From a virus (taxonomy: Duplodnaviria > Caudoviricetes): a stretch of DNA of 60,068 bases. Shown here one piece after another: positions 1 to 60,068 of this stretch (the stretch's first letter is position 1; the number at the start of each line of letters is the position of its first letter). The DNA is taken from IMG/VR virus record IMGVR_UViG_3300009509_000023, positions 1 through 60,068 of that record; one strand, 5' to 3'. Under the pieces are notes generated by a model. That model was not told where the DNA came from. It saw only the letters and a list, made by a program, of their open reading frames with translations, and searched no databases. Both the position numbers and the translations under genes were made by a program.

Positions 1-204
1 TGGGGGTGGGTGAGGCAGTGGCGGGAAGGGCACTACGAAGTAGGGTACAGAAGCGCGGGCGGTGGGAACATCTTCTACGCCGACGCTGCGTACATGAACT
101 TAGAGCAACGTCTAGTAGGCGTAGGCTCGATAAGGGAGAAAGTCCAAATCACGAAATCGTGGTTGAAAGAGATCGAGGAGGCACGTGATGCGAGCGGGAT
201 CTGA
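1..204 (+). CDS. Partial (5'-truncated) winged-HTH protein, paralog of the N-terminal domain of the downstream replication initiator
   Basis: Frame is open from base 1 (WGWVRQWREGHYEVGYRSAGGGNIFYAD). It aligns by eye with IGWVR...VYQLGVKGPGGTEVFFAD in the next ORF, and its stop overlaps the start of that gene. Confidence 0.6.
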   Translation, partial: WGWVRQWREGHYEVGYRSAGGGNIFYADAAYMNLEQRLVGVGSIREKVQITKSWLKEIEEARDASGI

Positions 205-1546
205 AAGCTTTCTTATCAAAGATTCAGCATACTATGCGTCGAAAATGACATCGGCCATAGGGCTGGATGCTGAGAGAATTTACGAGGAGCTTCGAGCGCA
301 CGTGTGGCGATCTCGTACCCAGGGGGCTTTGAAGATGCTCGCTGAAGTCAGAGAGGGCAGGCTCTCCTCCAACATGTGTAGAAAGTCCATCGCCAAGTCT
401 CTCGGACTGAGTGTCCGCACTGTTCAAAGGCGCCTCGACTTTCTGAGGGAGATCGGGTGGGTCCGGTCGGACAACGGGCATCGGACGGGCGAGGCGCTTG
501 TATATCAATTAGGCGTCAAGGGGCCGGGAGGAACAGAGGTGTTTTTTGCAGATGTGGACTGCAGAGAGTTTTACATCTCGCTGGAAGAGCGCGCCTCCCA
601 AGAAGAGCTGCCCTCGGTGAGTCGCCTGTCGGAAGACACAAGAATAGAGCTAGCCAAAGAGTGGATATCGAGAGAAAACAGGGACTTGAATGGGGTAATG
701 CCACAGAGTCACATCCCCTGTGCCACAGAGGCACTCAAACAGAGGGGGGATGTGCCACAGGGGCACTTAGTAATAGATAACCCCTTCGGGGGTATAATAA
801 ATAAGTCCGAGAAATATATGGGGCGCTCCGCGCCCAATAAAAATTCTGGGACTTCTAAAAGTACGCAGCGGCAGGCTAAAAAGCCCCCTGATTCTGGTTT
901 AGAGGACGAGAAAGAGATAACCACGTCTGCTCTTGACACTGGTTCCGATAGGTTAGCGGCTGCTGAGAAAGTGGCTGATACTGCCGCCGAAGAGTCCGAC
1001 ATCCAGATCGATAAAAACAGAATCAAGCGAGAGCGGCGGAAGCGCGTGGATGGAAGTTTGAAGGACCTGTCCCGCAAGGATCAGAACAGGGCGAACCTTC
1101 GCGGCGGTACGAGTAAGACGAACAGTACGAGAAAAGCAGCTCGTAACCTTTGGGATCTCTACGAAGAGCTGATTCACGAGATCGATGAGAGCGCCCCGGT
1201 CGCGCCCTTCAATGCTGATGGTAACGAGAAGGCACGAGGCCAGCTCTACAACCTGATTGGAATGTACGGCGAAGCGACTATCGCTCTGACTCTTCGATAC
1301 GCCTTTCGCAACTGGGAGCCGATCACCAAAAGGCTCTTCAAAAAGGAGACGGGGCTCCCGAATATCAGCCTCATCGTAGCCATGCACGACACGCTCGTGA
1401 GAGAGGCTGCGATCTGGTCGAAGCATCGTGGGGTATTCGATGAATGGGACGACTGGAGTCGAGATAATCCTGCTCTCAGACCACCAGCCGCTATGAGGGA
1501 GAGGTACGCCGACGCTTGTAAAGAGCTGAAGGCCTTGGGGCTGTAG
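188..1546 (+). CDS. Phage replication initiator (N-terminal winged HTH, lambda O-like role)
   Basis: HTH-like RKSIAKSLGLSVRTVQRRLDFLREIGWV; RBS GAGGAGG; directly upstream of DnaC-like and DnaB genes; internal iteron-like repeats. Confidence 0.7.
   Translation: MRAGSESFLIKDSAYYASKMTSAIGLDAERIYEELRAHVWRSRTQGALKMLAEVREGRLSSNMCRKSIAKSLGLSVRTVQRRLDFLREIGWVRSDNGHRTGEALVYQLGVKGPGGTEVFFADVDCREFYISLEERASQEELPSVSRLSEDTRIELAKEWISRENRDLNGVMPQSHIPCATEALKQRGDVPQGHLVIDNPFGGIINKSEKYMGRSAPNKNSGTSKSTQRQAKKPPDSGLEDEKEITTSALDTGSDRLAAAEKVADTAAEESDIQIDKNRIKRERRKRVDGSLKDLSRKDQNRANLRGGTSKTNSTRKAARNLWDLYEELIHEIDESAPVAPFNADGNEKARGQLYNLIGMYGEATIALTLRYAFRNWEPITKRLFKKETGLPNISLIVAMHDTLVREAAIWSKHRGVFDEWDDWSRDNPALRPPAAMRERYADACKELKALGL
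698..805. promoter_or_regulatory. Putative replication origin: three iteron-like palindromic repeats followed by an AT-rich tract
   Basis: ATGCC-ACAGA-GTCAC (698-712), GTGCC-ACAGA-GGCAC (720-734), GTGCC-ACAGG-GGCAC (752-766), then TTAGTAATAGATAA...TATAATAAATAAG, all inside the initiator gene. Confidence 0.65.
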
Positions 1547-2140
1547 ATGGACGAGCGAAAACTTGATCGGAACGACATGCGCCGCATGAGCATCCCGAGA
1601 GAGTACTGGGATGTGACGATCGATCACGTGGCGGAATCGGTTCGAGCTAACATAGCGAATTATATAAAGAACTTCGACGAAGCTGCGGATAAAGGAGCGG
1701 GGTTACTGCTCTGCGGCTCCGTCGGTGTCGGCAAAACGACCGCGGCGGTGGTCGTAGCTATGAAGGTTCGCGCGCGAGCGCGCACAGCGTTGTTCACGAG
1801 AGTGTCAGAGCTTCGCGACCTGCTTAGAAGGCGCGAGATGTTCGATGGTGATGTGCTGGTGTCGGAGCGTATTCGGGAGGTCGATCTACTCGTGCTGGAC
1901 GATCTTCAAGAGTCGGACGCGTTGGAGCGGGTTTTTTCTCTATCTGAAATTGGCCAACTGGTTCGATTCAGGTCCTCATGGTGTAGGCCAACGGTTATTA
2001 CAACGAGGGCGAGTGTCGTCAGTCTAGAAGGGATTCCGGACGCAGGTAGATTTCTAGACGTTACGATACCTATCCACGTCACGGGAGAGAATCGATACTC
2101 CGAGCTAGAGGGCGAGATATTGCGGTTAGTACAGGGGTAG
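1547..2140 (+). CDS. DnaC/IstB-like AAA+ helicase loader
   Basis: Walker A GSVGVGKT, Walker B DLLVLDDL, PTVITT motif; lies between initiator and helicase. Confidence 0.85.
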   Translation: MDERKLDRNDMRRMSIPREYWDVTIDHVAESVRANIANYIKNFDEAADKGAGLLLCGSVGVGKTTAAVVVAMKVRARARTALFTRVSELRDLLRRREMFDGDVLVSERIREVDLLVLDDLQESDALERVFSLSEIGQLVRFRSSWCRPTVITTRASVVSLEGIPDAGRFLDVTIPIHVTGENRYSELEGEILRLVQG

Positions 2141-2143
2141 GGG

Positions 2144-3484
2144 ATGAGCGCGTCCGATTTGGATATGTGGTTCGTGTCGGCACTTCTGAGAGCTGACATA
2201 TCGTCCACTCGTCAAGCGGTGATACGAGGGGTGGATAGCTCGTATTTGCACGGCAACGGTCGGAAGGTCTGGGAATTCACCCAGGACTACATGAAAAAGT
2301 ACAACGAGCTGCCGGACATTGCGATTGTCGAGGCGCAGCTCAGCGTGACTCTTCCCGTTCCGCCGCCAGCTCCCGAGGACTACTTCACCGATGAAATTCT
2401 CGACCGACGCCTATACAATGAGATCGGGAAGCAGCTGGCCGAAGTCGATCACTGGCATCGGGCGCAGGATCCTCACGCCTCCTACGCGGCTTACGAGGAC
2501 GGCCTTCGCGCTGTGAGAAAACTAGGTGTTGCTACTCAGAGGACGGTGAGCCTGCTATCGCTCGGGCCGGACTTCCGAGAGTACTACGAGAAGATACGAG
2601 ACGGGCATCGAGGCGTTCTGACTCCGTGGCCTACGGTGAATGAGGCTACGCTGGGGTTCTGGCCGGAGGACTTCATCCTCTACGTGGCTCGGCTCGGTGT
2701 CGGTAAGACGTGGGCGCTTGTGATCATCGCGAATCACGCCTGGTCGGTGCAGAAAAAGCGAGTGCTGTTCATCACGACAGAGATGGGCCGCGAGAAGATC
2801 TACCAGCGGTGGATCGCAGTTCACAAAAAGTACCCCTATGACCTGCTGCGCAAGGGGATGCTCGGCGCGTTCTCCGAGCAAGTCATGTTCGACTGGATCG
2901 AGAAGGTTCAACACGATGACGGTCTGTACATCATCGGAGGCGACTTCGACTTCAGAATCGAGAGCGTCGAAGCCGCCATCGAGGAGCGAGAGCCCGACAT
3001 CATTTTTCTCGACGGCGCCTACCTGTTGAAAGTCGAGGGAGCGTCTAGGCAGGAAAGAGCCGCAAACTCTTACGATGAGCTGAAGCGCATAGCCAAGCGC
3101 AACCATCTTCCGTTGGTCGCTTCAACGCAGTTCAACAGAGAGGTGAAGGGGAACAAGACCTCGAGCCTTGGCGCGGAGAAGATCGCCATGTCGGACACTG
3201 CCGGGTGGAACGCCGACCTCATCTATGGTTTGATTCGGACGGAGGACATGGTGCAGGACAATCGGATGCTCCACTACCCGTTGAAATTCCGCGAAGGAAG
3301 AGGCGAGGACCTCGAGACGCATTGGGATTTCGACACCATGAATTTCGACGAGCTGCCGAAGGGCGCGGCCGCGGCAGCAGCTGGAGGAGCTGGAGCGCCT
3401 GGAGCTGCTACGGCTCCAGCGCCAGACCCGGACCCAGACCCCGATGTCGGGGCGCTCTTTGGAGATGATGCGGATCCGTTCTAA
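2144..3484 (+). CDS. dnaB: Replicative DnaB-like (SF4) helicase
   Basis: ARLGVGKT Walker A, FITTEM, DIIFLDGAY Walker B, STQFNR, KFREG; Ala/Gly/Pro-rich tail ending DDADPF. Confidence 0.9.
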   Translation: MSASDLDMWFVSALLRADISSTRQAVIRGVDSSYLHGNGRKVWEFTQDYMKKYNELPDIAIVEAQLSVTLPVPPPAPEDYFTDEILDRRLYNEIGKQLAEVDHWHRAQDPHASYAAYEDGLRAVRKLGVATQRTVSLLSLGPDFREYYEKIRDGHRGVLTPWPTVNEATLGFWPEDFILYVARLGVGKTWALVIIANHAWSVQKKRVLFITTEMGREKIYQRWIAVHKKYPYDLLRKGMLGAFSEQVMFDWIEKVQHDDGLYIIGGDFDFRIESVEAAIEEREPDIIFLDGAYLLKVEGASRQERAANSYDELKRIAKRNHLPLVASTQFNREVKGNKTSSLGAEKIAMSDTAGWNADLIYGLIRTEDMVQDNRMLHYPLKFREGRGEDLETHWDFDTMNFDELPKGAAAAAAGGAGAPGAATAPAPDPDPDPDVGALFGDDADPF

Positions 3485-3930
3485 TGCCAGCAAGACAAAC
3501 GCCAGTACTGGTCAAGCATTGCGCCCTCGCTATTTACAAGAGCGGGTGGTGTACGGGATCGAAGGTGGAGCGAGTACAGCAAGCGTTGGACATCGCTGTG
3601 CACCGTCTGATCGAGTACAAATTTTTGTGGAAGAACGCCGGGAAGGTCGCCCCGGAAAAGATAAAACTCACAGCGAAGGGGCAGAAGGCTGAAGCTCGCC
3701 ATCGAAGGGAGAAGAACGCGAAGATCAAAACAGATGCGTGGAATGCGCTCTACAAGTTGATTCAGGAAGAGGCAGAAGAGGACGACGGTTCAGGAGGCAC
3801 GTCTCAAGAGGCCGGCGATGTCGGAGAGCCCGCGAAAGGCTCGAAGCAGAAGAAGCGCCGCCGGTTGGCGCACTCGGCCAGGCGTCGGCCAAAGAGGGCG
3901 AAGCGTGTAAAGCGTGCCAAGAGAGGGTGA
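3484..3930 (+). CDS. Hypothetical basic protein
   Basis: Translationally coupled (TAATG) to dnaB; K/R-rich C-terminus; no recognisable family. Confidence 0.65.
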   Translation: MPARQTPVLVKHCALAIYKSGWCTGSKVERVQQALDIAVHRLIEYKFLWKNAGKVAPEKIKLTAKGQKAEARHRREKNAKIKTDAWNALYKLIQEEAEEDDGSGGTSQEAGDVGEPAKGSKQKKRRRLAHSARRRPKRAKRVKRAKRG

Positions 3931-3931
3931 G

Positions 3932-5041
3932 ATGGACATCAAGCACATAGAGAAGTTCGTCAGAGGACTGGGGTGTAGGGAGATTTCTAGCGGGAATGGC
4001 TGGGTGCGCTGCACGTGTCCGGCGGATTATCTGCATGGGGGAGGGAAGGATCGCAAACCATCATTCGCTATCAGAATCGTGCCCGGCGGTGAGAGTCGAT
4101 GTCGCTGCCAGGCGTGCGGTGTTCACGGTTCTTTGACTCACCTGCTTTGGAAGCTGAAGGCGGATACGGGCCTGTCGAAGCCCGAGCTGTTCGAGCTGTT
4201 GACGAAGCACAATCAGATAGACGCCGAAGCCGTGCTTGATAAGCCCGAGCACCACGAGCGAAAGGACGCGCACAAGAGGCAGTACGTTCCGAGAATAGCG
4301 CGCAAAAGCAACTTCGTTCACCCCGACGACGAGCCGCAGAGTGTTGTTCCAGAAGCATACCTAGATCGACTGAGAGACATTCCCGATCATGCGGTGAAGT
4401 ACTTGTACGGTCGAGGAATAGAGCAGGAAACGATAGATAGGTGGGAGCTGGGTTGGCTCGACCAAGACGGGCGCATTGTCATTCCGATACGAGATGAGGA
4501 AGGAAAACTTGTTGCAGTAAGCGGTCGCCTTTTGAACTCGGACCAATGTGTTTGCGGCGGGATGATGGAAGCCTCTTCCAGCGGAAAGACCAGATGCGGT
4601 ATGTGTCATCGCGCTCCGCCGCCAAAGTATCTTCACTCATCAGCGTTTAAGCGAGATCGCGTGTTGTTTGGAGGTCATCTCCGCAACCCTTCCATTCGCA
4701 AGGGATACCTGTTCGAGGGATTTTTCCAGACGATCTTCTCATCGCAGTGCGGGTACTCGAACACGCTCGCGCGTATGGGGACGCATTTGAGCTTTCAGCA
4801 GGCGGAGAAGCTGGTCCGGTGGTTCGACCATCTGATCATCGTTCCCGACGGAGATAAACCCGGGCGCGACGCGGCGGAGAAGGACGCTAAGATGTTGGAG
4901 CTGTTGGAGGTCGAAGGCGATTCGTCTGGCATCCTGAAAATATCAAAGATCGAAATCGCGGATATGCCGGATGGTGCGGACGCTGACAGCCTCGATCCAG
5001 ATAAATTGCGCGAGCTTCTGGGCCCTATAAATTCGGCTTGA
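3932..5041 (+). CDS. DnaG-type primase (Zn-binding domain plus TOPRIM)
   Basis: N-terminal CP..H..C..C, YLYGRGI, RIVIPIRD...VSGR, PKYLHS, TOPRIM FEGFF, PDGDKPG, DADS. Confidence 0.9.
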   Translation: MDIKHIEKFVRGLGCREISSGNGWVRCTCPADYLHGGGKDRKPSFAIRIVPGGESRCRCQACGVHGSLTHLLWKLKADTGLSKPELFELLTKHNQIDAEAVLDKPEHHERKDAHKRQYVPRIARKSNFVHPDDEPQSVVPEAYLDRLRDIPDHAVKYLYGRGIEQETIDRWELGWLDQDGRIVIPIRDEEGKLVAVSGRLLNSDQCVCGGMMEASSSGKTRCGMCHRAPPPKYLHSSAFKRDRVLFGGHLRNPSIRKGYLFEGFFQTIFSSQCGYSNTLARMGTHLSFQQAEKLVRWFDHLIIVPDGDKPGRDAAEKDAKMLELLEVEGDSSGILKISKIEIADMPDGADADSLDPDKLRELLGPINSA

Positions 5042-5066
5042 CAATTGGCCGATCATTAGGTAGTTT
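5038..5066 (+). promoter_or_regulatory. Sigma70-like promoter
   Basis: TTGACA (5038-5043), 17-nt spacer, TAGTTT (5061-5066); the -35 box overlaps the primase stop codon. Confidence 0.55.
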
Positions 5067-5114
5067 TCCAATTTGCCGTGATGGCGTGTGGTGGCTTTGA
5101 GCCAGGAGGTAAAG

Positions 5115-5705
5115 ATGACTGTTCGGACCACAACGATGCAGACCTGTGATCGTTGCATGAAGCCATTCAACGAGAGGTATTTGAAGGCGGGAGAGGCTGT
5201 ACCCGTGTTCAAACAGAAGGGCCTAGTCGTGACCGAAACGACGGGATCGAGCCAAGAGAAAGAGCCGAAGTACTCCGTGCTCTTCACGTTCGAGGACATG
5301 TGCCCGGAGTGCCAGAAGTCGGTGGCTAACTTGCTGGACAAGGTTCGTCTCGATGCGAAGCCTGCGACCAATAAGCGTGGTCCAGCGAAGAGGAGAAACC
5401 GCAAGAAGAAGGACGAGCCGAAGACTGAGGAGTACACCGAAGCGAAGGTGGTGCCTGAGAAGACCGAGCCAGAGCCGACGCCCGAGCCCGAGAAGACCGA
5501 GCCCGAGAAGGAAGAGCCGGCTGCCGAAACGAAGGCGAAGGACGCCTCGAAGGAAAACTCTGGAGGCAACGGAGCCGATTCCGAGATCAATGAAGACAAC
5601 CTGATTGTCGACCCCGCCACGGGGGACAAGTACGACAAGAACACCGGAGAGGTCGTAGTACGGGGAAAATCCGCTGAAGCCGGCGGAGAAAAGCACCCGT
5701 TCTAG
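5115..5705 (+). CDS. Hypothetical protein with Zn-finger (CDRC...CPEC) and E/P/K-rich region
   Basis: RBS AGGAGG before ATG 5115; two CxxC pairs; PEKTEPE repeats; ends EKHPF. Confidence 0.7.
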   Translation: MTVRTTTMQTCDRCMKPFNERYLKAGEAVPVFKQKGLVVTETTGSSQEKEPKYSVLFTFEDMCPECQKSVANLLDKVRLDAKPATNKRGPAKRRNRKKKDEPKTEEYTEAKVVPEKTEPEPTPEPEKTEPEKEEPAAETKAKDASKENSGGNGADSEINEDNLIVDPATGDKYDKNTGEVVVRGKSAEAGGEKHPF

Positions 5706-5753
5706 ATAGGCCGGATGGCCAAACAAGGATCGTGAGATCTACAGGAGGAAGAC

Positions 5754-6533
5754 ATGGGCGGAGCACCGTGGTTGCAACAAGGGTTCGATGGCATCAACAA
5801 GGAAGAGCAACGCCTTGCTGAGCAGTACGGACCCCATCGCTTCTGGATCAAGGGAGGCGACTCGAAAGATCTCGTGTGGGTCGATGACGACACCGCGTGC
5901 ATCTACGAGCACAACCCGAAGATCGGAGGCTCGTACATGAACTGGTTCACCTGCCTCGAAGGTGTTTACGATGAGGTAGTGTGCTGCCAGAAGCTCGGAC
6001 CGAAGAGCCGGACCTACGTCGGATATTTGACCGGCGTGGATTGCACGGCGTGGCAAGACCAGCGCGGGAACACGCATCAGTATGAGATGCGTCTCGTCCC
6101 TCTCAAACTCCGGTCGCTGAAGAAATTCCGCCGGAAGAAGGAAGACCGCGGATCGATGGTCGGCACGATGTGGAAGATGAATCGTGAAGACGACAACGCG
6201 GCGTCGGTTGGAGACGACTGGGACTTTGTTCGTGATGTCGACATGAAGAAAATGTTCGATGTCGTGTGCTATCGAGGGAAGAAGCTCGAAGAGATATGGC
6301 AGGAGGCGGAGAAAGACGCCGAAGCCATGGTTCGGCTTCAGAGGACCTTCAAGATCGAGCCCGGCGAGGACGGCAAGTTGCTTCGTATCGTTCCCCCGTT
6401 CAACTACTTCAAGATCTTGGAGCCGAAGACCCCGAAGGAGCTTCGCTTGCTTCTCGGGGCCGTCGAGCTGGACGAGAAGAAGCCTGGAAAGTCAGGGAAG
6501 GGCGCGGCCCAAGAGGACAACGTTCCTTTCTAG
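5754..6533 (+). CDS. Probable phage single-stranded DNA-binding protein (gp32-like)
   Basis: Strong RBS; RFWIK...EH...FTC...C pattern typical of phage SSBs; acidic-aromatic C-terminus EDNVPF; replication context. Confidence 0.65.
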   Translation: MGGAPWLQQGFDGINKEEQRLAEQYGPHRFWIKGGDSKDLVWVDDDTACIYEHNPKIGGSYMNWFTCLEGVYDEVVCCQKLGPKSRTYVGYLTGVDCTAWQDQRGNTHQYEMRLVPLKLRSLKKFRRKKEDRGSMVGTMWKMNREDDNAASVGDDWDFVRDVDMKKMFDVVCYRGKKLEEIWQEAEKDAEAMVRLQRTFKIEPGEDGKLLRIVPPFNYFKILEPKTPKELRLLLGAVELDEKKPGKSGKGAAQEDNVPF

Positions 6534-6649
6534 TTAGTGGTCGGACGGATGGGTCTCAGCTCCTAGGCCTTCTTTGTGGGTAGAGAAGCACGACTGTGCA
6601 TGGGGCACCCCTTACCTTGCGACCGCCGGTCGCTGACGGGAGGATGGGC

Positions 6650-6883
6650 ATGCCTGATAAGAAACTTCTATTTGTGCGAATTCACTTAGGGAAGCAGAAA
6701 ATGGACGTGGGTGTGGAGGATCGCTCCCAAGACAAGGGACGTATCGTCGAGTACGAGTGGAAGACAAAGGAGCCGTCCGATGTGCCGCCGGAGAAGTGGT
6801 ACGACACCGTCGTTGGGGAGATCGCCTATCAGCGAGCTGAAGATCTGAAGAAGGCTTCGGGTCGGTATATACCCGGAGTGTGA
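6650..6883 (+). CDS. Small hypothetical protein
   Basis: RBS GGGAGGA before ATG 6650; fills the gap to the helicase gene. Confidence 0.55.
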   Translation: MPDKKLLFVRIHLGKQKMDVGVEDRSQDKGRIVEYEWKTKEPSDVPPEKWYDTVVGEIAYQRAEDLKKASGRYIPGV

Positions 6884-6884
6884 T

Positions 6885-8225
6885 GTGGATGTGATAGTCG
6901 ACTCGTGGGCGTGGTTGGACAAGTCAGCGCTCACACCGGATCAAATCGTCAACATGGAAAGAATGTTGACGGTCCATCCTCAGAAGATGGGGGACTTTCC
7001 GGGGGACGACCCAGAGCCCATACCCCTCTACGTGAACAACAACGACAGCCGATTCGGAGTGCCTAGAGAGTTCTTTTTCGAGCATCGACGCCCGGTTCAT
7101 CGGGTGGACCTGCGAGTGACAGAGGGGTCTCGAGACTCGTTCTGGATGGCAGAGTTTGTAGGCGTGCTCCGTCCGGAGCAGCGAACAGCAGTGAGAGAAG
7201 TCGTTTCTCAATTCGGAGCTGGGCGACTTGGTGGGATAGTCCAAGCGAAGCCTGGATGGGGGAAGACGGTAGCTGCGCTAGCTATAGTGGCTGAGCTTCG
7301 ACTGCCGACGCTCGTGGTGGTCCACAAAGAGTTCCTCATGAATCAGTGGTCGGAGCGGATACAGAAGTTCCTTCCGGCTGCCAAGATCGGTCGAGTTCAA
7401 CAGGATGAATGCGATTTCGAGGGAAAGACCGTTGTCATGGGAATGGTTCACTCCCTCGGGTCGAAGCACTATCCGAGTGAGTTTTATGAGTGGCCTGGGT
7501 TGGTGATAACGGACGAGTGCCACCGCATAGGGGCGAGGACGTGGAGCGTTGTTCCGCCATTGTTCAGGGCGAAATACAGGCTCGGTTTCACGGCCACACC
7601 TCGGAGAAAGGACGGGGCCGATGCTGTATTCTGGAGGCATATCGGTCCGATCATATTCGCCGGGAAAGAGGAGCGACTGAAGCCTCTGGTAAAGAGGGTG
7701 TGGACGAAGTTCCGGCTGGTGAAGACCGACCGCTTCAACCCGCACCTCGCTCCGCAATCGCTGCTTCTCCGGTTTCTTTGTGGAAGTAAGCACCGGAATG
7801 ATCTGATCGTTGACCAAGTGACGGCGGCGATCTCGGCTGGGAGAAAGTGTCTGGTTCTCAGCTCTCGGCTGAACCATCTGCAGAACCTGGAAGATTTACT
7901 GAAGAAGCAGTGGCCAGGCACGGCGAAAGACATATCCATAGGCAAGTATGTTGGTGGCAGAAACAAAGACCAGCTCGAAGAGGCGTCGGAGCGTCAGGTG
8001 ATTCTGGCAACGGTCCAATACGCAGCCGAAGGGCTAGACATACCTGCACTAGATACGCTGTTTTTGACGGTTCCGATGAGCGATGTGGAGCAGGCTGTTG
8101 GTCGGATACTTCGCCCGTACCACGGGAAGAAGGACCCCATCGTTGTCGATTTCAGAGACGACTCGATACCGATGTTCGAGGCCATGGGGAGAAAGAGAGA
8201 TAGGTTCTACTCGAAGGTAACTTGA
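6885..8225 (+). CDS. Superfamily 2 DExH helicase (UvsW/XPB-like)
   Basis: LRPEQ, PGWGKT, DECH, FTATPRRKDG, EGLDIP, QAVGRILR. Confidence 0.9.
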   Translation: MDVIVDSWAWLDKSALTPDQIVNMERMLTVHPQKMGDFPGDDPEPIPLYVNNNDSRFGVPREFFFEHRRPVHRVDLRVTEGSRDSFWMAEFVGVLRPEQRTAVREVVSQFGAGRLGGIVQAKPGWGKTVAALAIVAELRLPTLVVVHKEFLMNQWSERIQKFLPAAKIGRVQQDECDFEGKTVVMGMVHSLGSKHYPSEFYEWPGLVITDECHRIGARTWSVVPPLFRAKYRLGFTATPRRKDGADAVFWRHIGPIIFAGKEERLKPLVKRVWTKFRLVKTDRFNPHLAPQSLLLRFLCGSKHRNDLIVDQVTAAISAGRKCLVLSSRLNHLQNLEDLLKKQWPGTAKDISIGKYVGGRNKDQLEEASERQVILATVQYAAEGLDIPALDTLFLTVPMSDVEQAVGRILRPYHGKKDPIVVDFRDDSIPMFEAMGRKRDRFYSKVT

Positions 8226-8249
8226 CAATCGAAAGGTATTTGGTAGACC
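8222..8249 (+). promoter_or_regulatory. Sigma70-like promoter, possibly giving a leaderless or very short-leader mRNA
   Basis: TTGACA (8222-8227) overlapping the helicase stop, 16-nt spacer, TG-G-TAGACC; ATG is 7 nt downstream. Confidence 0.45.
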
Positions 8250-8256
8250 GAGGTGT

Positions 8257-9057
8257 ATGCCGAGCGACACGGAAACTCGTAGCTATTTCCAGAAGTGGTA
8301 CGACCAGCGCAGAGACGCTTTCAACAAAAAACGGCGAGAGCGATATGCTGATGATGAAGAGTACCGAGACAAGGTGAACACCTGGAATCAAGAGACCCGA
8401 GAGAAACGCCGCAAAGAGGCTCAGAGGGAAGAGTCGGAGGCTAAGAGGGCGGTGAAGCTGAAGTCGTCAGGATCGTGGAAAACGATCGAGGTGGAGGTTG
8501 ATGGTGTTGTCGTTCCGATGTACACCATCAGCGCTCTGGCTAAGGCGGTCGGGAAGGGCATCTCAACCATACGCGTGTGGGAGAGGAACGGCACTTTGCC
8601 GGAAACACCGTATAGGTCGGATCGCGGGGACAGGTTGTACACCCTGGAGATGATCGAGAACCTTCAGCGAGCGCTTCAGAAGGCGGGAAAACTCGATATT
8701 GCGGTGCTGAAAGAGAAGAAGAGACCCGCCTACGTCGAACGCTTTGTGAAATTCAAGTTGCTAGATGAGCCGGTGAAGATGCGCCTCTACAAGGTAGGAA
8801 CCTTGGCGAAGGCGCTGGATCGCACTGTGATAGCTGTGGTTCAGATGGAGAAGAGAGGGGTGCTACCCAGGACTCCTCTTGTCGCGTCATCCCTGGAGTA
8901 CAGGCTTTACACTCTCGACATGATCGAGGTAGTGCAGAAGATGCTCAGCAGGTACGGAGGAAGCATCCGAGCAAAAGCCGATTGGAATGACTTTCGGGAT
9001 GACGTTCTGGATGGATGGACGAAGCTAGGAATCATGGAAGCGAGGGTGGTGGAATGA
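8257..9057 (+). CDS. DNA-binding protein with two MerR/Xis-like HTH domains
   Basis: YTISALAKAVGKGISTIRVWERNGTLP...RLYTLEMIE and YKVGTLAKALDRTVIAVVQMEKRGVLP...RLYTLDMIE. Confidence 0.75.
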   Translation: MPSDTETRSYFQKWYDQRRDAFNKKRRERYADDEEYRDKVNTWNQETREKRRKEAQREESEAKRAVKLKSSGSWKTIEVEVDGVVVPMYTISALAKAVGKGISTIRVWERNGTLPETPYRSDRGDRLYTLEMIENLQRALQKAGKLDIAVLKEKKRPAYVERFVKFKLLDEPVKMRLYKVGTLAKALDRTVIAVVQMEKRGVLPRTPLVASSLEYRLYTLDMIEVVQKMLSRYGGSIRAKADWNDFRDDVLDGWTKLGIMEARVVE

Positions 9058-9527
9058 AGGCGAAAGCAGTTGGGCCGGGAGACGCTGTTACGACCGTCGA
9101 GGAGCAGCACGCCGAAGACCTGGACAACGTAGAAAAACTCATAGCCGAAGAGGATCGGATATTCGCTGGAGAAGACGGCCCATACAAAGCAGAGCCGATT
9201 GTTCTGACGGTCCGTCGCCAATACAAAGAGGAAGGCGATCTGGTCATAGACCCTGAAGAAGAGACGGAAGAGATCGCCATTCAGGACTTCTACGTTGAGC
9301 CTGCTCACTCTTCATTGAAGGTGAACCACACGCTGAACATGGGCCAGTATTGGTCCGCGTCGGTCCAGGTTGGTATCAACGTTCCACACTACCGAGAGGA
9401 GCACGAGGCGGCCTTCAAATTCGTTGCGAAGACGGTGGCCGAACGACTCGCTAAGGAGATTGTAAAGGCGAAGGACAGGACTGAAGAGCTGCGCAGCCGT
9501 CGTGGTCCCGGATCGGACTTGTTCTGA
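9054..9527 (+). CDS. Hypothetical protein
   Basis: Starts and stops overlap both neighbours; ends GSDLF. Confidence 0.65.
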   Translation: MKAKAVGPGDAVTTVEEQHAEDLDNVEKLIAEEDRIFAGEDGPYKAEPIVLTVRRQYKEEGDLVIDPEEETEEIAIQDFYVEPAHSSLKVNHTLNMGQYWSASVQVGINVPHYREEHEAAFKFVAKTVAERLAKEIVKAKDRTEELRSRRGPGSDLF

Positions 9528-10621
9528 TGCCAGACGACAGATTCAAAGCCCTACTCAACAGCGAGCTGATAGCCAGCGTTCGGAAGAAGTATGGTAAGAA
9601 CATCCTCTCCGTGGCCGATGAGCTTCGGCTGCGGAAGTTGCCGCGCATTTCCACCGGGGCTTTTTTTCTCAACTACGCGCTCGGGGGAGGGTTTCCGTGG
9701 GGCCGGACGAGTATCGTGTGGGGGCACAAGTCGACGGGGAAGACGGTCATCTGTTTGAGGACGCTGGGCAACGCCCAAAAGATGTGCTCATCGTGCTACA
9801 CGGTTCCAGACGAAGAGACGGGAAAATGCGAGTGTGGGAATTTCACCGAGACCGTGTGCGCTTATATTGATCCGGAGGGGTCATGGGATAGAGACTGGGC
9901 TCGACTGCACGGAGTGAACACCGAGAGAGTGTTGCTATCTATTCCAGAGTACGCCGAGCAAACTTTCGATATCGCCGAGGCTCTCCTTCGATCCGGGAAC
10001 ATCGACTTCATGGTCATCGACTCGATCGCATTCATGACTCCAGCGAAAGAGATCGAAGAGAAAACGTCGAAAGTGCTTCCAGGCGAGCAGGCGCGCGTGA
10101 TGGGTCGAGGTGTTCGGAAGTTCGTGGCGGCTTTCAACAACCTCGAGAACACGCTCGGGAGGCGCCCCACATTGCTGTTCACCAATCAGATTCGCATGAA
10201 GATAGGGCTCCTATTCGGAAACCCAGAGACCCAACCTGGAGGTCACGCTGCGGGGTTTTCGGCCACGACTGAGGTGAAGACCTTCGGTGGAAAGTACGAG
10301 ATGGACGAAGTGACCGGGCGCCCGATGCACGTCACGATGGGGTTTCGCGTAGAGAAGAACAAGTCTTTCGACGCGAAAATAGAAGGCGAGTGGCGTCTCA
10401 TGCTTGCCGACTCGACGCTCCATAAAAGAGGTTCGGTATACGAAGAAGAGGCGATGGTGAACATGGGCATAAAGTTGGGCCTCGTGGAGAAGAAGGGGAA
10501 CGGCTGGACATGTCTGGGAGAGAATTACAGGACGAAATCTCTTCTATCGACGACGATAGCGTCAACCCCAGAGCTGAAGAAAAAGTACGGGGGGATTCTG
10601 ATGGAGATACTAACGTCGTAG
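9527..10621 (+). CDS. recA: RecA/UvsX-like recombinase
   Basis: ISTG..LNYALGGGFPWGR, GHKSTGKT, AYIDPE, VIDSIA, QARVM, FTNQIRMKIG..FGNPETQPGG, VEKNK. Confidence 0.93.
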   Translation: MPDDRFKALLNSELIASVRKKYGKNILSVADELRLRKLPRISTGAFFLNYALGGGFPWGRTSIVWGHKSTGKTVICLRTLGNAQKMCSSCYTVPDEETGKCECGNFTETVCAYIDPEGSWDRDWARLHGVNTERVLLSIPEYAEQTFDIAEALLRSGNIDFMVIDSIAFMTPAKEIEEKTSKVLPGEQARVMGRGVRKFVAAFNNLENTLGRRPTLLFTNQIRMKIGLLFGNPETQPGGHAAGFSATTEVKTFGGKYEMDEVTGRPMHVTMGFRVEKNKSFDAKIEGEWRLMLADSTLHKRGSVYEEEAMVNMGIKLGLVEKKGNGWTCLGENYRTKSLLSTTIASTPELKKKYGGILMEILTS

Positions 10622-10659
10622 GTCCCCGACCCAAGGCGTTCGATCAGAATTACGACAAG

Positions 10660-11007
10660 ATGAAGAAGTCTCTCCGAGAGGAGAGAAAGATCGCGAAGAA
10701 GCTCGGAGGAAGGACTTACAGGGGCTCCGGCAACCTACCTTGGTCTAAACACGACTCCGCCACCGCTCGTGGGGACATTTCCACGATAGACCTTCACATC
10801 GAGCACAAGCGTATCGAGCCTTCGACGAAGTCATTATCGGTGAAACGAGAGTGGCTGGAGAAAGTAACTTCCGGAGCCCGGAGAGTGTCGAAGGTGCCGT
10901 CTCTCGTATTGCACTATGAAGGAGCAAAGGGCTACGCGGAGGACTGGCTCATGATGCCTCTAGACGTGGCGCAGCGGCTACTTGCCGTGCTGCAGGAGAA
11001 AGACTGA
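10660..11007 (+). CDS. Holliday junction resolvase-like PD-(D/E)XK nuclease (Hjc type); start uncertain
   Basis: EERKIAKKLGGR..GSG, GDI, IEHK motifs. Confidence 0.65.
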   Translation: MKKSLREERKIAKKLGGRTYRGSGNLPWSKHDSATARGDISTIDLHIEHKRIEPSTKSLSVKREWLEKVTSGARRVSKVPSLVLHYEGAKGYAEDWLMMPLDVAQRLLAVLQEKD

Positions 11008-11339
11008 TGCCCGGAAAGCCAATGCTATTCAAAGACATTGACAAGATGCGCGCGCATCTCGACATATCGGCGCTAGACAGGGTGCGCGTGTTGATGAGTG
11101 CAGAGGATCGAAAACTCCGTGTAGACATGGAGTGCGTTGCCTGCGAAGAGCTGCTAGAATGGGCTCCGGAAAAAGGATGGTGGGTCTGTCCGTCGTGCCA
11201 GCACGAGACGACGGAGAGCGAGGCAGTTGAGTTGTTGCGGGCCTGCCGAGACGGACTGCAGAGCGTATTAGGGGAAGAGACGCCTACGGACGATGGGAAG
11301 GGGATAGGACGATGGATAAGGGAGCTGGTACGAACCTGA
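11007..11339 (+). CDS. Zn-ribbon protein
   Basis: CVAC...CPSC; TGATG coupling to the upstream gene. Confidence 0.65.
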   Translation: MPGKPMLFKDIDKMRAHLDISALDRVRVLMSAEDRKLRVDMECVACEELLEWAPEKGWWVCPSCQHETTESEAVELLRACRDGLQSVLGEETPTDDGKGIGRWIRELVRT

Positions 11340-12163
11340 AGAGAGTCATTCGTCTCGCCATTCCGGAGAATCGTAAACGCCCTCCACACACCGCTGATTC
11401 ATGGATAAGAGTGTCTGGACTTGCGTACCTGTGCGCGCGAGAAGAGGTGCTGTGCTCGCGGCTGCGTAGGGTTCGAGACGATAATATCGACGCCGACCTC
11501 ATGATGATTTTCGAGCACGGACACGGTATGCACTGGGATCTTCAAAATCGTGTGCTGCCGTTGACAGAGGCTCTCTACGGGCGGTGGGTGTGTGCTCGAT
11601 GCGGACAGGTTCACGGCGGAAGAGACGTATGGTTCTCTGACGACATGATGGAGTTTGAAGCCGAGCAGTTGCTTCGCCCTCGAGACTGTCCGAATTGCAA
11701 CGCTCCTTTGGATTCTGGGAATAGCTTGTACATCGAGCAGCATGTGAAGGACAAAAAATACCGACTGATGGGGCATCCGGACGGCTTCCTACGCATGGAG
11801 GGTTTCCCGGGGTTGGGGGTTTTGGAGGTGAAGAGCATAAGTTCTCGAGGCGCATGGGAGGTTCGAGGCTGCCCGAAGCTCGATCACGTCACCCAGGCGC
11901 AGTGCTACATGTGGATGACAGGATGCCGGTGGGGAAAGGTTCTATACTGGGACAAAGGATCGAACGGGATTTCGGCTCTCATCGAGCACACCGTAGAGTA
12001 CGACGAAGATCACGTAGAGGCGATCCAGAACATGGTTAGGGACATCTGGACCGGGGTAGAGAATCCCGATACAAAACTCCCAGAACGTATCTGCGCATCT
12101 CCAGAATGCAATCGAGCGGAGCTATGCTCGTCGGTGGAGGAGTGTTTCGATGCCGCTGCATAA
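11312..12163 (+). CDS. Cas4/RecB-like PD-(D/E)XK exonuclease
   Basis: SGLAYLC (first Cys), GHPDG, LEVKS, QAQCY, C-terminal Cys cluster (CASPEC...C...C). Confidence 0.8.
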   Translation: MDKGAGTNLKRVIRLAIPENRKRPPHTADSWIRVSGLAYLCAREEVLCSRLRRVRDDNIDADLMMIFEHGHGMHWDLQNRVLPLTEALYGRWVCARCGQVHGGRDVWFSDDMMEFEAEQLLRPRDCPNCNAPLDSGNSLYIEQHVKDKKYRLMGHPDGFLRMEGFPGLGVLEVKSISSRGAWEVRGCPKLDHVTQAQCYMWMTGCRWGKVLYWDKGSNGISALIEHTVEYDEDHVEAIQNMVRDIWTGVENPDTKLPERICASPECNRAELCSSVEECFDAAA

Positions 12164-12530
12164 GCCCCTCATCTTCCACCCGAAGGAGCTGCGCCCTTTG
12201 GCCCAGAAACTATGGGACATTGCCTGTGATCGGTGTAATAGACGCCAATCGAGGTGGGAGCTGCCGGACGGAAGAAAGGGGACGCCGCTGTGCTCGATGT
12301 GCTGGCTCTACGAGTCGGAGTGGGCGAAGCCTCGACGAGAAGATCTGGACATGCTAATTCGAGAGGTTGAAATCGAGACAGGGGAGAAGTTCCGGAGGCA
12401 AGAGGACGGTCGTCTGTGGTCGTGCGCGGACGCGGATAGAATACTGGGAGCCATCGCGGTCACGTCGCGCATAGCGCTATATCAGCTGACCGGAATGTTC
12501 GAGTCCAGGAGAGTCGAAGATGAGTCGTGA
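12150..12530 (+). CDS. Hypothetical Cys-containing protein
   Basis: CDRC...CSMC; overlaps both neighbours. Confidence 0.6.
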   Translation: MPLHKPLIFHPKELRPLAQKLWDIACDRCNRRQSRWELPDGRKGTPLCSMCWLYESEWAKPRREDLDMLIREVEIETGEKFRRQEDGRLWSCADADRILGAIAVTSRIALYQLTGMFESRRVEDES

Positions 12531-13083
12531 AGTTTACATAATTGGAACCGATCCTGGATTTGCGTCGTTCGGGCTCTCTGTTATACGACTCACGCCGAAG
12601 TCAGAAGAGGTGATCGAGACAGTCGTTATCCGCACCCAGAAGTCGTCGAAGAAGCTGAACGTGAAGGCGGCCGATGATAATTTTCGTCGCGCTCAGGCCA
12701 TAGCTGCGGCCCTCTACGAACTCGTGAATAAGTGGAAGCCGATGGCGCTCACGGCGGAATCGATGTCGTTTCCTCGGAACGCGAGCGTTGCTGCGAAAGT
12801 TGCAATGGTGTGGGGTATTCTGGCTCTTCTGTGCTATATATTCCAGCTTCCGATGGTCCAGGCTACACCACAAGAAATCAAGAAAACGCTGTGCGATAAC
12901 AAGTCTGCGACAAAGGCTCAGATACAAGAGGCTCTCGAGAGAATGTATCCCAATCAGTTCGAGGAGTTCATTCGATCTACAGCTGCCGGACAATGGGAGC
13001 ATGGGTTTGATGCTGCCGGGTCGGTGGTAGCCTGCATGGATACTGACGTGCTGCGGATGGCACGAGGAATGTGCGAGGAATGA
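12520..13083 (+). CDS. ruvC: RuvC-like Holliday junction resolvase
   Basis: IIGTDPGFASFG, AES, TPQEIKK, ATKAQIQ, HGFDA. Confidence 0.85.
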   Translation: MSREVYIIGTDPGFASFGLSVIRLTPKSEEVIETVVIRTQKSSKKLNVKAADDNFRRAQAIAAALYELVNKWKPMALTAESMSFPRNASVAAKVAMVWGILALLCYIFQLPMVQATPQEIKKTLCDNKSATKAQIQEALERMYPNQFEEFIRSTAAGQWEHGFDAAGSVVACMDTDVLRMARGMCEE

Positions 13084-13406
13084 GAGGGCTCAATAAAGCG
13101 CTTCTCGCGGGAAATGTGTCCCGCGAGATAAATTACGGGAAACTCCCAAGCGGAGGATCTGTTTTGACCTTCACGATGGTGTGTGATCGTCGTCGAGCTG
13201 AAGGCGGGGTTGTGACTGCGTGGGTGAAGGTGAACGTTTACATCGAGTCGCTCATAAAGACGTGCAGAAAAATGCTCAACTGCGGCGGCTATGTTATCGT
13301 GGAAGGCGAATTGATGAACCGAGAGGGGAAGTACGAACAACTCACCGAGGTTCGGGCTAGAGAGATAATTTTCTTGCGGGAGGCCAAGAGTGAGCGCGGC
13401 AATTGA
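13080..13406 (+). CDS. Short SSB/PriB-like OB-fold protein lacking the acidic tail
   Basis: MRGLNKALLAGNV, VIVEGEL, TEVRAREIIFL match the bacterial SSB OB-fold pattern. Confidence 0.8.
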   Translation: MRGLNKALLAGNVSREINYGKLPSGGSVLTFTMVCDRRRAEGGVVTAWVKVNVYIESLIKTCRKMLNCGGYVIVEGELMNREGKYEQLTEVRAREIIFLREAKSERGN

Positions 13407-14298
13407 TTTGAGGGAAATACCCGGGTCTGAATCGTGGGGCGTGAAGATAAGGAGGCGAGCGAGGCGACTCGTAAAAGAGATCGATAGGGGGTATATCGAG
13501 CTGGCTGAAATCATTCACACCGTGTGGGCGACCCCGATAGACGGGAAAGGGCACAACGCCTGCGTGTGTGTCGCGTGGGGCTACGACACCTATGTTCAAT
13601 GGGCGGAGCAAGAACTCGGTCTACACAAAAGGAAGATCGAGCGGCTGAAAGCAATATGGCATCATCTGAACGTGACGCTGGAAGGAAAACTCGACGAGGA
13701 CACGAAGAAGAAAATCCTCGATCTCGGATGGACGAAGGTTCGAGAGCTGATTCGGGTTGTGGATGCCAACAACGTGGACCAATGGGTAGAGATGGCTGAA
13801 CACCTGGACCTAAATGAGCTGAGCGCCGCCATTCGACAGGCTCTAATAGAGCAGCAAAAAGAAGATCAAGCGGCTGACGCTGTTGACGATGATGACGACG
13901 ACGAAGAGTGGCGTGGAGCGGACCCCCCAGAAGAGGTCGGGCGATTCAAACAGCTGAAGTTCTATCTGACGCCAGATCAGAAGGCGAACGTCGAGATGGC
14001 GCTGGATCGAGCGGGGCGCATGGCGGAATCGGAGAGCCCGAACCATTGCCTGGACCTGATTTGCACTGACTTCCTCTCGACGAACGACTTCGGAAGGAAG
14101 AAGGACGGCGAGGCTCACCTGCGGATTCTCGCGAAGTTTGAACGCCTGCTCAACAAGCGGCTGGTGGTCATCGACCCGAAGACGTGGGTGATTGAATATG
14201 GACTCGAGGCGCTTGCCAAGGCGGCTGAGCTTCTCGACAAAGAAAGGGAGATGGACGATGGCGATGACACTTCCGATTCATCCGGAGACGATTCATAG
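13390..14298 (+). CDS. Hypothetical protein, possibly DNA-binding
   Basis: 302 aa; GYDTYVQWAEQELGL and LGWTKVREL motifs; acidic stretches. Confidence 0.65.
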   Translation: MSAAIDLREIPGSESWGVKIRRRARRLVKEIDRGYIELAEIIHTVWATPIDGKGHNACVCVAWGYDTYVQWAEQELGLHKRKIERLKAIWHHLNVTLEGKLDEDTKKKILDLGWTKVRELIRVVDANNVDQWVEMAEHLDLNELSAAIRQALIEQQKEDQAADAVDDDDDDEEWRGADPPEEVGRFKQLKFYLTPDQKANVEMALDRAGRMAESESPNHCLDLICTDFLSTNDFGRKKDGEAHLRILAKFERLLNKRLVVIDPKTWVIEYGLEALAKAAELLDKEREMDDGDDTSDSSGDDS

Positions 14299-14488
14299 CG
14301 AATTGGAGCAGATCGAGGCTCTGGTGACGAAGTGGCGGAAAAAGGTCGGGGCAGGGCTTCCCGGCATTGACCTGCCCGCTCAAGACGCTGAAGAGAAGCT
14401 GGACAACTTTCTGAGAGAGTTCACCGGGGAGCTGCTCTTTGTCGGAGGGAAGTGCAACAACATGGCCCTCATCCTATCCGAACGATGA
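14258..14488 (+). CDS. Small hypothetical protein
   Basis: Fills the gap; ATGA overlap with the ParB-like gene. Confidence 0.5.
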   Translation: MAMTLPIHPETIHSELEQIEALVTKWRKKVGAGLPGIDLPAQDAEEKLDNFLREFTGELLFVGGKCNNMALILSER

Positions 14489-15300
14489 GCGACGAAGAGC
14501 AGTCCAACGTCCGCTTCAAGATGATCGATCCGAAGCTGTTCGATAACAACAGCTGGAACCCGAATCAGATGGACCAGGACGATTACAATCGCCTCGTGAG
14601 GGAGATTGAAGATGTTGGGTTCATCGAGGCAGTTCAGGCGGTCCCGACAGATGGCGGACGCTACATCCTCATCGGAGGCGAGCACCGGGTAGCCGCCGCG
14701 GTCGAGCTGCGCCTTCCCACGATACCGTCCCTGATTCTCGAGGGTCCGAAGTGGCAGGATATCGATCTTCAAAAGCTGGTCACTGTTCGTCTAAATGTGC
14801 TCAAAGGGCAGCTGAATCCGGAGAAGATGGCCATCCTCTATAATCAGATGGCCAAGAAATACGGGGAGGACGCGCTTCAGAACCTCTTCGCCTTCACCGA
14901 CCAACAGGCCTGGGATAAGCTGGTCAGCGGGATCAAGCAAGGTCTGTCTAAAGCCTCGGTTCCAAAAGACAAACAGCAGGAGTTTTCAGAGAAGGCGAAG
15001 GAGGCCAAGACCCTGAAGGATTTGGAGCGCATTCTCAACGAGCTGTGGTCGAGCTACGGCGACACGGTCCAGCTCTCTTTCATGATCTTCACCTACGGAA
15101 AACGCGAGCATATCTATGTGGCCATGGATCGGAAGACCCGATCGGCGATGAAGAAGGTGGCCGACCATTGCAAGGCTCATGCGAAGGATATCAACTCGGT
15201 GCTCGGCCCCGCTATTCAGGCGCTAGCGACCGTCCTCGAGAAAGAGGACTCGGGGGAGAAGAAGGGAGCCGAATCGAAGCAAGATGACGTTGCCTTCTAA
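14485..15300 (+). CDS. ParB/Srx-domain protein
   Basis: WNPN.M, IEDVGFIEAV, YILIGGEHRVAAA; ends DDVAF; no ParA gene nearby. Confidence 0.8.
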   Translation: MSDEEQSNVRFKMIDPKLFDNNSWNPNQMDQDDYNRLVREIEDVGFIEAVQAVPTDGGRYILIGGEHRVAAAVELRLPTIPSLILEGPKWQDIDLQKLVTVRLNVLKGQLNPEKMAILYNQMAKKYGEDALQNLFAFTDQQAWDKLVSGIKQGLSKASVPKDKQQEFSEKAKEAKTLKDLERILNELWSSYGDTVQLSFMIFTYGKREHIYVAMDRKTRSAMKKVADHCKAHAKDINSVLGPAIQALATVLEKEDSGEKKGAESKQDDVAF

Positions 15301-15332
15301 CATGTGGTATTTCTACCTGTACGGAGATCGAC

Positions 15333-18300
15333 ATGAGCATGATGCCGGCAGGAATCCTAATCGAGGCGAAGAAGCCTAACCCCGAGAATTTCGTCCCCGT
15401 CTTCGATTTCAGCTCGAAAGTTGTATGGGTCTGGGTGAAGAACCCCGGAGGCAAGGTTGTCGGGCCCGTAGAGGTGCCTCACAAGAACGTGAATAAGTAC
15501 GCGGGAAAACTGGGCTGGCCTGCAACGAAAATCGAGTACGTGGGGCAGATCGACCCTACCACCTATTCGTCGTGGAAGACCGACATCTTCAATCCGAACT
15601 GGAAGAGCGAGAAAGACCCTGGAGACGAGGATCCTATTGTCGGTGTGTATGCTCCGCCGGTCGTCGCTGAGCCGAAGAAAAAGAAGCCGAAAGGGGCGTC
15701 CAAGGCGTTTCTGCAAGGGCTTGCTTCTCTCTCAGAGCCCGAGCACCCCAAAGAATTCACGCTCACGGGTAAAAAGGACCCGAACGGGCATCCGACGGTC
15801 ATAAATAGTGAGACAGACGAGACTTTCACCGTTCTTCCGAGCGGAGGGTACGGGAAGTGGGAGGACGAAGAGGGAGTTTACTACATAGCGAAAAAATCGA
15901 AGGAAGGCTGGTCCATCCACCTCGATTCCCCGGTGTACGCGCCAGAGGATGTGGTTCTGAAAAAGGAGCCAGAAGCCGCCAAGGAAAAGACCCCTGAAGA
16001 GTTCGAGCTGCCGCCTAACTACTCCGTGTCCAAAGTGGACCCGGACTACGTGATGGCCAAGACTCCGGATGGGACGGAGGTACAGTGGATCAAGATCCTC
16101 AATATGTGGGTCCACGCGGACAACCCGACGAAAGAGCATGACCCGTTGGAGGCCGCTCACACGCCCGAGAAAGCTCCGGAGCCGGAGACGAAGAAGGGGC
16201 AGCCGTCGACGAAGAAGCCGCCACAGAAGGCCGTAGTGGCCTCGGAACCGGAAGAAGAGCCGGCTCTCCTCAAATACACCGGACACGTCGATCCGAACGG
16301 CTTCCCGCTTGTCAACGAATACGATGAAGTAGATGAAGATGAGATTGTGAATATCGAGCTGACGCTTCTTCCAGATGACAGAGCAGCTAGGTGGCGCTCA
16401 TCTTACGGGGACTACCTCCTGTACGAGTATGACCCACACGAGGGCTACATATTTTCGTTATCTGGGGAGACTATGCTCCCAGAGGACGTGAAAGCGTTGA
16501 TGAAGAAGCTGTCTCTGACAGTGAAGAATGGGAAGTACCACAAAGTCTCCTATGCCGGAGCAGAGAAGCCGGAGACACCGAGCTACCAAGTTCCTCTTCC
16601 TGGCCACTGCAAACTCATCGGAAAGAAGGACGCCAACGGCCTTCAGATGGTCGAGACCGTCCCTGAAGATGAAGAGGACGAGGATGTGAAAATCCTGTCC
16701 CTGCTCCCGGACAGCCGTCTCGGGGAATGGGACGAGCAGACCAAGAAGTACCAAATTTGGTCGTGGTTCGCGATCATGGGCTTCTACGACTACTACCCGA
16801 CGCAGCCCTCTGTCTTTGTGGGGCTGAAAGAAGTTCAGAAGCTGATAGCTCAGGTTCCCGCGCCCGCTCCCACGCCGGAGCAGGTTCCGCCTCCACCGCC
16901 ATCCATGCCATACGGAGACTCGAAAAAGAAGTGGTCTTCGAAAGAATTCAAGGCTCTCCAATTCCTTATGAGTCATACGCCGCATTTGAAGGGATACGAT
17001 GTGCAGCCCTACTCGGATCCCAACGGAATGGTGTGGCTGAAAGATAAGCACGACGGCGCGAATCGTACTCTTCTCCCGACCCTAGCAGTGGCTGTTTGGA
17101 ACGGGACAACGTATGAAGCCGTGTCTCCGGACAATTATGGCCTCGTGCATAAGGGAGATTTATTCACGGTCGAGCAGGCCAAAGCACTCAAGGGGAAGGT
17201 CGAAGCGCTCAAAAAAAAGGCAGGCGAGCAAGGTCTTCTCAAGCCGACGGGAGAGACGGACCCGAACGGCTATCCGATCGGCGAGTACAAAAGCGGCACC
17301 TACACCATGCTGCCGGACAATCAGGTCGGAATATGGTTGAACGACAAAGGGTTGTACTCGATCTACGAACTCGATCCAGAGGACGGTTACTATCACCCAA
17401 CATCGAAGGAGTGGCTGGTTCCTGGGAAACACGCTTCGGTAGCCACTGCAAACATATCAGGACTCGATTTAGCTCAGGTGAAGGATAGTGATGGTAACGT
17501 TGCTATTGTTCTACCACACGGGCTGTTTGTCGCTCCGACTCTCACAGGCCCGCACGCAGGACAGTTTGTTCTACAGGCGGTTGACCCGAAAACGAAGCTA
17601 TTCACTCCTACGGATAAAGCTGTATCACCTCAACAGATCAAAGCCGCTTTGGGCGATGCTGACTTCGATGACATGGCGTACAAGTCTCTGAAGCCGACCG
17701 GAGAGGTGGATATCAACGGGCTTCCCACCTACAAAGTGGTGAAAGGGGCGGATGCTGGGAAAAATTTCTCGTTGCTGCCGGATGGGTGGTTTGCGAGTTG
17801 GAGACCGAAGAAGAACGCCTACGTCAAGTTCCAGTTCGTTTCGCTATCGCCCGAATACGACGACTATTGGGAGCCCACAGATAAGTGGGTGCAACTGAGC
17901 GATCTCGACGCTATGTATTTGAAGCAGAGTGAGGTGTCGATTTTAGGTGGCGAAGAAGGCGCGGAAGAGGAAGAGCCCGAGGAGGTCCCAGAGCCGATCC
18001 CAGAGAAGCCTGCTCCGGTGTCGGAGCTGAGCAAAGCGCTCGAAGGAAAACTTCCTGACGTGAGCAAGTTGAAGTACCTTGGGCCCGGGTCGAAATTCGG
18101 TCTTGGTGGCGCGGGGAAGAAGGATATCTACGAGGACAAGTCGACGAAGAAGCGCTACATTTTCAAGCCGGCGTATGTCAAGGGCTCGAAAAAGGTGGAG
18201 GAGTTCCGCGCTCACGCGCAAGAGGCCGCGTCAGCTCTCGCTTTGGCGATTCGCCCAGAGCACGTCCCGGTAAAGATGGTGACCCTCAAAGGCGTTGTCG

Positions 18301-20759
18301 GGACGCTTCAACCGTGGGTGGACCTCGACCCCTCGAAAGGCACTCTCGAGGACGTTTCTCCGAAGTCTCTTACCGACCAGCAAAAGAAGGACGTGGCAAC
18401 AGATCACCTCATGGACTGGGCTCTTTCGCAGCACGACTCCTACGACGGGAACATGGTGTATTCCGCAGACGGTCATATTTTGTCCATCGACAAGGAGCAG
18501 GGCTTCAAGTTTTTCGGGAAGGATGAGCTATCGTCGACGTACAACCCGAACCCCATCGAGCCTTTTTACAACAAGTTCTGGCGCGATTTCGCCGACAACA
18601 AGATGGACTTCGATCCCAAAGTGATGAAGGACGCTCTCGATAAAATTCGAGAGATCAATCCGCAAGACTATGTCAATATGGTCCGGCCTTACGCGGAGAC
18701 CTATTTCAAAGGGGACAAGAAGGCTCAGCGCCAGTTCCTTCGGAAGGTACTCTCTCGAAAGCTCCATCTCGAGGCCGACTTCGAGGAGTTCATCACGGGG
18801 CTCTACAAAAAACGGACGAAGCAGGGTGGGAAGTTCACTTTCGACAAGGGGTGGTTGCCTACCGATGCTCCCGCTGAGCCCGGTGAAGAGGAGGAAGAGG
18901 AGAAGCTAGTCTTTACAGGTAAGAAATCCGTGAATCTCGTAACGGGAAGTGGAAATGCTATTCCTACCGAGGAGTTCCTGAAGCACTTGAAGTTCAAATG
19001 GGGAATCAAAAAATACCACGCGCACAACCCCGACACTGGTGCGGAAGATCCGAGCTATCCCTATGTCACGCTGAAAGTCGAGATTACCCAAGCCGACCAG
19101 CTGAAGCGCTTTCTGAAGAAAGCGGGTTTGAAGCCTCAGCCGATCCTGAAGGACGGCGCTACCGAGTTGACGGGCCAGTACTACTACATGACTCCGGTCA
19201 AAAAATCGGACTGGGAGAATCTGGTATTCGAGGACACGCCATATGTCACGCCTCTCGGTGGGAGCTATGGTTCGTATGATCCTACCACTGCGGAGTTTCC
19301 ACAACAGCCAGACCAACCAAAGCATTTCGGAACCACGGTTGAATTTGAACCTCCAGAAGCGAAGCCTAATGTGCAAATTCTAAATAAAAAGGCAGAGCAG
19401 CTAGCCGAGGACCCGAAAGTGAAGCAGGTGAACGGGACCGTGATTGGATTTGATGGTGGGGACGTGGAAGGGGCTAACGGCCGTCTTAGAAAGTATAAAG
19501 ACGCGAAAGGATTTTACCTACAAAAGCAGTTCAAAATGAGGAGAGAGCAGTGGGAAGATGTGAACAAGGCTCTAGAGGAGCAACCTTCGGATGAGCGAAA
19601 GTGGAAGCCTGAGAGTTTCAAGTTCTACACCGGTCCGTACAGCAAAAAGTCCGGAGCTGTGGAACTTGGAACGACTATGGTTCACAGTTCGGCAGAGTTC
19701 AATGCCTTCAAGTTTTCTTTCAAAGAGGGTGATCTGTATATAGCGAGAATCGGATCAGGCACTGCGAAGTCTTTCACCCCGTACAGCTTCGTGGCTAGTG
19801 TGGTGGCACAGATACGCGATATGAGTGTGGATGCATTGGCGACGTTGAAGAAGTGGTTGAACAAAGTAATGGATGGGCTCGGGGACAAGCTGTTCAAGCC
19901 ACCTACAAAAGCAGAGATCGAGCGGAAAAAGTTGTTCCGCTTGGCGTGGGTCTTTGGTGGGAACAAAGCCCACTCATTGAAGGCGAACAATACGACGAAG
20001 ATAGTTCGTTCTAAAGCTGAAGCCTACCTGCAAGAGCAATCGAAATACATGAAGGATGGAGGCTACACACTGGATGAGGCCCTAGCGCTGATGGAGGAGC
20101 AGGAGGTTCTTCCAGGCTATTCCACGCACGTGCTTCCGGGAAGGTGGAGAAAACTTGCACAGGGAAAGGTGTGGTTTGTACATCAGGGATTCGATTTGGC
20201 GGTTATACCGTCGATAGCTCGATCGGGGCTTCTTGGAATTCATATGCGGAATCAGCTGGGGGTCTATTCTCCATCGAAGGGCAGCTCGTTCGGAACGGAT
20301 ACAAACACCGGTGCCGGAGATCAAACGTTATGTCGTTTGGCTACATCGCAGTACGCCAGCAAGAGCCCAGAGGCGATCAACCTCTACGGGGAGTGCATCG
20401 CCGTCGTTCATCCCGAAGTGGCAGACCGATTGGACACCTATTTTTACAATGGAGACAAGTACGGAAAGTGCTGCCCGACGGCGACGGAGTGGAAACACAT
20501 CCAACCTTTGGAGGAGAAAATTCACTCCACCTATCTGGACGTGAATAACGAAATAATGTTCCGCCAGGGTATTGACGTGAGGAAAATTCTCCGCATCGTG
20601 GTAAAGAACGGAGAGCCGTATCGCCAGAAAGCTCTCAAGATATGCCAAAATGCTAATGTGACAGAAGTGAACGGAATTCCGGTGGCGGAATTCATTGTTA
20701 CCGCAAGTAACGGTCAGGAGATCTGGGATAAATACGTAAAGCCCATAGCGGGGATATGA
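15333..20759 (+). CDS. Giant multidomain protein: N-terminal repeats, atypical (PI3K/HipA-like) kinase domain, C-terminal ADP-ribosyltransferase-like domain
   Basis: 1808-aa ORF. At least six DxNG...LP repeats; kinase motifs GLGGAG, YIFKP, QE, HDSYDGN, SID; C-terminal FVHQ..SIARSGLL...NEIMFRQGI. Confidence 0.7.
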   Translation: MSMMPAGILIEAKKPNPENFVPVFDFSSKVVWVWVKNPGGKVVGPVEVPHKNVNKYAGKLGWPATKIEYVGQIDPTTYSSWKTDIFNPNWKSEKDPGDEDPIVGVYAPPVVAEPKKKKPKGASKAFLQGLASLSEPEHPKEFTLTGKKDPNGHPTVINSETDETFTVLPSGGYGKWEDEEGVYYIAKKSKEGWSIHLDSPVYAPEDVVLKKEPEAAKEKTPEEFELPPNYSVSKVDPDYVMAKTPDGTEVQWIKILNMWVHADNPTKEHDPLEAAHTPEKAPEPETKKGQPSTKKPPQKAVVASEPEEEPALLKYTGHVDPNGFPLVNEYDEVDEDEIVNIELTLLPDDRAARWRSSYGDYLLYEYDPHEGYIFSLSGETMLPEDVKALMKKLSLTVKNGKYHKVSYAGAEKPETPSYQVPLPGHCKLIGKKDANGLQMVETVPEDEEDEDVKILSLLPDSRLGEWDEQTKKYQIWSWFAIMGFYDYYPTQPSVFVGLKEVQKLIAQVPAPAPTPEQVPPPPPSMPYGDSKKKWSSKEFKALQFLMSHTPHLKGYDVQPYSDPNGMVWLKDKHDGANRTLLPTLAVAVWNGTTYEAVSPDNYGLVHKGDLFTVEQAKALKGKVEALKKKAGEQGLLKPTGETDPNGYPIGEYKSGTYTMLPDNQVGIWLNDKGLYSIYELDPEDGYYHPTSKEWLVPGKHASVATANISGLDLAQVKDSDGNVAIVLPHGLFVAPTLTGPHAGQFVLQAVDPKTKLFTPTDKAVSPQQIKAALGDADFDDMAYKSLKPTGEVDINGLPTYKVVKGADAGKNFSLLPDGWFASWRPKKNAYVKFQFVSLSPEYDDYWEPTDKWVQLSDLDAMYLKQSEVSILGGEEGAEEEEPEEVPEPIPEKPAPVSELSKALEGKLPDVSKLKYLGPGSKFGLGGAGKKDIYEDKSTKKRYIFKPAYVKGSKKVEEFRAHAQEAASALALAIRPEHVPVKMVTLKGVVGTLQPWVDLDPSKGTLEDVSPKSLTDQQKKDVATDHLMDWALSQHDSYDGNMVYSADGHILSIDKEQGFKFFGKDELSSTYNPNPIEPFYNKFWRDFADNKMDFDPKVMKDALDKIREINPQDYVNMVRPYAETYFKGDKKAQRQFLRKVLSRKLHLEADFEEFITGLYKKRTKQGGKFTFDKGWLPTDAPAEPGEEEEEEKLVFTGKKSVNLVTGSGNAIPTEEFLKHLKFKWGIKKYHAHNPDTGAEDPSYPYVTLKVEITQADQLKRFLKKAGLKPQPILKDGATELTGQYYYMTPVKKSDWENLVFEDTPYVTPLGGSYGSYDPTTAEFPQQPDQPKHFGTTVEFEPPEAKPNVQILNKKAEQLAEDPKVKQVNGTVIGFDGGDVEGANGRLRKYKDAKGFYLQKQFKMRREQWEDVNKALEEQPSDERKWKPESFKFYTGPYSKKSGAVELGTTMVHSSAEFNAFKFSFKEGDLYIARIGSGTAKSFTPYSFVASVVAQIRDMSVDALATLKKWLNKVMDGLGDKLFKPPTKAEIERKKLFRLAWVFGGNKAHSLKANNTTKIVRSKAEAYLQEQSKYMKDGGYTLDEALALMEEQEVLPGYSTHVLPGRWRKLAQGKVWFVHQGFDLAVIPSIARSGLLGIHMRNQLGVYSPSKGSSFGTDTNTGAGDQTLCRLATSQYASKSPEAINLYGECIAVVHPEVADRLDTYFYNGDKYGKCCPTATEWKHIQPLEEKIHSTYLDVNNEIMFRQGIDVRKILRIVVKNGEPYRQKALKICQNANVTEVNGIPVAEFIVTASNGQEIWDKYVKPIAGI

Positions 20760-21157
20760 TGTCGTTGAACTACAAACAGACCTATGTGATGCACGACTAC
20801 TCCGATCCTGAGAACAAGGTGACGGTTATCGTGCTGGCTCCAAGGACGATAGATTACGACGGGATACGATACTTGCAGGTGAAGTTTCCTGCGGTAATTC
20901 CGGGGCATGGCGGCCACTCTATTCGTAATCCGATAATTCTAGAGGACAACGAAGACGGATCTGTTCGAGTAGAATCGGATGAAGGTGGAGAGTATCTGTT
21001 TCAGCTTCTCACCGTCGATCTGTTGAAGAGGTATTTTCCGGACGACGCCGCGGACCCGGAAATACTCACACCAGCTACAACAGATTCGTGGTTACGGTGG
21101 TGGTATTACCAGAATTTTGTAGATGAAGAGAGCTGGCCAGAGCATCTTGAAGTATGA
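20756..21157 (+). CDS. Hypothetical acidic protein coupled to the giant gene
   Basis: ATGA overlap with the giant ORF stop; 133 aa. Confidence 0.65.
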   Translation: MMSLNYKQTYVMHDYSDPENKVTVIVLAPRTIDYDGIRYLQVKFPAVIPGHGGHSIRNPIILEDNEDGSVRVESDEGGEYLFQLLTVDLLKRYFPDDAADPEILTPATTDSWLRWWYYQNFVDEESWPEHLEV

Positions 21158-21402
21158 AAGCTCACCTAGCCATAGTCCCCTCAGATCGAGTATCAGCGTC
21201 CGAGTTCTTGTCCATTCTACGAGAGAGTGCTATCCCCGTGGAGGTAGAAGGATGGGGACGGGCAATATCCTCGGTCGAAGGTCGTGTTATTGAAGACGTG
21301 GTCGTGATTCGTCTTCCAAAAGAAGTGAGACGTAGAGTTGAAATTCGAGCCGACCTGTGCGGGATCGGAGTCCACCCCCTAAAACCTGTTGCACTTCAAT
21401 AG
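21154..21402 (+). CDS. Small hypothetical protein
   Basis: ATGA overlap; 82 aa. Confidence 0.55.
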   Translation: MKAHLAIVPSDRVSASEFLSILRESAIPVEVEGWGRAISSVEGRVIEDVVVIRLPKEVRRRVEIRADLCGIGVHPLKPVALQ

Positions 21403-21417
21403 CAAACGTGCTACAGT
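21389..21417 (+). promoter_or_regulatory. Sigma70-like promoter with extended -10, upstream of the HTH and polA genes
   Basis: TTGCAC (21389-21394), 17 nt, TG-C-TACAGT (21412-21417). Confidence 0.55.
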
Positions 21418-21470
21418 ACCTTCATAACTTGCTGGAAGTTGCTACTTCCACCCGGATAGGAGATCGAACG

Positions 21471-21848
21471 ATGGCCGATGAAACGAAGGTAAAGAGCGTG
21501 GCCGAAGCGGTGAGACGAGCCAAGAAGGGACCGGCTAAGAAGAGGTCCTCCAAGAAGGCTCCGAAATCGAAGTCGAAGACAAAGACGAAGCTTTCTGTCA
21601 GCCAGCTGAACGAGAAGGAAGAGCTGGTCTTGTCGATCCTGAACGGGGCCGGCTCAGGCATACGGCTGATTCTCACGATTGCCGAGCTGGCCGAGACGTG
21701 TTTCAAGTCGCAAGGTCCGAAGCAGAGCAACTCGTGGGTTCGCAACTCTCTCCGTCGCCTGGTTCAACAGGGACTAGTCGAGAAGACGGATCGAGGAAAG
21801 TACCGCGTGTCCGACGCAGGCCGACGGGGGCTCGCCAAAGCAGCCTAA
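21471..21848 (+). CDS. Winged-HTH DNA-binding protein with Lys-rich N-terminus
   Basis: RBS AGGAG; LNEKEELVL...LTIAELA...VRNSLRRLVQQGLVEKTDRGKY. Confidence 0.75.
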   Translation: MADETKVKSVAEAVRRAKKGPAKKRSSKKAPKSKSKTKTKLSVSQLNEKEELVLSILNGAGSGIRLILTIAELAETCFKSQGPKQSNSWVRNSLRRLVQQGLVEKTDRGKYRVSDAGRRGLAKAA

Positions 21849-23642
21849 ATGGACTACGAATTCATCACCCGTCACGAGGATCTTCCTCGCGTTGCTCAGA
21901 TTCTGAGCGACGCTCCGGTAATAGGGTTCGACATCGAGACCACGGCCCTAGATCCTCGATACGGCGACATCCGCCTTATGCAGTTCATTGTGCCCGGAGA
22001 GAAGAACAACGGGCGAGGTGACATCTACGTCATCGATCTGTTCGAGACGAAGGGGGCCGGTCCGATAGTCCAAGCGCTATCCGACACCGAGGCAGTTTTC
22101 GTGATCCACAACGCCAAGTTCGAGCAGAAATGGATGTGGTGGAAATATCGCCTTCGACTGTGGCCCGTATTCTGCTCTTTCCGTGCGAGCGCATTGATCT
22201 ACAACGGGAAGAAGGGGCTGAAGCACGACCTGGATTCTGTGGTCATTCGCGAGGTGGCGGAGAGGCCCCAGAACACGGGGCAGGGTGCGTCGGACTGGTC
22301 GGGGACGCTATCTCAGAAGCAAAAGGACTACGCCGCGGAAGACGTTCTGCGCCTTCTCATTCTTCGGAACATCCTGAAGCATAAGCTGCGAGAGTACAGC
22401 CTGTTGAAGGTCGCACTGATAGAGTTCAGGGTCGTTTTTCCGGAGTGTCGTGTGGAGCTGAACGGGTTCGCCCTCGACCGAGATCAATGGAAGAAGGTAG
22501 CTCAAGAGTACAGAATAAAGCGAACGAAGCTTCGAGAGGAACTGCTAGAAAAACTCGTACATCCTCAAGAGCAGCTGGCACTGCCGGGCATGGTCGGGGC
22601 GTGGAACATCGACTCACCGAAGCAGATGCTCGATGCGCTGCGCAAGATGGGTCTCAAAATCGAGAGCACCCGAGAGATCGAGCTAGCGCAGCACGTGTCC
22701 CGCCACCCATTTTTGAAGAAGATATTCGACTACCGACACGTGGCCCAGCGAGTGAAGACCTACGGAATGTCGTTTCTTCGGCACGTGGAGTCGGACGGCC
22801 GCATCCACCCCGACTACTATGGCCAGCTTGTCACGGGTCGATATTCCGCGAATAGAAGTTTGCAGCAGATACCTCGAGCGGCGGAGTTCCGAAGGTGCTT
22901 CACTCCGCCGCCGGGTCGGAAGCTCGTCGGATCGGACTACTCCGGAATCGAGATGCGACTGTGCGCCGAGATATCAGGAGACGAGCAGCTCACTTTGGTT
23001 TTTGTGAAGGGGCAGGACGCGCACCGAGCGACGGCGTCGGTAATCATGGAGATACCTCCCGATGAGGTAACAAAGGGTGATCGCCAGAACGCGAAGCCGG
23101 TGAACTTCGGGTTCATCTATGGAATGATGCCCGACAAGCTGGTTCTCTACGCCATGAGCAACTACGGCGTCACCATGTCTACCTCCCAAGCCAAGAAGTA
23201 CCGCGAGCGTTATTTCGAGCGCTACCAGGGCATTGCTCTTTGGCACGCCCGAGTGCTCCGAGACGGGCAACGAGAGGGCTTCTCACGCACATTGAGCGGG
23301 CGCATCCGATACCTCGACCCTAACGAATCTCATAATGAATTTTATAACACACCAGTCCAAGGATCCGGCGCCGACGCGCTGAAAATATCGCTGTCGATCG
23401 TGCAGGACGAAATCGACAAAGTGTTCGGCGTAACCCCGGCGGAAACTCCCGACGGCCCTGTGCAGATCGTCCACCACGTGCACGATGAGATCATTTTAGA
23501 AGCTGATGATGACCACGAGATGATTGCAAAGTCGGAAAATATCCTCCACGACGGGATGAAGGAGGGGATGGAGCAGCTGATGAAGCGCGTACCTACCGAG
23601 GTGGAGCCGTCGAACGGGGCTTCGTGGGCCGATATACACTAA
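21849..23642 (+). CDS. polA: Family A DNA polymerase (3'-5' exonuclease plus polymerase, no 5' nuclease)
   Basis: ExoI FDIET, ExoII HNAKFE, ExoIII YAAED; TGR, LQQIPR, motif A SDYSGIEMR, motif B RQNAKPVNFGFIYG, motif C HVHDEI. Confidence 0.95.
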   Translation: MDYEFITRHEDLPRVAQILSDAPVIGFDIETTALDPRYGDIRLMQFIVPGEKNNGRGDIYVIDLFETKGAGPIVQALSDTEAVFVIHNAKFEQKWMWWKYRLRLWPVFCSFRASALIYNGKKGLKHDLDSVVIREVAERPQNTGQGASDWSGTLSQKQKDYAAEDVLRLLILRNILKHKLREYSLLKVALIEFRVVFPECRVELNGFALDRDQWKKVAQEYRIKRTKLREELLEKLVHPQEQLALPGMVGAWNIDSPKQMLDALRKMGLKIESTREIELAQHVSRHPFLKKIFDYRHVAQRVKTYGMSFLRHVESDGRIHPDYYGQLVTGRYSANRSLQQIPRAAEFRRCFTPPPGRKLVGSDYSGIEMRLCAEISGDEQLTLVFVKGQDAHRATASVIMEIPPDEVTKGDRQNAKPVNFGFIYGMMPDKLVLYAMSNYGVTMSTSQAKKYRERYFERYQGIALWHARVLRDGQREGFSRTLSGRIRYLDPNESHNEFYNTPVQGSGADALKISLSIVQDEIDKVFGVTPAETPDGPVQIVHHVHDEIILEADDDHEMIAKSENILHDGMKEGMEQLMKRVPTEVEPSNGASWADIH

Positions 23643-23705
23643 GACTTGATTTCTACCCATCTCACGATGCCACGGAGATGCTCACGAGAAAGAGGAACAG
23701 GACAC

Positions 23706-23978
23706 ATGAGCTACGATCCTTACGATGACATTCGCGCACCAAGGAGCGAGCACGAAGCCGTGGTGCTCGCGCCGCTCGAAGTCGTAGTGCAAGACGGCCG
23801 CCTGGACAAAGCGATCAAGAAGCTCAAGCGGAAGATGGCCGCGGAAGGTGTTCTAAAAGAGTTGAAGCGTCGCCGCCGAGCCATGAAGCCGAGCGCGGAG
23901 AGACGCAGGAAACAGGTCGACGCGGCAAGACGCCGGAGGAAGAGACAACGCGCCGCCGAAAAGGGGAGCAGAAAGTGA
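23706..23978 (+). CDS. rpsU: Ribosomal protein bS21 homolog
   Basis: EVVV...LDKAIKKLKRKMAAEGVLKELKRR...KPS.ERRRK...ARRR is the bS21 signature. Confidence 0.88.
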   Translation: MSYDPYDDIRAPRSEHEAVVLAPLEVVVQDGRLDKAIKKLKRKMAAEGVLKELKRRRRAMKPSAERRRKQVDAARRRRKRQRAAEKGSRK

Positions 23979-24029
23979 ATCGATCTCACCAGTACTAGCC
24001 CTTCCTGCCAGGTTCCACTATGATAGTCA

Positions 24030-24695
24030 GTGATGTCACGCATAAGAAAACGAAAGCGAGCGTTGCCTCCTAGCCGATCTGCAAGATTTCAAAAGTTGCG
24101 CGCGTTGGCGTGTTACCAGGAAGTGTATGATCGCATCTGCGCTGGATGGCCTCTCGCTCAAGTGGCTAGATTCATTCAGGAAGAGCGTCACGAATATCCC
24201 TCGATAACCAGGAATGGCTTGGAGCTGCAGCTCTCCGAGTTCCGTAAGACGATTCCGGCTGGAGACCTAGTCCAGAAGCGGTTTCCCGACGTGTTCGATC
24301 AGGCGAAGAAGAAAGTTGAAGAGGGCATCAACGAGCTGAAGGAGCTGGAAGAGCTGTACCGGATTCAAATGCACCGGGTCGGGGTCGACTTCGCCACGGA
24401 GAAGGGGATCAAAAAACTCATGCCGTCGATGACGGCGGAGATACGAGAAGCCAGGAACATTCTGAAGGATATGGCCGATCTGAAGATGGAGCTGGGGATA
24501 CTTCATCGAACGGCAAAAGGTGTCAACGTCAACGTGGATGTTGACGTAGAGGCATCGATGACCGAAGACGTGATGGCGAAGTTCGGGGATGGGGCTATCG
24601 GCGACGTGCTGAAGAATCCAGAATCCAGGCGCAAGGTGATGGGGGTTGTGGAGAGGTTTTTGAAGCTGCCCTCCCCCACAGAAGACACCAACTGA
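24030..24695 (+). CDS. Probable terminase small subunit
   Basis: Helical 221-aa protein with an HTH-like N-terminus, directly before terL (positional inference). Confidence 0.5.
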   Translation: MMSRIRKRKRALPPSRSARFQKLRALACYQEVYDRICAGWPLAQVARFIQEERHEYPSITRNGLELQLSEFRKTIPAGDLVQKRFPDVFDQAKKKVEEGINELKELEELYRIQMHRVGVDFATEKGIKKLMPSMTAEIREARNILKDMADLKMELGILHRTAKGVNVNVDVDVEASMTEDVMAKFGDGAIGDVLKNPESRRKVMGVVERFLKLPSPTEDTN

Positions 24696-24702
24696 GCATC
24701 CG

Positions 24703-26709
24703 ATGATAGAGTTTGAAAATGGTCATTGGCGGTCCATACGCACGCTGCAGGAAACGACTGCCCTTCTCGAGAGAGACATGGAGACCCTCACCGAGCCGGA
24801 GCGTGAAGCCATCAAATTGATAGTCGCCGAACTGTCTGATCCGACGGCCTCGGCGCATCTCCTACAGACGCTTGGCGATCTTGAGTGGGTGCGAACGCCG
24901 GTCGACATGGAGACGTTTTGCATGGACCCCTATTATTTGGGGAACACATGCGACACGATCTATCCGACATGGCTTCGAGACCTGTCCGAGATATTCTCTG
25001 GCGGATATCGGGAAGCCGTCTTTACAGGGGCCATCGGTACTGGGAAAACGTTCGCAGCGTCTGTTGGGATATGCCGCCTACTTTACATCCTCTCGTGTAT
25101 GCGAGACCCTCACCGGTCCTTCGGCATTGCGGCCAACTCGAACATCTCGATTGTTTGTCTGTCCGTGAACGAAATTCTGGCGACCAAGGTTGCCTACGAG
25201 AACATCGCCACGAAGATCGAGGCCAGTCCTTATTTCCAGGAAAACTTCCCCTTCGAGAAGACGAAGAAGGAGCTACGATTTCCAAAGAAGGTGTGGGTGG
25301 CCGCGCGCGCGAGCAACGACGGGTCGGTTCTTGGTCTGAACGTCATATCGTGTCTACTCGACGAAACCAACTTCATGCCCAAGGCCAGCAAAGGGCAGGA
25401 CCCTCGGTTCAACCTGCAGGACCGGGCTGAAGTTCTATACAATGCGATTCAGCGCCGGATGAAGTCCAGGTTCGAGCGAAAGGGCCAGCTGCCTGGCATT
25501 CTGTTTGTCGTGTCGTCGAAGCAGACCCATGATGACTTCACAGCCAGACGGATAAAAGAATCGATCAAGGACCCCACTGTGTTTGTGGCTGACTACGCAC
25601 TGTGGGATACCAAGCCTGAAGAATACTATACCGGAGAGTGGTTCCATGTCGTTGTCGGGAACGAACAGGCTCCGAGTCGAATCATCGGGGACGACGAAGA
25701 CATCGATGAAGTGAAGGTGATGCTCCCGGAAGATTGCGTCGTCATCGAGGTTCCAAAGGACTTCTACGTCGATTTCGAGAAGGACATGGAAGGTGCTATC
25801 CGAGACCTGGCTGGTGTGGCTACGGTGTCGGTAAGCCCGTACATTCAAAGACGAACAAAGATCGTCAGCGCCATTGACAAGAAATTGAAGCATCCGTTCA
25901 GCGTCGAGATCTACGACCCCTCACAGCCGGGGCAATTCTACTGGCACAAGATGCTTCGTCCCGCCAACGACGCTGAGGCCGGGATGCGTCCAATCATCAA
26001 TCCCTACGCTCCGAGACATATACACATCGACCCGTCGCTGACAGGGGACTCAACTGGGTTCGCGATGGGCCACATATCTGGGTGGGTAGAAGTGGTTCGT
26101 CGCGATGACGAGGGGAACAAATATCCAGAGAGGGCTCCCGACATCACGGTCGACGTGGCGTTGAGAATAGTCCCTCCCATTGGAAGCGAGATCATTCTAG
26201 GCGATGTAAGAAAACTCGTTTACCAGCTCTCCAAACATGGGTACATGATCACGTGTGTGTCCATCGACGCGTGGAATTCTGCCGACGCGATCCAGAAATT
26301 GAATCAGAGGGGGTTCAACGCGATGCAGCTATCGGTGGATCGGACGATGGGGCCTTACGACCTGCTCAAGACAGCCCTCTATGAGGATCGACTGCACTAC
26401 TACGAGTACGAGCCTCTATTACAGGAGCTTCGAGAGTTGGAGCACGATCGCGCGAAGAAGAAGGTCGACCACCCTCTTCGCGGGAGCAAGGACGTGTCCG
26501 ACGCGGTAGCTGGAATCACATGGACGCTGACTGAGAACTCGTCTTCTCTGCCTCTGTCCATTCTTCGAAGTATTCCGGATCAAGGTGACATGTGGATGCA
26601 GGAGCATCAGCAGGCGGCTCTCGCTCGAAGCTACGGGAGCGAGGACACCTCAGACATGCAAGAAGAGTTGACAGCACTCCCACCATTTTTGATAGGTTCT
26701 GGTGGGTGA
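24703..26709 (+). CDS. terL: Terminase large subunit
   Basis: GAIGTGKT Walker A, LLDE Walker B, VSS, nuclease HIDP..D, KVDHP..GSKDVSDAVAG. Confidence 0.93.
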   Translation: MIEFENGHWRSIRTLQETTALLERDMETLTEPEREAIKLIVAELSDPTASAHLLQTLGDLEWVRTPVDMETFCMDPYYLGNTCDTIYPTWLRDLSEIFSGGYREAVFTGAIGTGKTFAASVGICRLLYILSCMRDPHRSFGIAANSNISIVCLSVNEILATKVAYENIATKIEASPYFQENFPFEKTKKELRFPKKVWVAARASNDGSVLGLNVISCLLDETNFMPKASKGQDPRFNLQDRAEVLYNAIQRRMKSRFERKGQLPGILFVVSSKQTHDDFTARRIKESIKDPTVFVADYALWDTKPEEYYTGEWFHVVVGNEQAPSRIIGDDEDIDEVKVMLPEDCVVIEVPKDFYVDFEKDMEGAIRDLAGVATVSVSPYIQRRTKIVSAIDKKLKHPFSVEIYDPSQPGQFYWHKMLRPANDAEAGMRPIINPYAPRHIHIDPSLTGDSTGFAMGHISGWVEVVRRDDEGNKYPERAPDITVDVALRIVPPIGSEIILGDVRKLVYQLSKHGYMITCVSIDAWNSADAIQKLNQRGFNAMQLSVDRTMGPYDLLKTALYEDRLHYYEYEPLLQELRELEHDRAKKKVDHPLRGSKDVSDAVAGITWTLTENSSSLPLSILRSIPDQGDMWMQEHQQAALARSYGSEDTSDMQEELTALPPFLIGSGG

Positions 26710-26734
26710 CGACTTCTCGTGGTAATAGAGGACT

Positions 26735-27076
26735 ATGGACGACAAACTCAGACAGCAATTGAATGAGATCTTCGGCGGGGCCATGAACGTGGCTCCCGGA
26801 GGGACGGGTGCTGTTCTGACTCGTCCTTCGAAGCTGTCCATGGATATAGCCCAGCAGGCCGTGAAGGAAATGCCTCTCGACGGAATTTATCGAGGGCTCG
26901 GCTCCGTCGCAGCGGAAGTTCTAGCAAACGAGTTGGAGATGAAGGCTCTCCGCCCAGCCGACTACGCTAACCTGCCGGATCTTCCAAAGGTTGTGGCGAA
27001 GCGTCTCGTGAGCTATCTTCTTCGATCAGAGAAGTTTGCTCGCTCGTTTTCAGAGAGCCTGGCTGCGAGGGGATAG
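26735..27076 (+). CDS. Hypothetical head-module protein
   Basis: RBS GAGGA; lies between terL and portal. Confidence 0.65.
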   Translation: MDDKLRQQLNEIFGGAMNVAPGGTGAVLTRPSKLSMDIAQQAVKEMPLDGIYRGLGSVAAEVLANELEMKALRPADYANLPDLPKVVAKRLVSYLLRSEKFARSFSESLAARG

Positions 27077-28884
27077 TGGGCGCTGTACAAAATGTCATCG
27101 ATCGCCTTCGTGGGGCCTTCATATCCGATAAGGAAAGAGGCGGCCAGCTCCTAGCCAAGGGCAGCACGTCTCCGACTTATCCCGATTCCGGGTACGACTT
27201 GCTGCAGGCCTACGGGTACGATGCGCTGTCTGACTACTTGCGGTTAGAGCACGATTTGCTGAGTCGCTATGTCGACTATGAGGAGATGGATGACTATCCG
27301 GAAGTGGCCTCTTCGGTCGACGTGTACGCAGACGACGCCTCACAACCCGATACGCAGCTTCAACGCACGGTGTGGATATCGAGCCCAGACAAAACGCTCC
27401 AAGGTGTGCTTGATGACCTGTTCTACAAGCGTCTTCGCTTGGATGAAGAGATCTGGGAGATTGTCCGATCCCTTGTCAAATACGGCAATGACTACGAAGA
27501 GATGCTGGTCACGCAAGATGGCGTGGTCGGCCTGAACTTCCTCCCGGCTCCCACGGTGCGCAGGGTCGAAGGTCCGCGCGGGGAGCTGTATGGCTTTGTC
27601 CAGGACTTCAAAGGCCGTTTTGGGTATTCTCCGCAGGAGTTCCAGAAGATACTTGCCCAGCGAACAGACGCGATTCGTCAGGCCATGCAGCCAGGAGCCG
27701 CGCAACCCCCAGGAAACATGCTTCAGCGCGTGTCGGCTCTAGAGCCATGGGAGGTGGCGCACTTCCGACTCCGAGGGAAGCACCGCCGCAGTGTATACGG
27801 CTACTCCGTTCTCGAGCCAGCGAGGTGGATATGGAAGCGCCTCATGATGCTCGAAGACGCGGCGATGATCTACCGCCTCCAACGCGCGCCCGAGCGATAC
27901 GCATTCTATGTGGATGTCGGTGACCTGCCTCCGGCCGAAGCCCTGGCTTTCGTGAATAGGGTGCGCCAACAGCACAAGAAGAAGCGATTCGTCAATCCAT
28001 CTACTGGAAAACTCGATCTGAAGTTCGAGCCATTGTCTCAAGACGACGATTTCTGGGTTCCAGTTCGGAAGGGTGTCGAAGGTACTCGAATCGAGGTGCT
28101 CGGCGGACCGGCGTGGCAGCACATGGATGATGTGCAGTACTTCCAGACGAAGCTGTTTTCTGCTCTGAAGGTCCCGAAAGCGTACCTGGCTCAGGACGAC
28201 AACACAGCAAGGGCTGTTCTCTCGAGCGAGGATGTTCGGTTCGCCCGGTCGGTTCTTCGGGTGCAGAGAGAGGTACGAAACGGACTTCGAAAAGTCGCGC
28301 GCACCCACCTGGCTGCGCTCAACATCGACCCGTACTCAAACGAGTACACGGTGCACATGACCGTTCCGTCGGCGATTTTCGAGCTGGCCCAGCTGGAAGT
28401 TCGAAATGCCCGGGCCGATCTCGCTTCTCGGATGAGGGAGCACGTTTCTCTGAGGTGGGTATTAGAGAATGTGTATCAACTCTCCGACGAAGACATAAAA
28501 ATAATAATACAAGAGCGCTCTGAAGATGTGATCCGAGAGGGGAAGGCCCAGGCCGAAGTAGAAAAACTCAGCGCGATGGCTCAAGCCGCGGCGGAAGGCG
28601 CCACCGGAGGCGCAGGCGGAGGCGGAGGTAGGGGTATGGAGTCGCTGGCCTCACCATCTCCGACGCGGGGTTTGAAGCTTTTGGAGAGAAAGATCGATGC
28701 TCTTCCCAGGCAGTTGCGTGGAGGCATTTCCGAGAAAGAGCTTCTGAAGGGGAACAAAGAGGCTGAGAAACGAGCGGAAGGCAAGTTGGATCGAATTCTG
28801 AGGTCGAACGATGTTCAGACGAAACACCTACGAGAGGTAGGAGCGCTACTCCGAGAGGTTGTGGCAGCTTCGGCCGGAAGATGA
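27076..28884 (+). CDS. Portal protein (T4 gp20-like)
   Basis: YEEMDDYPEV, LMMLEDAAMIYRLQRAPERYAFYVDVGDLP, DDFWVP, DVQYFQTKLFSALKVP, DVRFAR. Confidence 0.93.
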   Translation: MGAVQNVIDRLRGAFISDKERGGQLLAKGSTSPTYPDSGYDLLQAYGYDALSDYLRLEHDLLSRYVDYEEMDDYPEVASSVDVYADDASQPDTQLQRTVWISSPDKTLQGVLDDLFYKRLRLDEEIWEIVRSLVKYGNDYEEMLVTQDGVVGLNFLPAPTVRRVEGPRGELYGFVQDFKGRFGYSPQEFQKILAQRTDAIRQAMQPGAAQPPGNMLQRVSALEPWEVAHFRLRGKHRRSVYGYSVLEPARWIWKRLMMLEDAAMIYRLQRAPERYAFYVDVGDLPPAEALAFVNRVRQQHKKKRFVNPSTGKLDLKFEPLSQDDDFWVPVRKGVEGTRIEVLGGPAWQHMDDVQYFQTKLFSALKVPKAYLAQDDNTARAVLSSEDVRFARSVLRVQREVRNGLRKVARTHLAALNIDPYSNEYTVHMTVPSAIFELAQLEVRNARADLASRMREHVSLRWVLENVYQLSDEDIKIIIQERSEDVIREGKAQAEVEKLSAMAQAAAEGATGGAGGGGGRGMESLASPSPTRGLKLLERKIDALPRQLRGGISEKELLKGNKEAEKRAEGKLDRILRSNDVQTKHLREVGALLREVVAASAGR

Positions 28885-28890
28885 TTCCGT

Positions 28891-28920
28891 TTGACATGGG
28901 GTTGAGGAAAAAGATACCTT
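28891..28920 (+). promoter_or_regulatory. Possible sigma70-like promoter
   Basis: TTGACA (28891-28896), 18 nt, TACCTT; intergenic. Confidence 0.35.
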
Positions 28921-28935
28921 GATCGCGGATAGCAG

Positions 28936-29769
28936 ATGATCAACGAAGACAACAGTTTGCTTTTCATTGCGGCGTCCGAACTCAGACGATTGAGATGCGG
29001 GAGCTACGAGTCCAAGATAGAGGACGGCGCGGCGATAGCCCGTAAGCATTTCGGAGATCGTCCTTTCGAGGTTGTGGCGACGAGAGAGAACGGCGTGGTC
29101 GTTCTCAGCGAAGGTCGCTGTCAACTCGTATCTGTCGAAGGCGGCGAGACAAAGACCGAGGATCTAGATGTAGCGACGAAGGTCAGTTTCAGTATTGAAC
29201 ACGAAGCTCGAAATATAGTTGATCTGTTTTTGGAAGGGGCTTCCAGGGCCGCTATGTCCAGGTTGGAGGATTTGGTTCCCAACACACCATCGTCGATGTC
29301 TACGATGAAATTCATTGTAGAGGCGAAGCGTCCATGGCGATCACTGTTCGAGGCGCGCCGAGACGAAATGGAGCATTTTGCCTCAAAAGAGGCTACATCC
29401 GATCAGTTGCATCAGAAGTTTGCTAGGTTGTATGATGAACCGACTGATGGTAATGCTCAAAAAGATCTTGAAGGTGTGGTAGATCGAGTGGCGGTTTTGA
29501 AAGAAAGCGTCGAAACAAGTCTCGGAGCTGTAAGCAACTTCCTTCTAACAGAGAAAGAGCCTACGCTCGATCAGTTCAAATTCTTCTCCGAAGATCTGCT
29601 GGATGATCTTCGGATGTTGCATAAGGAAAGTTCAAACGCTATGACAGCGGAAGACGACTTCTACGATCAGGGCGTGTTGGCTGGGATTATTTCCAGCGGC
29701 CTTCCAGAACGAGAGTCGGCGAGTCGCTTTGTCGTTGCGGTGGCCAGTAAGATGATCGAGGCCAACTAG
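28936..29769 (+). CDS. Hypothetical head-module protein
   Basis: 277-aa helical ORF between portal and the acidic protein. Confidence 0.65.
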   Translation: MINEDNSLLFIAASELRRLRCGSYESKIEDGAAIARKHFGDRPFEVVATRENGVVVLSEGRCQLVSVEGGETKTEDLDVATKVSFSIEHEARNIVDLFLEGASRAAMSRLEDLVPNTPSSMSTMKFIVEAKRPWRSLFEARRDEMEHFASKEATSDQLHQKFARLYDEPTDGNAQKDLEGVVDRVAVLKESVETSLGAVSNFLLTEKEPTLDQFKFFSEDLLDDLRMLHKESSNAMTAEDDFYDQGVLAGIISSGLPERESASRFVVAVASKMIEAN

Positions 29770-29778
29770 GAGGATGAA

Positions 29779-30681
29779 ATGAGTTTGCTCAGGCACCCGG
29801 TAGTCATCACCACTATGGAGGAGGACTTCCAGAAGATCGGTATCATCAAAGAGGATCGCCGCGACGACGCCGTTGAGGTTGATGAGGAAGAATTCGACGG
29901 CGAGGTCGACGACGAAGTCGAGGAAGATGTCGACGAAGATGGCGACGAGGACGAGACCGACTCGGAAGAAGAAGATGTCGAAGAGGACATCGACGAAGAG
30001 ACCGAGGCAATGGTAGAGGCTCTTGAGTTCCACGAAGACTTTCAAAAGACGTGGGATACGCTCGGAGAAGAGGGAGTCGAGACCGTCTCTCTCGACGACG
30101 ACCAGATGGTTGAGTTGGAGTCTTTCGCCTCTGAGTCAATTTCCCTCCCCCTCGATGCGATCGGAGAGGATGTCATCGACGATGACGAACTCGACGAAGA
30201 AGACGAGAGCGATGAGGACGACGAAGACGACGAAGAGGTCGAGACCGACAAGACTGCCTATGAGTCTGTGACTCACGCTCTGCATGTCATCGAGAATCTC
30301 ATGGCCGAGAGCGACGACGAGCCGACCAACTCTTTGGAAGAGGCGGTTCCGGCCTTCGCGAACATTGCGCTGATCGCCGAGCACCTCTACGGCTTCTTCA
30401 TGGAGACTGCCGAACAGCAGGAAGACGACGACTACGTGGAGATTGCCAACACGTACAAGTCGATCGCGAAGTACGCGGCCGGCGTGGTTGACACGTTGAA
30501 GACCGAGGACATCGACACCATCGACCAGGAAGCCCTCAACGAGACGTTCCAAGACTATCTGAAGTCGTTGCTGCAAGGTCTCGAGACGTACTCGATTCTT
30601 CGTGAGATGTCGGAGGACGACGAAGACGAAGGCGAGGACGAGGACGAAGAGGTCGAGGAGCAAGAAGAGGGAAACGAATAA
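29779..30681 (+). CDS. Highly acidic prohead core/scaffold-like protein
   Basis: RBS AGGAGG; long D/E tracts; directly upstream of the prohead protease. Confidence 0.6.
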   Translation: MSLLRHPVVITTMEEDFQKIGIIKEDRRDDAVEVDEEEFDGEVDDEVEEDVDEDGDEDETDSEEEDVEEDIDEETEAMVEALEFHEDFQKTWDTLGEEGVETVSLDDDQMVELESFASESISLPLDAIGEDVIDDDELDEEDESDEDDEDDEEVETDKTAYESVTHALHVIENLMAESDDEPTNSLEEAVPAFANIALIAEHLYGFFMETAEQQEDDDYVEIANTYKSIAKYAAGVVDTLKTEDIDTIDQEALNETFQDYLKSLLQGLETYSILREMSEDDEDEGEDEDEEVEEQEEGNE

Positions 30682-30914
30682 GGCGGCGGCGTCCACTCCC
30701 TCCTAAAAAAGGAGGATCGTGGAGGCGGCGCCGCACGGCGTATTCTTCAGGAAGACGAGAGGCGATGGGGGTTGAAAAGAGCCCGGTGAAGCGAAAGACG
30801 AGAAGCGTCGGATCAAGGCAGGCGGTTCTCGATCGTCCCGGGTACGGCGGGGTGCTGGACACGATAGTCGGCCGCACCCCTTTCCGCTCCAACTTCCGTT
30901 GGAAGAAGGGCTAG
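30669..30914 (+). other. Predicted programmed -1 frameshift site (G GGA AAC plus stem-loop) and basic C-terminal extension of the acidic protein
   Basis: In-phase slippery heptamer at 30669-30675, one sense codon before TAA; stem-loop 30683-30734; the -1 frame stays open to TAG 30912-30914, 4 nt before the next ATG. Confidence 0.65.
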
Positions 30915-30918
30915 GACG

Positions 30919-32556
30919 ATGGGAAAGACCGCGAAAAAGAAGCTCGTTGACGAGCAAGTCCATCACGGCAAACTCGAGTTGGTCGAGGGCGAAGGAGCTA
31001 AGCAGGGTCGTGTTTTTGCTCGGGGAGAGTTCGGTCACGCGGTGAACCCTACCGCCAACAAGCGCCTATATCGCCACTCCATCTGGGAGAAGAATTTTTC
31101 ACGACTCCAACCCAACTTGGAGTCGAAGAAGATCCTCGGGGAATTGGATCACCCGACAGATGGGCGAACAGCCTTGACTCGTGCTTCTCACGTCATCACC
31201 GATCTCCGTTTGGAGGGTGATATCGTGCTGGGAGAGGCCGAAATTCTCGACACCTCAAAGGGCAGAGATTTGAAGGCCATTCTAGCGGCCGGAGTTCCAG
31301 TTGGGATCAGTTCTCGAGGGTACGGAAGCACGAAACCAGGAAATGACGGTATCGAAGAAGTTCAAGACGACTACAGGCTCATGACCTTTGATTTTGTAGC
31401 TGAGCCGGCCGATCCGACGGCGTACCCCGAAGTCGTGTTCGAGAGCGAGTCGGAGAGCAACGCGAGCATGATGTTCGAGGGCGCAACGATAGAGGAAGAA
31501 GAGTCAGAAGAGGAAGAGTCGGAAGAAACTTCCGACGCCGAGGACGCTTCTTCAGACGACGAGACTGAGGATGTCGATGATGAGTCTTCGGACGAAGTCG
31601 ACGAACAGGAGATGGCCAAGCGTTTTGCCGAAAAGGTGTTGGCCGATGCGGGCAAAAAAGAGTCCGTAGAGAACCTTCGCGAAGAGTTCACCTCGAAGAT
31701 CGTAGAGCGCATAACAGCGCTCCGATCGGATGTCGAGAAGCAGGTACGCAAAGAGCTGGAAAGCGATCCAGAGTTGGGCGCGGCTAAGACTGTGCTCGCT
31801 CAGATAAGGGAAACACTCCAACCGCTGTTTTTGAGCGAGGATGTTCAGGAGATCATCGCCGCGAAGGACGCCGAGATCGAAGTTTTACGATCTCAGCTCG
31901 ACGAAGCGGAGTTGAGAATCGGCGGCATGGAGGAGCTGATTGAGAAGCTGACTGAGGCTGCGAGAGAGGCCGGCTACAAGTACCACCTCGAGTGCTTGCT
32001 CCGAGAGAGCGATTCCGACGCCGATCGAGTTCGTGAGATCGTGGGCGATGTGTCGCAGTACGATTCCCCCGACGCACTGAAGGATCGTGTGGAAGAAGCA
32101 CACGCGGAGATGGCGGCGTTCCGGATCGAAGAGGAGCGCTTGGAGCAAAGAAGGCAAGCGGAGTCCAGTCGTTTGCGCAACAAAAACAGGCAGCTGGCAG
32201 AAAGCCTGGAAGAGGCTCTCGTGGCCAACAAAGACATGGCGCTTCAAATATACGCGGCTAAGAGGTTGCAAACTCATCCACAAGGTGCGAAGATCCTTCG
32301 CATGCTGGAACGATCTGGAATCCAAACCAAAGAGCAGGTGGATGAGATGATCGAAGAGTTCAGGGAGCCTGAGCGCGATGTCGATGATCTCGAAGCCATT
32401 CGTGCTCGCGTTCGTTCCCGCCTTCAAAGCGGGAGAGAATACATGGAAGAGGATGTTCAGTCTGCCAGTCGTCGTGGTGGTGGAGGTTCGAGAAACTACA
32501 ACGGTCTCGGAGCCTCCCTAGCGGATTTGAAACATCTTGCCGGTGTGAGAGACTGA
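30919..32556 (+). CDS. Prohead protease (T4 gp21-like) fused to a coiled-coil scaffold
   Basis: NKRLY, GELDHP, ASHVIT, GISSRGYGS, TFDFVAEPA, then an acidic linker and a long helical region. Confidence 0.9.
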   Translation: MGKTAKKKLVDEQVHHGKLELVEGEGAKQGRVFARGEFGHAVNPTANKRLYRHSIWEKNFSRLQPNLESKKILGELDHPTDGRTALTRASHVITDLRLEGDIVLGEAEILDTSKGRDLKAILAAGVPVGISSRGYGSTKPGNDGIEEVQDDYRLMTFDFVAEPADPTAYPEVVFESESESNASMMFEGATIEEEESEEEESEETSDAEDASSDDETEDVDDESSDEVDEQEMAKRFAEKVLADAGKKESVENLREEFTSKIVERITALRSDVEKQVRKELESDPELGAAKTVLAQIRETLQPLFLSEDVQEIIAAKDAEIEVLRSQLDEAELRIGGMEELIEKLTEAAREAGYKYHLECLLRESDSDADRVREIVGDVSQYDSPDALKDRVEEAHAEMAAFRIEEERLEQRRQAESSRLRNKNRQLAESLEEALVANKDMALQIYAAKRLQTHPQGAKILRMLERSGIQTKEQVDEMIEEFREPERDVDDLEAIRARVRSRLQSGREYMEEDVQSASRRGGGGSRNYNGLGASLADLKHLAGVRD

Positions 32557-32621
32557 ACTGAGTTGTGAGTTACTGGCGGGCGACACGACGATCCGCCGAA
32601 GAGGAGAATAAGGAGGCAACC

Positions 32622-34118
32622 GTGGAAGCTCGACAGATGCTTCAGGAAGAGGGTCGTCGAACGATCGCCGACCAGAGCTATGTCGGAGCCCTTATCCGGA
32701 AGTGGGGAGACTTCCTGGAGGGTCTGGCAGATCGCAGCGAGCAGGATCGGTACATTCTCGGATGTACTGCCATGCTCATGGAGAACGAGTCGTTGTGGCT
32801 CCAGTCCCTCACCGAGGAGACGCGGACCGTCAACGTTGGCTCGTTCACCAAGTTCATCTTTCCCGTTTTGCGGAGAGTTTTCCCGAACTTGATCGCCAAC
32901 GAAATCGTCTCGGTTCAGCCGATGACGGCCCCGATTGGCGCGGTGTTCTTCCTGGACTATGTCTACGGAAGCACCAAGGGCGGGACGACTGAGGGCGCGG
33001 TATTCCCCCGCGACTTCGACCGCGACTACTCCTCGGAGTACGTGAACGGTGAGCCGCTCGTCACTGGCGACGGAACCAACTACGTCGCGGGCCAGACTCC
33101 GCTCGACGCGACGCTGGCCTGGACCCCGGTTCGTCCGCTCGACTCGGCTCGAGGATTCGCAGTGGTCTTGAAAGAGATCGATTCGTCCACGGGCGAGGCG
33201 ATTCCGAGTCAGACGATCCAGGACGACGGCGCGGGCAATTTCGCCTCTCCGGCAACCGCCGGAACGATCAACTACGCCAATGGCCAGATCGTTGGTGTAG
33301 AGTTTCCGGCTGCTCCGGCGTCCGGGAACCAGGTCAAGGCGTACTACTACTTCGACGGAGAGCTGAACACCAAGGTTCCCGAGGTGAAGCTCGATGTCAA
33401 GAAGGCCCCCGTCGAGGCAGTTCCCCGTCGGCTCAAGGCTCTGTGGTCCTCCGAGGCCGCGGAAGACCTTCGCGCATTCCACGGACTCGACGCCGAGACC
33501 GAGATCGTGAGCATCATCGCTCAGGAGATCGCTCTCGAAATCGACCGGGAGATCATCCAGGACCTGTTCCTGTCTTCGACCGGAACTACCGGAACGTTCG
33601 ATCGCGTTCCCCCCGGAGGTATCGCGGAGATCGACCACATCCGTGCGCTGCTCACGCAGATCAGCACCGTGTCGAACCTCATCCACAAGAAGACGCTTCG
33701 CGCGCCCGCGAACTGGATTGTCACGAGCCCCGAAATCTCGGCGCTTTTGACCCAGCTCACGACCCACGGCGACTTCAAGCCGATCTGGTCGTCGGACATG
33801 AACCCGAACAGCCCGACCGACGTTATGCGTCCCCGGACTGCTCACGGTCAGTTCTCGATCTACAAGACCGGCACGCTCATGAACAAGTGGGTTGTGTATG
33901 AAGATCCCTTCTTCACGACCAACAAGATGATGATCGGTCTGAAGGGCGGATCGTTCCTCGAGAGTGGCTTCGTGTGGGCCCCATACGTGCCTCTCCAGGT
34001 CACGCCGACCTTCCTCGATCCGAGCGACTTCAGCTTCCGCAAGGGTCTCCGCACCCGGTACGCGAAGAAGCTGCTGCGGCCCGACTTCTATGGGCAGTTG
34101 ACCATCAACAACCTGTAG
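32622..34118 (+). CDS. Major capsid protein (T4 gp23-like)
   Basis: RBS AAGGAGG then GTG 32622; FPVLRRVFPNLIANEIVSVQPM, RRLKALWS.EAAEDL, EIALEIDREII, APYVPL, KGLRTRYA. Confidence 0.95.
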   Translation: MEARQMLQEEGRRTIADQSYVGALIRKWGDFLEGLADRSEQDRYILGCTAMLMENESLWLQSLTEETRTVNVGSFTKFIFPVLRRVFPNLIANEIVSVQPMTAPIGAVFFLDYVYGSTKGGTTEGAVFPRDFDRDYSSEYVNGEPLVTGDGTNYVAGQTPLDATLAWTPVRPLDSARGFAVVLKEIDSSTGEAIPSQTIQDDGAGNFASPATAGTINYANGQIVGVEFPAAPASGNQVKAYYYFDGELNTKVPEVKLDVKKAPVEAVPRRLKALWSSEAAEDLRAFHGLDAETEIVSIIAQEIALEIDREIIQDLFLSSTGTTGTFDRVPPGGIAEIDHIRALLTQISTVSNLIHKKTLRAPANWIVTSPEISALLTQLTTHGDFKPIWSSDMNPNSPTDVMRPRTAHGQFSIYKTGTLMNKWVVYEDPFFTTNKMMIGLKGGSFLESGFVWAPYVPLQVTPTFLDPSDFSFRKGLRTRYAKKLLRPDFYGQLTINNL

Positions 34119-34140
34119 TTTCAACAGGTTATGAGACTCC

Positions 34141-34182
34141 GGCGACCGTCAGCTCTTCGTGGGCTGGCGGTCGTCTATGTTT
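34141..34182 (+). terminator. Hairpin after the capsid gene, probable terminator or attenuator
   Basis: GGCGACCGTCAGCTC-TTCGT-GGGCTGGCGGTCGTC (with G-U pairs) followed by TATGTTT. Confidence 0.55.
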
Positions 34183-34220
34183 AGTAGCGACCGTCGGTCG
34201 CTAATGGTATGGTAAGGACG

Positions 34221-34811
34221 ATGGCTAGAAATGCGGACGAAGTACTGAACGAGCTGAGAAGTGTTGGAGCTGTTGGAGGCTTGGAGAAAACTGCAAGAGC
34301 CTCGAACATCGAAGAGGTCATTATCGATCAGGGCCCCCCGGTGGCGGCTCTTCGAGACCTCAGAGGCCCGAGGGCGGTCGAGGCTATCGACTCGGCCCTT
34401 GTTCAGCTTGGCATTGCTGTAGAGGCGCTGCAAGGGGCCCGAGAAGCGCTGGGCGAGTTGCGGGGTGTCTGGGCCCGTCCAGAGGACTACGACACCCCTG
34501 AGCCCCAGGAGATCGATACAGGAGAAGAAATCGACCCTGCCCCTGAGACAGAAGAGCCTAAGCCTGTTCAAATGGTATCTACCGAGATCGACGAAGACAC
34601 CTACCGGCGGGCAAGGGAGGCGGCTCTCCGAAAGATAAGAGGAGAGGACATATCGAAAGAGCAGCTAGCGCGACTGGAGAAGGAGGACGACGTTCCATTC
34701 GTCGGCCAAGAGCGGGCCTTGCCTCCAGGACAAGAGCCCGAGGAAATATCGTTAGGGACTGTTGGCACGATCAAGCCGAGTTTTCCGTTGGAGGGTGAAA
34801 ATGGCTCGTAG
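34221..34811 (+). CDS. Hypothetical protein
   Basis: Acidic, Pro-rich 196-aa ORF after the capsid gene. Confidence 0.65.
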   Translation: MARNADEVLNELRSVGAVGGLEKTARASNIEEVIIDQGPPVAALRDLRGPRAVEAIDSALVQLGIAVEALQGAREALGELRGVWARPEDYDTPEPQEIDTGEEIDPAPETEEPKPVQMVSTEIDEDTYRRAREAALRKIRGEDISKEQLARLEKEDDVPFVGQERALPPGQEPEEISLGTVGTIKPSFPLEGENGS

Positions 34812-35157
34812 GTTCAGGAAGAAAGCAGGTCTGGGGATCATCAGCCTTCCCGGTCTTCCCGGGATAGGCGACGATGTCGTCGTGGAAGGGGATGAGTACG
34901 CTCGTTTCTGTCCCGCGGTGCTCGAAGAGGTCTTCGATAAGCCGGCGAAACCGGCAGCGAAGAAGGCGGAGGCAAAGGCCCCTCCACCCCCTCCAGAGGT
35001 GGAAGAGGTCGAAGAGGAAGAGATCGAAGTCGAGGCGCCCAACATGAGCTGGAAGAAGGCGGAACTCGTAGAGTACGCTGAAGGTCTCAACCTCGATGTT
35101 GACGGACTCACGAAGGCTCAAATTCTCGAGGCCATCGAGGAAGAAGAGGCCGAGTGA
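34801..35157 (+). CDS. Small protein with C-terminal HeH/Rho-N-like domain
   Basis: MSWKKAELVEYAEGLNLDVDGLTKAQILEAIE. Confidence 0.65.
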   Translation: MARRFRKKAGLGIISLPGLPGIGDDVVVEGDEYARFCPAVLEEVFDKPAKPAAKKAEAKAPPPPPEVEEVEEEEIEVEAPNMSWKKAELVEYAEGLNLDVDGLTKAQILEAIEEEEAE

Positions 35158-35324
35158 TGCGATGCCCGAAATGCGGTCAGCCCGGTATCATCATCGAGGT
35201 GAAGGGCGAGAAAGGTGACAAGCACATCAAGTGCCCCAAGTGCGGTCTCCACGAGATACGGGATCGTGAGGGGAGAAAACTTCTCCTTGACACTGTAGAC
35301 CGCGGCGAAGTCCTGCTATCCTAA
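35157..35324 (+). CDS. 55-aa Zn-ribbon protein (below the ORF-track cutoff)
   Basis: MRCPKCG...KCPKCG; TGATG coupling; fills the gap. Confidence 0.7.
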   Translation: MRCPKCGQPGIIIEVKGEKGDKHIKCPKCGLHEIRDREGRKLLLDTVDRGEVLLS

Positions 35325-35340
35325 ATAGCGGGAGGTGAAA

Positions 35341-36078
35341 ATGGCTCGTCCGCCCGGAAATAAGCTGATGAACCGGGAGGAGCTGTACGAGTGGATTCTT
35401 CGTAGGCTCGGAGCACCTTTCTGGGAAATAGAGTTGTGCCAACAACATGTGAAGGACGCAGTAGAGCAAGCCGTTCGCTGGTTTGCGGCGAAAAAGGGCG
35501 TCTCGAAGCTATTCACGATTCGGACGTTGCCGGCGGTCGTCGAATACACACTCGACTCTGAGATAGACCGCGTTATAGACGTGGCCTACGAGACCCACAA
35601 GCTGGACCTGTCTCTCATCTTCTCACCGTTTACCCTACTCGAGGAGAAAATACCCTACGACGTGTTCGCATCGGGCGGGTCGGGCGGCCTCTATTCCAGT
35701 TACGTTCAGGCTCTTCAATACATCGAGATGGCGAAGCGAGTTCTGAGCGCTGAGTTCGAGTGGTACGAGATCAACGACAAACTCTTCATAGCACCAGCAC
35801 CTGTCGATTCTAGGAACCTGATCGTGTGGGCGAAGATCAACTTCACACAGATCGAAGAACTGGAAGAGCGAGACCACGAGCTAATAAAGCGCTACGCTCT
35901 CGCGAAGGCGAGGATTGATCTTGCGTGGATTCGTGGAAAATACGGGGATTATCCGAGCGCTCAGGGATCGACGACTCTGAACTGGGATCGACTACTTGAT
36001 GACGCGAACATGGAGATCGAGAAGCTGGAAGAAGAGATCATGGGAGCTGGCTATCCGATGGGATTGATGAGTGGGTAG
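35341..36078 (+). CDS. Neck/adaptor protein (T4 gp13-like)
   Basis: EELYEWILRRLGAP..IEL, IKRYALAKAR..L..IRGKY, TLN pattern; position after the capsid gene. Confidence 0.8.
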   Translation: MARPPGNKLMNREELYEWILRRLGAPFWEIELCQQHVKDAVEQAVRWFAAKKGVSKLFTIRTLPAVVEYTLDSEIDRVIDVAYETHKLDLSLIFSPFTLLEEKIPYDVFASGGSGGLYSSYVQALQYIEMAKRVLSAEFEWYEINDKLFIAPAPVDSRNLIVWAKINFTQIEELEERDHELIKRYALAKARIDLAWIRGKYGDYPSAQGSTTLNWDRLLDDANMEIEKLEEEIMGAGYPMGLMSG

Positions 36079-36081
36079 CCG

Positions 36082-36666
36082 ATGTCCATCACGAAAAAGT
36101 GCTCCGGAATTGTGAGTTGCGAGTTCGCAAAGCTGAAAACTTCTGGTCCGCAGAAGTGCGGTCCGTTTGCTTTAGACGGCCGCGACGCTGCGATGTACGA
36201 CCATTTCGCTCAAGAGCATGTCAGCGCGGTGGGGACGGACCTTCTGCTGTGGCATCAGAACCTCGAAGAATCGATTCGCGATCCGCTCTACGACGAACCG
36301 ATAGACCGCGTATGGGCCGGACCGTTCAAATTCAAAGGTTTCGTGACGTACATTCCAGGTACACCACAAATGCGGGATGAAGGTCTTGTAGTTCGATGGG
36401 AAGGTACGTTGTGGATTGCTCGGAAAGAATTGGAAGACACGGGCAGCCCAGCCCCTCTCGAGGGCGATGTGATCAAGTTCTGGGATGACAAGTTCTTCGC
36501 GGAGCACGGGGTAAATGCAGAGCACGGGGTTCACGGCGGATACTACTTCGACGTGACGAACGTGGATGACGACGGACACGTTCAGGACTCGGCGTATTTT
36601 GTTGGTCTGACGGTCAACATCCTCAGACGAACGGAGTTTACACCCGAGCGTCGGCTGACGGAGTAA
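36082..36666 (+). CDS. Head completion/stopper protein (gp14-like)
   Basis: DPLYDEP and P.EGDVI motifs; follows the gp13-like gene. Confidence 0.6.
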   Translation: MSITKKCSGIVSCEFAKLKTSGPQKCGPFALDGRDAAMYDHFAQEHVSAVGTDLLLWHQNLEESIRDPLYDEPIDRVWAGPFKFKGFVTYIPGTPQMRDEGLVVRWEGTLWIARKELEDTGSPAPLEGDVIKFWDDKFFAEHGVNAEHGVHGGYYFDVTNVDDDGHVQDSAYFVGLTVNILRRTEFTPERRLTE

Positions 36667-36671
36667 GGACG

Positions 36672-37142
36672 ATGGAGAACATGGACCTCATGAAGATCGG
36701 TGAGGCGGTCAAAGGCGGACTGTCGATTGTGTGCGCGACATGCAGGAAGTACTGGGAGGGACGGAATCGAGAATTACCCGACCCGAAGTGTACCGCGGCT
36801 CGGCCATGTGGTTCGCCCTTTGCCAATATGATATTTCCGGAATACGAGGGCCCTATCAAGGACTTCACTCGGTGGTGCTTCGTGTGTGGGAATAAGCCAA
36901 AATACGGGATAAAAGTGCGAGACGAGCGTCGCATTTTGGCTCTGTGTGAGAGACACATCTACATGCTCGGCGAGACGACGCCCGTGAACTTGAAGATCAA
37001 TGGAAGCGTTGTCGATGTCCACGATAAAGCGTGGCTGACGCAGAAGCAGTTCTTTGGCCCTCCTGTGAAAACTCTTGGACAGGCTATCGCAGAGACAGAG
37101 GCCGAGTTCGCGGCTGAAGAAGAGGCCAAGGACCGCCGGTGA
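36672..37142 (+). CDS. Cys-rich hypothetical protein
   Basis: CATC, C..C, CFVC, CERH; probable Zn binding. Confidence 0.65.
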   Translation: MENMDLMKIGEAVKGGLSIVCATCRKYWEGRNRELPDPKCTAARPCGSPFANMIFPEYEGPIKDFTRWCFVCGNKPKYGIKVRDERRILALCERHIYMLGETTPVNLKINGSVVDVHDKAWLTQKQFFGPPVKTLGQAIAETEAEFAAEEEAKDRR

Positions 37143-37963
37143 AGATCGTTTTCGATAAGAGAGAATTCGACCGGGCCTATTCTCTAGTTCAACAGTGGAA
37201 AGATCGGGCCCGCGCCGTTCGGAAGCAATTTCTCTACCTGGCTGTCGACAAAATATACGACGATTTGCTCGGGTTCATTCCCTCGGAGCGAAAAACACTC
37301 CGACAATCGCTTCAGATGCAGAAAGTGCGAGGACTTCCAGATTCAGAAGACGCCTATGTGATTCATTCCAGGCCTCGGTCGAGGGAGGTGTCGAAAGAAA
37401 ACTCAAACACAACCGTGATATATGTGTCCTCTAAACCTAATCTGATGCAGAAGGTCCCCGACGCGGTGAAAATTCTGGAGGAGTTCAGCCCATGGACTTT
37501 TGATACGCTGCCTTATGTTCCCGATCCAAAGACATCCGAGGTGATGTCGAGAAAGGTGAGCCCAAGAGAGGTAAATCGGGTTAGAAGGCTTCGTCAGCGC
37601 GACAAACCAGCGTGGCGCAGACAGTTGAAAGAGGCGGGGGTGAGGGAAGTCACGCGGATATTTCAGCCGAGACCGAAAGGGCTGGAGACAGTCCCAGATA
37701 CGGCCTTCGAGTCTCTTCGGCTAGAGTTCGGGCTGGGAGGAGCCCCGTCTAAGCCTCACTGGAGGAGAGCGATCTTGAAGTTGGCTCTACGTGGAGGAGC
37801 TGGTATGATCGCCAGAAAACGGGAGTTTGAGAGAGCGATGACCGACCCCTCATACTTGGTTTGGAAAAGATGGCCCACCAAGACGGAGGGATACGCCACG
37901 GTGGCTGAAGCGAAAAAGTACATCCCATTTCAGAAGCGACTCGGGCTCAAGGTGGGGAAATGA
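37139..37963 (+). CDS. Basic hypothetical neck-region protein
   Basis: GTGA overlap; LEFG...KPHWRRA resembles the end motif of neck-1-type proteins. Confidence 0.55.
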   Translation: MKIVFDKREFDRAYSLVQQWKDRARAVRKQFLYLAVDKIYDDLLGFIPSERKTLRQSLQMQKVRGLPDSEDAYVIHSRPRSREVSKENSNTTVIYVSSKPNLMQKVPDAVKILEEFSPWTFDTLPYVPDPKTSEVMSRKVSPREVNRVRRLRQRDKPAWRRQLKEAGVREVTRIFQPRPKGLETVPDTAFESLRLEFGLGGAPSKPHWRRAILKLALRGGAGMIARKREFERAMTDPSYLVWKRWPTKTEGYATVAEAKKYIPFQKRLGLKVGK

Positions 37964-38253
37964 TCAAGAAGAAGCTGCAAGAACAGGCTGAGCGAAGAAA
38001 AGCAGAGATCGTTCAGCACGCGTTCGATAGCTATCTTGATTTTGTAGTTGAACGGCTGATCGAAAAAGGTCTCGATTCCAATATGGCTATCGAGTCCATT
38101 TTTTGTACGGTAGAGCATCTTGGGGGGAGCGGAGTTCTTCCCCCGTTTCCCGAAGGGGATGTGAGCTATCGAGAGATGGGTGAATGGCTCGTGGCCGCGG
38201 ATGACTTCAAGTTTGTAGATTTCATGGTTGAGGCTGTGACCGATGACGCATGA
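37960..38253 (+). CDS. Small hypothetical protein
   Basis: Overlaps both neighbours; 97 aa. Confidence 0.6.
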   Translation: MIKKKLQEQAERRKAEIVQHAFDSYLDFVVERLIEKGLDSNMAIESIFCTVEHLGGSGVLPPFPEGDVSYREMGEWLVAADDFKFVDFMVEAVTDDA

Positions 38254-39064
38254 CCCACAAATACCGCTAGGCGACTTAGAGTCTCGCGCGGCAGGGACTG
38301 CGCCTTCCGGGATTGTCGGTCTTCGGAATTTCGACGCCGGGGTGGTGGAGAGTCTTGGAGCTGAAGTTCACGACGTGGACACCGGGAAAGGCCTACACAG
38401 CAACTACTACATCGAGACTGCTCTTCTCCCGGTAGAGCCTGCTCCAGGACTTCCAGGTGTTCCCGTCACATTCACACACCCCGAAGATGTCTATCTGCGA
38501 TTCCGGAAGCCGGTCATCGTCATTCGACGCGATGACATTTCTCCGGCGATGAACCGATGGCACCCTGGACAAAAATCGTGGCGGGCTCCGGCGCAAAACG
38601 CTAATCCAGTCGCTGTAACCTTTGACGCGGGGACGCGAGCAGAGACAACCGTGACTGGCTACGATCGATACGAGACGAAGGACATGGGGGTGCCCTTCGA
38701 TATCAGTTATACCGTCATGATCTACGCTCGATATCGAGGAAAAGGGCCGATGCCCCCAAAAGGGGTGCCCACGGGATTCGATGGTGCTGCGGGATCGCCG
38801 AGGACCCAAGTCAATAGCATTCTCGACTATGTTCTAAGAAAGTTTGCTCCCTACTGCCAGATCGTGGTAGAGGATAGTCTTGGGGATAAAAGGAAGTACT
38901 CGGCTTTTATGGAAGCGATTTCTCATCTCGATGAGGTTCCCGAAGTCACTGAGCGTGTGCTAGGATTTGCCGTAACGCTGAGAGTGGAAGGGGAACTCGA
39001 TCTCTCTGATCCTGTTGTACGGCGAGCGGCTACGGCATTGACGACTAGGTTTGAAGTGCTGTAG
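38243..39064 (+). CDS. Probable tail terminator/sheath stabiliser (gp15-like)
   Basis: PVIVIRRD, VPFDISYTVMIYAR, TLRVEG; position before the sheath gene. Confidence 0.6.
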   Translation: MTHDPQIPLGDLESRAAGTAPSGIVGLRNFDAGVVESLGAEVHDVDTGKGLHSNYYIETALLPVEPAPGLPGVPVTFTHPEDVYLRFRKPVIVIRRDDISPAMNRWHPGQKSWRAPAQNANPVAVTFDAGTRAETTVTGYDRYETKDMGVPFDISYTVMIYARYRGKGPMPPKGVPTGFDGAAGSPRTQVNSILDYVLRKFAPYCQIVVEDSLGDKRKYSAFMEAISHLDEVPEVTERVLGFAVTLRVEGELDLSDPVVRRAATALTTRFEVL

Positions 39065-39079
39065 GAAGGTATAGGGACT

Positions 39080-39424
39080 ATGGGACGATACTTCAATAAA
39101 ACTCGAGGCCCTGTCACCGTCTCTCTGAAAAACGGGGAGTCGGCGATGGTTGGCCCGAAAAAAGTGCTGGATGTTGGTCCGGATCGAGACGGTTCGGCCA
39201 GCATTCACGCGATGGTTCGACGCGGTGTTTTGATTCCACTCAAAGACGATCCGATTCCACAGGGAGAGAAGGTGGAAGAGGAAGAGGCTCCTCTTGGGGA
39301 AGAAGAGGAACTTCCTTCTATGGAGTGGACCAAAAAACAGCTGGTCGCGCGCGCGGAGTCGATGGGTTTGGAATTGCCCTCAAGCGCGACAAAGGCGGAA
39401 ATTCTGAAGGCGATCGAGGACTGA
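39080..39424 (+). CDS. Small protein with C-terminal HeH/Rho-N-like domain
   Basis: MEWTKKQLVARAESMGLELPSSATKAEILKAIED; paralogous to 34801-35157. Confidence 0.65.
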   Translation: MGRYFNKTRGPVTVSLKNGESAMVGPKKVLDVGPDRDGSASIHAMVRRGVLIPLKDDPIPQGEKVEEEEAPLGEEEELPSMEWTKKQLVARAESMGLELPSSATKAEILKAIED

Positions 39425-39487
39425 GGTCGCAGATTTACTAGACGGGCGGGCCTTTGATGAGTCTGCCACTGATTTCGGAGGCAACCG

Positions 39488-42025
39488 ATGGCTGAGATTT
39501 TATCTCCCGGCATATTCATCGAAGAGGTGCCGAGCGCGGTACAGGTGGTTCAGCCTGTTTCCACATCGAACATGGGGATCATCGGCGCGACTCAGAGGGG
39601 CCCGACGGACGAGGCGACTCTGGTCACGTCTTTCGCCCAGTTCACCCGCATTTTTGGTGAGCTGATCGCGGACTCGTGGACCGGCCTCTCCATGGCCGCG
39701 TATTTCGCGAACGGTGGAAGGCGGGCCTACGTGGTTCGCGTCATGCCGGGCGACGCCTCAGAGGCGGACGGCAGAGTCACAAGCGCGCGATACGACTTCA
39801 CGTGCTTCACCGGAAACGCAGTCAAGGTCACCATCACGGACACAGACGCGTCCGGCGTCGTGTTGGCGGATTTCCCCGTGTATGCCCTGTCGGGTACGGC
39901 TGGAGTGACGTGGAGATGGCGCGCTGACGACACGCCCGTGACGACTGAAAACTTGTATGAGAGAGACGGCGTGACCGCTCTCGTCCAGGACACTGTCGGT
40001 CACGTGAATCACCACTACGAGGGCCGAGTCATCACGTCGATGCCGAGCGATGGCGTGGATTCAGCGCTTCCGAGCATCATGCCCGGAGGCACGATCACGC
40101 TGAACTGGGATCCGACCGGCAGTTCTCCACTCACGATGACGCTGACTCAGGTCGGGACGACTCTTCGAGCTGCCGGAACGACTGTGCAGAATTCGGAAGC
40201 GGTGCTCGATCTCGTGACGGGGTATCTGTCCATCACGTTTGCCGGAACCGATGTTCCTGTGGTCGGCGGCGATGGAACCAACATCACGCTCGACTACACA
40301 CCGGGAACGGACGTGTACTCGGTGTCGGACGATGGAACAGGGGCCATTCCCGCGGATGGAACGATTCTGGCGGGTGCTGGAACCGTCACCTACGCGACGG
40401 GCGCGTATTCGTTCACGGTCAACGCCGGGTACGAGCCGGGAACAGACTGCCCTGTCGTGGTCGACTACGATGTGCAGGCGTGGGACCTCGATCCAATCTC
40501 CGTCGGAACGTGGGCGAATAACATGAAGCTGGAGGTCATCGGAAACGACGACTACTACACGGTGGCTACGGACACCTATTCCCGCTTCAATGTCAATGTT
40601 CGACTACTCAACTCTTCGACGAGCCTCTACGACATCATCGAGACCTACGAGGAGATTACCTTCACTGACTCAACGTCGGCGCAGTACTTCCCGGATGTTC
40701 TCAACGACCTGTCGGACTTGGTCAACGTCGTAGAGCCGGCGCTCAACGAGGAAGGACCGCAACACCTCAATGGGCGAGCGCGAAGCCTCGTTATGGCTGG
40801 TGGAGATGAGCTGGCCTCGAATCGTCAAATCACGACCACCCTTCTCGACCTTCCGATCTCTCCGAGGTCTTTCAGCATCTCGTGGACAGATGACACGGGA
40901 ACAGCGAGAAGCATCACAGACGACGGCGCCGGCAATCTCATCGGCGACGTTGACGGTGCTGGCAACAACACCCTCAGCTACACCACGGGCGCTCTCGATG
41001 TGTTGCTGTCGAACGCCATCGGGCAGGACCAGCTCGTCACGGCCGACTACCGTAGCGTTTCCGAGGAGGACAACCACCTCGACATCTTTGCCAACGGCAC
41101 TGACGGCACGTTCGATGCTACCAACTACGGTCGGAACCAGTTCACGGCGATTACCCTCGAGCCGAACTTCCAAGGCCTATACGCCTTGAACAAGATCGAG
41201 GAGCTGATGCAAGTCGTCATTCCGGACTTCGCTGGAGACATCCAGATCACGAAGGACTTGATGGACTACGTGGACAGTCGAGAGGTACTGCCTTCGGGCG
41301 GCGATCGTTTCGCCATCCTCATGACTCCGCAGGGTTCGACGGCGCAAGAAGCGGTGGACTTCCTTCGACTCGACGTTCTTCAAAACACGAAGTTTGCGGC
41401 GATGTACTGGCCGTGGGTGAAGGTCGCGAACCCGCTGGCCGACAACAGACCGATCGTGTTCCCTCCGTTGGGGCACATCGCTGGCATCTACGCGCGCACG
41501 GACTCCACGAGGAACGTGGGCAAGGTTCCGGCGGGCACCGTTGACGGCGCGCTTCGTTTCCTGGTTGGATTGGAGTTCGACGCAATCAGCCAGGGAGAGC
41601 GCGATATCGTCTATCCGGCGAGGATCAACCCCCTCGTGTCGGGGACGCAGACCGGCCTCGCTGTCTGGGGTGCGCGAACAACCTCTCTTCAGAGCGAGTG
41701 GCGCTACATCAACGCGCGCCGTTTGTTCATGTTCGTCGAGAAGAGCGTTTACAACTCGACACACTGGATCGCCTTCGAGAACAACGGGGCGGACTTGTGG
41801 GCGAGGATCAAGGCCCAGCTGCAGGGCTTCTTGACGAACCTCTTCAACGACGGGCTGTTTGCGGGAACGACTCCGGCGCAAGCTTTCTTCGTGACCGTGG
41901 ACGAATCGAACAACGACCAGGCGTCGGTCGACGCCGGCCAGGTCATCATCGACGTGGGCATTGCACCGAACAAGCCGGCCGAGTTCGTGAGATTCAGGTT
42001 CCAGCAGAAGACGCTGGATTCCTAG
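39488..42025 (+). CDS. Contractile tail sheath protein
   Basis: LSPGIFIEE, YFANGG, AAMYWPW, PPLGHIAG, VWGART, WRYINARR, FENN, IAPNKPAEFV. Confidence 0.95.
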   Translation: MAEILSPGIFIEEVPSAVQVVQPVSTSNMGIIGATQRGPTDEATLVTSFAQFTRIFGELIADSWTGLSMAAYFANGGRRAYVVRVMPGDASEADGRVTSARYDFTCFTGNAVKVTITDTDASGVVLADFPVYALSGTAGVTWRWRADDTPVTTENLYERDGVTALVQDTVGHVNHHYEGRVITSMPSDGVDSALPSIMPGGTITLNWDPTGSSPLTMTLTQVGTTLRAAGTTVQNSEAVLDLVTGYLSITFAGTDVPVVGGDGTNITLDYTPGTDVYSVSDDGTGAIPADGTILAGAGTVTYATGAYSFTVNAGYEPGTDCPVVVDYDVQAWDLDPISVGTWANNMKLEVIGNDDYYTVATDTYSRFNVNVRLLNSSTSLYDIIETYEEITFTDSTSAQYFPDVLNDLSDLVNVVEPALNEEGPQHLNGRARSLVMAGGDELASNRQITTTLLDLPISPRSFSISWTDDTGTARSITDDGAGNLIGDVDGAGNNTLSYTTGALDVLLSNAIGQDQLVTADYRSVSEEDNHLDIFANGTDGTFDATNYGRNQFTAITLEPNFQGLYALNKIEELMQVVIPDFAGDIQITKDLMDYVDSREVLPSGGDRFAILMTPQGSTAQEAVDFLRLDVLQNTKFAAMYWPWVKVANPLADNRPIVFPPLGHIAGIYARTDSTRNVGKVPAGTVDGALRFLVGLEFDAISQGERDIVYPARINPLVSGTQTGLAVWGARTTSLQSEWRYINARRLFMFVEKSVYNSTHWIAFENNGADLWARIKAQLQGFLTNLFNDGLFAGTTPAQAFFVTVDESNNDQASVDAGQVIIDVGIAPNKPAEFVRFRFQQKTLDS

Positions 42026-42087
42026 GAAGTAGAAAACACTCGATTCCTAATGGGTCGGGATAGCGAGTAGCAGTACAGGAGGCAACT

Positions 42088-42435
42088 ATGTTGGTAACGT
42101 TCACAAACGCATCGTCGGATGACGTTTTCGTCAGCCTGCTCTACAAGAACTTGGCACCCGGTGGCGCGGTTACCGTGTCCAAGTCTCGGTCCGAGCTGGA
42201 CCAGGAGCAGGAGCTGAAGAAGCTCGTTCAGGCGGGAACCGTCGTCCTTTCGTTCGCCACTGAGGACGGCGATAACGCGCAGCTCGGCACCGAGCCGTGG
42301 CCCGCGTTCACGGACTTGACACGGCCCTTGGCCACAGCGTGGCCGGTTTTCGGAGCGATCTGGAACACTGACGACAACGCGCTCAACTGGACCGATGGGA
42401 CGAACTGGCGCGATGCAACAGGGGCTATCACCTGA
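42088..42435 (+). CDS. Probable virion structural protein
   Basis: Strong RBS; between sheath and tube; C-terminal WTDGTNWRDATG. Confidence 0.6.
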   Translation: MLVTFTNASSDDVFVSLLYKNLAPGGAVTVSKSRSELDQEQELKKLVQAGTVVLSFATEDGDNAQLGTEPWPAFTDLTRPLATAWPVFGAIWNTDDNALNWTDGTNWRDATGAIT

Positions 42436-42500
42436 TAGATCGGCAAACTCGCTAGACCGATCCAATGGTGATGTTGTACTTTTGAGGTAGGAGGCTGTAA

Positions 42501-43052
42501 ATGGCACGGCCAGTAGCAGAAGACTTTCTTCACTCAATGCGGTTCCACGTGCAAGTCATCGACGGGACATCCCCGTCAGGTGAGCGTTTGGGGCCTCCAG
42601 AGGCTGGATTCTCGATGTGCTCGGTTCCAGAAGCCACGGTTGAGGCCGTGGAGTACAAAGAGGGAACCTACATCTACACCCGGAAGCAACCGGGAAACAC
42701 CACCTTCTCCGACATTTCGATGTCTCGTGGGGTGGCGATCACGGATACGGCTTTCTGGATGTGGATCAAGACGGTCATCGAGGGTTCTGGGGAGTATCGC
42801 GAGGATATTCGCATCAAGCACTATCATCGCGAAGAAGCGCTCGTGGGAAGCGGTGATGTCGGAAAGAACTTGACGGCGATTCCGACGGGCGGGGAGACGA
42901 AAGCGGCGAGGGTATACGAGGTCTTCAACGCGTTTCCGGCTCGCCATAAGGTGGCTGGCGACCTCGATGCGACGGCGTCTGAAATCTCCATCATGGAGCT
43001 GGACCTGTCTTACGAGTACTTCAACCTGATAATCAACGCCTCTACTGCCTAG
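42501..43052 (+). CDS. Tail tube protein (gp19-like)
   Basis: AGFSMCS.PE, VEYKEG, KQPG, ISMSRG, NAFP, DLDA, ELDLSYE. Confidence 0.9.
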   Translation: MARPVAEDFLHSMRFHVQVIDGTSPSGERLGPPEAGFSMCSVPEATVEAVEYKEGTYIYTRKQPGNTTFSDISMSRGVAITDTAFWMWIKTVIEGSGEYREDIRIKHYHREEALVGSGDVGKNLTAIPTGGETKAARVYEVFNAFPARHKVAGDLDATASEISIMELDLSYEYFNLIINASTA

Positions 43053-43073
43053 AGGCGTGGTTGATTATGGAGA

Positions 43074-43104
43074 GGGCCGCATGCCTGCGGTGTGCGGCCT
43101 TTTT
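43074..43104 (+). terminator. Rho-independent terminator
   Basis: GGGCCGCATGC-CTGCG-GTGTGCGGCCT followed by TTTT. Confidence 0.75.
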
Positions 43105-43136
43105 CACGATGAGCGTTACCTAAGAGTTGGTGTAAG

Positions 43137-43163
43137 ATGACTCGATCGGCGATTACGGACTAC
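43137..43163 (+). pseudogene. Orphaned original 5' end (MTRSAITDY) of the second tube gene
   Basis: ATG ACT CGA TCG GCG ATT ACG GAC TAC encodes the same nine residues as 44009-44035. Confidence 0.8.
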
Positions 43164-43195
43164 GCCTCGAACAAAATTTGCAGTAGACTCGTGGT

Positions 43196-44008
43196 ATGCC
43201 GTTTCAAAAAGGTAATGTCCCGAAGAACAGAATTGACATACCTATCGAGGAGCGAGAGTTGATTTCGAGTCTATACAGTCAAGGGTATAAGATTCGAGAC
43301 CTGTCTACTCGAACAGGCTTGTCTGTGACGTGGTTGTCCGATCATCTGCGAGCGTGGGGTGTGCAAAGAGACCCTGACGCTGTTCGTAGACGACGAAATC
43401 GTGCTGGGAGTTCGGTAGGGGCGGATACCTCTTTTCTGAAATCTTGGACTCCAGAGAGTGCGTGGGTTTGGGGTTTATGGTTTGGAGATGGGTGGGTTCA
43501 GCGCTATCGAGTATCGATGGCAGCGAGCGAAGAAGTCGCTCGGAAGGTGCAGAGGATTTCGGGAGCATCGAGCGCTTTGAATCCTGGGAATGGATGCGTG
43601 CACTTCGATCTTGGTGGAACGGACGCTGTTCTTCTTGTGGAGGATATGTTTGGTTTGCGTCCGGGTCCTAAGTCAGAAGTTTTATCATGGCCTGACGTAC
43701 CCTCGAATGTAGAGTCTCATTTTCTTCGGGGGCTATGGGACTCGGATGGGTCGTTTTACGTGCAGCTTTCAAAAGGTCGCCCTTATCTTGGAACGACGTT
43801 CTGCTCCAAGTCGGCTGCGCTTGTACTAGGAGTCCAGGATGCCGTGAAGAGGCTCGGCGAACAAAGCAGACCGGTTGAACGGAATCGAGGACTGTATCTC
43901 ATACGATGGAACGGTAGGTACGCGAAGAACCTGGGGGCGCTTCTTTATGCTGATAGTGAGGACCCAATGCGTTGCTCTCGGAAGCATGCTATTTGGGAGG
44001 AGGCGTAA
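43196..44008 (+). mobile_element. Free-standing LAGLIDADG homing endonuclease with N-terminal HTH
   Basis: AWVWGLWFGDG and HFLRGLWDSDGS motifs; no Hint domain; flanked by duplicated gene starts. Confidence 0.85.
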
Positions 44009-44791
44009 TTGACAAGGTCTGCGATCACGGATTACCTCCAGAACTATCCGTTTTGGTTGATGGACATCGCTCCAATTGAGCCTCTAGCTCAGCCGCTCTT
44101 CACACCGCTTCTCGGATTTTCCTCCATATCGGCGCCGGAGCTGACGATCGAGATCACGGACATCACAGAAGCAAACTGGTTTTTCAAGCGTAAGGTGGTT
44201 CGTGGCGGCGACGTGAGCAACATGACGTTTGTCAGAGCTTCGAAGTGGTACGACAGCGACTTTTACCGCTGGGCTTTGTCCGCGCTGATGGGGAACACAG
44301 GAGGGCACGGAGGCTCCCGCTCGATGGCTCTTGGAGGAGCTACGCCGAGACGCGACCTTCTTCTCATTCACTTCTTGTCTCGGAGCCCCCTTCCACCGAT
44401 AGGGACTAACGTGGCAGCGATCTCCGGAACACTGGCCATTCAAGGGACCGCTACAGGCCTCGTAGGGGGCGTGTCGAGTCTGGCTAGTCGAGGCTACCTA
44501 GAACACGCTACCGCGATCACAGGGGCCGGTGCGGCGGCAGCAACAGGCGCGCATATGGGGCCCTTCGAGTTCATCCCCAGACTGCCTGCGAAGGCTTGGG
44601 TTCTCTACGGCTGCATTCCGACGCGATACAAGACTGGAGGAGATTTCGACGCCACGGACGCTTCCATATCGCTACAAGAGTTGGAAGTGGCTCTCGAGGG
44701 GTGGGACGAGCTGACGCTGGGGAGCGATGCTGCGCCACAAGCCCTAGGGTTTGCCATTGCGGACGCGGCCCGAACTGGAACTACGAGGTAA
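44009..44791 (+). CDS. Second tail tube-like protein (gp19 paralog, possible tube initiator)
   Basis: GFSSISAPE, CIPTRYK..DFDA..ISLQELE; TTG start with RBS GGAGGAGG. Confidence 0.8.
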   Translation: MTRSAITDYLQNYPFWLMDIAPIEPLAQPLFTPLLGFSSISAPELTIEITDITEANWFFKRKVVRGGDVSNMTFVRASKWYDSDFYRWALSALMGNTGGHGGSRSMALGGATPRRDLLLIHFLSRSPLPPIGTNVAAISGTLAIQGTATGLVGGVSSLASRGYLEHATAITGAGAAAATGAHMGPFEFIPRLPAKAWVLYGCIPTRYKTGGDFDATDASISLQELEVALEGWDELTLGSDAAPQALGFAIADAARTGTTR

Positions 44792-44794
44792 GCC

Positions 44795-44971
44795 ATGAGC
44801 AGCGACTGGGAGACGCTCGATACTGAGAAGGTGATTCGCCGAAACCGCGAGCAGCACGAGCAGACAACCTCTGGTGGGGTCGGCGGGTATGAAGTTCCGC
44901 TCGGACAGCCATTGCGTCCGCCGATTCCTCCACGCAAGCCCGTAGACAAGAAACCCAAGAAGAAGAAGTGA
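44795..44971 (+). CDS. 58-aa protein with Pro/Lys-rich tail (below the ORF-track cutoff)
   Basis: RBS GAGGT; MSSDWETL...TTSGGVGGYEVPLG...KKPKKKK. Confidence 0.55.
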   Translation: MSSDWETLDTEKVIRRNREQHEQTTSGGVGGYEVPLGQPLRPPIPPRKPVDKKPKKKK

Positions 44972-45056
44972 AGTATTAGAGGCCGCTTTCCGCGGAGACG
45001 GATCAGAGCGATTGGCTTTACATCAAATATGCAGTAAAAGATCATGAGGAGCGAAC

Positions 45057-45620
45057 ATGGACGAAGTTCTGAAGTCAACCCCGAAGGACAGGCAGGAAAC
45101 ATGGGCCACGCGGGTGTGGGAGGCGTGCGGAGGAAGATGTTCAAACTGCGGGTCAACAGAACGGCTCGAGGTGCGGATGATCGTTCCGAAGGAATCGGGA
45201 GGTCAGGAGGTGGTCAGCAACGGCACGCTCCTGTGTAGAACGTGCGAATTGGCTCGGGAGCTGAGCCACAAGCCGGCGGTCTCTGGTGAGAGGACGCGGC
45301 CCATCAACTTTTTCGTCAGCAAAACCCTCCACGAGAAGCTGAAAAATGGGCTCGCGTCGGACTACGGGTTCAAGAGCGTGTCGGCGCTCGTGCGTTTTTT
45401 GATGACGAAGTTTGTCACTCACCCGAGCAGGTTCGACGATCTCGCGATGTACCAGGAAAGCGGATCGGACGTGAAGGTCAACGTTTGGGTCGACCGAGAG
45501 ATGTATGATCGCTTCAAGGCGATCACCGATCGGGACGGCGTGACTGTGACGGATACGCTGAAAGGGCTCATACGCATGTACGAGTCAGAGGCGAAGAGGA
45601 TTGTAGGAAGGACGAGATAA
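45057..45620 (+). CDS. Degenerate HNH Zn-finger fused to two ribbon-helix-helix domains; probable regulator
   Basis: CSNC..LEVRMIVP..GG..N..LC..C lacks the His residues; INFFVS..LHEKLK..SVSALVR and VNVWVD..YDRFK..TVTDTLK. Confidence 0.7.
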   Translation: MDEVLKSTPKDRQETWATRVWEACGGRCSNCGSTERLEVRMIVPKESGGQEVVSNGTLLCRTCELARELSHKPAVSGERTRPINFFVSKTLHEKLKNGLASDYGFKSVSALVRFLMTKFVTHPSRFDDLAMYQESGSDVKVNVWVDREMYDRFKAITDRDGVTVTDTLKGLIRMYESEAKRIVGRTR

Positions 45621-46462
45621 TGAGCGAAGAACATCTGCGGGATGAACTAGCGAAGGGGGCCCCGGTTGGAGGGGCTATCGAGCACATTCACACTGTCAAT
45701 CAGATGGAGACCCCGAAATCGGCGACTGGCGTATTCGAGCTGCCGTGCGGGTATCTCGACCCACAGACACAGGAGCTGGTCACCGAGGTCGAGGTCCGAG
45801 AGATAACGGGTTACGAAGAAGATATGCTCGCATCGGACAACGTTCCGTCGGAGCAGAAAGTGTCGAATCTGATCAGCGGTTGTGTGGTACGCATCGGCGA
45901 AGAGACTCACAAAGGTCGAATTGCCGGGATGCTGCAGAACTTCATGATGGGTGACAGAGTTTTCCTCGTATTCGCGATCCGCCGTGTGACGCTCGGGGAC
46001 GAACTTCCAGTCCGAGAACGCTGTCCCGACTGCAAAACCACCACGCTGTTCATGGTGGACCTCGAAGAAGAGCTTCAACCGAGGGAAATGCCGGACCCGA
46101 GGAAGCGGGTATTCGATGTGCAGCTGCCCTCTGGTTTGTCTGCCCGATTTCGGGTATCGACTGCTGCAGACGAGGTGAATATGGCAAAACTCCGTCGGAG
46201 GCAGAAGCAAAAGTCGGATGTGCTGTCTCAATCGATACTTATGCGATTGGAGCTACTTGGGGATGAAAAGCCCACGCTGAAGATGGTAAAGTCTTTGGGT
46301 ATGAGAGATCGACACTTTCTGCGCGACAAATTCCGAGAGGTGGAAGGCGGGGTGGACACGACGTTGCAGCTGTCTTGCCCTTCGTGCGGAAACGAGTGGG
46401 AGAAGGATCTAGACCTGAGTTCATCGAGTTTTTTCTCCCCTGGGGCTCCGCAGAAGCCCTAG
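45620..46462 (+). CDS. Tail assembly chaperone / hub-assembly protein (gp26-like, Zn-binding)
   Basis: ELPCG, GDRVFL, CPDC, VQLPSG, GVD, CPSC; upstream of the tape measure gene. Confidence 0.75.
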   Translation: MSEEHLRDELAKGAPVGGAIEHIHTVNQMETPKSATGVFELPCGYLDPQTQELVTEVEVREITGYEEDMLASDNVPSEQKVSNLISGCVVRIGEETHKGRIAGMLQNFMMGDRVFLVFAIRRVTLGDELPVRERCPDCKTTTLFMVDLEEELQPREMPDPRKRVFDVQLPSGLSARFRVSTAADEVNMAKLRRRQKQKSDVLSQSILMRLELLGDEKPTLKMVKSLGMRDRHFLRDKFREVEGGVDTTLQLSCPSCGNEWEKDLDLSSSSFFSPGAPQKP

Positions 46463-46644
46463 AGAAGGAAATATTCTACTTGATGGAGTCGTGGAACGGT
46501 CTCCCCTATGAGTCGATCATGATGATTCCGGTCACCCGGCGTCATCGACTGATGCTCCAAAAGAGCAATTTGGAGCGTCGGAGGCAGCAGAACCAGGACG
46601 CTGCCATGGCTCGTGCGAGAGCGCGCTCTAGGCGTCGACGGTAG
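46429..46644 (+). other. -1 frameshift site (T TTT TTC) and C-terminal extension of the tail chaperone (G-T type)
   Basis: In-phase heptamer 46429-46435; hairpin GGGCT/AGCCC 46443-46459; -1 frame reads EKEIFYLM...IMMIPVTRR to 46644. Confidence 0.8.
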
Positions 46645-46652
46645 GAGAGACT

Positions 46653-46664
46653 ATGGGCCTCAAC
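46653..46664 (+). pseudogene. Orphaned original 5' end (MGLN) of the tape measure gene
   Basis: AGGAG RBS then ATG GGC CTC AAC, against ATG GGT TTG AAT at 47405. Confidence 0.65.
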
Positions 46665-46670
46665 TGGATA

Positions 46671-47369
46671 CTACTTCTGGCTACGGTATTTTCCTCGGGA
46701 CCAGTTCAACACGGTAACGTCGGAAACTCCAAACTCCTCGGCCAGGATTCGGCTACTCTCTCCGGATTTGTGCCTGTTGATGATCTCTCGGACAGTATTG
46801 TCGTCGATTCGGGCGAGCACGTCGTCTCGTGTCTGACTGTAGGTTTTAGACGGGGTGATTGGGCCTTCGGCGTGCTTCCAGGTTTTTCCAGTGCAAACAG
46901 ACGAGATACACGCCTGAGTAACTCCGTATTCTTCAGCGAGCGCTGTGAGCTTCTCTCCAGATGCTCTGCGTTGGCGAATATTGACAACGTCTTCAGCGCA
47001 GAGCTTCTCTCCAGAACGACGCCGTCCGAGAACTCTGAAGGCATGAAGGGTGTTTTCTCTCACGGTTACAGCTTCAAGATTTTCCAGACGATTATCGTCT
47101 CGCACACCGTTGAGGTGGTTTATTACATATCCTTTTGGAATCGGACCACGAAAGGCCTCCCACATAAGTCTATGTACTCGCCGCGCTATAGCATGGCCGC
47201 CTGGACGAGACAGGCCGACTTGCGCATAGCCGTCCCGGCAGTATCCGAGTTTGAGGAGTCTCCCTGCTTTGGTGCGAGTTACCGATGTGAGCCGGCGTAC
47301 TCGACCTCGACTCGATATTTCATAGGCCTCCGGAAGTTCTACCACTGGTTTCCATGTCTCTTTAGTCAT
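46671..47369 (-). mobile_element. Free-standing NUMOD4-HNH homing endonuclease with two C-terminal HTHs
   Basis: WKPV...YEISSRGRVR (NUMOD4), VHRLMWEAF.GPIP...INHLNG.RDDNRLENLE...EN; the only credible minus-strand gene in the window. Confidence 0.9.
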
Positions 47370-47404
47370 GAGCCCAGTGTATCACGAAACAGAAAGGGAT
47401 GCAC

Positions 47405-50400
47405 ATGGGTTTGAATTTTTTAGGACTTGGATTTTCGTTCGGCGCTAAAGATGTCGGACTGGAGTCAGCCCTCGCTGGTTTGAATAACCAATTCAAGCAA
47501 CTCGATGACTCCGTTACGAGCTTCAAAGATGCTTCTTCCGGAGCTTTCTCCCCAGCAGAAGAGGCCATCGAGGGCATAAAAGACCAAGTAGCGGATCTGC
47601 TCGATGTTGGGTTGGACAATCTGTCATTTGACGACGTGGCTGTCGATTCTTCTGACGTGGTTGCGGCGAAGGACGCAGTCGAAGGGCTCGGAAGTTCCAC
47701 CGAGACGGGCGCTACCGAGTTCGGTCGTATGGCGAACAGTGTTCTTGGTGGATCTGGGAAAATAACAGGAGCACTTGGATGGATTGGTTTGGCCATCGGT
47801 CCTGTCATTGGCGGGTTTGGGCAGGCTGCCGAATCGGCTGGAGGGATGATCGATACGCTTGCCGGTATTCCAGGAAGAATAGGTGGAACGATCCACCGTT
47901 TGGCGAACGACGGCATAAATCTTACGAACAGTCTCGAGGGTGAAGCCGTTGGTATGGCGCAGACTGCTCGGCAGGTCGGCGTCAACATGGGTTACGTTGG
48001 ACAGGATTTGAACCGCTTTATAGGCCAGGCGACTGGAATGGCTATGGGCCTCAACATCGGAGCCGATGATGCTGCGAAAGCCATTCGTGGCTGGGATGAG
48101 GCGGCGGAAACGCTCGGAGCCACTGGTATCACGAGCGCGCGAAATCTGGCTCAGCTCACAGCCGGTTTGGGCATTGAAGCTGACGTGCTTCGTAACACCA
48201 CTCTCGAGATGCGCAACTTGGGCGCGTCCGATGACCAGATTCGTCTCATAACTTCTTCATTGGCGGCGATGGGTCAGCAGACCGGAGATGTGGCAGGGGC
48301 TCTAAACCAGCTTCCAGACGTGATCCAGATGTTGGAGCGCCGTAGGGCTCTGGGGGACACTCCCGAGCAAATGGCCGCATTTGCGGCGGATACGGCTGCC
48401 GCGGCGCGGGGATTGTTCGCCTTCACCCAGGACTCCGAGCGCGCGCGAGCTATGGCTCAGCAGTTAGCGGGTACTGTGACAGAGAGTCGCGAGGCCTTCC
48501 AGAACATGTTTGCCGGGGCGGAAGACCAGTTGCCTCAGTTGGTGAGCGAGCTATCGGTTGTTTCTGGGGATGTAGATGCGGCTTTTGAGCATATGGCTGG
48601 AGGCCCCGGTCAACTTATCGAGGGAATGGGCCAACTTGTTCAGCTGACACGCGCACGAGGTGGCAATGTAGGTCAGGTGTTGGAGTTTATGCGCGGACGG
48701 CTCCAGCAGGTTTTTGGCAATGATATGACTGCCACGCTGGTCAATTTCTGGGATCGGATGGACGATAGCACGCTGGCATCTATGGCGAATATTAGAGGTG
48801 CTTCTGTCGACCTCGGAGAGCTGGGAGCGGCAGCTCATTCGACAGGGCGGACGCTGGATGAAGTTTTCGAGCGTATGAGAGCTGGGTTCCAGACGGCCTT
48901 CCGCCGAATCGCAAGGCCCGCGGTTCGAGACTTTGTGCGAGATACTGGGGGAGCGCTTCGGACCCTCCAGCGCCGTATGAATGAGGCGAGAGACGACACA
49001 GGAGCGCTCGGGACGGTCATGGAAACCCTTTCGCTGTCTTCGCAGATCGGCGGTCTGGCTCTAATGCCGCGAGAACTTCGTTCCACGACGATCGCGGCTG
49101 ATGAACTTCAGGGTATGGTGACGCCTCTTATCCAATCCTTCACAACGTGGGGAGGACTGGTCGAGACGGTCGGCTCATATGTTGCCCTCTTCGCTACCGA
49201 GGTCATTCTGGCCAAAGAAGCCGGGATGAGTTGGGGAGCTGCGATCGACAAAGTGGCTGACAAGTTCGCGGGCATATTTGTGAAAATGATCGGAAAAGCC
49301 GAGACATTTCTCACCGACTTTGCAAATAGGTTTGCGACGTTTGATTGGAACACTCTGTTTGGAGGGGCGGAAGAAGGAGCAGGCGAAGAGGGGCCGCTAG
49401 GTCGAATATTCAGAAAACTTGAAAGCGTGGACTGGGGCGGCATTTGGGCGAACATCCGAAAGGGTTTCGAGAACCTCTTCAAATTGATGGAGCCGTGGCT
49501 CACTCAGAAGATGGAGACGTTCAAAACGGTGGTGTGGGAACGTCTTGGGAGGTGGTGGAGCGAGATCGACTGGATGGGCATATTGGGAACCATGGGGGAC
49601 CTGGCAGGGGCCCTGTGGACTGCCGTGCAGCCGGCATTCAGCGAGCTGGGAGACATGATTGGTCAGTGGTTATCTGACCATTGGATCGACATCGTTCTAA
49701 TCTCAAGCGCGGCTCTGGTCGGGGCGTTTGTCGCTCTTGTGCTCGCGGCTATCGGTGCTGCGGTGGCGATTCTTTTGGCTCCTGTTGGCGCCGCTTTCCT
49801 GTTCTGGTCGGAAGCGTGGGAGCGCTGGGGAGACGATATCATCGCCTACTTCGAAGGGCTCGGCGAAGACATAGCCGAAATCTGGCAATTCATAGTGAAT
49901 GAGGTTGGCGATCTTCTTCGGGACTTTGGGGTGTGGATCGAGGAGACGTGGCAAGGTGTTGTCGACTTCTTCACAGGCGCGTGGGACGGCGTTGTCGGCT
50001 TTTTCGAGGGCATAGGCGAGGGTATTCAGGGCACGATTCAGGGGGTCGTAGATTGGCTCTCCGACACGTGGAACGGGTTTATACAGTGGTTCGTAGGCAG
50101 GTTTCCGGAGACATCCCAAGCGGTAGCAGAAGCCGCGGCGAATTGGAGGCGTCGGTTTGAGTCGATTCGAGACTTTGCCATTCGGGCGTGGGACGCAATC
50201 AAGGGGTACATCTCTTCAGCTGTCGACTGGATAACCACAAGGTTCCAATCCCTTGTAGAAGGTGTTTCCAACACATGGATGCAGGTCGGGGCGGCCATCT
50301 CGACGGCGTTGGAGTGGATCAGCGCGAACATCATTCAGCCTTATATCGACAACCTGTCGAGGATTTGGTCTGTGGTGTCAGAGACCGCGTCGACTGCGTG

Positions 50401-51298
50401 GGAATGGATAGAGGGGATCGGGGAGACCATTCAGGAAAACTTAGTCGATGTGGCGACTGTGCTTCAAGACGCGTGGTCGGGGATCGTGACCTTCTTCCAG
50501 GACATATTTGCGAGACTTGGAGAAGCGCTCGCCCCGGTTAGTAGGCTGTTCGGTTCGATTGGGGAGTCGGGCGTGCAGGCGCTCGACTCTATCATGGCGA
50601 CGGCTGTCCGCCTGTTCGGAGGATCGATCAACACCGTGGTTGGCGAGGACATGGCTTCGACCGAAGAAGTCATGACTCAGGCGGCGAACAACGTGTCCGA
50701 GACTATGCAGACCGTTCTATACGAAGCGACTGTGAGTGCCATCGTTGACGGATTTTCAGAGGGCTTCGCTCAAGTAGTCGAGAACATGGGAGAGTTTACC
50801 GACAGCATGGTCGAGGCATTTTCGACTCTGAACGATCGGATTCTGGAAATAACGTCTGACCTGTTCGGGGCAGTGATTTCTCAAGCCGAGATCACGATGA
50901 TCGCTTCCGAGACCGCTGTCGAGGGGATCATTGGACGACTGCGCACCATTACTCAGGCCCAGGCGGCGCTTGCTTCAGCGAGGACTGAGGCCATCGAATC
51001 GTTGTCTAGACCCGCCGACGAAGATGCGATGCGCCGTAGGTTGGCGCAGTTGGCGGGCAATGAAGTTCTTCAGGCTATTCACCATCCTGACTGGTATAGC
51101 GGATTTGGCAGCGTAGAAGGATACAGAACGCTGTTCATACAACACATGAATGCTCTGAAGAACGCTATTGAGGCGCTCGGGACTGCGCCTGCGACCGGAG
51201 CGATGGAGGAGCGCCGTCGAATTATCAGAGAGGCTGCCGAAGCAGTTCGTCGAGGTCCGGGGGGTCAGCCGCGAGTTCCGGGTGGAGCAGGGAGGTAA
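47405..51298 (+). CDS. Tape measure protein
   Basis: About 1297 aa, Ala/Gly-rich and helical; W/F repeats with about 11-residue spacing; hydrophobic segment; position after the chaperone. Confidence 0.88.
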   Translation: MGLNFLGLGFSFGAKDVGLESALAGLNNQFKQLDDSVTSFKDASSGAFSPAEEAIEGIKDQVADLLDVGLDNLSFDDVAVDSSDVVAAKDAVEGLGSSTETGATEFGRMANSVLGGSGKITGALGWIGLAIGPVIGGFGQAAESAGGMIDTLAGIPGRIGGTIHRLANDGINLTNSLEGEAVGMAQTARQVGVNMGYVGQDLNRFIGQATGMAMGLNIGADDAAKAIRGWDEAAETLGATGITSARNLAQLTAGLGIEADVLRNTTLEMRNLGASDDQIRLITSSLAAMGQQTGDVAGALNQLPDVIQMLERRRALGDTPEQMAAFAADTAAAARGLFAFTQDSERARAMAQQLAGTVTESREAFQNMFAGAEDQLPQLVSELSVVSGDVDAAFEHMAGGPGQLIEGMGQLVQLTRARGGNVGQVLEFMRGRLQQVFGNDMTATLVNFWDRMDDSTLASMANIRGASVDLGELGAAAHSTGRTLDEVFERMRAGFQTAFRRIARPAVRDFVRDTGGALRTLQRRMNEARDDTGALGTVMETLSLSSQIGGLALMPRELRSTTIAADELQGMVTPLIQSFTTWGGLVETVGSYVALFATEVILAKEAGMSWGAAIDKVADKFAGIFVKMIGKAETFLTDFANRFATFDWNTLFGGAEEGAGEEGPLGRIFRKLESVDWGGIWANIRKGFENLFKLMEPWLTQKMETFKTVVWERLGRWWSEIDWMGILGTMGDLAGALWTAVQPAFSELGDMIGQWLSDHWIDIVLISSAALVGAFVALVLAAIGAAVAILLAPVGAAFLFWSEAWERWGDDIIAYFEGLGEDIAEIWQFIVNEVGDLLRDFGVWIEETWQGVVDFFTGAWDGVVGFFEGIGEGIQGTIQGVVDWLSDTWNGFIQWFVGRFPETSQAVAEAAANWRRRFESIRDFAIRAWDAIKGYISSAVDWITTRFQSLVEGVSNTWMQVGAAISTALEWISANIIQPYIDNLSRIWSVVSETASTAWEWIEGIGETIQENLVDVATVLQDAWSGIVTFFQDIFARLGEALAPVSRLFGSIGESGVQALDSIMATAVRLFGGSINTVVGEDMASTEEVMTQAANNVSETMQTVLYEATVSAIVDGFSEGFAQVVENMGEFTDSMVEAFSTLNDRILEITSDLFGAVISQAEITMIASETAVEGIIGRLRTITQAQAALASARTEAIESLSRPADEDAMRRRLAQLAGNEVLQAIHHPDWYSGFGSVEGYRTLFIQHMNALKNAIEALGTAPATGAMEERRRIIREAAEAVRRGPGGQPRVPGGAGR

Positions 51299-51301
51299 AC
51301 T

Positions 51302-51628
51302 GTGGCCACTGTACGAGTTCAGAAGGGCAGCCGCTTACGGTTCGGCGAGCTGGTCGAGGCGGACGGGGTTACGTTTTGGGACGTTCTCGATCTACCAGAA
51401 ATACCGCCTCAGAGGGACGATCTCATTCATCGGGTCATAGGCGAGGATAGGATCGATCTACTGGCCAACGACTACTACAAAGACCCGACAAAGTGGTGGG
51501 TCATTGCCGTGGCCAACGGGATGGAAGAGCTACCGACGGATTTGAATGTTGGAGATGACATCATAATTCCTTCTCCTCGATACGTTGATCAAGTTCTGTT
51601 CGGGAAGGCGAACGTGCAGAGGCAATAG
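51302..51628 (+). CDS. LysM-like baseplate protein (gp53/tail X-like)
   Basis: HRV..EDRIDLLANDYY.DPTKWWVIAVANG...IIIP. Confidence 0.85.
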   Translation: MATVRVQKGSRLRFGELVEADGVTFWDVLDLPEIPPQRDDLIHRVIGEDRIDLLANDYYKDPTKWWVIAVANGMEELPTDLNVGDDIIIPSPRYVDQVLFGKANVQRQ

Positions 51629-53019
51629 TGGCAAACTTTGATTTCTCATCTCCCTTTGTTGCGGCGAGGATACGACTTCCGAACGGGGACGCGTTTCCTC
51701 TCTGGACGAATATTGGAGGAGCCGAGCGCAACCTCTACCCTGTTGCCGGTACGGAGGAGATACAGGCTCTCGCTTTTCTTCAGGAGGTACAGGTTGAGTT
51801 GAATCTATCTGAGCTGCCAAAAATAACAGCCCAGCTCAGCCCACCATTTGAAGACGGGATGAAGTTCATCAACTCGCCTTTAGCCGACGGACTGATGAGA
51901 AACACTCTCGAGGTACAGTTCGGGTATTCCGGAGGAACGGGAGACGGGGGAGCCGAGCTATCTCCTCCATATATAGGCACTCTAATGGCTCCAGAAGTTA
52001 CGGTCGATACGGAGATTCAGATATCCCTCAAGGCGCAAGGGTTAGCGAGAAGCGCTCAGACACAGGGCGGTCGAGTTGTAGGAAGAACGAACGAGAAGAT
52101 CGAGAACATAATTCGTAGAATAGCGGAAGGAGAGACCGGAGGGCGCCGAGTACTCGAGGTTGACTTTTCGGAAATTGAGCGCGGGTCTGAGACCTGGAAC
52201 GCCATCTATAATACGTCGGCTGAAAACTATTCCCAAGGTGGAAGGTCGGACTGGGTCGCTTTGTGGGAGCTGGCAGAACGTACTAACTGCGTGATGCTGG
52301 TAACTGGCACGTCGCCCGACGGTGTGGCGCAGCTGCAGTGGATACCGAAAAACGAGAGATGGAGAGGACCGCCTAAGAGACGATACCGACTGTTCCATTT
52401 TCCAGGCGGAGAATTCCGGAGTCACTACGAAGCATGGTCGGAAGCCGAGATGCCGATCATATCGTTTTCCTGCAACACGGAGGCGATATGGAACGCGGTA
52501 ACGTACCAAGATATCCTGAACAGCGGAGCGCAGCTGAACGGGGTGGATGCCGATAATGTGAGTGCGAGCCGCACTCCAGTGACGCTGGAAGGATTGGCAG
52601 AGCCGGTTGACAGCACAGAGGGGGCGCAAACTGCAGAGCCTAGTGACAGGCTTCCTGACTCCCCGATGATTCTTCCCGGAGATCCAGACAACCCAGAGGC
52701 TGTGAGACGAGCTGAAGCTGAAGTCGGAGCTGGGGCTGGAATGGTAGTGGCGATTCAACTCGAGGTGCTCGGCGACCCCACAATTCTTCCTGGCGAAGTG
52801 ATCGCTGTCGGGGGTTTAGGGTTACGGTTCGATCGTCGTGTGTACCACGTGGATACGATATCACATTCGATAGGCATGGGAGGATTCTCAACGACCATTG
52901 TGGCGCACTCGAACATCGACCCGAGAATCCGTGAAGACACGAGACAGCCGACGGGGCAACGGAATAGAGGCGAGGTCGAGACTGTAGCAGGGTACGTAGC
53001 CAGGTCTGAGGGATTGTGA
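51628..53019 (+). CDS. Baseplate hub protein (gpD/gp27-like)
   Basis: VQFGY, Q..SDW..L.ELA, GDPTILPG, YHVDTISHSI..GGFST. Confidence 0.75.
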   Translation: MANFDFSSPFVAARIRLPNGDAFPLWTNIGGAERNLYPVAGTEEIQALAFLQEVQVELNLSELPKITAQLSPPFEDGMKFINSPLADGLMRNTLEVQFGYSGGTGDGGAELSPPYIGTLMAPEVTVDTEIQISLKAQGLARSAQTQGGRVVGRTNEKIENIIRRIAEGETGGRRVLEVDFSEIERGSETWNAIYNTSAENYSQGGRSDWVALWELAERTNCVMLVTGTSPDGVAQLQWIPKNERWRGPPKRRYRLFHFPGGEFRSHYEAWSEAEMPIISFSCNTEAIWNAVTYQDILNSGAQLNGVDADNVSASRTPVTLEGLAEPVDSTEGAQTAEPSDRLPDSPMILPGDPDNPEAVRRAEAEVGAGAGMVVAIQLEVLGDPTILPGEVIAVGGLGLRFDRRVYHVDTISHSIGMGGFSTTIVAHSNIDPRIREDTRQPTGQRNRGEVETVAGYVARSEGL

Positions 53020-53873
53020 TGCCGATCACTGCTGAAGAGATACTGGACAACATCACGCGGTATGGTTTGGAGTTTTATAGGGTGTATCCCGGGCTCTATC
53101 GCGGCATTGTGACTGCGAACGATGATCCTAGAAAGCAGGGCAGGATAAAAGCGCACGTCCCGACGATGCAGGAAGAGGCGCTGAACGTGTGGATCAAAGC
53201 GGCGTTCGACGGCGCGGGAAATAATCGAGGCCTATTCTGGCCTCCAGAGGTCGGCGATCCCGTGTACGTGTCGTTTGCTCAAGGGCAGCCTTCTCGACCT
53301 GAATGCTACATCGGAGGGTGGTTTGGTTACCGAGACAACTCGACCGATGTTCCGGACGATCTTGGCTACTCAGGGGACTATCCGGATATTCGAGGGCTCG
53401 TCACGCGGATGGGCCATAAGCTCATATTTAGCGATGCGGATGGAGATGAGCGAGTCGAGTTGATTTGGAATAAAGCCAACTCGACAGACGACGCGAAAAC
53501 GGACAGGACCGTAACAGCGGGACAGGGGTCGGCGTCCGGAGGCGGTGGCACGGCTTCAATAAAATTCACTCCAGACGGGGCGATAGAGATCGCGGACAGC
53601 GCAACGCCGGCTCAAACAATAAAACTCGATGGAAGTGGAACGATCGAGATAGCGGATAAGAATGGGAACAAGGTGACGTTGAGCGCGTCGGGCGCGAAGA
53701 TAGAAGCTACGGCCATCGACTTGGGAGGAAACGCGACAGAGCCGGCGGTGCTTGGGAATACGTGGCTGCAGTGGGCGGCTACACACACCCACGGGGATTC
53801 GATGGGTGGAACTCTTCCACCTACGACTCTACCGACTATCGCGATGTTATCGCAGACGGTGAAGCTGAAGTGA
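53019..53873 (+). CDS. Baseplate spike (gpV/gp5 OB-fold plus beta-helix)
   Basis: YRGIVTANDDP..QGRIK, PPEVGDPVYVSF.QG..P, beta repeats, C-terminal HTH (His-x-His) apex motif. Confidence 0.88.
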   Translation: MPITAEEILDNITRYGLEFYRVYPGLYRGIVTANDDPRKQGRIKAHVPTMQEEALNVWIKAAFDGAGNNRGLFWPPEVGDPVYVSFAQGQPSRPECYIGGWFGYRDNSTDVPDDLGYSGDYPDIRGLVTRMGHKLIFSDADGDERVELIWNKANSTDDAKTDRTVTAGQGSASGGGGTASIKFTPDGAIEIADSATPAQTIKLDGSGTIEIADKNGNKVTLSASGAKIEATAIDLGGNATEPAVLGNTWLQWAATHTHGDSMGGTLPPTTLPTIAMLSQTVKLK

Positions 53874-54436
53874 CTTTGAGGGAGACGAAATTGCGACAAG
53901 CGCTCTCGAAGTGGTTCTCTGATCCAAGGGGTGTGCCGTCGGCGAGGCAGGCTGAAGCGAGGTTCGCGTCGGTCTATCACGACTACGCTAAAGAGGTGGA
54001 AGACCTTTCAGGGGATCGAGCCGCGAATTTGGACAAGTCGAAGTTTGAATCGGCTCTGAACTTCAGAAAATCGAGAACAGCAAAACAGTTCTGCAAACAG
54101 CTCGATGAGGCTTTTGTCCGATATTGGTCGGGGACGGTATTTGCTGTGGGATCTCTTCCATCGCCAACGACCTCGTGCCCGAATGTCGGCGGCACAGGCG
54201 TATTTGCAGTCGAAACGTTGTCGACGGTGGTGGGAGTGGCTTCGGGGGTGCTTTATAGGAAGCTTCTACCTATAATCACTCCAACTGGAGGATCGGCAAA
54301 ATCACAGGCGGTGAAAATGGCGAGAGCATTTGATGAGGCGACGAAGAGTGCTGTGACCGTGCTCATAGTTGGCCAGGACACAACGCCCCCGCCGACCGGA
54401 CCGCTCCCGATCTATAACGTGTGCACGGTGTTTTAG
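53870..54436 (+). CDS. Hypothetical baseplate-region protein
   Basis: GTGA overlap with the spike stop; lies between spike and gp25-like genes. Confidence 0.6.
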   Translation: MTLRETKLRQALSKWFSDPRGVPSARQAEARFASVYHDYAKEVEDLSGDRAANLDKSKFESALNFRKSRTAKQFCKQLDEAFVRYWSGTVFAVGSLPSPTTSCPNVGGTGVFAVETLSTVVGVASGVLYRKLLPIITPTGGSAKSQAVKMARAFDEATKSAVTVLIVGQDTTPPPTGPLPIYNVCTVF

Positions 54437-54811
54437 ATGACCACGCCCATCATATACCAAGGAATCAAGTTCCCATTTCAGAGAGGGTCTACGTCTTTTC
54501 CAGCGTCGGCTACGGACGATGAGCTGATTCAGGATTCGCTCATCCAGCTGATACTCACCCGAAACGGCGAGCGGATCATGCGCCCGGACTGCGGCACGAA
54601 CGCGCTCTCATTCGTGTTCGAGAACAACGAGGCCATTCTCGGCAATCTTCTAAGGTCGGAAATTCAGGGAGTGGTGGCGAGGTACGAGCCGAGGATACAG
54701 ATCACCGATATCGTGGTGGAGCAGCGCGATAGCGAGGTTATTCTCACAATCGTCTACATCATTCTGGCCACACGACGAGTGGCGTCGGCGCTCGTAGCAG
54801 TGCCGAAGTGA
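54437..54811 (+). CDS. Baseplate wedge / sheath initiator (gp25-like)
   Basis: GIKFPF, LILTRNGERIMRPDCG, FE, YEPRI. Confidence 0.9.
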   Translation: MTTPIIYQGIKFPFQRGSTSFPASATDDELIQDSLIQLILTRNGERIMRPDCGTNALSFVFENNEAILGNLLRSEIQGVVARYEPRIQITDIVVEQRDSEVILTIVYIILATRRVASALVAVPK

Positions 54812-54818
54812 GGAAGTC

Positions 54819-57008
54819 ATGGCGAACGGACTGGCATTAGGGTCTCTCAATCGCGCGCGGTATGCGGGGCTGGATTTCGACACTCACAATGACGATCTGC
54901 TGTCCCGTCTTCAGGTGAAATTCGCAGCGGACTTCAACGACTTTTCAATCTCCTCTCTGGGAATAATGCTGATCGACCTCACAGCCTACGGGTTGGACAC
55001 GCTCAGCTTTTATGTAGACCGCAGAGCTACCGATACCTACCTCTCGACGGCCAGGACGAGAAAGAGTGTCTCGAGGACATCGCGACAGCTCGGATACAAG
55101 ATGGGTGGGGCTGTTGCTTCGTCGGTAGACGTGGAGGTCGGAGTCACCGAGGTCTTCTCATTCGATGTGACGATCCCGGAACGGTTCCAGTTCGATGGCC
55201 CAGACGGGTTGATATTCGAGTCATCTCGAGATGTGCTCTATACCCCGTCGGAGCAAGGTATCAATGCTGGAACGAAATTCATTCCTTGCTACGAAGGCGA
55301 GACTCTCCAAGAGAGCTTCGTGTCTGATGGTACGTCGGCTCAGGTTTTTGATCTACGCAGAGTACCGGACGGGAAGTTTGTAGTTCAGGGCACTGTTATA
55401 GTTACAGTGGACGGGGCTGAGTGGGATGAGGTTGGACTTTTCGAGTACGGAGCGACTGACCAATTCGAGGTCGGGTACAACGACGAACCTGCCACGGTTC
55501 GGTGCGGGGACGGCATAGCTGGTAACATTCCTCCGGCCGGCGCTTCGGTCGTCGTGACCTATGTCGCGTCGAGAGGGAAGGCCGGGCAGGTTTCGAGAGA
55601 CACCATCCAACAAGAGACGAACAGCCTCGTGGTGTCGTTCACTGAGATACCGCTATCCATCAACAACCCAGCCGGTTCGGTAGGTGGGGATGATCGAGAG
55701 ACGCTCGCTAGCGCGAAAGCGTTTGCCCCTCTCGTGAGAAAGTCTGGCGGAGTAGCAGTTGTCGATGAGGATTACTACTCGATTGCTGGGTCCTACGCTG
55801 ATCCGCTTTTCGGTCGCGTAGCTGTTGCGAAAGCAATCTCCTCTCGATCGGCCGCCACAGACTTGACGGTTCAGAACTACCTCACTGCAATTTACAACGC
55901 TGTGAGTGTGCTGAATGCGTCCCTGGTTTCATCGACGGATGCCATCGATTCCGATCTCGACGATATAGATACGGCGGTGGCGAACATCGCCGCGGAAGTT
56001 ACTTCCATCACCTCGAACAACTCTACGATTACGTCAGAGGCTACGTCGGCGCGGACATACGCTAGGACCGTGAAAGATAATACCGGAGAAATATCGGTCG
56101 ACGCTACGGATATCGGCGACCGGGTCACGTCCGGAAAGGCAGCTGTGGACGCGATCACTACGCACGCGACGACGAGCCAACTCACGACGGCGGACAAGGA
56201 TATCATCAAAGGATGGTTCAATCTGATCGATGACGAGGCGGACAACATTGGAATAGCTGCTGGGAATGCCGAGTCGGCGGCAAACTCCATAGTCAGCGAC
56301 GCGAACAGCATTCTCGATGAGGTTGCAGAGGCGGCTACCAGTCTGTCGACCGTCTCAACGAACAACTCGACTGTTTCAGCTCGCAGCGCTTCAATACGCT
56401 CCGAGACCGGGACCATTGACACGGAAAATGCCACGCTCGTGGCGGTGGTCAATCCCAGCGACTCGGACAGTGCGGCCTACGGGATCAACGAGCACTTCGA
56501 TAAAATTCTGTCAGCGGACTGCAAAGCGAATCTGGTAACGGTGCCTATTCTGGTCCGCGATTCTGGCGGATTTTATACAGCGCCGTCGTCCGGTCTGATC
56601 GACTCTCTGCAGACTCACCTGGACAGCAAGAAAGAGGTCACGCAGACCGTAGCGGTAACGTCGGGCGAGAATTTCCTCATTCGGGCTGTAATTCGCGCGC
56701 GAGTTGGTGTTCTGGACAACTACTCTGAATCGTCGATACAGAAGGCGGTGGAGTCGGTGATAAACGGCGTGCTTCGAGATCGGAAGTTTGGAGTAGCTCT
56801 GAAAGAGTCCGACCTCGACAAGCCTATTCTTGAGATAGAAGGTGTTGATTTTGTTATTGTTCGCATCGAGGGGTATTTGGCTTCGGACGGGGTTACTGTT
56901 CTGACGGATAAGCTGGACGATGGGAATTTGATCATCCTCTCGAGTGAAATAATCACTCGTGGAACAACTACGATCACAACCGAGGTCGTGTCTACGTCTA
57001 CCACATAG
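54819..57008 (+). CDS. Baseplate wedge protein (gp6/J-like) with a helical insertion
   Basis: DF..SSLG..LIDL.AY..D.LSFY.D, LGYK, GDGIAG..P, GGDDRET, AVVDEDY; C-terminal IEGVD. Confidence 0.88.
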   Translation: MANGLALGSLNRARYAGLDFDTHNDDLLSRLQVKFAADFNDFSISSLGIMLIDLTAYGLDTLSFYVDRRATDTYLSTARTRKSVSRTSRQLGYKMGGAVASSVDVEVGVTEVFSFDVTIPERFQFDGPDGLIFESSRDVLYTPSEQGINAGTKFIPCYEGETLQESFVSDGTSAQVFDLRRVPDGKFVVQGTVIVTVDGAEWDEVGLFEYGATDQFEVGYNDEPATVRCGDGIAGNIPPAGASVVVTYVASRGKAGQVSRDTIQQETNSLVVSFTEIPLSINNPAGSVGGDDRETLASAKAFAPLVRKSGGVAVVDEDYYSIAGSYADPLFGRVAVAKAISSRSAATDLTVQNYLTAIYNAVSVLNASLVSSTDAIDSDLDDIDTAVANIAAEVTSITSNNSTITSEATSARTYARTVKDNTGEISVDATDIGDRVTSGKAAVDAITTHATTSQLTTADKDIIKGWFNLIDDEADNIGIAAGNAESAANSIVSDANSILDEVAEAATSLSTVSTNNSTVSARSASIRSETGTIDTENATLVAVVNPSDSDSAAYGINEHFDKILSADCKANLVTVPILVRDSGGFYTAPSSGLIDSLQTHLDSKKEVTQTVAVTSGENFLIRAVIRARVGVLDNYSESSIQKAVESVINGVLRDRKFGVALKESDLDKPILEIEGVDFVIVRIEGYLASDGVTVLTDKLDDGNLIILSSEIITRGTTTITTEVVSTSTT

Positions 57009-57109
57009 TCCTGAGATTGCTCATAAAAGTTCCATGTTCGGGTGGCGCGACGTTCGATCTGGGTGGTATATTGAATCATCTGACGGGGGAAATTTAGTGG
57101 AGGCAACCA

Positions 57110-58726
57110 ATGACCCGAACCGCTGTTAGACAAGAGGAACAAGTCCAACCCTCTGAAACCTACGACGACACCATAGCGCCGTCGCAGGCGAACTATGAGA
57201 CGAACACGTCTCATGCTGAGGACGACTTCAACTCCGTCCGCTCACAGCTCTACAACCTGATGAAGGTGCAGACGGGCGGTAACTGGTACGACGACCTGTC
57301 AGTGCCTTCCTCGTTCACGGGTGAAGGTGAGGTGAAGCGAGGCGTCGACAATCTCAACTCGGACCTCCACGAGCTGGAGAGGAAGAGAATCCTTCGTCGG
57401 CGTCAAGTCGTTGGTGCCAATATCGGTCCAATCGCAACCAACGCGCGACATGTCGTTCTCGACGCGTCTGGGGAGTTGCCAGGAAACACGACAGCGGCAG
57501 TCGGTGCGGTGACGACTCGTGGAACGGTCGTCGCCTACGAGGCCAGTTTCGACACAGCGACGCTTACCGAGGTCACTGGCGGAGATGCGCTCACCCCGAA
57601 GAACCTCGTCAAGATCGCCGACTCCGCGTCTGGAGACATCATCACGGACGGGTCTGGTCGCGAAGTTCACGGCCTGCTTCAGTCCGAGAGCAACACCGAC
57701 GGCCACACCATCAGCATATCGACGCCAAACCGGGTGCAAATCTCCTTCGTCGTTCACAACGCCACAAATGATGACTTGGAATTGGCAGCGGCGGGAGTCA
57801 TGGACGGCAAGACCATCGACTACAGCCCAGTCGAACGGTTTGCCTTCGACGACATTCCCGAACACGCGTGGCTCTCCGACACCGACTTCATCGATGCGGG
57901 AGCCGGTGCGGTCACTCGGCAGCAAGCGTACAACAACCAGGGAACGACCCCGGTTGATCTCACGACCAACGCGACTCTTGATCTCGAAGGCGCAGGACTC
58001 GTCTGGGCTGTTCGAGACGACCTCGAAGCGATTCTGCTTCGGATCATCGAAGGTTCGGCTGGTGGAACTTCCGAGATCGAGTTTGGAGCCGATGTCGACT
58101 CTTTCGACAACGACGCCATCACCAACGACTTCGCCAACGAGTTGAAGGTTGATACCGGGACAACTCCTATTCACATCGGTGTCACCGCCGGTCACGTTGA
58201 GACGACCAGCACCGACAACTTGCATCTGCAGGCTGGCGGCGAGATGTACCTAGACGATGGGAACCAGACCGGATCGACGTGGGCGCAGACCGATGGTATC
58301 AAACTCTCCGAGACCACAGCCGAATGGGACGCTTTCGAGACGGAGTTCGGTGAGGTCTCCCTGCTCAACGCCATCGTTCAGGCTTCCGAAGGTGTCACGC
58401 GCTGCAAGGCTGTTGCTCAGGTCAGCGCGGGAGACATCACCGCGAACACACTGATCGAAGGTCCGAGCGGACCGGGAACGCAGAACATCTCAGCCGACCT
58501 ATGCGACTATCGCGCGCTGACGTTTGTCAGTGACGTGGACATATTTGTCAATGGACTTCTCCAACGCAACGGAGCGGATGCGGCGGCGAACCACGATGTG
58601 TATCCGAGCGCGGTCGCGGCGGAGAGACAGTACGGCTGTTTCTACTGCGAGTACAACCTCGCGTATCGCGGTGGTCTACGACCGGATGTCATCACGATGC
58701 TCACGTGGGGCGACCCGGTTCCGTAG
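57110..58726 (+). CDS. Probable virion structural protein (fibre or decoration)
   Basis: 538 aa, acidic and T/G-rich; TRQQAYN and IFVNGLLQ..G...DV motifs; shares the structural-gene RBS. Confidence 0.6.
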   Translation: MTRTAVRQEEQVQPSETYDDTIAPSQANYETNTSHAEDDFNSVRSQLYNLMKVQTGGNWYDDLSVPSSFTGEGEVKRGVDNLNSDLHELERKRILRRRQVVGANIGPIATNARHVVLDASGELPGNTTAAVGAVTTRGTVVAYEASFDTATLTEVTGGDALTPKNLVKIADSASGDIITDGSGREVHGLLQSESNTDGHTISISTPNRVQISFVVHNATNDDLELAAAGVMDGKTIDYSPVERFAFDDIPEHAWLSDTDFIDAGAGAVTRQQAYNNQGTTPVDLTTNATLDLEGAGLVWAVRDDLEAILLRIIEGSAGGTSEIEFGADVDSFDNDAITNDFANELKVDTGTTPIHIGVTAGHVETTSTDNLHLQAGGEMYLDDGNQTGSTWAQTDGIKLSETTAEWDAFETEFGEVSLLNAIVQASEGVTRCKAVAQVSAGDITANTLIEGPSGPGTQNISADLCDYRALTFVSDVDIFVNGLLQRNGADAAANHDVYPSAVAAERQYGCFYCEYNLAYRGGLRPDVITMLTWGDPVP

Positions 58727-58780
58727 GTCGTGACCGTTTAGCCAACTAGCCTAAAACAAGGACGAAAGGTGTGGATTAGG

Positions 58781-59380
58781 ATGAATGTGAACAAGGCTAT
58801 CTTCAAAGTCGACTTCTCGAAATCACTGGGCTCGAAGTTTGCTGGTATGCGAGAGGCCGCGAACAGGGACCTGCTTCGGCAGGAGGGCGCTAGGGATGCT
58901 CTGAAAATGGCCGCCCAGCGTGTTGGCGATTTGGGAACGACCCTCCGAAAAGATCTTGAAGAGGGTGTTCTGAGCGCCTCCGATCTGAAGGACGCACAAA
59001 AGGTCAAGGAGTTCATCCACCGCTACATAAAAAGAGCGGTGGGGGTGATCGACAACCTGGCCACGACGGCGGAAGTTGCTCGCACCATCGCGAGCGGGCG
59101 CCAAAAGGGATTGCAGGCGGCAGAAGACCACGTTCGAGAGATCGGAGAGTCGGAAGTCAAGAAGCTGGAAGAGCTTCAAAAGCAGCTCAGCTCGGGCGAC
59201 ATTGTGGTCGAGGACCCCGAAGGTACGAATTTCGGTCATCCGGGACTGCCTCTGAAGTACCAACGTGAAGACGAGGCCAAAGCCGACCAGGCAGAGAAAG
59301 CTCCGACGAAGGCCCCTCCGAGGAAGAAGCCTACTTTGAAGAAGAAGCCCGTTCCGAAGAGGCCTGTAAAGAAGGGATGA
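58781..59380 (+). CDS. Hypothetical helical protein with K/P-rich tail
   Basis: 199-aa ORF in the operon. Confidence 0.65.
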   Translation: MNVNKAIFKVDFSKSLGSKFAGMREAANRDLLRQEGARDALKMAAQRVGDLGTTLRKDLEEGVLSASDLKDAQKVKEFIHRYIKRAVGVIDNLATTAEVARTIASGRQKGLQAAEDHVREIGESEVKKLEELQKQLSSGDIVVEDPEGTNFGHPGLPLKYQREDEAKADQAEKAPTKAPPRKKPTLKKKPVPKRPVKKG

Positions 59381-59381
59381 G

Positions 59382-60068
59382 ATGGGACGAACCCCAGATG
59401 CCTATGACGGTCCGCGGATCGACGAAGCGATAATCTGGGAAGAGCAGCCCTCTGACCCTTCGGAAAATCTACGTCAGCAGTACGTTCAGAATAAAGGTCA
59501 AGTAATTCTTGAAGATGGTGTTCTTCGAGGTCTCGGAGAGTCTCGTGTGAACATCCATCAATACCCGGTGGACGATCGCGACGTGGACTCTCCTCCAGGG
59601 TCTCCGACGACGGGATACCGTGTGATTGTGGGAGACAGCCCGACGGGCGACTTTGTCGGGCACGAGGGGGAGATTGCCCAGTATAATGGCTCGGATTGGG
59701 TATTTACTGTTCCAAAGGAGGGTATGTCTGCGTATGTCAAGGATGAGGATGTTGCCTATGTTCAGACAGCTATTTCGTCACCTTGGAGTTGGGGCTCTTC
59801 CTCTGGAGTTACGGAAGCGCAGCATCGAGTTTTGCGTCAGTTGATTCATTTCATCGAAGAAGGTCCAGCTGAAGGATTTGTGAGTGGGGCCTACAAGGTA
59901 ACGTTACCTACTGGTCCTTTTCCGACTAGTATGACTTGGTGGGAATCAAGCTCGAAGCTCAAGAAGATCGTTGAGCGACTTGTTTCTTGGACTGGAACGC
60001 TCGTTACGACTGACCAATGGAAAATCTACGACACTGATGGTTCGACGGTGTTATGGATTATCACAGAT
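59382..60068 (+). CDS. Partial (3'-truncated) virion protein with a DUF2793-like domain
   Basis: Open to the window end; PPGSPTTGYRVIVGDSPTGDFVGHEGEIAQYNGSDWVFTVPKEG..AYVKDE. Confidence 0.7.
   Translation, partial: MGRTPDAYDGPRIDEAIIWEEQPSDPSENLRQQYVQNKGQVILEDGVLRGLGESRVNIHQYPVDDRDVDSPPGSPTTGYRVIVGDSPTGDFVGHEGEIAQYNGSDWVFTVPKEGMSAYVKDEDVAYVQTAISSPWSWGSSSGVTEAQHRVLRQLIHFIEEGPAEGFVSGAYKVTLPTGPFPTSMTWWESSSKLKKIVERLVSWTGTLVTTDQWKIYDTDGSTVLWIITD

Follow-up and report, generated by a model that had tools for sequence, protein, structure and literature searches.

A LAGLIDADG homing endonuclease between a relic start and a replacement start of a phage tail-tube-like gene

Introduction

SegF and SegG are examples of free-standing homing endonucleases of the T4 type. 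In the sections of a review on T4-type homing that treat Seg and Mob nucleases (PMC2988022), their genes are described as having their own start and stop, lying between conserved genes and spreading via break repair; in this intronless homing, differences in the target sequence protect the filled alleles. The same sections list phage insertions after which one gene is divided over two polypeptides (nrdA by mobE, gene 60 by mobA and gene 43 by a seg gene), and the string "duplicat" has zero occurrences in the review. For fungal mitochondria, parts of two articles (PMC4019555, PMC7315562) report endonuclease insertions that bring a copy of the displaced gene end (Allomyces atp6, Ophiostoma rps3, Phlebia cox2), mentioning C-terminal duplicates and, in Tremella, an "N-terminal duplication". 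Engineered home-and-rescue and cleave-and-rescue drives, as outlined in parts of PMC7968924 and PMC6442612, combine a nuclease directed against an essential gene with a recoded, uncuttable rescue.

Here, a 60,068-nt stretch of DNA (the window) from a virus record carrying sheath, tube and tape-measure genes was analysed; in it, a LAGLIDADG endonuclease gene is inserted at the start of a tail-tube-like gene. As in the T4-type Seg/Mob systems, the nuclease gene is free-standing, with its own start and stop; unlike those genes, which are intergenic or gene-splitting, the insert lies within a reading frame and the cassette would re-supply the displaced terminus. The mobE gene in nrdA of Aeromonas phage Aeh1 ("genes in pieces") is similar in that an endonuclease interrupts the coding sequence of a phage gene that remains functional, with no intron or intein involved. 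Both fragments of nrdA are translated and reassemble, whereas here a 9-codon upstream fragment would be discarded and a duplicate would substitute for it.

With the fungal insertions, as far as the cited parts describe them, the locus shares an element located in a protein-coding gene and a homologous copy of the displaced end. Those cases are organellar, mostly at the 3' end or intron-associated, with longer fragments, whereas the present ones are in phages, with duplicates of 5-9 codons, a start codon and a ribosome-binding site newly provided within or at the 3' end of the nuclease gene, and three structural genes and two nuclease families involved. The initial annotation of this DNA had knowledge of no 5'-replacement form in phage tail genes: no phage description of such an endonuclease arrangement was found in the literature searched, but the cases of N-terminal duplication in fungal mitochondria narrow the claim. 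The arrangement is a new, phage-borne variant of a type described in fungal mitochondria.

Layout of the locus

The features are compiled in Table 1, in which related loci are designated by L numbers. The relic (ATG ACT CGA TCG GCG ATT ACG GAC TAC) is translated as MTRSAITDY and the replacement (TTG ACA AGG TCT GCG ATC ACG GAT TAC) as (M)TRSAITDY. Both segments were read directly, and the duplicate start reported in the initial annotation was found as described, with 7 of 27 nt different: one in the start codon and six across five codons, all synonymous. The copies share no identical stretch longer than 5 nt. When the 60-kb window was scanned in six frames for peptide repeats at spacings of 300-3000 nt, 31 isolated 6-residue repeats were obtained, and the relic and its replacement were the only pair reaching three consecutive matches (8 residues plus the start). 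The other 6-residue repeats (e.g. 12744/14013) lie within ordinary open reading frames (ORFs) and were judged to be chance.

Table 1. Features of the tube and tape-measure loci (positions within the window).
Feature	Position	Strand	Basis
First tail-tube gene, 183 aa, upstream neighbour	42501-43052	+	Pfam Phage_T4_gp19, E 5.6e-24; PHROG tail tube protein
Terminator-like hairpin and T run between the two tube genes	43085-43097	+	Consensus scan; similar hairpin and T run in relatives
Conserved motif TTACCTAAGAGTTG, shortly 5' of the native start	43116-43129	+	Precedes the start in L001-L006
Relic of the second tube gene: native start and nine initial codons, severed from the gene	43137-43163	+	Position and context equal those of the start of the unbroken gene in L001-L007 and L050
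41-codon ORF beginning at the relic ATG	43137-43262	+	Different frame from the nuclease; overlaps the nuclease start
Segment absent from a population variant (644-nt in-frame deletion; nuclease codons 1-203 lost)	43160-43803	+	Contigs join 43159 to 43804
32-nt linker, 5' end of the putative inserted cassette	43164-43195	+	Sequence
LAGLIDADG homing endonuclease gene, 270 aa, HTH-like N-terminal region	43196-44008	+	Pfam LAGLIDADG_3, E 2.2e-11
Shine-Dalgarno-like GGGAGGAGG, made of the last nuclease codons	43995-44003	+	5 nt ahead of the TTG
Replacement 5' end, TTG and 8 codons, putatively cassette-borne	44009-44035	+	Sequence; 24/27 between the L012 and L009 counterparts
Second tail-tube-like gene, 260 aa, invaded host gene	44009-44791	+	Pfam Phage_T4_gp19, E 2.6e-8
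Tape-measure relic, 13 nt, ATGGGCCTCAACT	46653-46665	+	Alignment to the start of the unbroken gene in L001, L004, L005/6
HNH_3 / NUMOD4 homing endonuclease gene, 232 aa	46671-47369	-	Pfam HNH_3, E 1e-19; NUMOD4, E 8e-12
Tape-measure replacement start ATGGGTTTGAATT	47405-47417	+	Listed ORF 47399-51298

The TAA of the nuclease gene (44006-44008) directly abuts the TTG start, and the non-coding space around the gene measures 32 nt at its 5' end and 0 nt at its 3' end. The ribosome-binding site that had been proposed to be built from the last endonuclease codons was recovered (GGGAGGAGG). Upstream of the relic, the conserved motif TTACCTAAGAGTTG is probably the native translation-initiation region: there is a single exact copy in the window, with three more sites at 3 mismatches (chance level), and a motif that is unrepeated is not a general promoter. 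The region is real DNA, present in the contigs of 20 sequencing runs from 7 studies; no RNA runs are among the listed runs that contain it.

The nuclease is encoded by a separate ORF that is part of no intron or intein, with two LAGLIDADG motifs in one chain (GLWFGDGW, residues 93-100, and GLWDSDGS, residues 179-186). Both motif cores and the acidic residue ending each motif (D98 and D184) are invariant in 10/10 homologues, and on this conservation the enzyme looks intact. The Pfam LAGLIDADG_3 match covers residues 173-245, the first half being sub-threshold (E 0.2), and the HTH matches are weak. GC3 is 0.48 in the nuclease gene and 0.61-0.78 in the neighbouring genes, which suggests a foreign gene; the GC3 profile along the second tube gene gave no clear co-conversion tract. 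The homologue P0002, encoded on an 83-kb contig, is 76% identical to the window nuclease. Scanning viral contigs with the single nuclease sequence retrieved no relatives, and all six peptide patterns differ in the closest homologue; with a nuclease alignment, loci L028-L049 were obtained from viral contigs and no matches from genome contigs.

Empty and filled alleles in related phages

The uninterrupted second tube gene that had been predicted for related phages was found in six non-redundant relatives (L001, L002/3, L004, L005/6, L007 and L050). These empty alleles are ordered as follows: tube-1 stop, hairpin, TTACCTAAGAGTTG, start, nine codons, and then (L/M)Q-x-(Y/F)PFW (LQNYPFW). The relic ATG occupies the location of the start codon in all six, and residues Q11, P14, F15, W16 and D19 of the tube protein are invariant in 8/8 relatives.

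Filled alleles were found in three other lineages (L009/L010, L012/L028 and L029), whose nucleases are 34-36% identical to that of the window. All three have the relic, the nuclease and the replacement start in that order, and in all filled lineages the insertion point is 3 nt (one codon) ahead of the invariant Gln-11 codon. The nuclease stop of the other lineages lies 1 nt or 3 nt before the new GTG or TTG start, or overlaps it by 8 nt. The insert is thus polymorphic at one site, with 4 filled and 6 empty non-redundant alleles. Recurrence of the layout at the same codon with nucleases so divergent argues that the replacement 5' end belongs to the element, and the common insertion point, together with the relic and replacement start in three other lineages, argues for a heritable cassette. 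In L009, L010 and L012 a 33-nt linker keeps relic and nuclease in one frame, whereas the 32-nt linker of the window puts the relic out of frame, so any shared expression logic is not conserved.

Between L012 and L009, identity is 69% over the tube-1 genes and 73% over the 98 nt of tube-2 that come next, and the relics agree at 20/27 positions, every difference being synonymous; for the cassette the values are 82% (linker), 82% (nuclease) and 24/27 (replacement copy). This comparison (cassette 82-89% vs flanks 69-74%) concerns one lineage pair and 27-nt segments, and the gap may reflect slower evolution of the nuclease relative to the tube genes. The replacement copies of 4/4 filled lineages have AGR at Arg codon 3, and 8/10 native or relic copies have CGN. 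The lineage-specific Ala5 and Ile6 are common to both window copies, though the N-terminus varies among relatives, which requires either recent transfer between close relatives or co-adaptation. L011 has a possible decayed relic ending in IPFW, and its contig ends within the nuclease. Deposited phages gave no match to positions 42400-45000 in a DNA similarity search, nor to the tube-2 protein by tblastn, and the exact 27-nt relic was found in none of the viral contigs.

The deletion allele listed in Table 1 was present in contigs of runs X11 and X15, from two studies. Both starts and the last 67 nuclease codons (205 nt) are retained and, as the deletion is in frame, the native start reads on to the nuclease stop. 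Relatives with the duplicated start and no endonuclease had been named in the initial annotation as a finding against its reading. The deletion allele comes close to this, yet it is a decayed derivative and no counter-example, because 205 nt of the nuclease persist. The precise empty allele (43163 joined to 44036) was seen in none of the contigs of 4 runs, and contigs cannot show absence.

A second insertion and wider recurrence

The same layout is found at the start of the tape-measure gene of the window with an HNH_3 element that is unrelated to the LAGLIDADG nuclease; here the duplicate is 13 nt long and its copies differ at 6/13 nt. The HNH_3 gene is present in L002, L003 and L007 and missing from L001, L004, L005 and L006, which corresponds to 3 filled and 3 empty non-redundant alleles. 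A LAGLIDADG homologue lies within the tape-measure start in L017, with a short and less secure duplicate; a "GSFGAE" match in this locus does not share the reading frame of the neighbouring gene and was put down to chance. Duplicates of a 3' end were found in L033/34 (9 aa and the stop identical, 7 codons synonymously different) and in L038 (short, less secure). In the survey of flanking duplicates, 21/28 non-redundant loci with family members had none by the criteria used, and single matches arose by chance in about 4-5% of controls (27/704; 138/2800). The layout recurs across three structural genes and two nuclease families, and in this phage group the starts of the tape-measure and tube genes seem to be hot spots for insertion.

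Proposed mechanism

The layout of the locus, its recurrence and the existence of empty and filled alleles were observed directly. Positions 43164-44035 (872 nt) are best explained, with a probability of about 0.72, as a mobile cassette that carries a replacement 5' end, acts without splicing and leaves the native start as a relic. It would comprise four parts: the linker, the free-standing LAGLIDADG gene, the ribosome-binding site in its last codons and the nine replacement codons beginning with TTG. The nuclease is predicted to cut the uninterrupted allele at the boundary of codons 9 and 10 or close to it, and the cassette would be copied out of a filled genome during break repair, the replacement copy travelling along with the nuclease. 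The tube gene would stay functional because translation would begin at the new TTG, probably through coupling with the end of translation of the upstream ORF. Most simply, the relic would be the recipient's own gene start, either kept at each homing event or first made by one-sided homologous repair. The synonymous differences would represent the divergence of two functional alleles that are no longer able to recombine, and some of them probably render the filled allele uncuttable.

Under this mobile-cassette reading, a homing endonuclease can occupy the coding sequence of a conserved phage structural gene, without intron or intein, by re-supplying a few displaced codons; the cleavage site is expected at the end of the relic, with the synonymous differences as candidate determinants of immunity. 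The element would be a natural counterpart to the engineered rescue drives, which, in the parts of the literature cited above, likewise pair a nuclease targeting an essential gene with a rescue copy. The parallel is one of analogy: those drives are synthetic and RNA-guided, and the natural replacement copy is putatively immune. In genome annotation, such cassettes may be flagged by short relic ORFs, by non-ATG starts abutting nuclease stops and by structural genes that seem truncated at the 5' or 3' end.

Alternative explanations

The initial annotation had proposed both invasion by means of a new 5' end and recoding selected for escape from the nuclease and against recombination. The former is upheld by the recurrence of the layout in three lineages; the latter goes beyond the codon differences over ten copy pairs, of which 32 are synonymous and 4 non-synonymous. 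This ratio fits ordinary purifying selection on the native and element-linked alleles and is the expectation for two functional alleles evolving separately; since the divergence can be explained in this way, recoding that serves escape from the nuclease or hinders excision is no more than plausible. A stronger version of the same cassette, in which the synonymous differences were positively selected for an uncuttable rescue and for loss of the direct-repeat homology that allows precise excision, is unlikely. It would account for identity runs that do not exceed 5 nt in the window or in L033 (5-9 nt in other pairs), for 60-78% of codons being synonymously different in the window, L012, L033 and L038 with zero amino-acid changes, for the AGR codon in all four filled tube-2 lineages where native copies mostly have CGN, and for the sole deletion allele seen having arisen via 2-nt microhomology rather than the 27-nt repeat. 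Against it, runs of 7-9 identical nt persist in L009, L029 and L002, and shared cassette ancestry can explain the common AGR codon. Somewhat less doubtful, though still tentative, is a natural form of "home-and-rescue" in which at least two phage nuclease families target essential invariant codons a few residues in from gene termini and carry a rescue terminus that is synonymously recoded and equipped with a start or stop of its own. Positive selection would act on this recoding, as it would give immunity and prevent precise excision, and the native start would be co-opted for the cassette and for coupled translation; botched repair would be lethal to the phage because the targets are essential invariant codons.

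An old, fixed insertion that is no longer mobile and is kept because translation running from the native start across the relic ORF and the nuclease frame sets tube-2 expression by termination-reinitiation at the abutting start would suit the abutting or overlapping stop and start in 4/4 lineages, the in-frame relics of L009, L010 and L012, the frame preserved from the native start to 44006-44008 in the deletion allele, and relics with almost no non-synonymous decay. It is nevertheless very improbable, given that the insert varies in presence among relatives, that the catalytic residues are conserved and the low GC3 suggests a foreign gene, that an accidental deletion has a 1 in 3 chance of being in frame, and that the relic ORF of the window is out of frame and stops at 43262. 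Less credible still is a spliced or bypassed element (group I or II intron, intein or translational bypass) with 43137 as the real start, despite the perfect reading frame and native initiation context of the upstream copy. The absence of a ribozyme and of a Hint domain that had been noted initially was borne out: Rfam gave 0 matches over 42000-48000 at E values up to 1, and Pfam found LAGLIDADG_3 alone in the insert. Non-coding sequence is limited to 32 nt and 0 nt, the nuclease frame ends at a stop of its own, the RNA folds at the junctions are no stabler than shuffles (z -0.69 and -0.46), and 872 nt would have to be crossed; an intein in particular was rejected on the missing Hint match, the TAA at 44006-44008 and the end of the relic frame at 43262. 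For chance resemblance or an assembly artefact, nothing speaks except the shortness of the repeat. Such a reading is excluded in practice by the 8-residue repeat being unique of its kind in the window, by the orthologous position of relic and start codon, by the contigs of 20 runs and 7 studies, and by the identical layout in independent assemblies of other phages. A transposon with target-site duplication was likewise rejected: no transposase domain is present, the repeats differ at 7/27 and 6/13 nt, and the replacement copy co-varies with the nuclease. Compared with the organellar-type duplicated-terminus class, the locus has a nuclease in a coding gene and an ORF-restoring copy of the displaced terminus, in a phage rather than an organellar context.

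Duplicated gene start around a LAGLIDADG gene

The peptide (M)TRSAITDY is encoded twice in the window, as the initial annotation had stated and as re-reading of the sequence bore out: of their 27 nt, 7 are mismatched, one at the first position of the start codon and six, all silent, spread over five codons. The space between them is filled by a single long ORF of 270 aa, encoding a LAGLIDADG endonuclease, whose TAA stop directly adjoins the TTG of the second copy. The putative new ribosome-binding site was likewise recovered (see table). A second LAGLIDADG motif was located at residues 93-100, residues D98 and D184 are invariant in 10/10 homologues, and the N-terminal 60 residues gave weak helix-turn-helix matches. 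The genes around the insert are those for the sheath and the tape measure.

Coordinates of features in the window
Feature	Position	Strand	Evidence or remark
Tail-tube gene (tube-1)	42501-43052	+	gp19 family, E 5.6e-24; upstream of nuclease
Motif TTACCTAAGAGTTG	43116-43129		sole exact copy in the window
Upstream MTRSAITDY copy	43137-43163		
LAGLIDADG endonuclease	43196-44008	+	Pfam LAGLIDADG_3 at residues 173-245, E 2.2e-11
Putative new RBS GGGAGGAGG	43995-44003		inside nuclease 3' end, 5 nt upstream of TTG
Downstream MTRSAITDY copy	44009-44035		TTG start
Second gp19-like gene (tube-2)	44009-44791	+	weaker gp19 match; downstream of nuclease
13-nt tape-measure relic ATGGGCCTCAACT	46653-46665		directly after upstream gene's stop
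HNH_3/NUMOD4 endonuclease	46671-47369	-	Pfam; inside tape-measure gene start; unrelated to LAGLIDADG element
Tape-measure start copy ATGGGTTTGAATT	at 47405		far side of HNH_3 gene from relic; site spans 46653-47417

When the whole window was searched in six frames for six-residue peptide repeats (spacings 300-3000 nt), 31 isolated repeats were obtained, and the MTRSAITDY pair was the only one to reach three consecutive hits. The proposed lack of a ribozyme and of a Hint domain agrees with the searches: Rfam gave no match in 42000-48000 (E up to 1), Pfam gave no Hint domain at the nuclease locus, and the non-coding part of the insert amounts to only 32 nt. GC3 was ~0.5 in both the LAGLIDADG and the HNH_3 genes, versus 0.61-0.78 in adjacent structural genes.

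Uninterrupted tube-2 alleles

Homologues of the tube-2 protein were found in seven viral contigs (39-69% identity) and in L050, a 183 kb Phycisphaerae MAG contig (33% identity). The latter, the only cellular-genome relative of the gene, weakly hints at Planctomycetota as the host group. The LAGLIDADG nuclease is absent from the relatives L001-L007. Relatives lacking the insert had been expected to continue uninterrupted into LQNYPF, and this was found in L001-L006: the tube-1 stop is followed by a hairpin and T run, motif TTACCTAAGAGTTG, the start, eight or nine codons and LQNYPFWLMD. The tube-2 start is likewise uninterrupted in L007 and L050, with different upstream sequence; in L007, a tRNA-Thr (TGT) gene (3856-3931) lies directly 5' of tube-2, where other relatives have tube-1.

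The window shares the hairpin and T run with L001-L006, its start at 43137 stands in the same context, and foreign sequence begins after nine codons. Because hairpin, motif and start position match before the foreign sequence sets in, the upstream copy can be identified as the native gene start, now severed from tube-2 (the relic). Its codons (CGA TCG ... GAC) are closer to the empty alleles than those of the downstream, replacement copy (AGG TCT ... GAT).

The same layout in distant lineages

Nuclease homologues were collected from a protein collection (11) and by alignment-based scans (19 metagenome and 22 viral loci), giving 28 non-redundant nuclease-family loci, window included. In three distant lineages (L009/L010, L012/L028 and L029), nucleases with 34-36% identity to that of the window are flanked by tube-1 and tube-2 homologues. 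A native-looking start with 8-9 codons lies 5' of the nuclease (MAQRRFLDI in L009/L010 and L012/L028, VARPRLLDM in L029), and a copy directly 3' of its stop (VAQRRFLDM, VANRRFLDM and LARARLLDM, respectively) leads into MQ-x-(Y/F)PFW. The insertion point is identical in the four filled lineages, one codon ahead of the invariant Gln-11. The gap between stop and new GTG/TTG start is 0 nt in the window, 1 nt in L012 and 3 nt in L029, with an 8-nt overlap in L009; a purine-rich stretch lies within the last nuclease codons in the window and L012. The L029 relic start is in frame with an extra 91-aa ORF (2697-2972, no Pfam match) between relic and nuclease. In L011, a nuclease homologue is also found 3' of tube-1, and the contig stops within it.

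Between L012 and L009, identity was 69% in tube-1, 73% in the next 98 nt of tube-2 and 20/27 in the relic (all six differing codons synonymous), versus 82% in the linker, 82% in the nuclease and 24/27 in the replacement copy. By these identities the relic appears to belong to the host and the replacement copy to the cassette (linker, nuclease and replacement copy), which, for one lineage pair and short segments, hints at cassette transfer after the hosts diverged. Codon 3 (Arg) is AGR in 4/4 replacement copies and CGN in 8/10 native or relic copies, a pattern that would fit common descent of the cassette copy.

Duplicates in other family members

The tape-measure start of L017/L035 contains a LAGLIDADG homologue, with MGYGFS.. 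before it and MGLGFSFGAED after it. Duplication of the 3' end is seen in L033/L034, where a capsid-like gene has its final nine codons and its stop repeated 3' of the nuclease (L033 2941-2970 and 3966-3995), with 7/9 codons synonymously different and no amino-acid changes. In L038, likewise at the 3' end, the final five codons and stop of the gene upstream are repeated, fused to the nuclease C-terminus (2412-2429 and 3335-3352), with only synonymous differences. In every one of these cases the nuclease separates the relic from the body of the gene.

An automatic duplicate test flagged 7/28 loci. Single hits are near chance level, since 27/704 mismatched pairs and 138/2800 shuffles were also flagged. 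By their long runs, the duplicates in the window, L012, L009, L029 and L033 can be regarded as securely real; those in L017 and L038 are probably real. No flanking duplicate was detected by the criteria of this test in the remaining 21/28 loci.

Divergence between the copies

Codons in ten copy pairs (L012/L009 and W/L002 not being independent, W denoting the window's locus) were compared, omitting start and stop codons and five junction codons first scored non-synonymous: 22 were identical, 32 differed synonymously and 4 differed in the amino acid encoded. An unconstrained relic would gather mostly non-synonymous changes, so the relics are either constrained or were functional starts until recently. 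Most parsimoniously, the copies would be two functional alleles diverging under purifying selection, one native (the relic, sampled at recent homing) and one cassette-linked. The initial annotation had instead read the recoding as an escape from the nuclease and from excision. Identity is indeed broken up in the window, where identical runs are at most 5 nt (as in L033; 7-9 nt are kept in L009, L029 and L002), but the 32:4 ratio weakens the claim of purpose, so that adaptive recoding would be no more than plausible. Ala5-Ile6 is common to both window copies and missing in relatives, suggesting either transfer between closely related phages or co-adaptation.

A deletion variant in public sequencing runs

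The region occurs in 20 sequencing runs, which belong to 7 studies of sediment, estuary, mangrove and soil; no run is listed as RNA. In 2/4 runs examined (X11 and X15, from different studies), 43159 is directly followed by 43804 in a contig, with loss of 644 nt (43160-43803) across a 2-nt microhomology; the 27-nt repeat was not used. Pieces of the full-length nuclease are present in X11 and X14. The deletion represents nuclease decay, which is expected from the homing cycle. The deletion allele is in frame (MTRSAITD, then the last 67 nuclease residues) and its stop still adjoins the TTG. The kept frame is compatible with translational coupling; by accident it would occur 1 time in 3. SNPs of the variant, at 44035 and 44038, fall in the region of the replacement copy.

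Proposed origin and known systems

LAGLIDADG sites are ~22 bp long and cleavage leaves a 4-nt overhang. These enzymes usually cut at their own binding site, according to the accessible text of PMC8393795. An ancestral nuclease would have lain just outside the gene and cleaved a few codons inside it. On entry into a genome without far-side homology, repair would have proceeded from one side only, stranding the recipient's own terminus beyond the nuclease as the relic. One-sided repair predicts the 5' and 3' layouts exactly as seen, and the relic end is predicted to mark the cut. After its formation, the relic could act, together with the DNA upstream of it, as second homology arm for ordinary homing.

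The accessible text of a T4-type nuclease review (PMC2988022) places free-standing phage nucleases between genes, or inside genes that are thereby split into two polypeptides, and 'duplicat' does not occur in it; terminal duplicates are not described in the accessible parts of the pangenome, Cluster J, ICP1 nuclease and CB7 papers. The close analogue is fungal mitochondrial, with C-terminal and 'N-terminal' duplicates (accessible text of PMC4019555 and PMC7315562), and engineered home-and-rescue drives, as far as the accessible text of PMC7968924 and PMC6442612 goes, have a common logic with the phage cassette. The fungal precedent named in the initial annotation was confirmed, and no phage report of a nuclease with a terminal duplicate was found in the literature searched (main texts outside subscription). 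As an architecture, the phage cassette is well supported by the sequence comparisons.

A second element in the tape-measure start

The HNH_3 nuclease is absent from L001, L004 and L005/6, where GTG-G(G/C)x-TTG-AAY-TTC-ATG-GG... is uninterrupted; the 13-nt duplicate occurs at the same point in L002/3 (nuclease 74% identical) and L007 (34%). All filled alleles read NF-L-G and all empty alleles NF-M-G, a candidate mark of immunity or co-conversion. The conserved NF(L/M)GLGFSFG start of the tape-measure gene seems to be a hot spot at which two nuclease families insert. LAGLIDADG homologues lie directly 5' of the tape-measure gene in L013, L016, L017/L035, L030, L031 and L032; neither a clear relic nor an evident tape-measure start codon was seen beside those of L013 and L030-L032.

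A further gene of the tail module (45057-45620) combines an HNH motif with a ParG-like ribbon-helix-helix tail. Since it is kept in 7/7 relatives (50-76% identity), it appears to behave as a core gene, not a mobile nuclease.

Follow-up and report, generated by a model that had tools for sequence, protein, structure and literature searches.

Homing endonuclease genes last only if the harm they do to the host genome is small, and for free-standing genes in phage operons the solutions are mostly known from T4 promoters, terminators and hairpins. In phage Aeh1 the endonuclease gene mobE lies within the essential coding region of nrdA with its function kept, and the host protein is reportedly made as two pieces. 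The intron-encoded enzyme I-HmuI, of the Bacillus phage SPO1, nicks one strand. Among the T4-like phages, free-standing endonuclease genes have overlaps suggestive of translational coupling, and segD is antisense (PMC2988022, in the part of the article available). Two other articles describe spliced insertions in virion genes: an HNH-3 gene splits the tape measure gene (TMP) of ICP1, whose transcripts undergo splicing (PMC10055350), and in LittleE an insert of 819 bp, whose bottom strand carries a nuclease ORF, is spliced out of the major capsid gene (PMC3706429).

The stretch of viral DNA analysed here (60,068 nucleotides, called the window below) carries on its plus strand a tail assembly chaperone-like gene in its short form (45620..46462; PF12322 T4_baseplate, E 8e-9; phrog_150, E 1.5e-14), which is kept upstream of TMP in all relatives, and a TMP gene (47405..51298; phrog_58, E 3e-27). 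An extension ORF that overlaps the chaperone gene (46375..46644) lies between the two in most relatives, by tblastn, and from the overlap and a T-run it is likely the frameshifted long form of the chaperone. At its TAG stop (46642-46644) is the AGGAG ribosome-binding context (46643-46647) of a first start, ATG GGC CTC AAC (ATGGGCCTCAAC, 46653-46664), here called the MGLN stub. The minus-strand nuclease gene (46671..47369) comes next, and then a spacer (47370..47404). Read on the plus strand, this spacer has the ribosome-binding site of the new TMP start, GAAAGGGA (47392-47399); read on the minus strand, it is the HNH 5' leader. TMP begins at 47405 with ATGGGTTTGAAT, a second MGLN copy (TMP codons 1-4, 47405-47416) that reads ATG GGT TTG AAT TTT TTA GGA CTT GGA TTT. 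A sequence-only reading of this DNA had described an antisense NUMOD4-HNH gene flanked by two MGLN starts with silent differences; on re-reading, its coordinates for stub, nuclease gene and new start are exact, and the two 12-mers mismatch at four positions, all four silent. The T-richness that it saw in the new start is also real, as T makes up 50% of the 36 nt that begin at 47405, where the mean for the window is 20%, and only 0.012% of 36-nt windows reach such a value. The two starts are 752 nt apart in the window, where the empty-site relatives have one.

Relatives without the nuclease gene (L010/L011, L012, L013 and L046, among others) have the form that had been predicted for them, that is, the chaperone stop, a single M/V-G/A-L-N start and then TMP. 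The ribosome-binding context is shared, and the start, G/ATG G-- YTS AAY, continues straight into TTC ATG GG.. and the remaining TMP; in L046 the sequence ..ACT GTG GGC CTC AAC TTC.. aligns with the old start of the window. Because the single start of these relatives runs directly into TMP, the alignments show that the HNH cassette was inserted after TMP codon 4 and that it brought along a replacement ATG with its ribosome-binding site and four codons. By the same comparison the upstream MGLN, with its AGGAG and spacing (46643..46664), is the original TMP start, and the downstream copy with its ribosome-binding site is part of the inserted cassette. The spacer at 47370..47404 is not present at empty sites, and 33 of its 35 nt are the same in the window and L021, though the genes are only ~70% identical.

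Among 35 distinct chaperone sequences, five lineages have the HNH gene and 25 were scored empty, and L053 keeps an HNH remnant that consists of the last ~25 codons only. Placed on the tree, the HNH label needs five changes, four of which are forced by well-supported branches; such patchiness among relatives, together with a decayed copy, suggests the behaviour of a mobile element. The site has also received LAGLIDADG genes, one on the sense strand in L027 and an internally deleted remnant in L072 (E 1.7e-4 for the N-terminal and 0.025 for the C-terminal part), and the TMP start is a hotspot for two nuclease families. A candidate LAGLIDADG remnant in L026 reaches an E of 0.30 only, and the by-eye label of L032/L055 as such remnants was withdrawn, with no tblastn match. 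Contigs from two other public studies span the occupied-form junctions (X15, 46478-46722 and 47228-48600; X16, 46477-46784); the contigs of four DNA runs, whose coverage is fragmentary, contain no joint that skips the insert and no empty allele. Neither blastn with 45600-48600 nor tblastn with the TMP N-terminus gave a match in the phage GenBank collection. Between the window and L014 the HNH gene is as diverged as its flanks, so no recent transfer is visible there. The window and L021 are mutual nearest relatives only over TMP nt 1-114 (0.80 vs 0.75 identity), a short stretch that gives a weak co-conversion signal.

The insert is probably a free-standing, I-HmuI-like homing endonuclease cassette, antisense and translationally transparent, which leaves TMP whole from 47405 without splicing. 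It would extend from the HNH 3' end to the replacement TMP start, with the full TMP made from 47405. As in Aeh1 nrdA, an endonuclease gene is found within an essential coding region, but here the left piece is four codons long and duplicated, and the protein is whole. The T4-like seg and mob genes, which home without an intron, are another parallel: they have no intron or intein, as is probable for the insert here, and, like it, they lie among conserved genes or at their borders, are patchily distributed and must fit the expression of the host genes. The present insert differs in that it falls within the first codons of an essential gene, for which it supplies a replacement start, and in that it is antisense with an open host-sense frame, of which the available part of PMC2988022 describes no case; cleavage and homing here are predicted.

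It is highly improbable that the insert is instead a self-splicing intron after TMP codon 4, with the HNH gene on its bottom strand and TMP restored by splicing. Such an intron would have precedents, as far as the available parts of the articles go, in ICP1, which shares the target gene TMP, and in LittleE, which shares an antisense nuclease within a virion gene, and divergent introns can escape Rfam. However, no Rfam family was detected at E<=1 in 46300-47800 and none at the gathering score in the whole window, and the second complete start, which has its own ribosome-binding site and ATG in all occupied lineages, makes splicing unnecessary. The TMP N-terminus, MxLNF[LM]GxGFSFGAKD, is conserved family-wide with N4 invariant in the alignment, whereas the stub of L042 reads VSLL, so the stub cannot be the TMP N-terminus there. 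By the group I rule a U ends exon 1 and a G ends the intron (PMC3706429, available part), and this combination occurs at no equivalent position of the two repeats.

The sequence-only reading had treated the silent differences between the MGLN copies as a recoded restart. Such recoding might be selected if it protected the occupied allele against cutting by its own nuclease or against deletion between the repeats. Across six lineages (L053 included) stub and new start show ~11 silent against 3 replacement codon differences, and lower repeat identity would make excision less precise, both of which suit recoding; yet the two copies of L021 are nearly alike, differing at the start codon and one silent site only. 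The stub codons GGC CTC AAC form a working start in the empty relative L046, and GGT TTG AAY, the codons of the new start, are found in L021 and also in L020, another empty relative, which leaves a recoding strategy unneeded. A silent-only pattern is also what would be expected if the copies evolved as working TMP starts in separate lineages and were joined later. Selected recoding is unlikely on these grounds, and the differences are probably ordinary synonymous variation between lineages; the TMP N-terminus appears to be under strong protein-level selection, and its silent differences look like lineage divergence. The same reading had called the four-codon match weaker on its own. When 55 gene proxies were screened for a start codon followed by identical residues 2-4, at most 1 kb upstream, three matches came up besides this one, where permuted peptides gave a mean of 1.4 and at least two matches in 44% of permutations, so the bare pattern occurs at a chance rate, and it is instead position and relatives that point to an insertion. 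What it proposed as a general class of splice-free homing elements is the known class of free-standing homing endonuclease genes.

The nuclease gene encodes a protein of 232 aa with the order NUMOD4 - HNH_3 - C-terminal HTH (NUMOD4, E 8.2e-12, 45.6 bits, cut-off 23.4; HNH_3, E 1e-19, 70.3 bits, cut-off 24.8; HTH_7, E 3.8e-5; phrog_59, E 4e-49). Both NUMOD4 and HNH_3 are over cut-off in all five occupied lineages, whose HNH genes make up one family of 34-75% identity. Residues H85, N97, N106 and H109 are invariant in the protein alignment, and some of these are presumably catalytic. The window gene is intact, and its identity to the L014 ortholog at the three codon positions, 0.76/0.86/0.47, has the pattern of purifying selection. 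Among solved structures I-HmuI (PDB 1U3E, E 2.8e-7) is the nearest by sequence, with a match over residues 6-108, which cover NUMOD4 and the HNH core; the enzyme here differs in being free-standing and in having another C-terminal HTH, and its activity is predicted only. A scan of 45500-48200 on both strands found no sigma-70-like promoter for the HNH gene. On the minus strand an A-rich stretch precedes the gene, but to call it a promoter is only a guess. The architecture of the five lineages may go back to a single event, in which case they are not fully independent; the saturated synonymous sites ease this worry.

The most unusual feature of the locus, new here and overlooked by the sequence-only reading, is a bridging frame through the antisense nuclease gene. 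A plus-strand ORF of 253 codons (46653..47414, the bridge ORF) extends from the old start to a TGA (47412..47414) that overlaps TMP codons 3-4 (ATGGGTTTGA), 7 nt into TMP, and its frame is the exact codon complement of the HNH gene across the whole gene. The bridge ORF is open in all five occupied lineages as well as in the remnant L053, where 46 codons are still open and end in ATGCCTTTGA. The spacing from old start to HNH stop is 18, 21, 12, 12 or 24 nt, always a multiple of three, and the bridge stop overlaps the new start in every occupied lineage; the stop geometry of the window recurs in L021, L036 and L053, and L042 and L035 have an ATGA overlap. Leu3 is TTG, the source of the TGA, in 6/6 occupied or remnant alleles vs 4/9 empty ones, and the new start is ATG in 6/6 vs 2/9. 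Gene pairs that use termination-reinitiation at ATGA/TGATG overlaps (PMC6728339, available part) are comparable, in that the bridge ORF likewise ends in ATGA or ATGNNNNTGA overlaps. They differ in that the middle ORF here seems to act as a spacer, whose one defining property is that it has no stops opposite a selfish gene.

The length of the bridge ORF, the quality of its ribosome-binding site and start, both good, and its openness in all lineages would befit an antisense overlapping gene with a functional protein at 46653-47414 rather than a translated spacer. Several observations make such a protein very unlikely. The four bridge ORFs scanned contain no Pfam family, and between the window and L014 the bridge proteins are 45% identical against 75% for the HNH proteins. 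The silent sites of the HNH gene carry no extra constraint, being as diverged (third-position identity 0.47) as those of its neighbours (0.51-0.53), and the remnant L053 retains an open frame of 46 codons only. Selection maintains the openness of the bridge frame only, not the sequence of a bridge protein.

The bridge frame is open because the HNH genes are without TTA, CTA and TCA, whose count is zero in each of the five (189-264 codons). Under local codon usage the probability of a zero count is 0.031, 0.076, 0.34, 0.25 and 0.065, values that are high in two of the five lineages (0.34 and 0.25). A within-gene null, in which the expectation is taken from each gene's own use of A-ending codons, expects 10.3, 7.3, 3.7, 7.6 and 4.7 such codons, and the product of the zero-count probabilities is 5e-18; on 32 co-oriented homologs the same null fits, with 307 observed and 329 expected. 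Other rare codons are enriched in the window HNH gene, 53 against 30.4 expected, and the sense-strand LAGLIDADG gene has eight codons of the TTA/CTA/TCA type. The avoidance in the HNH gene is specific to TTA/CTA/TCA, and selection keeps the complementary frame open across it. These figures bear also on the suggestion that chance or composition around an ordinary intergenic nuclease gene accounts for both the four-codon match and the open antisense frame. Bare four-codon matches do occur at the chance rate, and the window has long shadow ORFs, for example at 32496-34124 opposite the major head gene (32565-34118), which also has zero stop-complement codons, from general codon optimisation. But the stub is aligned exactly at the ancestral start in the empty-site alignments, co-oriented controls fit the null that the five HNH genes so strongly violate, and other rare codons are more frequent in the HNH gene than expected, not less; the chance or composition reading is largely refuted and retains almost no probability.

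Antisense homologs at other sites show how far this pattern extends. Eighty HNH-homolog loci were classed by the strand of their longest flanking ORFs, not by gene calls, and the 23 whose flanks were mixed or unknown were left out of the counts. Zero TTA/CTA/TCA was found in 10/25 antisense-sandwiched genes (0.34 expected) and in 1/32 co-oriented ones (0.2 expected); without two loci that repeat TMP-site lineages, the antisense count is 8/23 against 0.19 expected. An "embedded" class (any ORF of at least 80 aa near the HNH gene) was dropped as noisy at high G+C, with 46/79 loci falling under "other". The opposite-strand structural genes that flank antisense homologs include adaptor and head-closure, baseplate wedge and portal genes. 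In six of the seven loci read the bridge ORF starts 0-3 nt from the upstream stop, and elsewhere too bridge ORFs end in ATGA-type overlaps with the next gene. Three tightly sandwiched antisense genes (L088, L089 and L141) have 5-7 stop-complement codons each, so an open frame is not obligatory. No peptide-level duplication of the next gene's N-terminus was seen by eye at other antisense HNH sites, for instance between adaptor and head-closure genes, and by these comparisons start duplication belongs to the TMP site and does not characterise the class. With somewhat less confidence than for the TMP locus itself, we favour the wider proposal that the cassettes of antisense homing endonucleases found in structural operons of phages are, as a class, selfish elements transparent to translation, which would avoid TTA/CTA/TCA, carry a stop-free host-sense spacer ORF coupled at both ends, and bring a replacement start when they land in the first codons of a gene.

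At the TMP locus, ribosomes leaving the chaperone ORF would initiate at the old site as they would for TMP, translate the bridge ORF across the insert and stop where the new TMP start lies. Such translation would preserve coupling and would spare the late mRNA a long untranslated stretch exposed to Rho or RNases; since the bridge is translated across the insert in this scheme, a backwards nuclease gene would cost the phage little. The nuclease would presumably cut or nick TMP alleles that lack the cassette, in relatives that infect the same cell, and repair after cleavage would copy the cassette in, which is homing. Translation of the bridge and its benefit, the activity and target of the nuclease, and homing are all inferred from the architecture. 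The locus points to one more solution, visible in the sequence itself, namely a stop-free bridging frame obtained by codon choice, with a spare start where the start of a gene has been clipped. If the reading is true, synonymous codons of a selfish gene are selected purely for the translatability of the opposite strand, which makes this a testable case of synonymous-site selection for the benefit of the other strand. In the literature searched, outside which most subscription journals and supplements lie, no article was found that describes a host-sense frame without stops running across an antisense endonuclease gene, or such a gene flanked by a duplicated start. For annotation, the rule would be that a long ORF labelled "hypothetical" may be a spacer if it lies opposite an HNH gene, and the arrangement offers a design idea for placing cargo into phage operons without polar effects.

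The window has a second insertion. The LAGLIDADG gene at 43196-44008, which the sequence-only reading had put forward as its first case of start replacement, is indeed also an insertion, with no match at the loci of 12 relatives and with the old tube-gene start plus nine codons retained upstream of it.

The window, a 60,068-base viral contig with an estimated completeness of 38%, carries a contractile-tail module whose plus-strand genes surround the insert. These are the sheath (39488-42025), tube (42501-43052), LAGLIDADG (43196-44008) and second tube-like (44009-44791) genes, a conserved HNH/ParG-like gene (45057-45620), a chaperone-like gene (45620-46462), an extension ORF that overlaps the latter (46375-46644), and the tape measure (TMP) gene, which begins at 47405 and encodes 1297 amino acids. 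The gap that separates the extension ORF from the TMP gene contains a minus-strand ORF (46671-47369) whose product has NUMOD4 and HNH_3 domains, with scores that far exceed the Pfam cut-offs, and an HTH at its C-terminus; its closest solved structure is I-HmuI. The 187 amino acid product of 45057-45620 is HNH zinc-finger-like at its N-terminus and ParG/ribbon-helix-helix-like at its C-terminus; it occupies the same position in all relatives examined (47-79% identity), and its gene is a fixed component of the tail module and no mobile nuclease gene. The chaperone and extension ORFs overlap by 88 nt (46375-46462) around GAGTTTTTTCTCC, with a T-run near 46430; this arrangement is common to the relatives and is probably a programmed frameshift like those of tail assembly chaperones.

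The start of the TMP gene is present on both sides of the HNH gene. The 12-mers ATGGGCCTCAAC (46653) and ATGGGTTTGAAT (47405) both encode MGLN and have four differences, all silent, and the new start is within the top 0.012% of 36-nt windows by T content; the details given in the sequence-only reading were all correct when the coordinates were re-read. As a bare pattern the four-codon match is at chance level (three further matches within 1 kb upstream turned up among the 55 gene proxies screened, and the permuted-peptide mean is 1.4), and the case depends on relatives. A search of the GenBank phage collection for similar sequence found none; many relatives of the chaperone and TMP genes were drawn from viral and metagenome contigs. 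Most of these have only one TMP start, M/V/I-x-L-N-F-[LM]-G-x-G-F-S-F-G-A-K-D, which lies within 10-60 nt of the extension-ORF stop, and the empty sites (those without a nuclease insert) of the window's own clade read TAG GAGGCGGCA GTG GSN TTG AAY TTC ATG GG. Relatives in which the chaperone stop directly precedes a single TMP start had been predicted and do exist. Empty sites that match the downstream copy alone, or four-codon matches at chance frequency, had been named as contrary outcomes; the latter do occur for the bare pattern, but neither overturns the prediction.

The left junction aligns with empty sites up through the four-codon stub of the old start and diverges after it, the right junction realigns with them starting at the ATG, and the insert plus one repeat measures 752 nt. 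The 35 nt 5' of the new ATG, including GAAAGGGA, are missing from empty sites; L021, an orthologous locus that is occupied, matches them at 33 of 35 positions. Because of these junction alignments and the missing 35 nt, we take the left copy to be the ancestral TMP start and the right copy to be part of a cassette composed of the HNH gene, a spacer and a replacement start. These alignments show that the cassette was inserted after TMP codon 4 and brought a replacement start with it. An intron carrying a bottom-strand nuclease ORF has precedent, but it finds no support here, where the downstream copy has its own ribosome-binding site and ATG and no Rfam match was found. Both occupied-form junctions are spanned by contigs of other studies; the empty allele was sought in contigs of four sequencing runs and none was seen. 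An in-frame ATG CAC at 47399-47404 (MHMGLN...) is also present in L021; spacing to GAAAGGGA and empty-site homology favour 47405 as the TMP start.

The downstream copy had been called a recoded restart. The silent differences are real, but selected recoding is the less likely reading and is unneeded, since the codons recur: GGC CTC AAC of the stub serves as the working TMP start of the empty relative L046, and GGT TTG AAY of the new start is also found in L021 and the empty relative L020. In L021 only the start codon and a single silent change distinguish the two copies, and in six lineages the differences between stub and new start are mostly silent. Such a pattern is to be expected if each copy had evolved as a genuine TMP start in a lineage of its own, with strong selection on the protein, before the two were joined.

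A plus-strand ORF of 253 codons opens at the old start (46653), covers the whole HNH gene in its exact codon-complement frame, and ends at TGA 47412-47414 within TMP codons 3-4. This "bridge" geometry is the same in 5/5 occupied lineages: old start and HNH stop are 18, 21, 12, 12 and 24 nt apart, a multiple of three each time, and every bridge stop shares bases with the new TMP start, in the form ATGA or ATGNNNNTGA. In L053, where the HNH gene is reduced to its last ~25 codons, a 46-codon bridge is still open and has the same type of end. Stops in the bridge frame can arise solely through TTA, CTA or TCA codons of the HNH gene, and all five HNH genes (189-264 codons) contain none. This was assessed with three nulls, namely local codon usage (P(0) = 0.031, 0.076, 0.34, 0.25 and 0.065), a GC-dependent rate fitted to co-oriented homologs, and a within-gene null from each gene's own A-ending codon use in other codon families. 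The last expects 10.3, 7.3, 3.7, 7.6 and 4.7 such codons (product of P0 = 5e-18); for 32 co-oriented homologs it gives 329 expected vs 307 observed. Chance or composition behind both the match and the open frame is excluded, being contradicted by the empty-site alignments and this calibrated null.

Codon optimisation was rejected as the cause of the HNH zero count. Other rare codons are abundant in the window's HNH gene (53 vs 30.4 expected), as they are in the sense-strand LAGLIDADG gene, which has 8 stop-complement codons. The major head gene (32565-34118, plus strand; phrog_138) has none because its rare codons are depleted in general (37 vs 68.7), which is not so of the HNH gene, where the avoidance is specific. 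Opposite the head gene is a shadow ORF of 542 codons (32496-34124, minus strand), a caution for screens that use open antisense frames alone. The codon counts show that selection acts against stops on the strand opposite the HNH gene. That the bridge encodes a functional antisense protein is unlikely: its protein shows 45% identity, compared with 75% for the HNH protein, and a Pfam search with it matched no family. HNH third positions diverge as much as those of neighbouring genes, and openness alone is conserved in the bridge frame.

For eighty loci with homologs of this HNH family, the strands of the longest left and right flanking ORFs served to class the HNH gene as co-oriented (32), antisense to both neighbours (25), or mixed/unknown and left out (23). 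Stop-complement codons are absent from 10/25 antisense genes vs 0.34 expected and from 1/32 co-oriented genes vs 0.2 expected; without two loci that repeat TMP-site lineages, the antisense figure is 8/23 vs 0.19 expected. The counts are bimodal, and some antisense genes fit the null, among them three tightly sandwiched homologs (L088, L089, L141) that have 5-7 such codons and are exceptions to the bridge-frame pattern. The stop-free antisense genes are flanked by real structural genes of the other strand: head-tail adaptor and head-closure genes (L092, L094, L124, L131, also L148 and L157), a baseplate wedge gene (L118), a portal gene (L120) and two further TMP starts in other phage groups (L079, L080). 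Bridge ORFs at the other sites start 0-3 nt from the upstream stop in 6/7 loci read and end in an ATGA-type overlap with the next gene. Duplication of the next gene's N-terminal peptide is not evident at these other antisense sites; it accompanies insertion within a coding start, of which the TMP site and the window's LAGLIDADG gene are examples. The earlier claim of a LAGLIDADG insertion (43137-44791) stands, with relatives that lack the gene and the old start kept upstream. There the old tube-gene context and start with nine codons (MTRSAITDY) are retained at 43137, the tube-like gene restarts at TTG 44009 immediately 3' of the LAGLIDADG stop, and the nuclease ORF itself spans the gap; the LAGLIDADG gene found no match in 12 relatives' loci.

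Ribosomes finishing the chaperone ORF would initiate at the old start 9 nt downstream, as for TMP in empty genomes, traverse the spacer, stop on the new start and reinitiate there aided by GAAAGGGA. Bridge translation would thus preserve coupling and spare about 750 nt of late mRNA from being untranslated, a state that might invite Rho-dependent termination or decay. The new start is ATG in 6/6 occupied or remnant alleles vs 2/9 empty ones, and Leu3 is TTG, the source of the TGA, in 6/6 vs 4/9; these account for part of the new start's T-richness. In antisense orientation the nuclease gene would be spared strong late transcription, and a promoter scan found no promoter of its own for the HNH gene. 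Given its family, the nuclease is assumed to home by cutting empty alleles. It is already known that homing endonuclease genes can be free-standing and must then fit host expression, and that nuclease genes occur in or near TMP; in the literature, incompletely covered, we found no description of an insert of this kind with a duplicated gene start on its two sides or of a stop-free host-sense frame maintained across an antisense nuclease gene.

In a survey of 35 distinct chaperone sequences (63 loci with a long chaperone match), 25 were scored as empty, and five lineages (the window, L021, L042, L035 and L036) have a minus-strand NUMOD4-HNH gene at the TMP start. At the same site L027 has a sense-strand LAGLIDADG gene (3000-4004) whose stop overlaps the TMP start (GTGA), and a short ORF in L072 (about 1420-1625) that matches 27 residues at its N-terminus and ~21 at its C-terminus resembles a remnant left by an internal deletion. 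The HNH label requires five changes on the chaperone tree, four forced by well-supported branches, and the five HNH proteins are of one family (34-75% identity) with differing accessory HTH modules. This distribution shows that the TMP start is a patchy, decaying hotspot used by two nuclease families. The window's HNH gene and that of L014 have diverged to the same extent as their flanks (about 70% DNA identity), with no recent transfer visible and a codon-position pattern that indicates purifying selection. Over the first 114 nt of TMP the occupied genomes of the window and L021 cluster together, contrary to chaperone affinities, a weak hint of co-conversion. In the window's clade TMP residues 5-7 are F-M-G in 6/6 empty alleles (L017, L019, L020, L046, L047, L049) and F-L-G in 3/3 occupied or remnant alleles (window, L021, L053), and more distant empty relatives mostly have F-L-G; the split might reflect where the nuclease cuts, an allele that resists it, or co-conversion of this tract.

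We note that in several relatives ATC or ATT opens the conserved TMP N-terminus (L007 6978, L032 4001, L047/L051 945/3260, L072 1627, L073 1114) and no in-frame ATG, GTG or TTG lies upstream, which suggests a non-canonical start codon. Many relatives that do not belong to the window's clade share a conserved palindrome with a CACGTG core, e.g. GGACCACGTGGTCC, 3' of the chaperone stop; it lies between that stop and the TMP start in L007, L026, L027, L028, L032, L033, L036, L059, L061 and L071.
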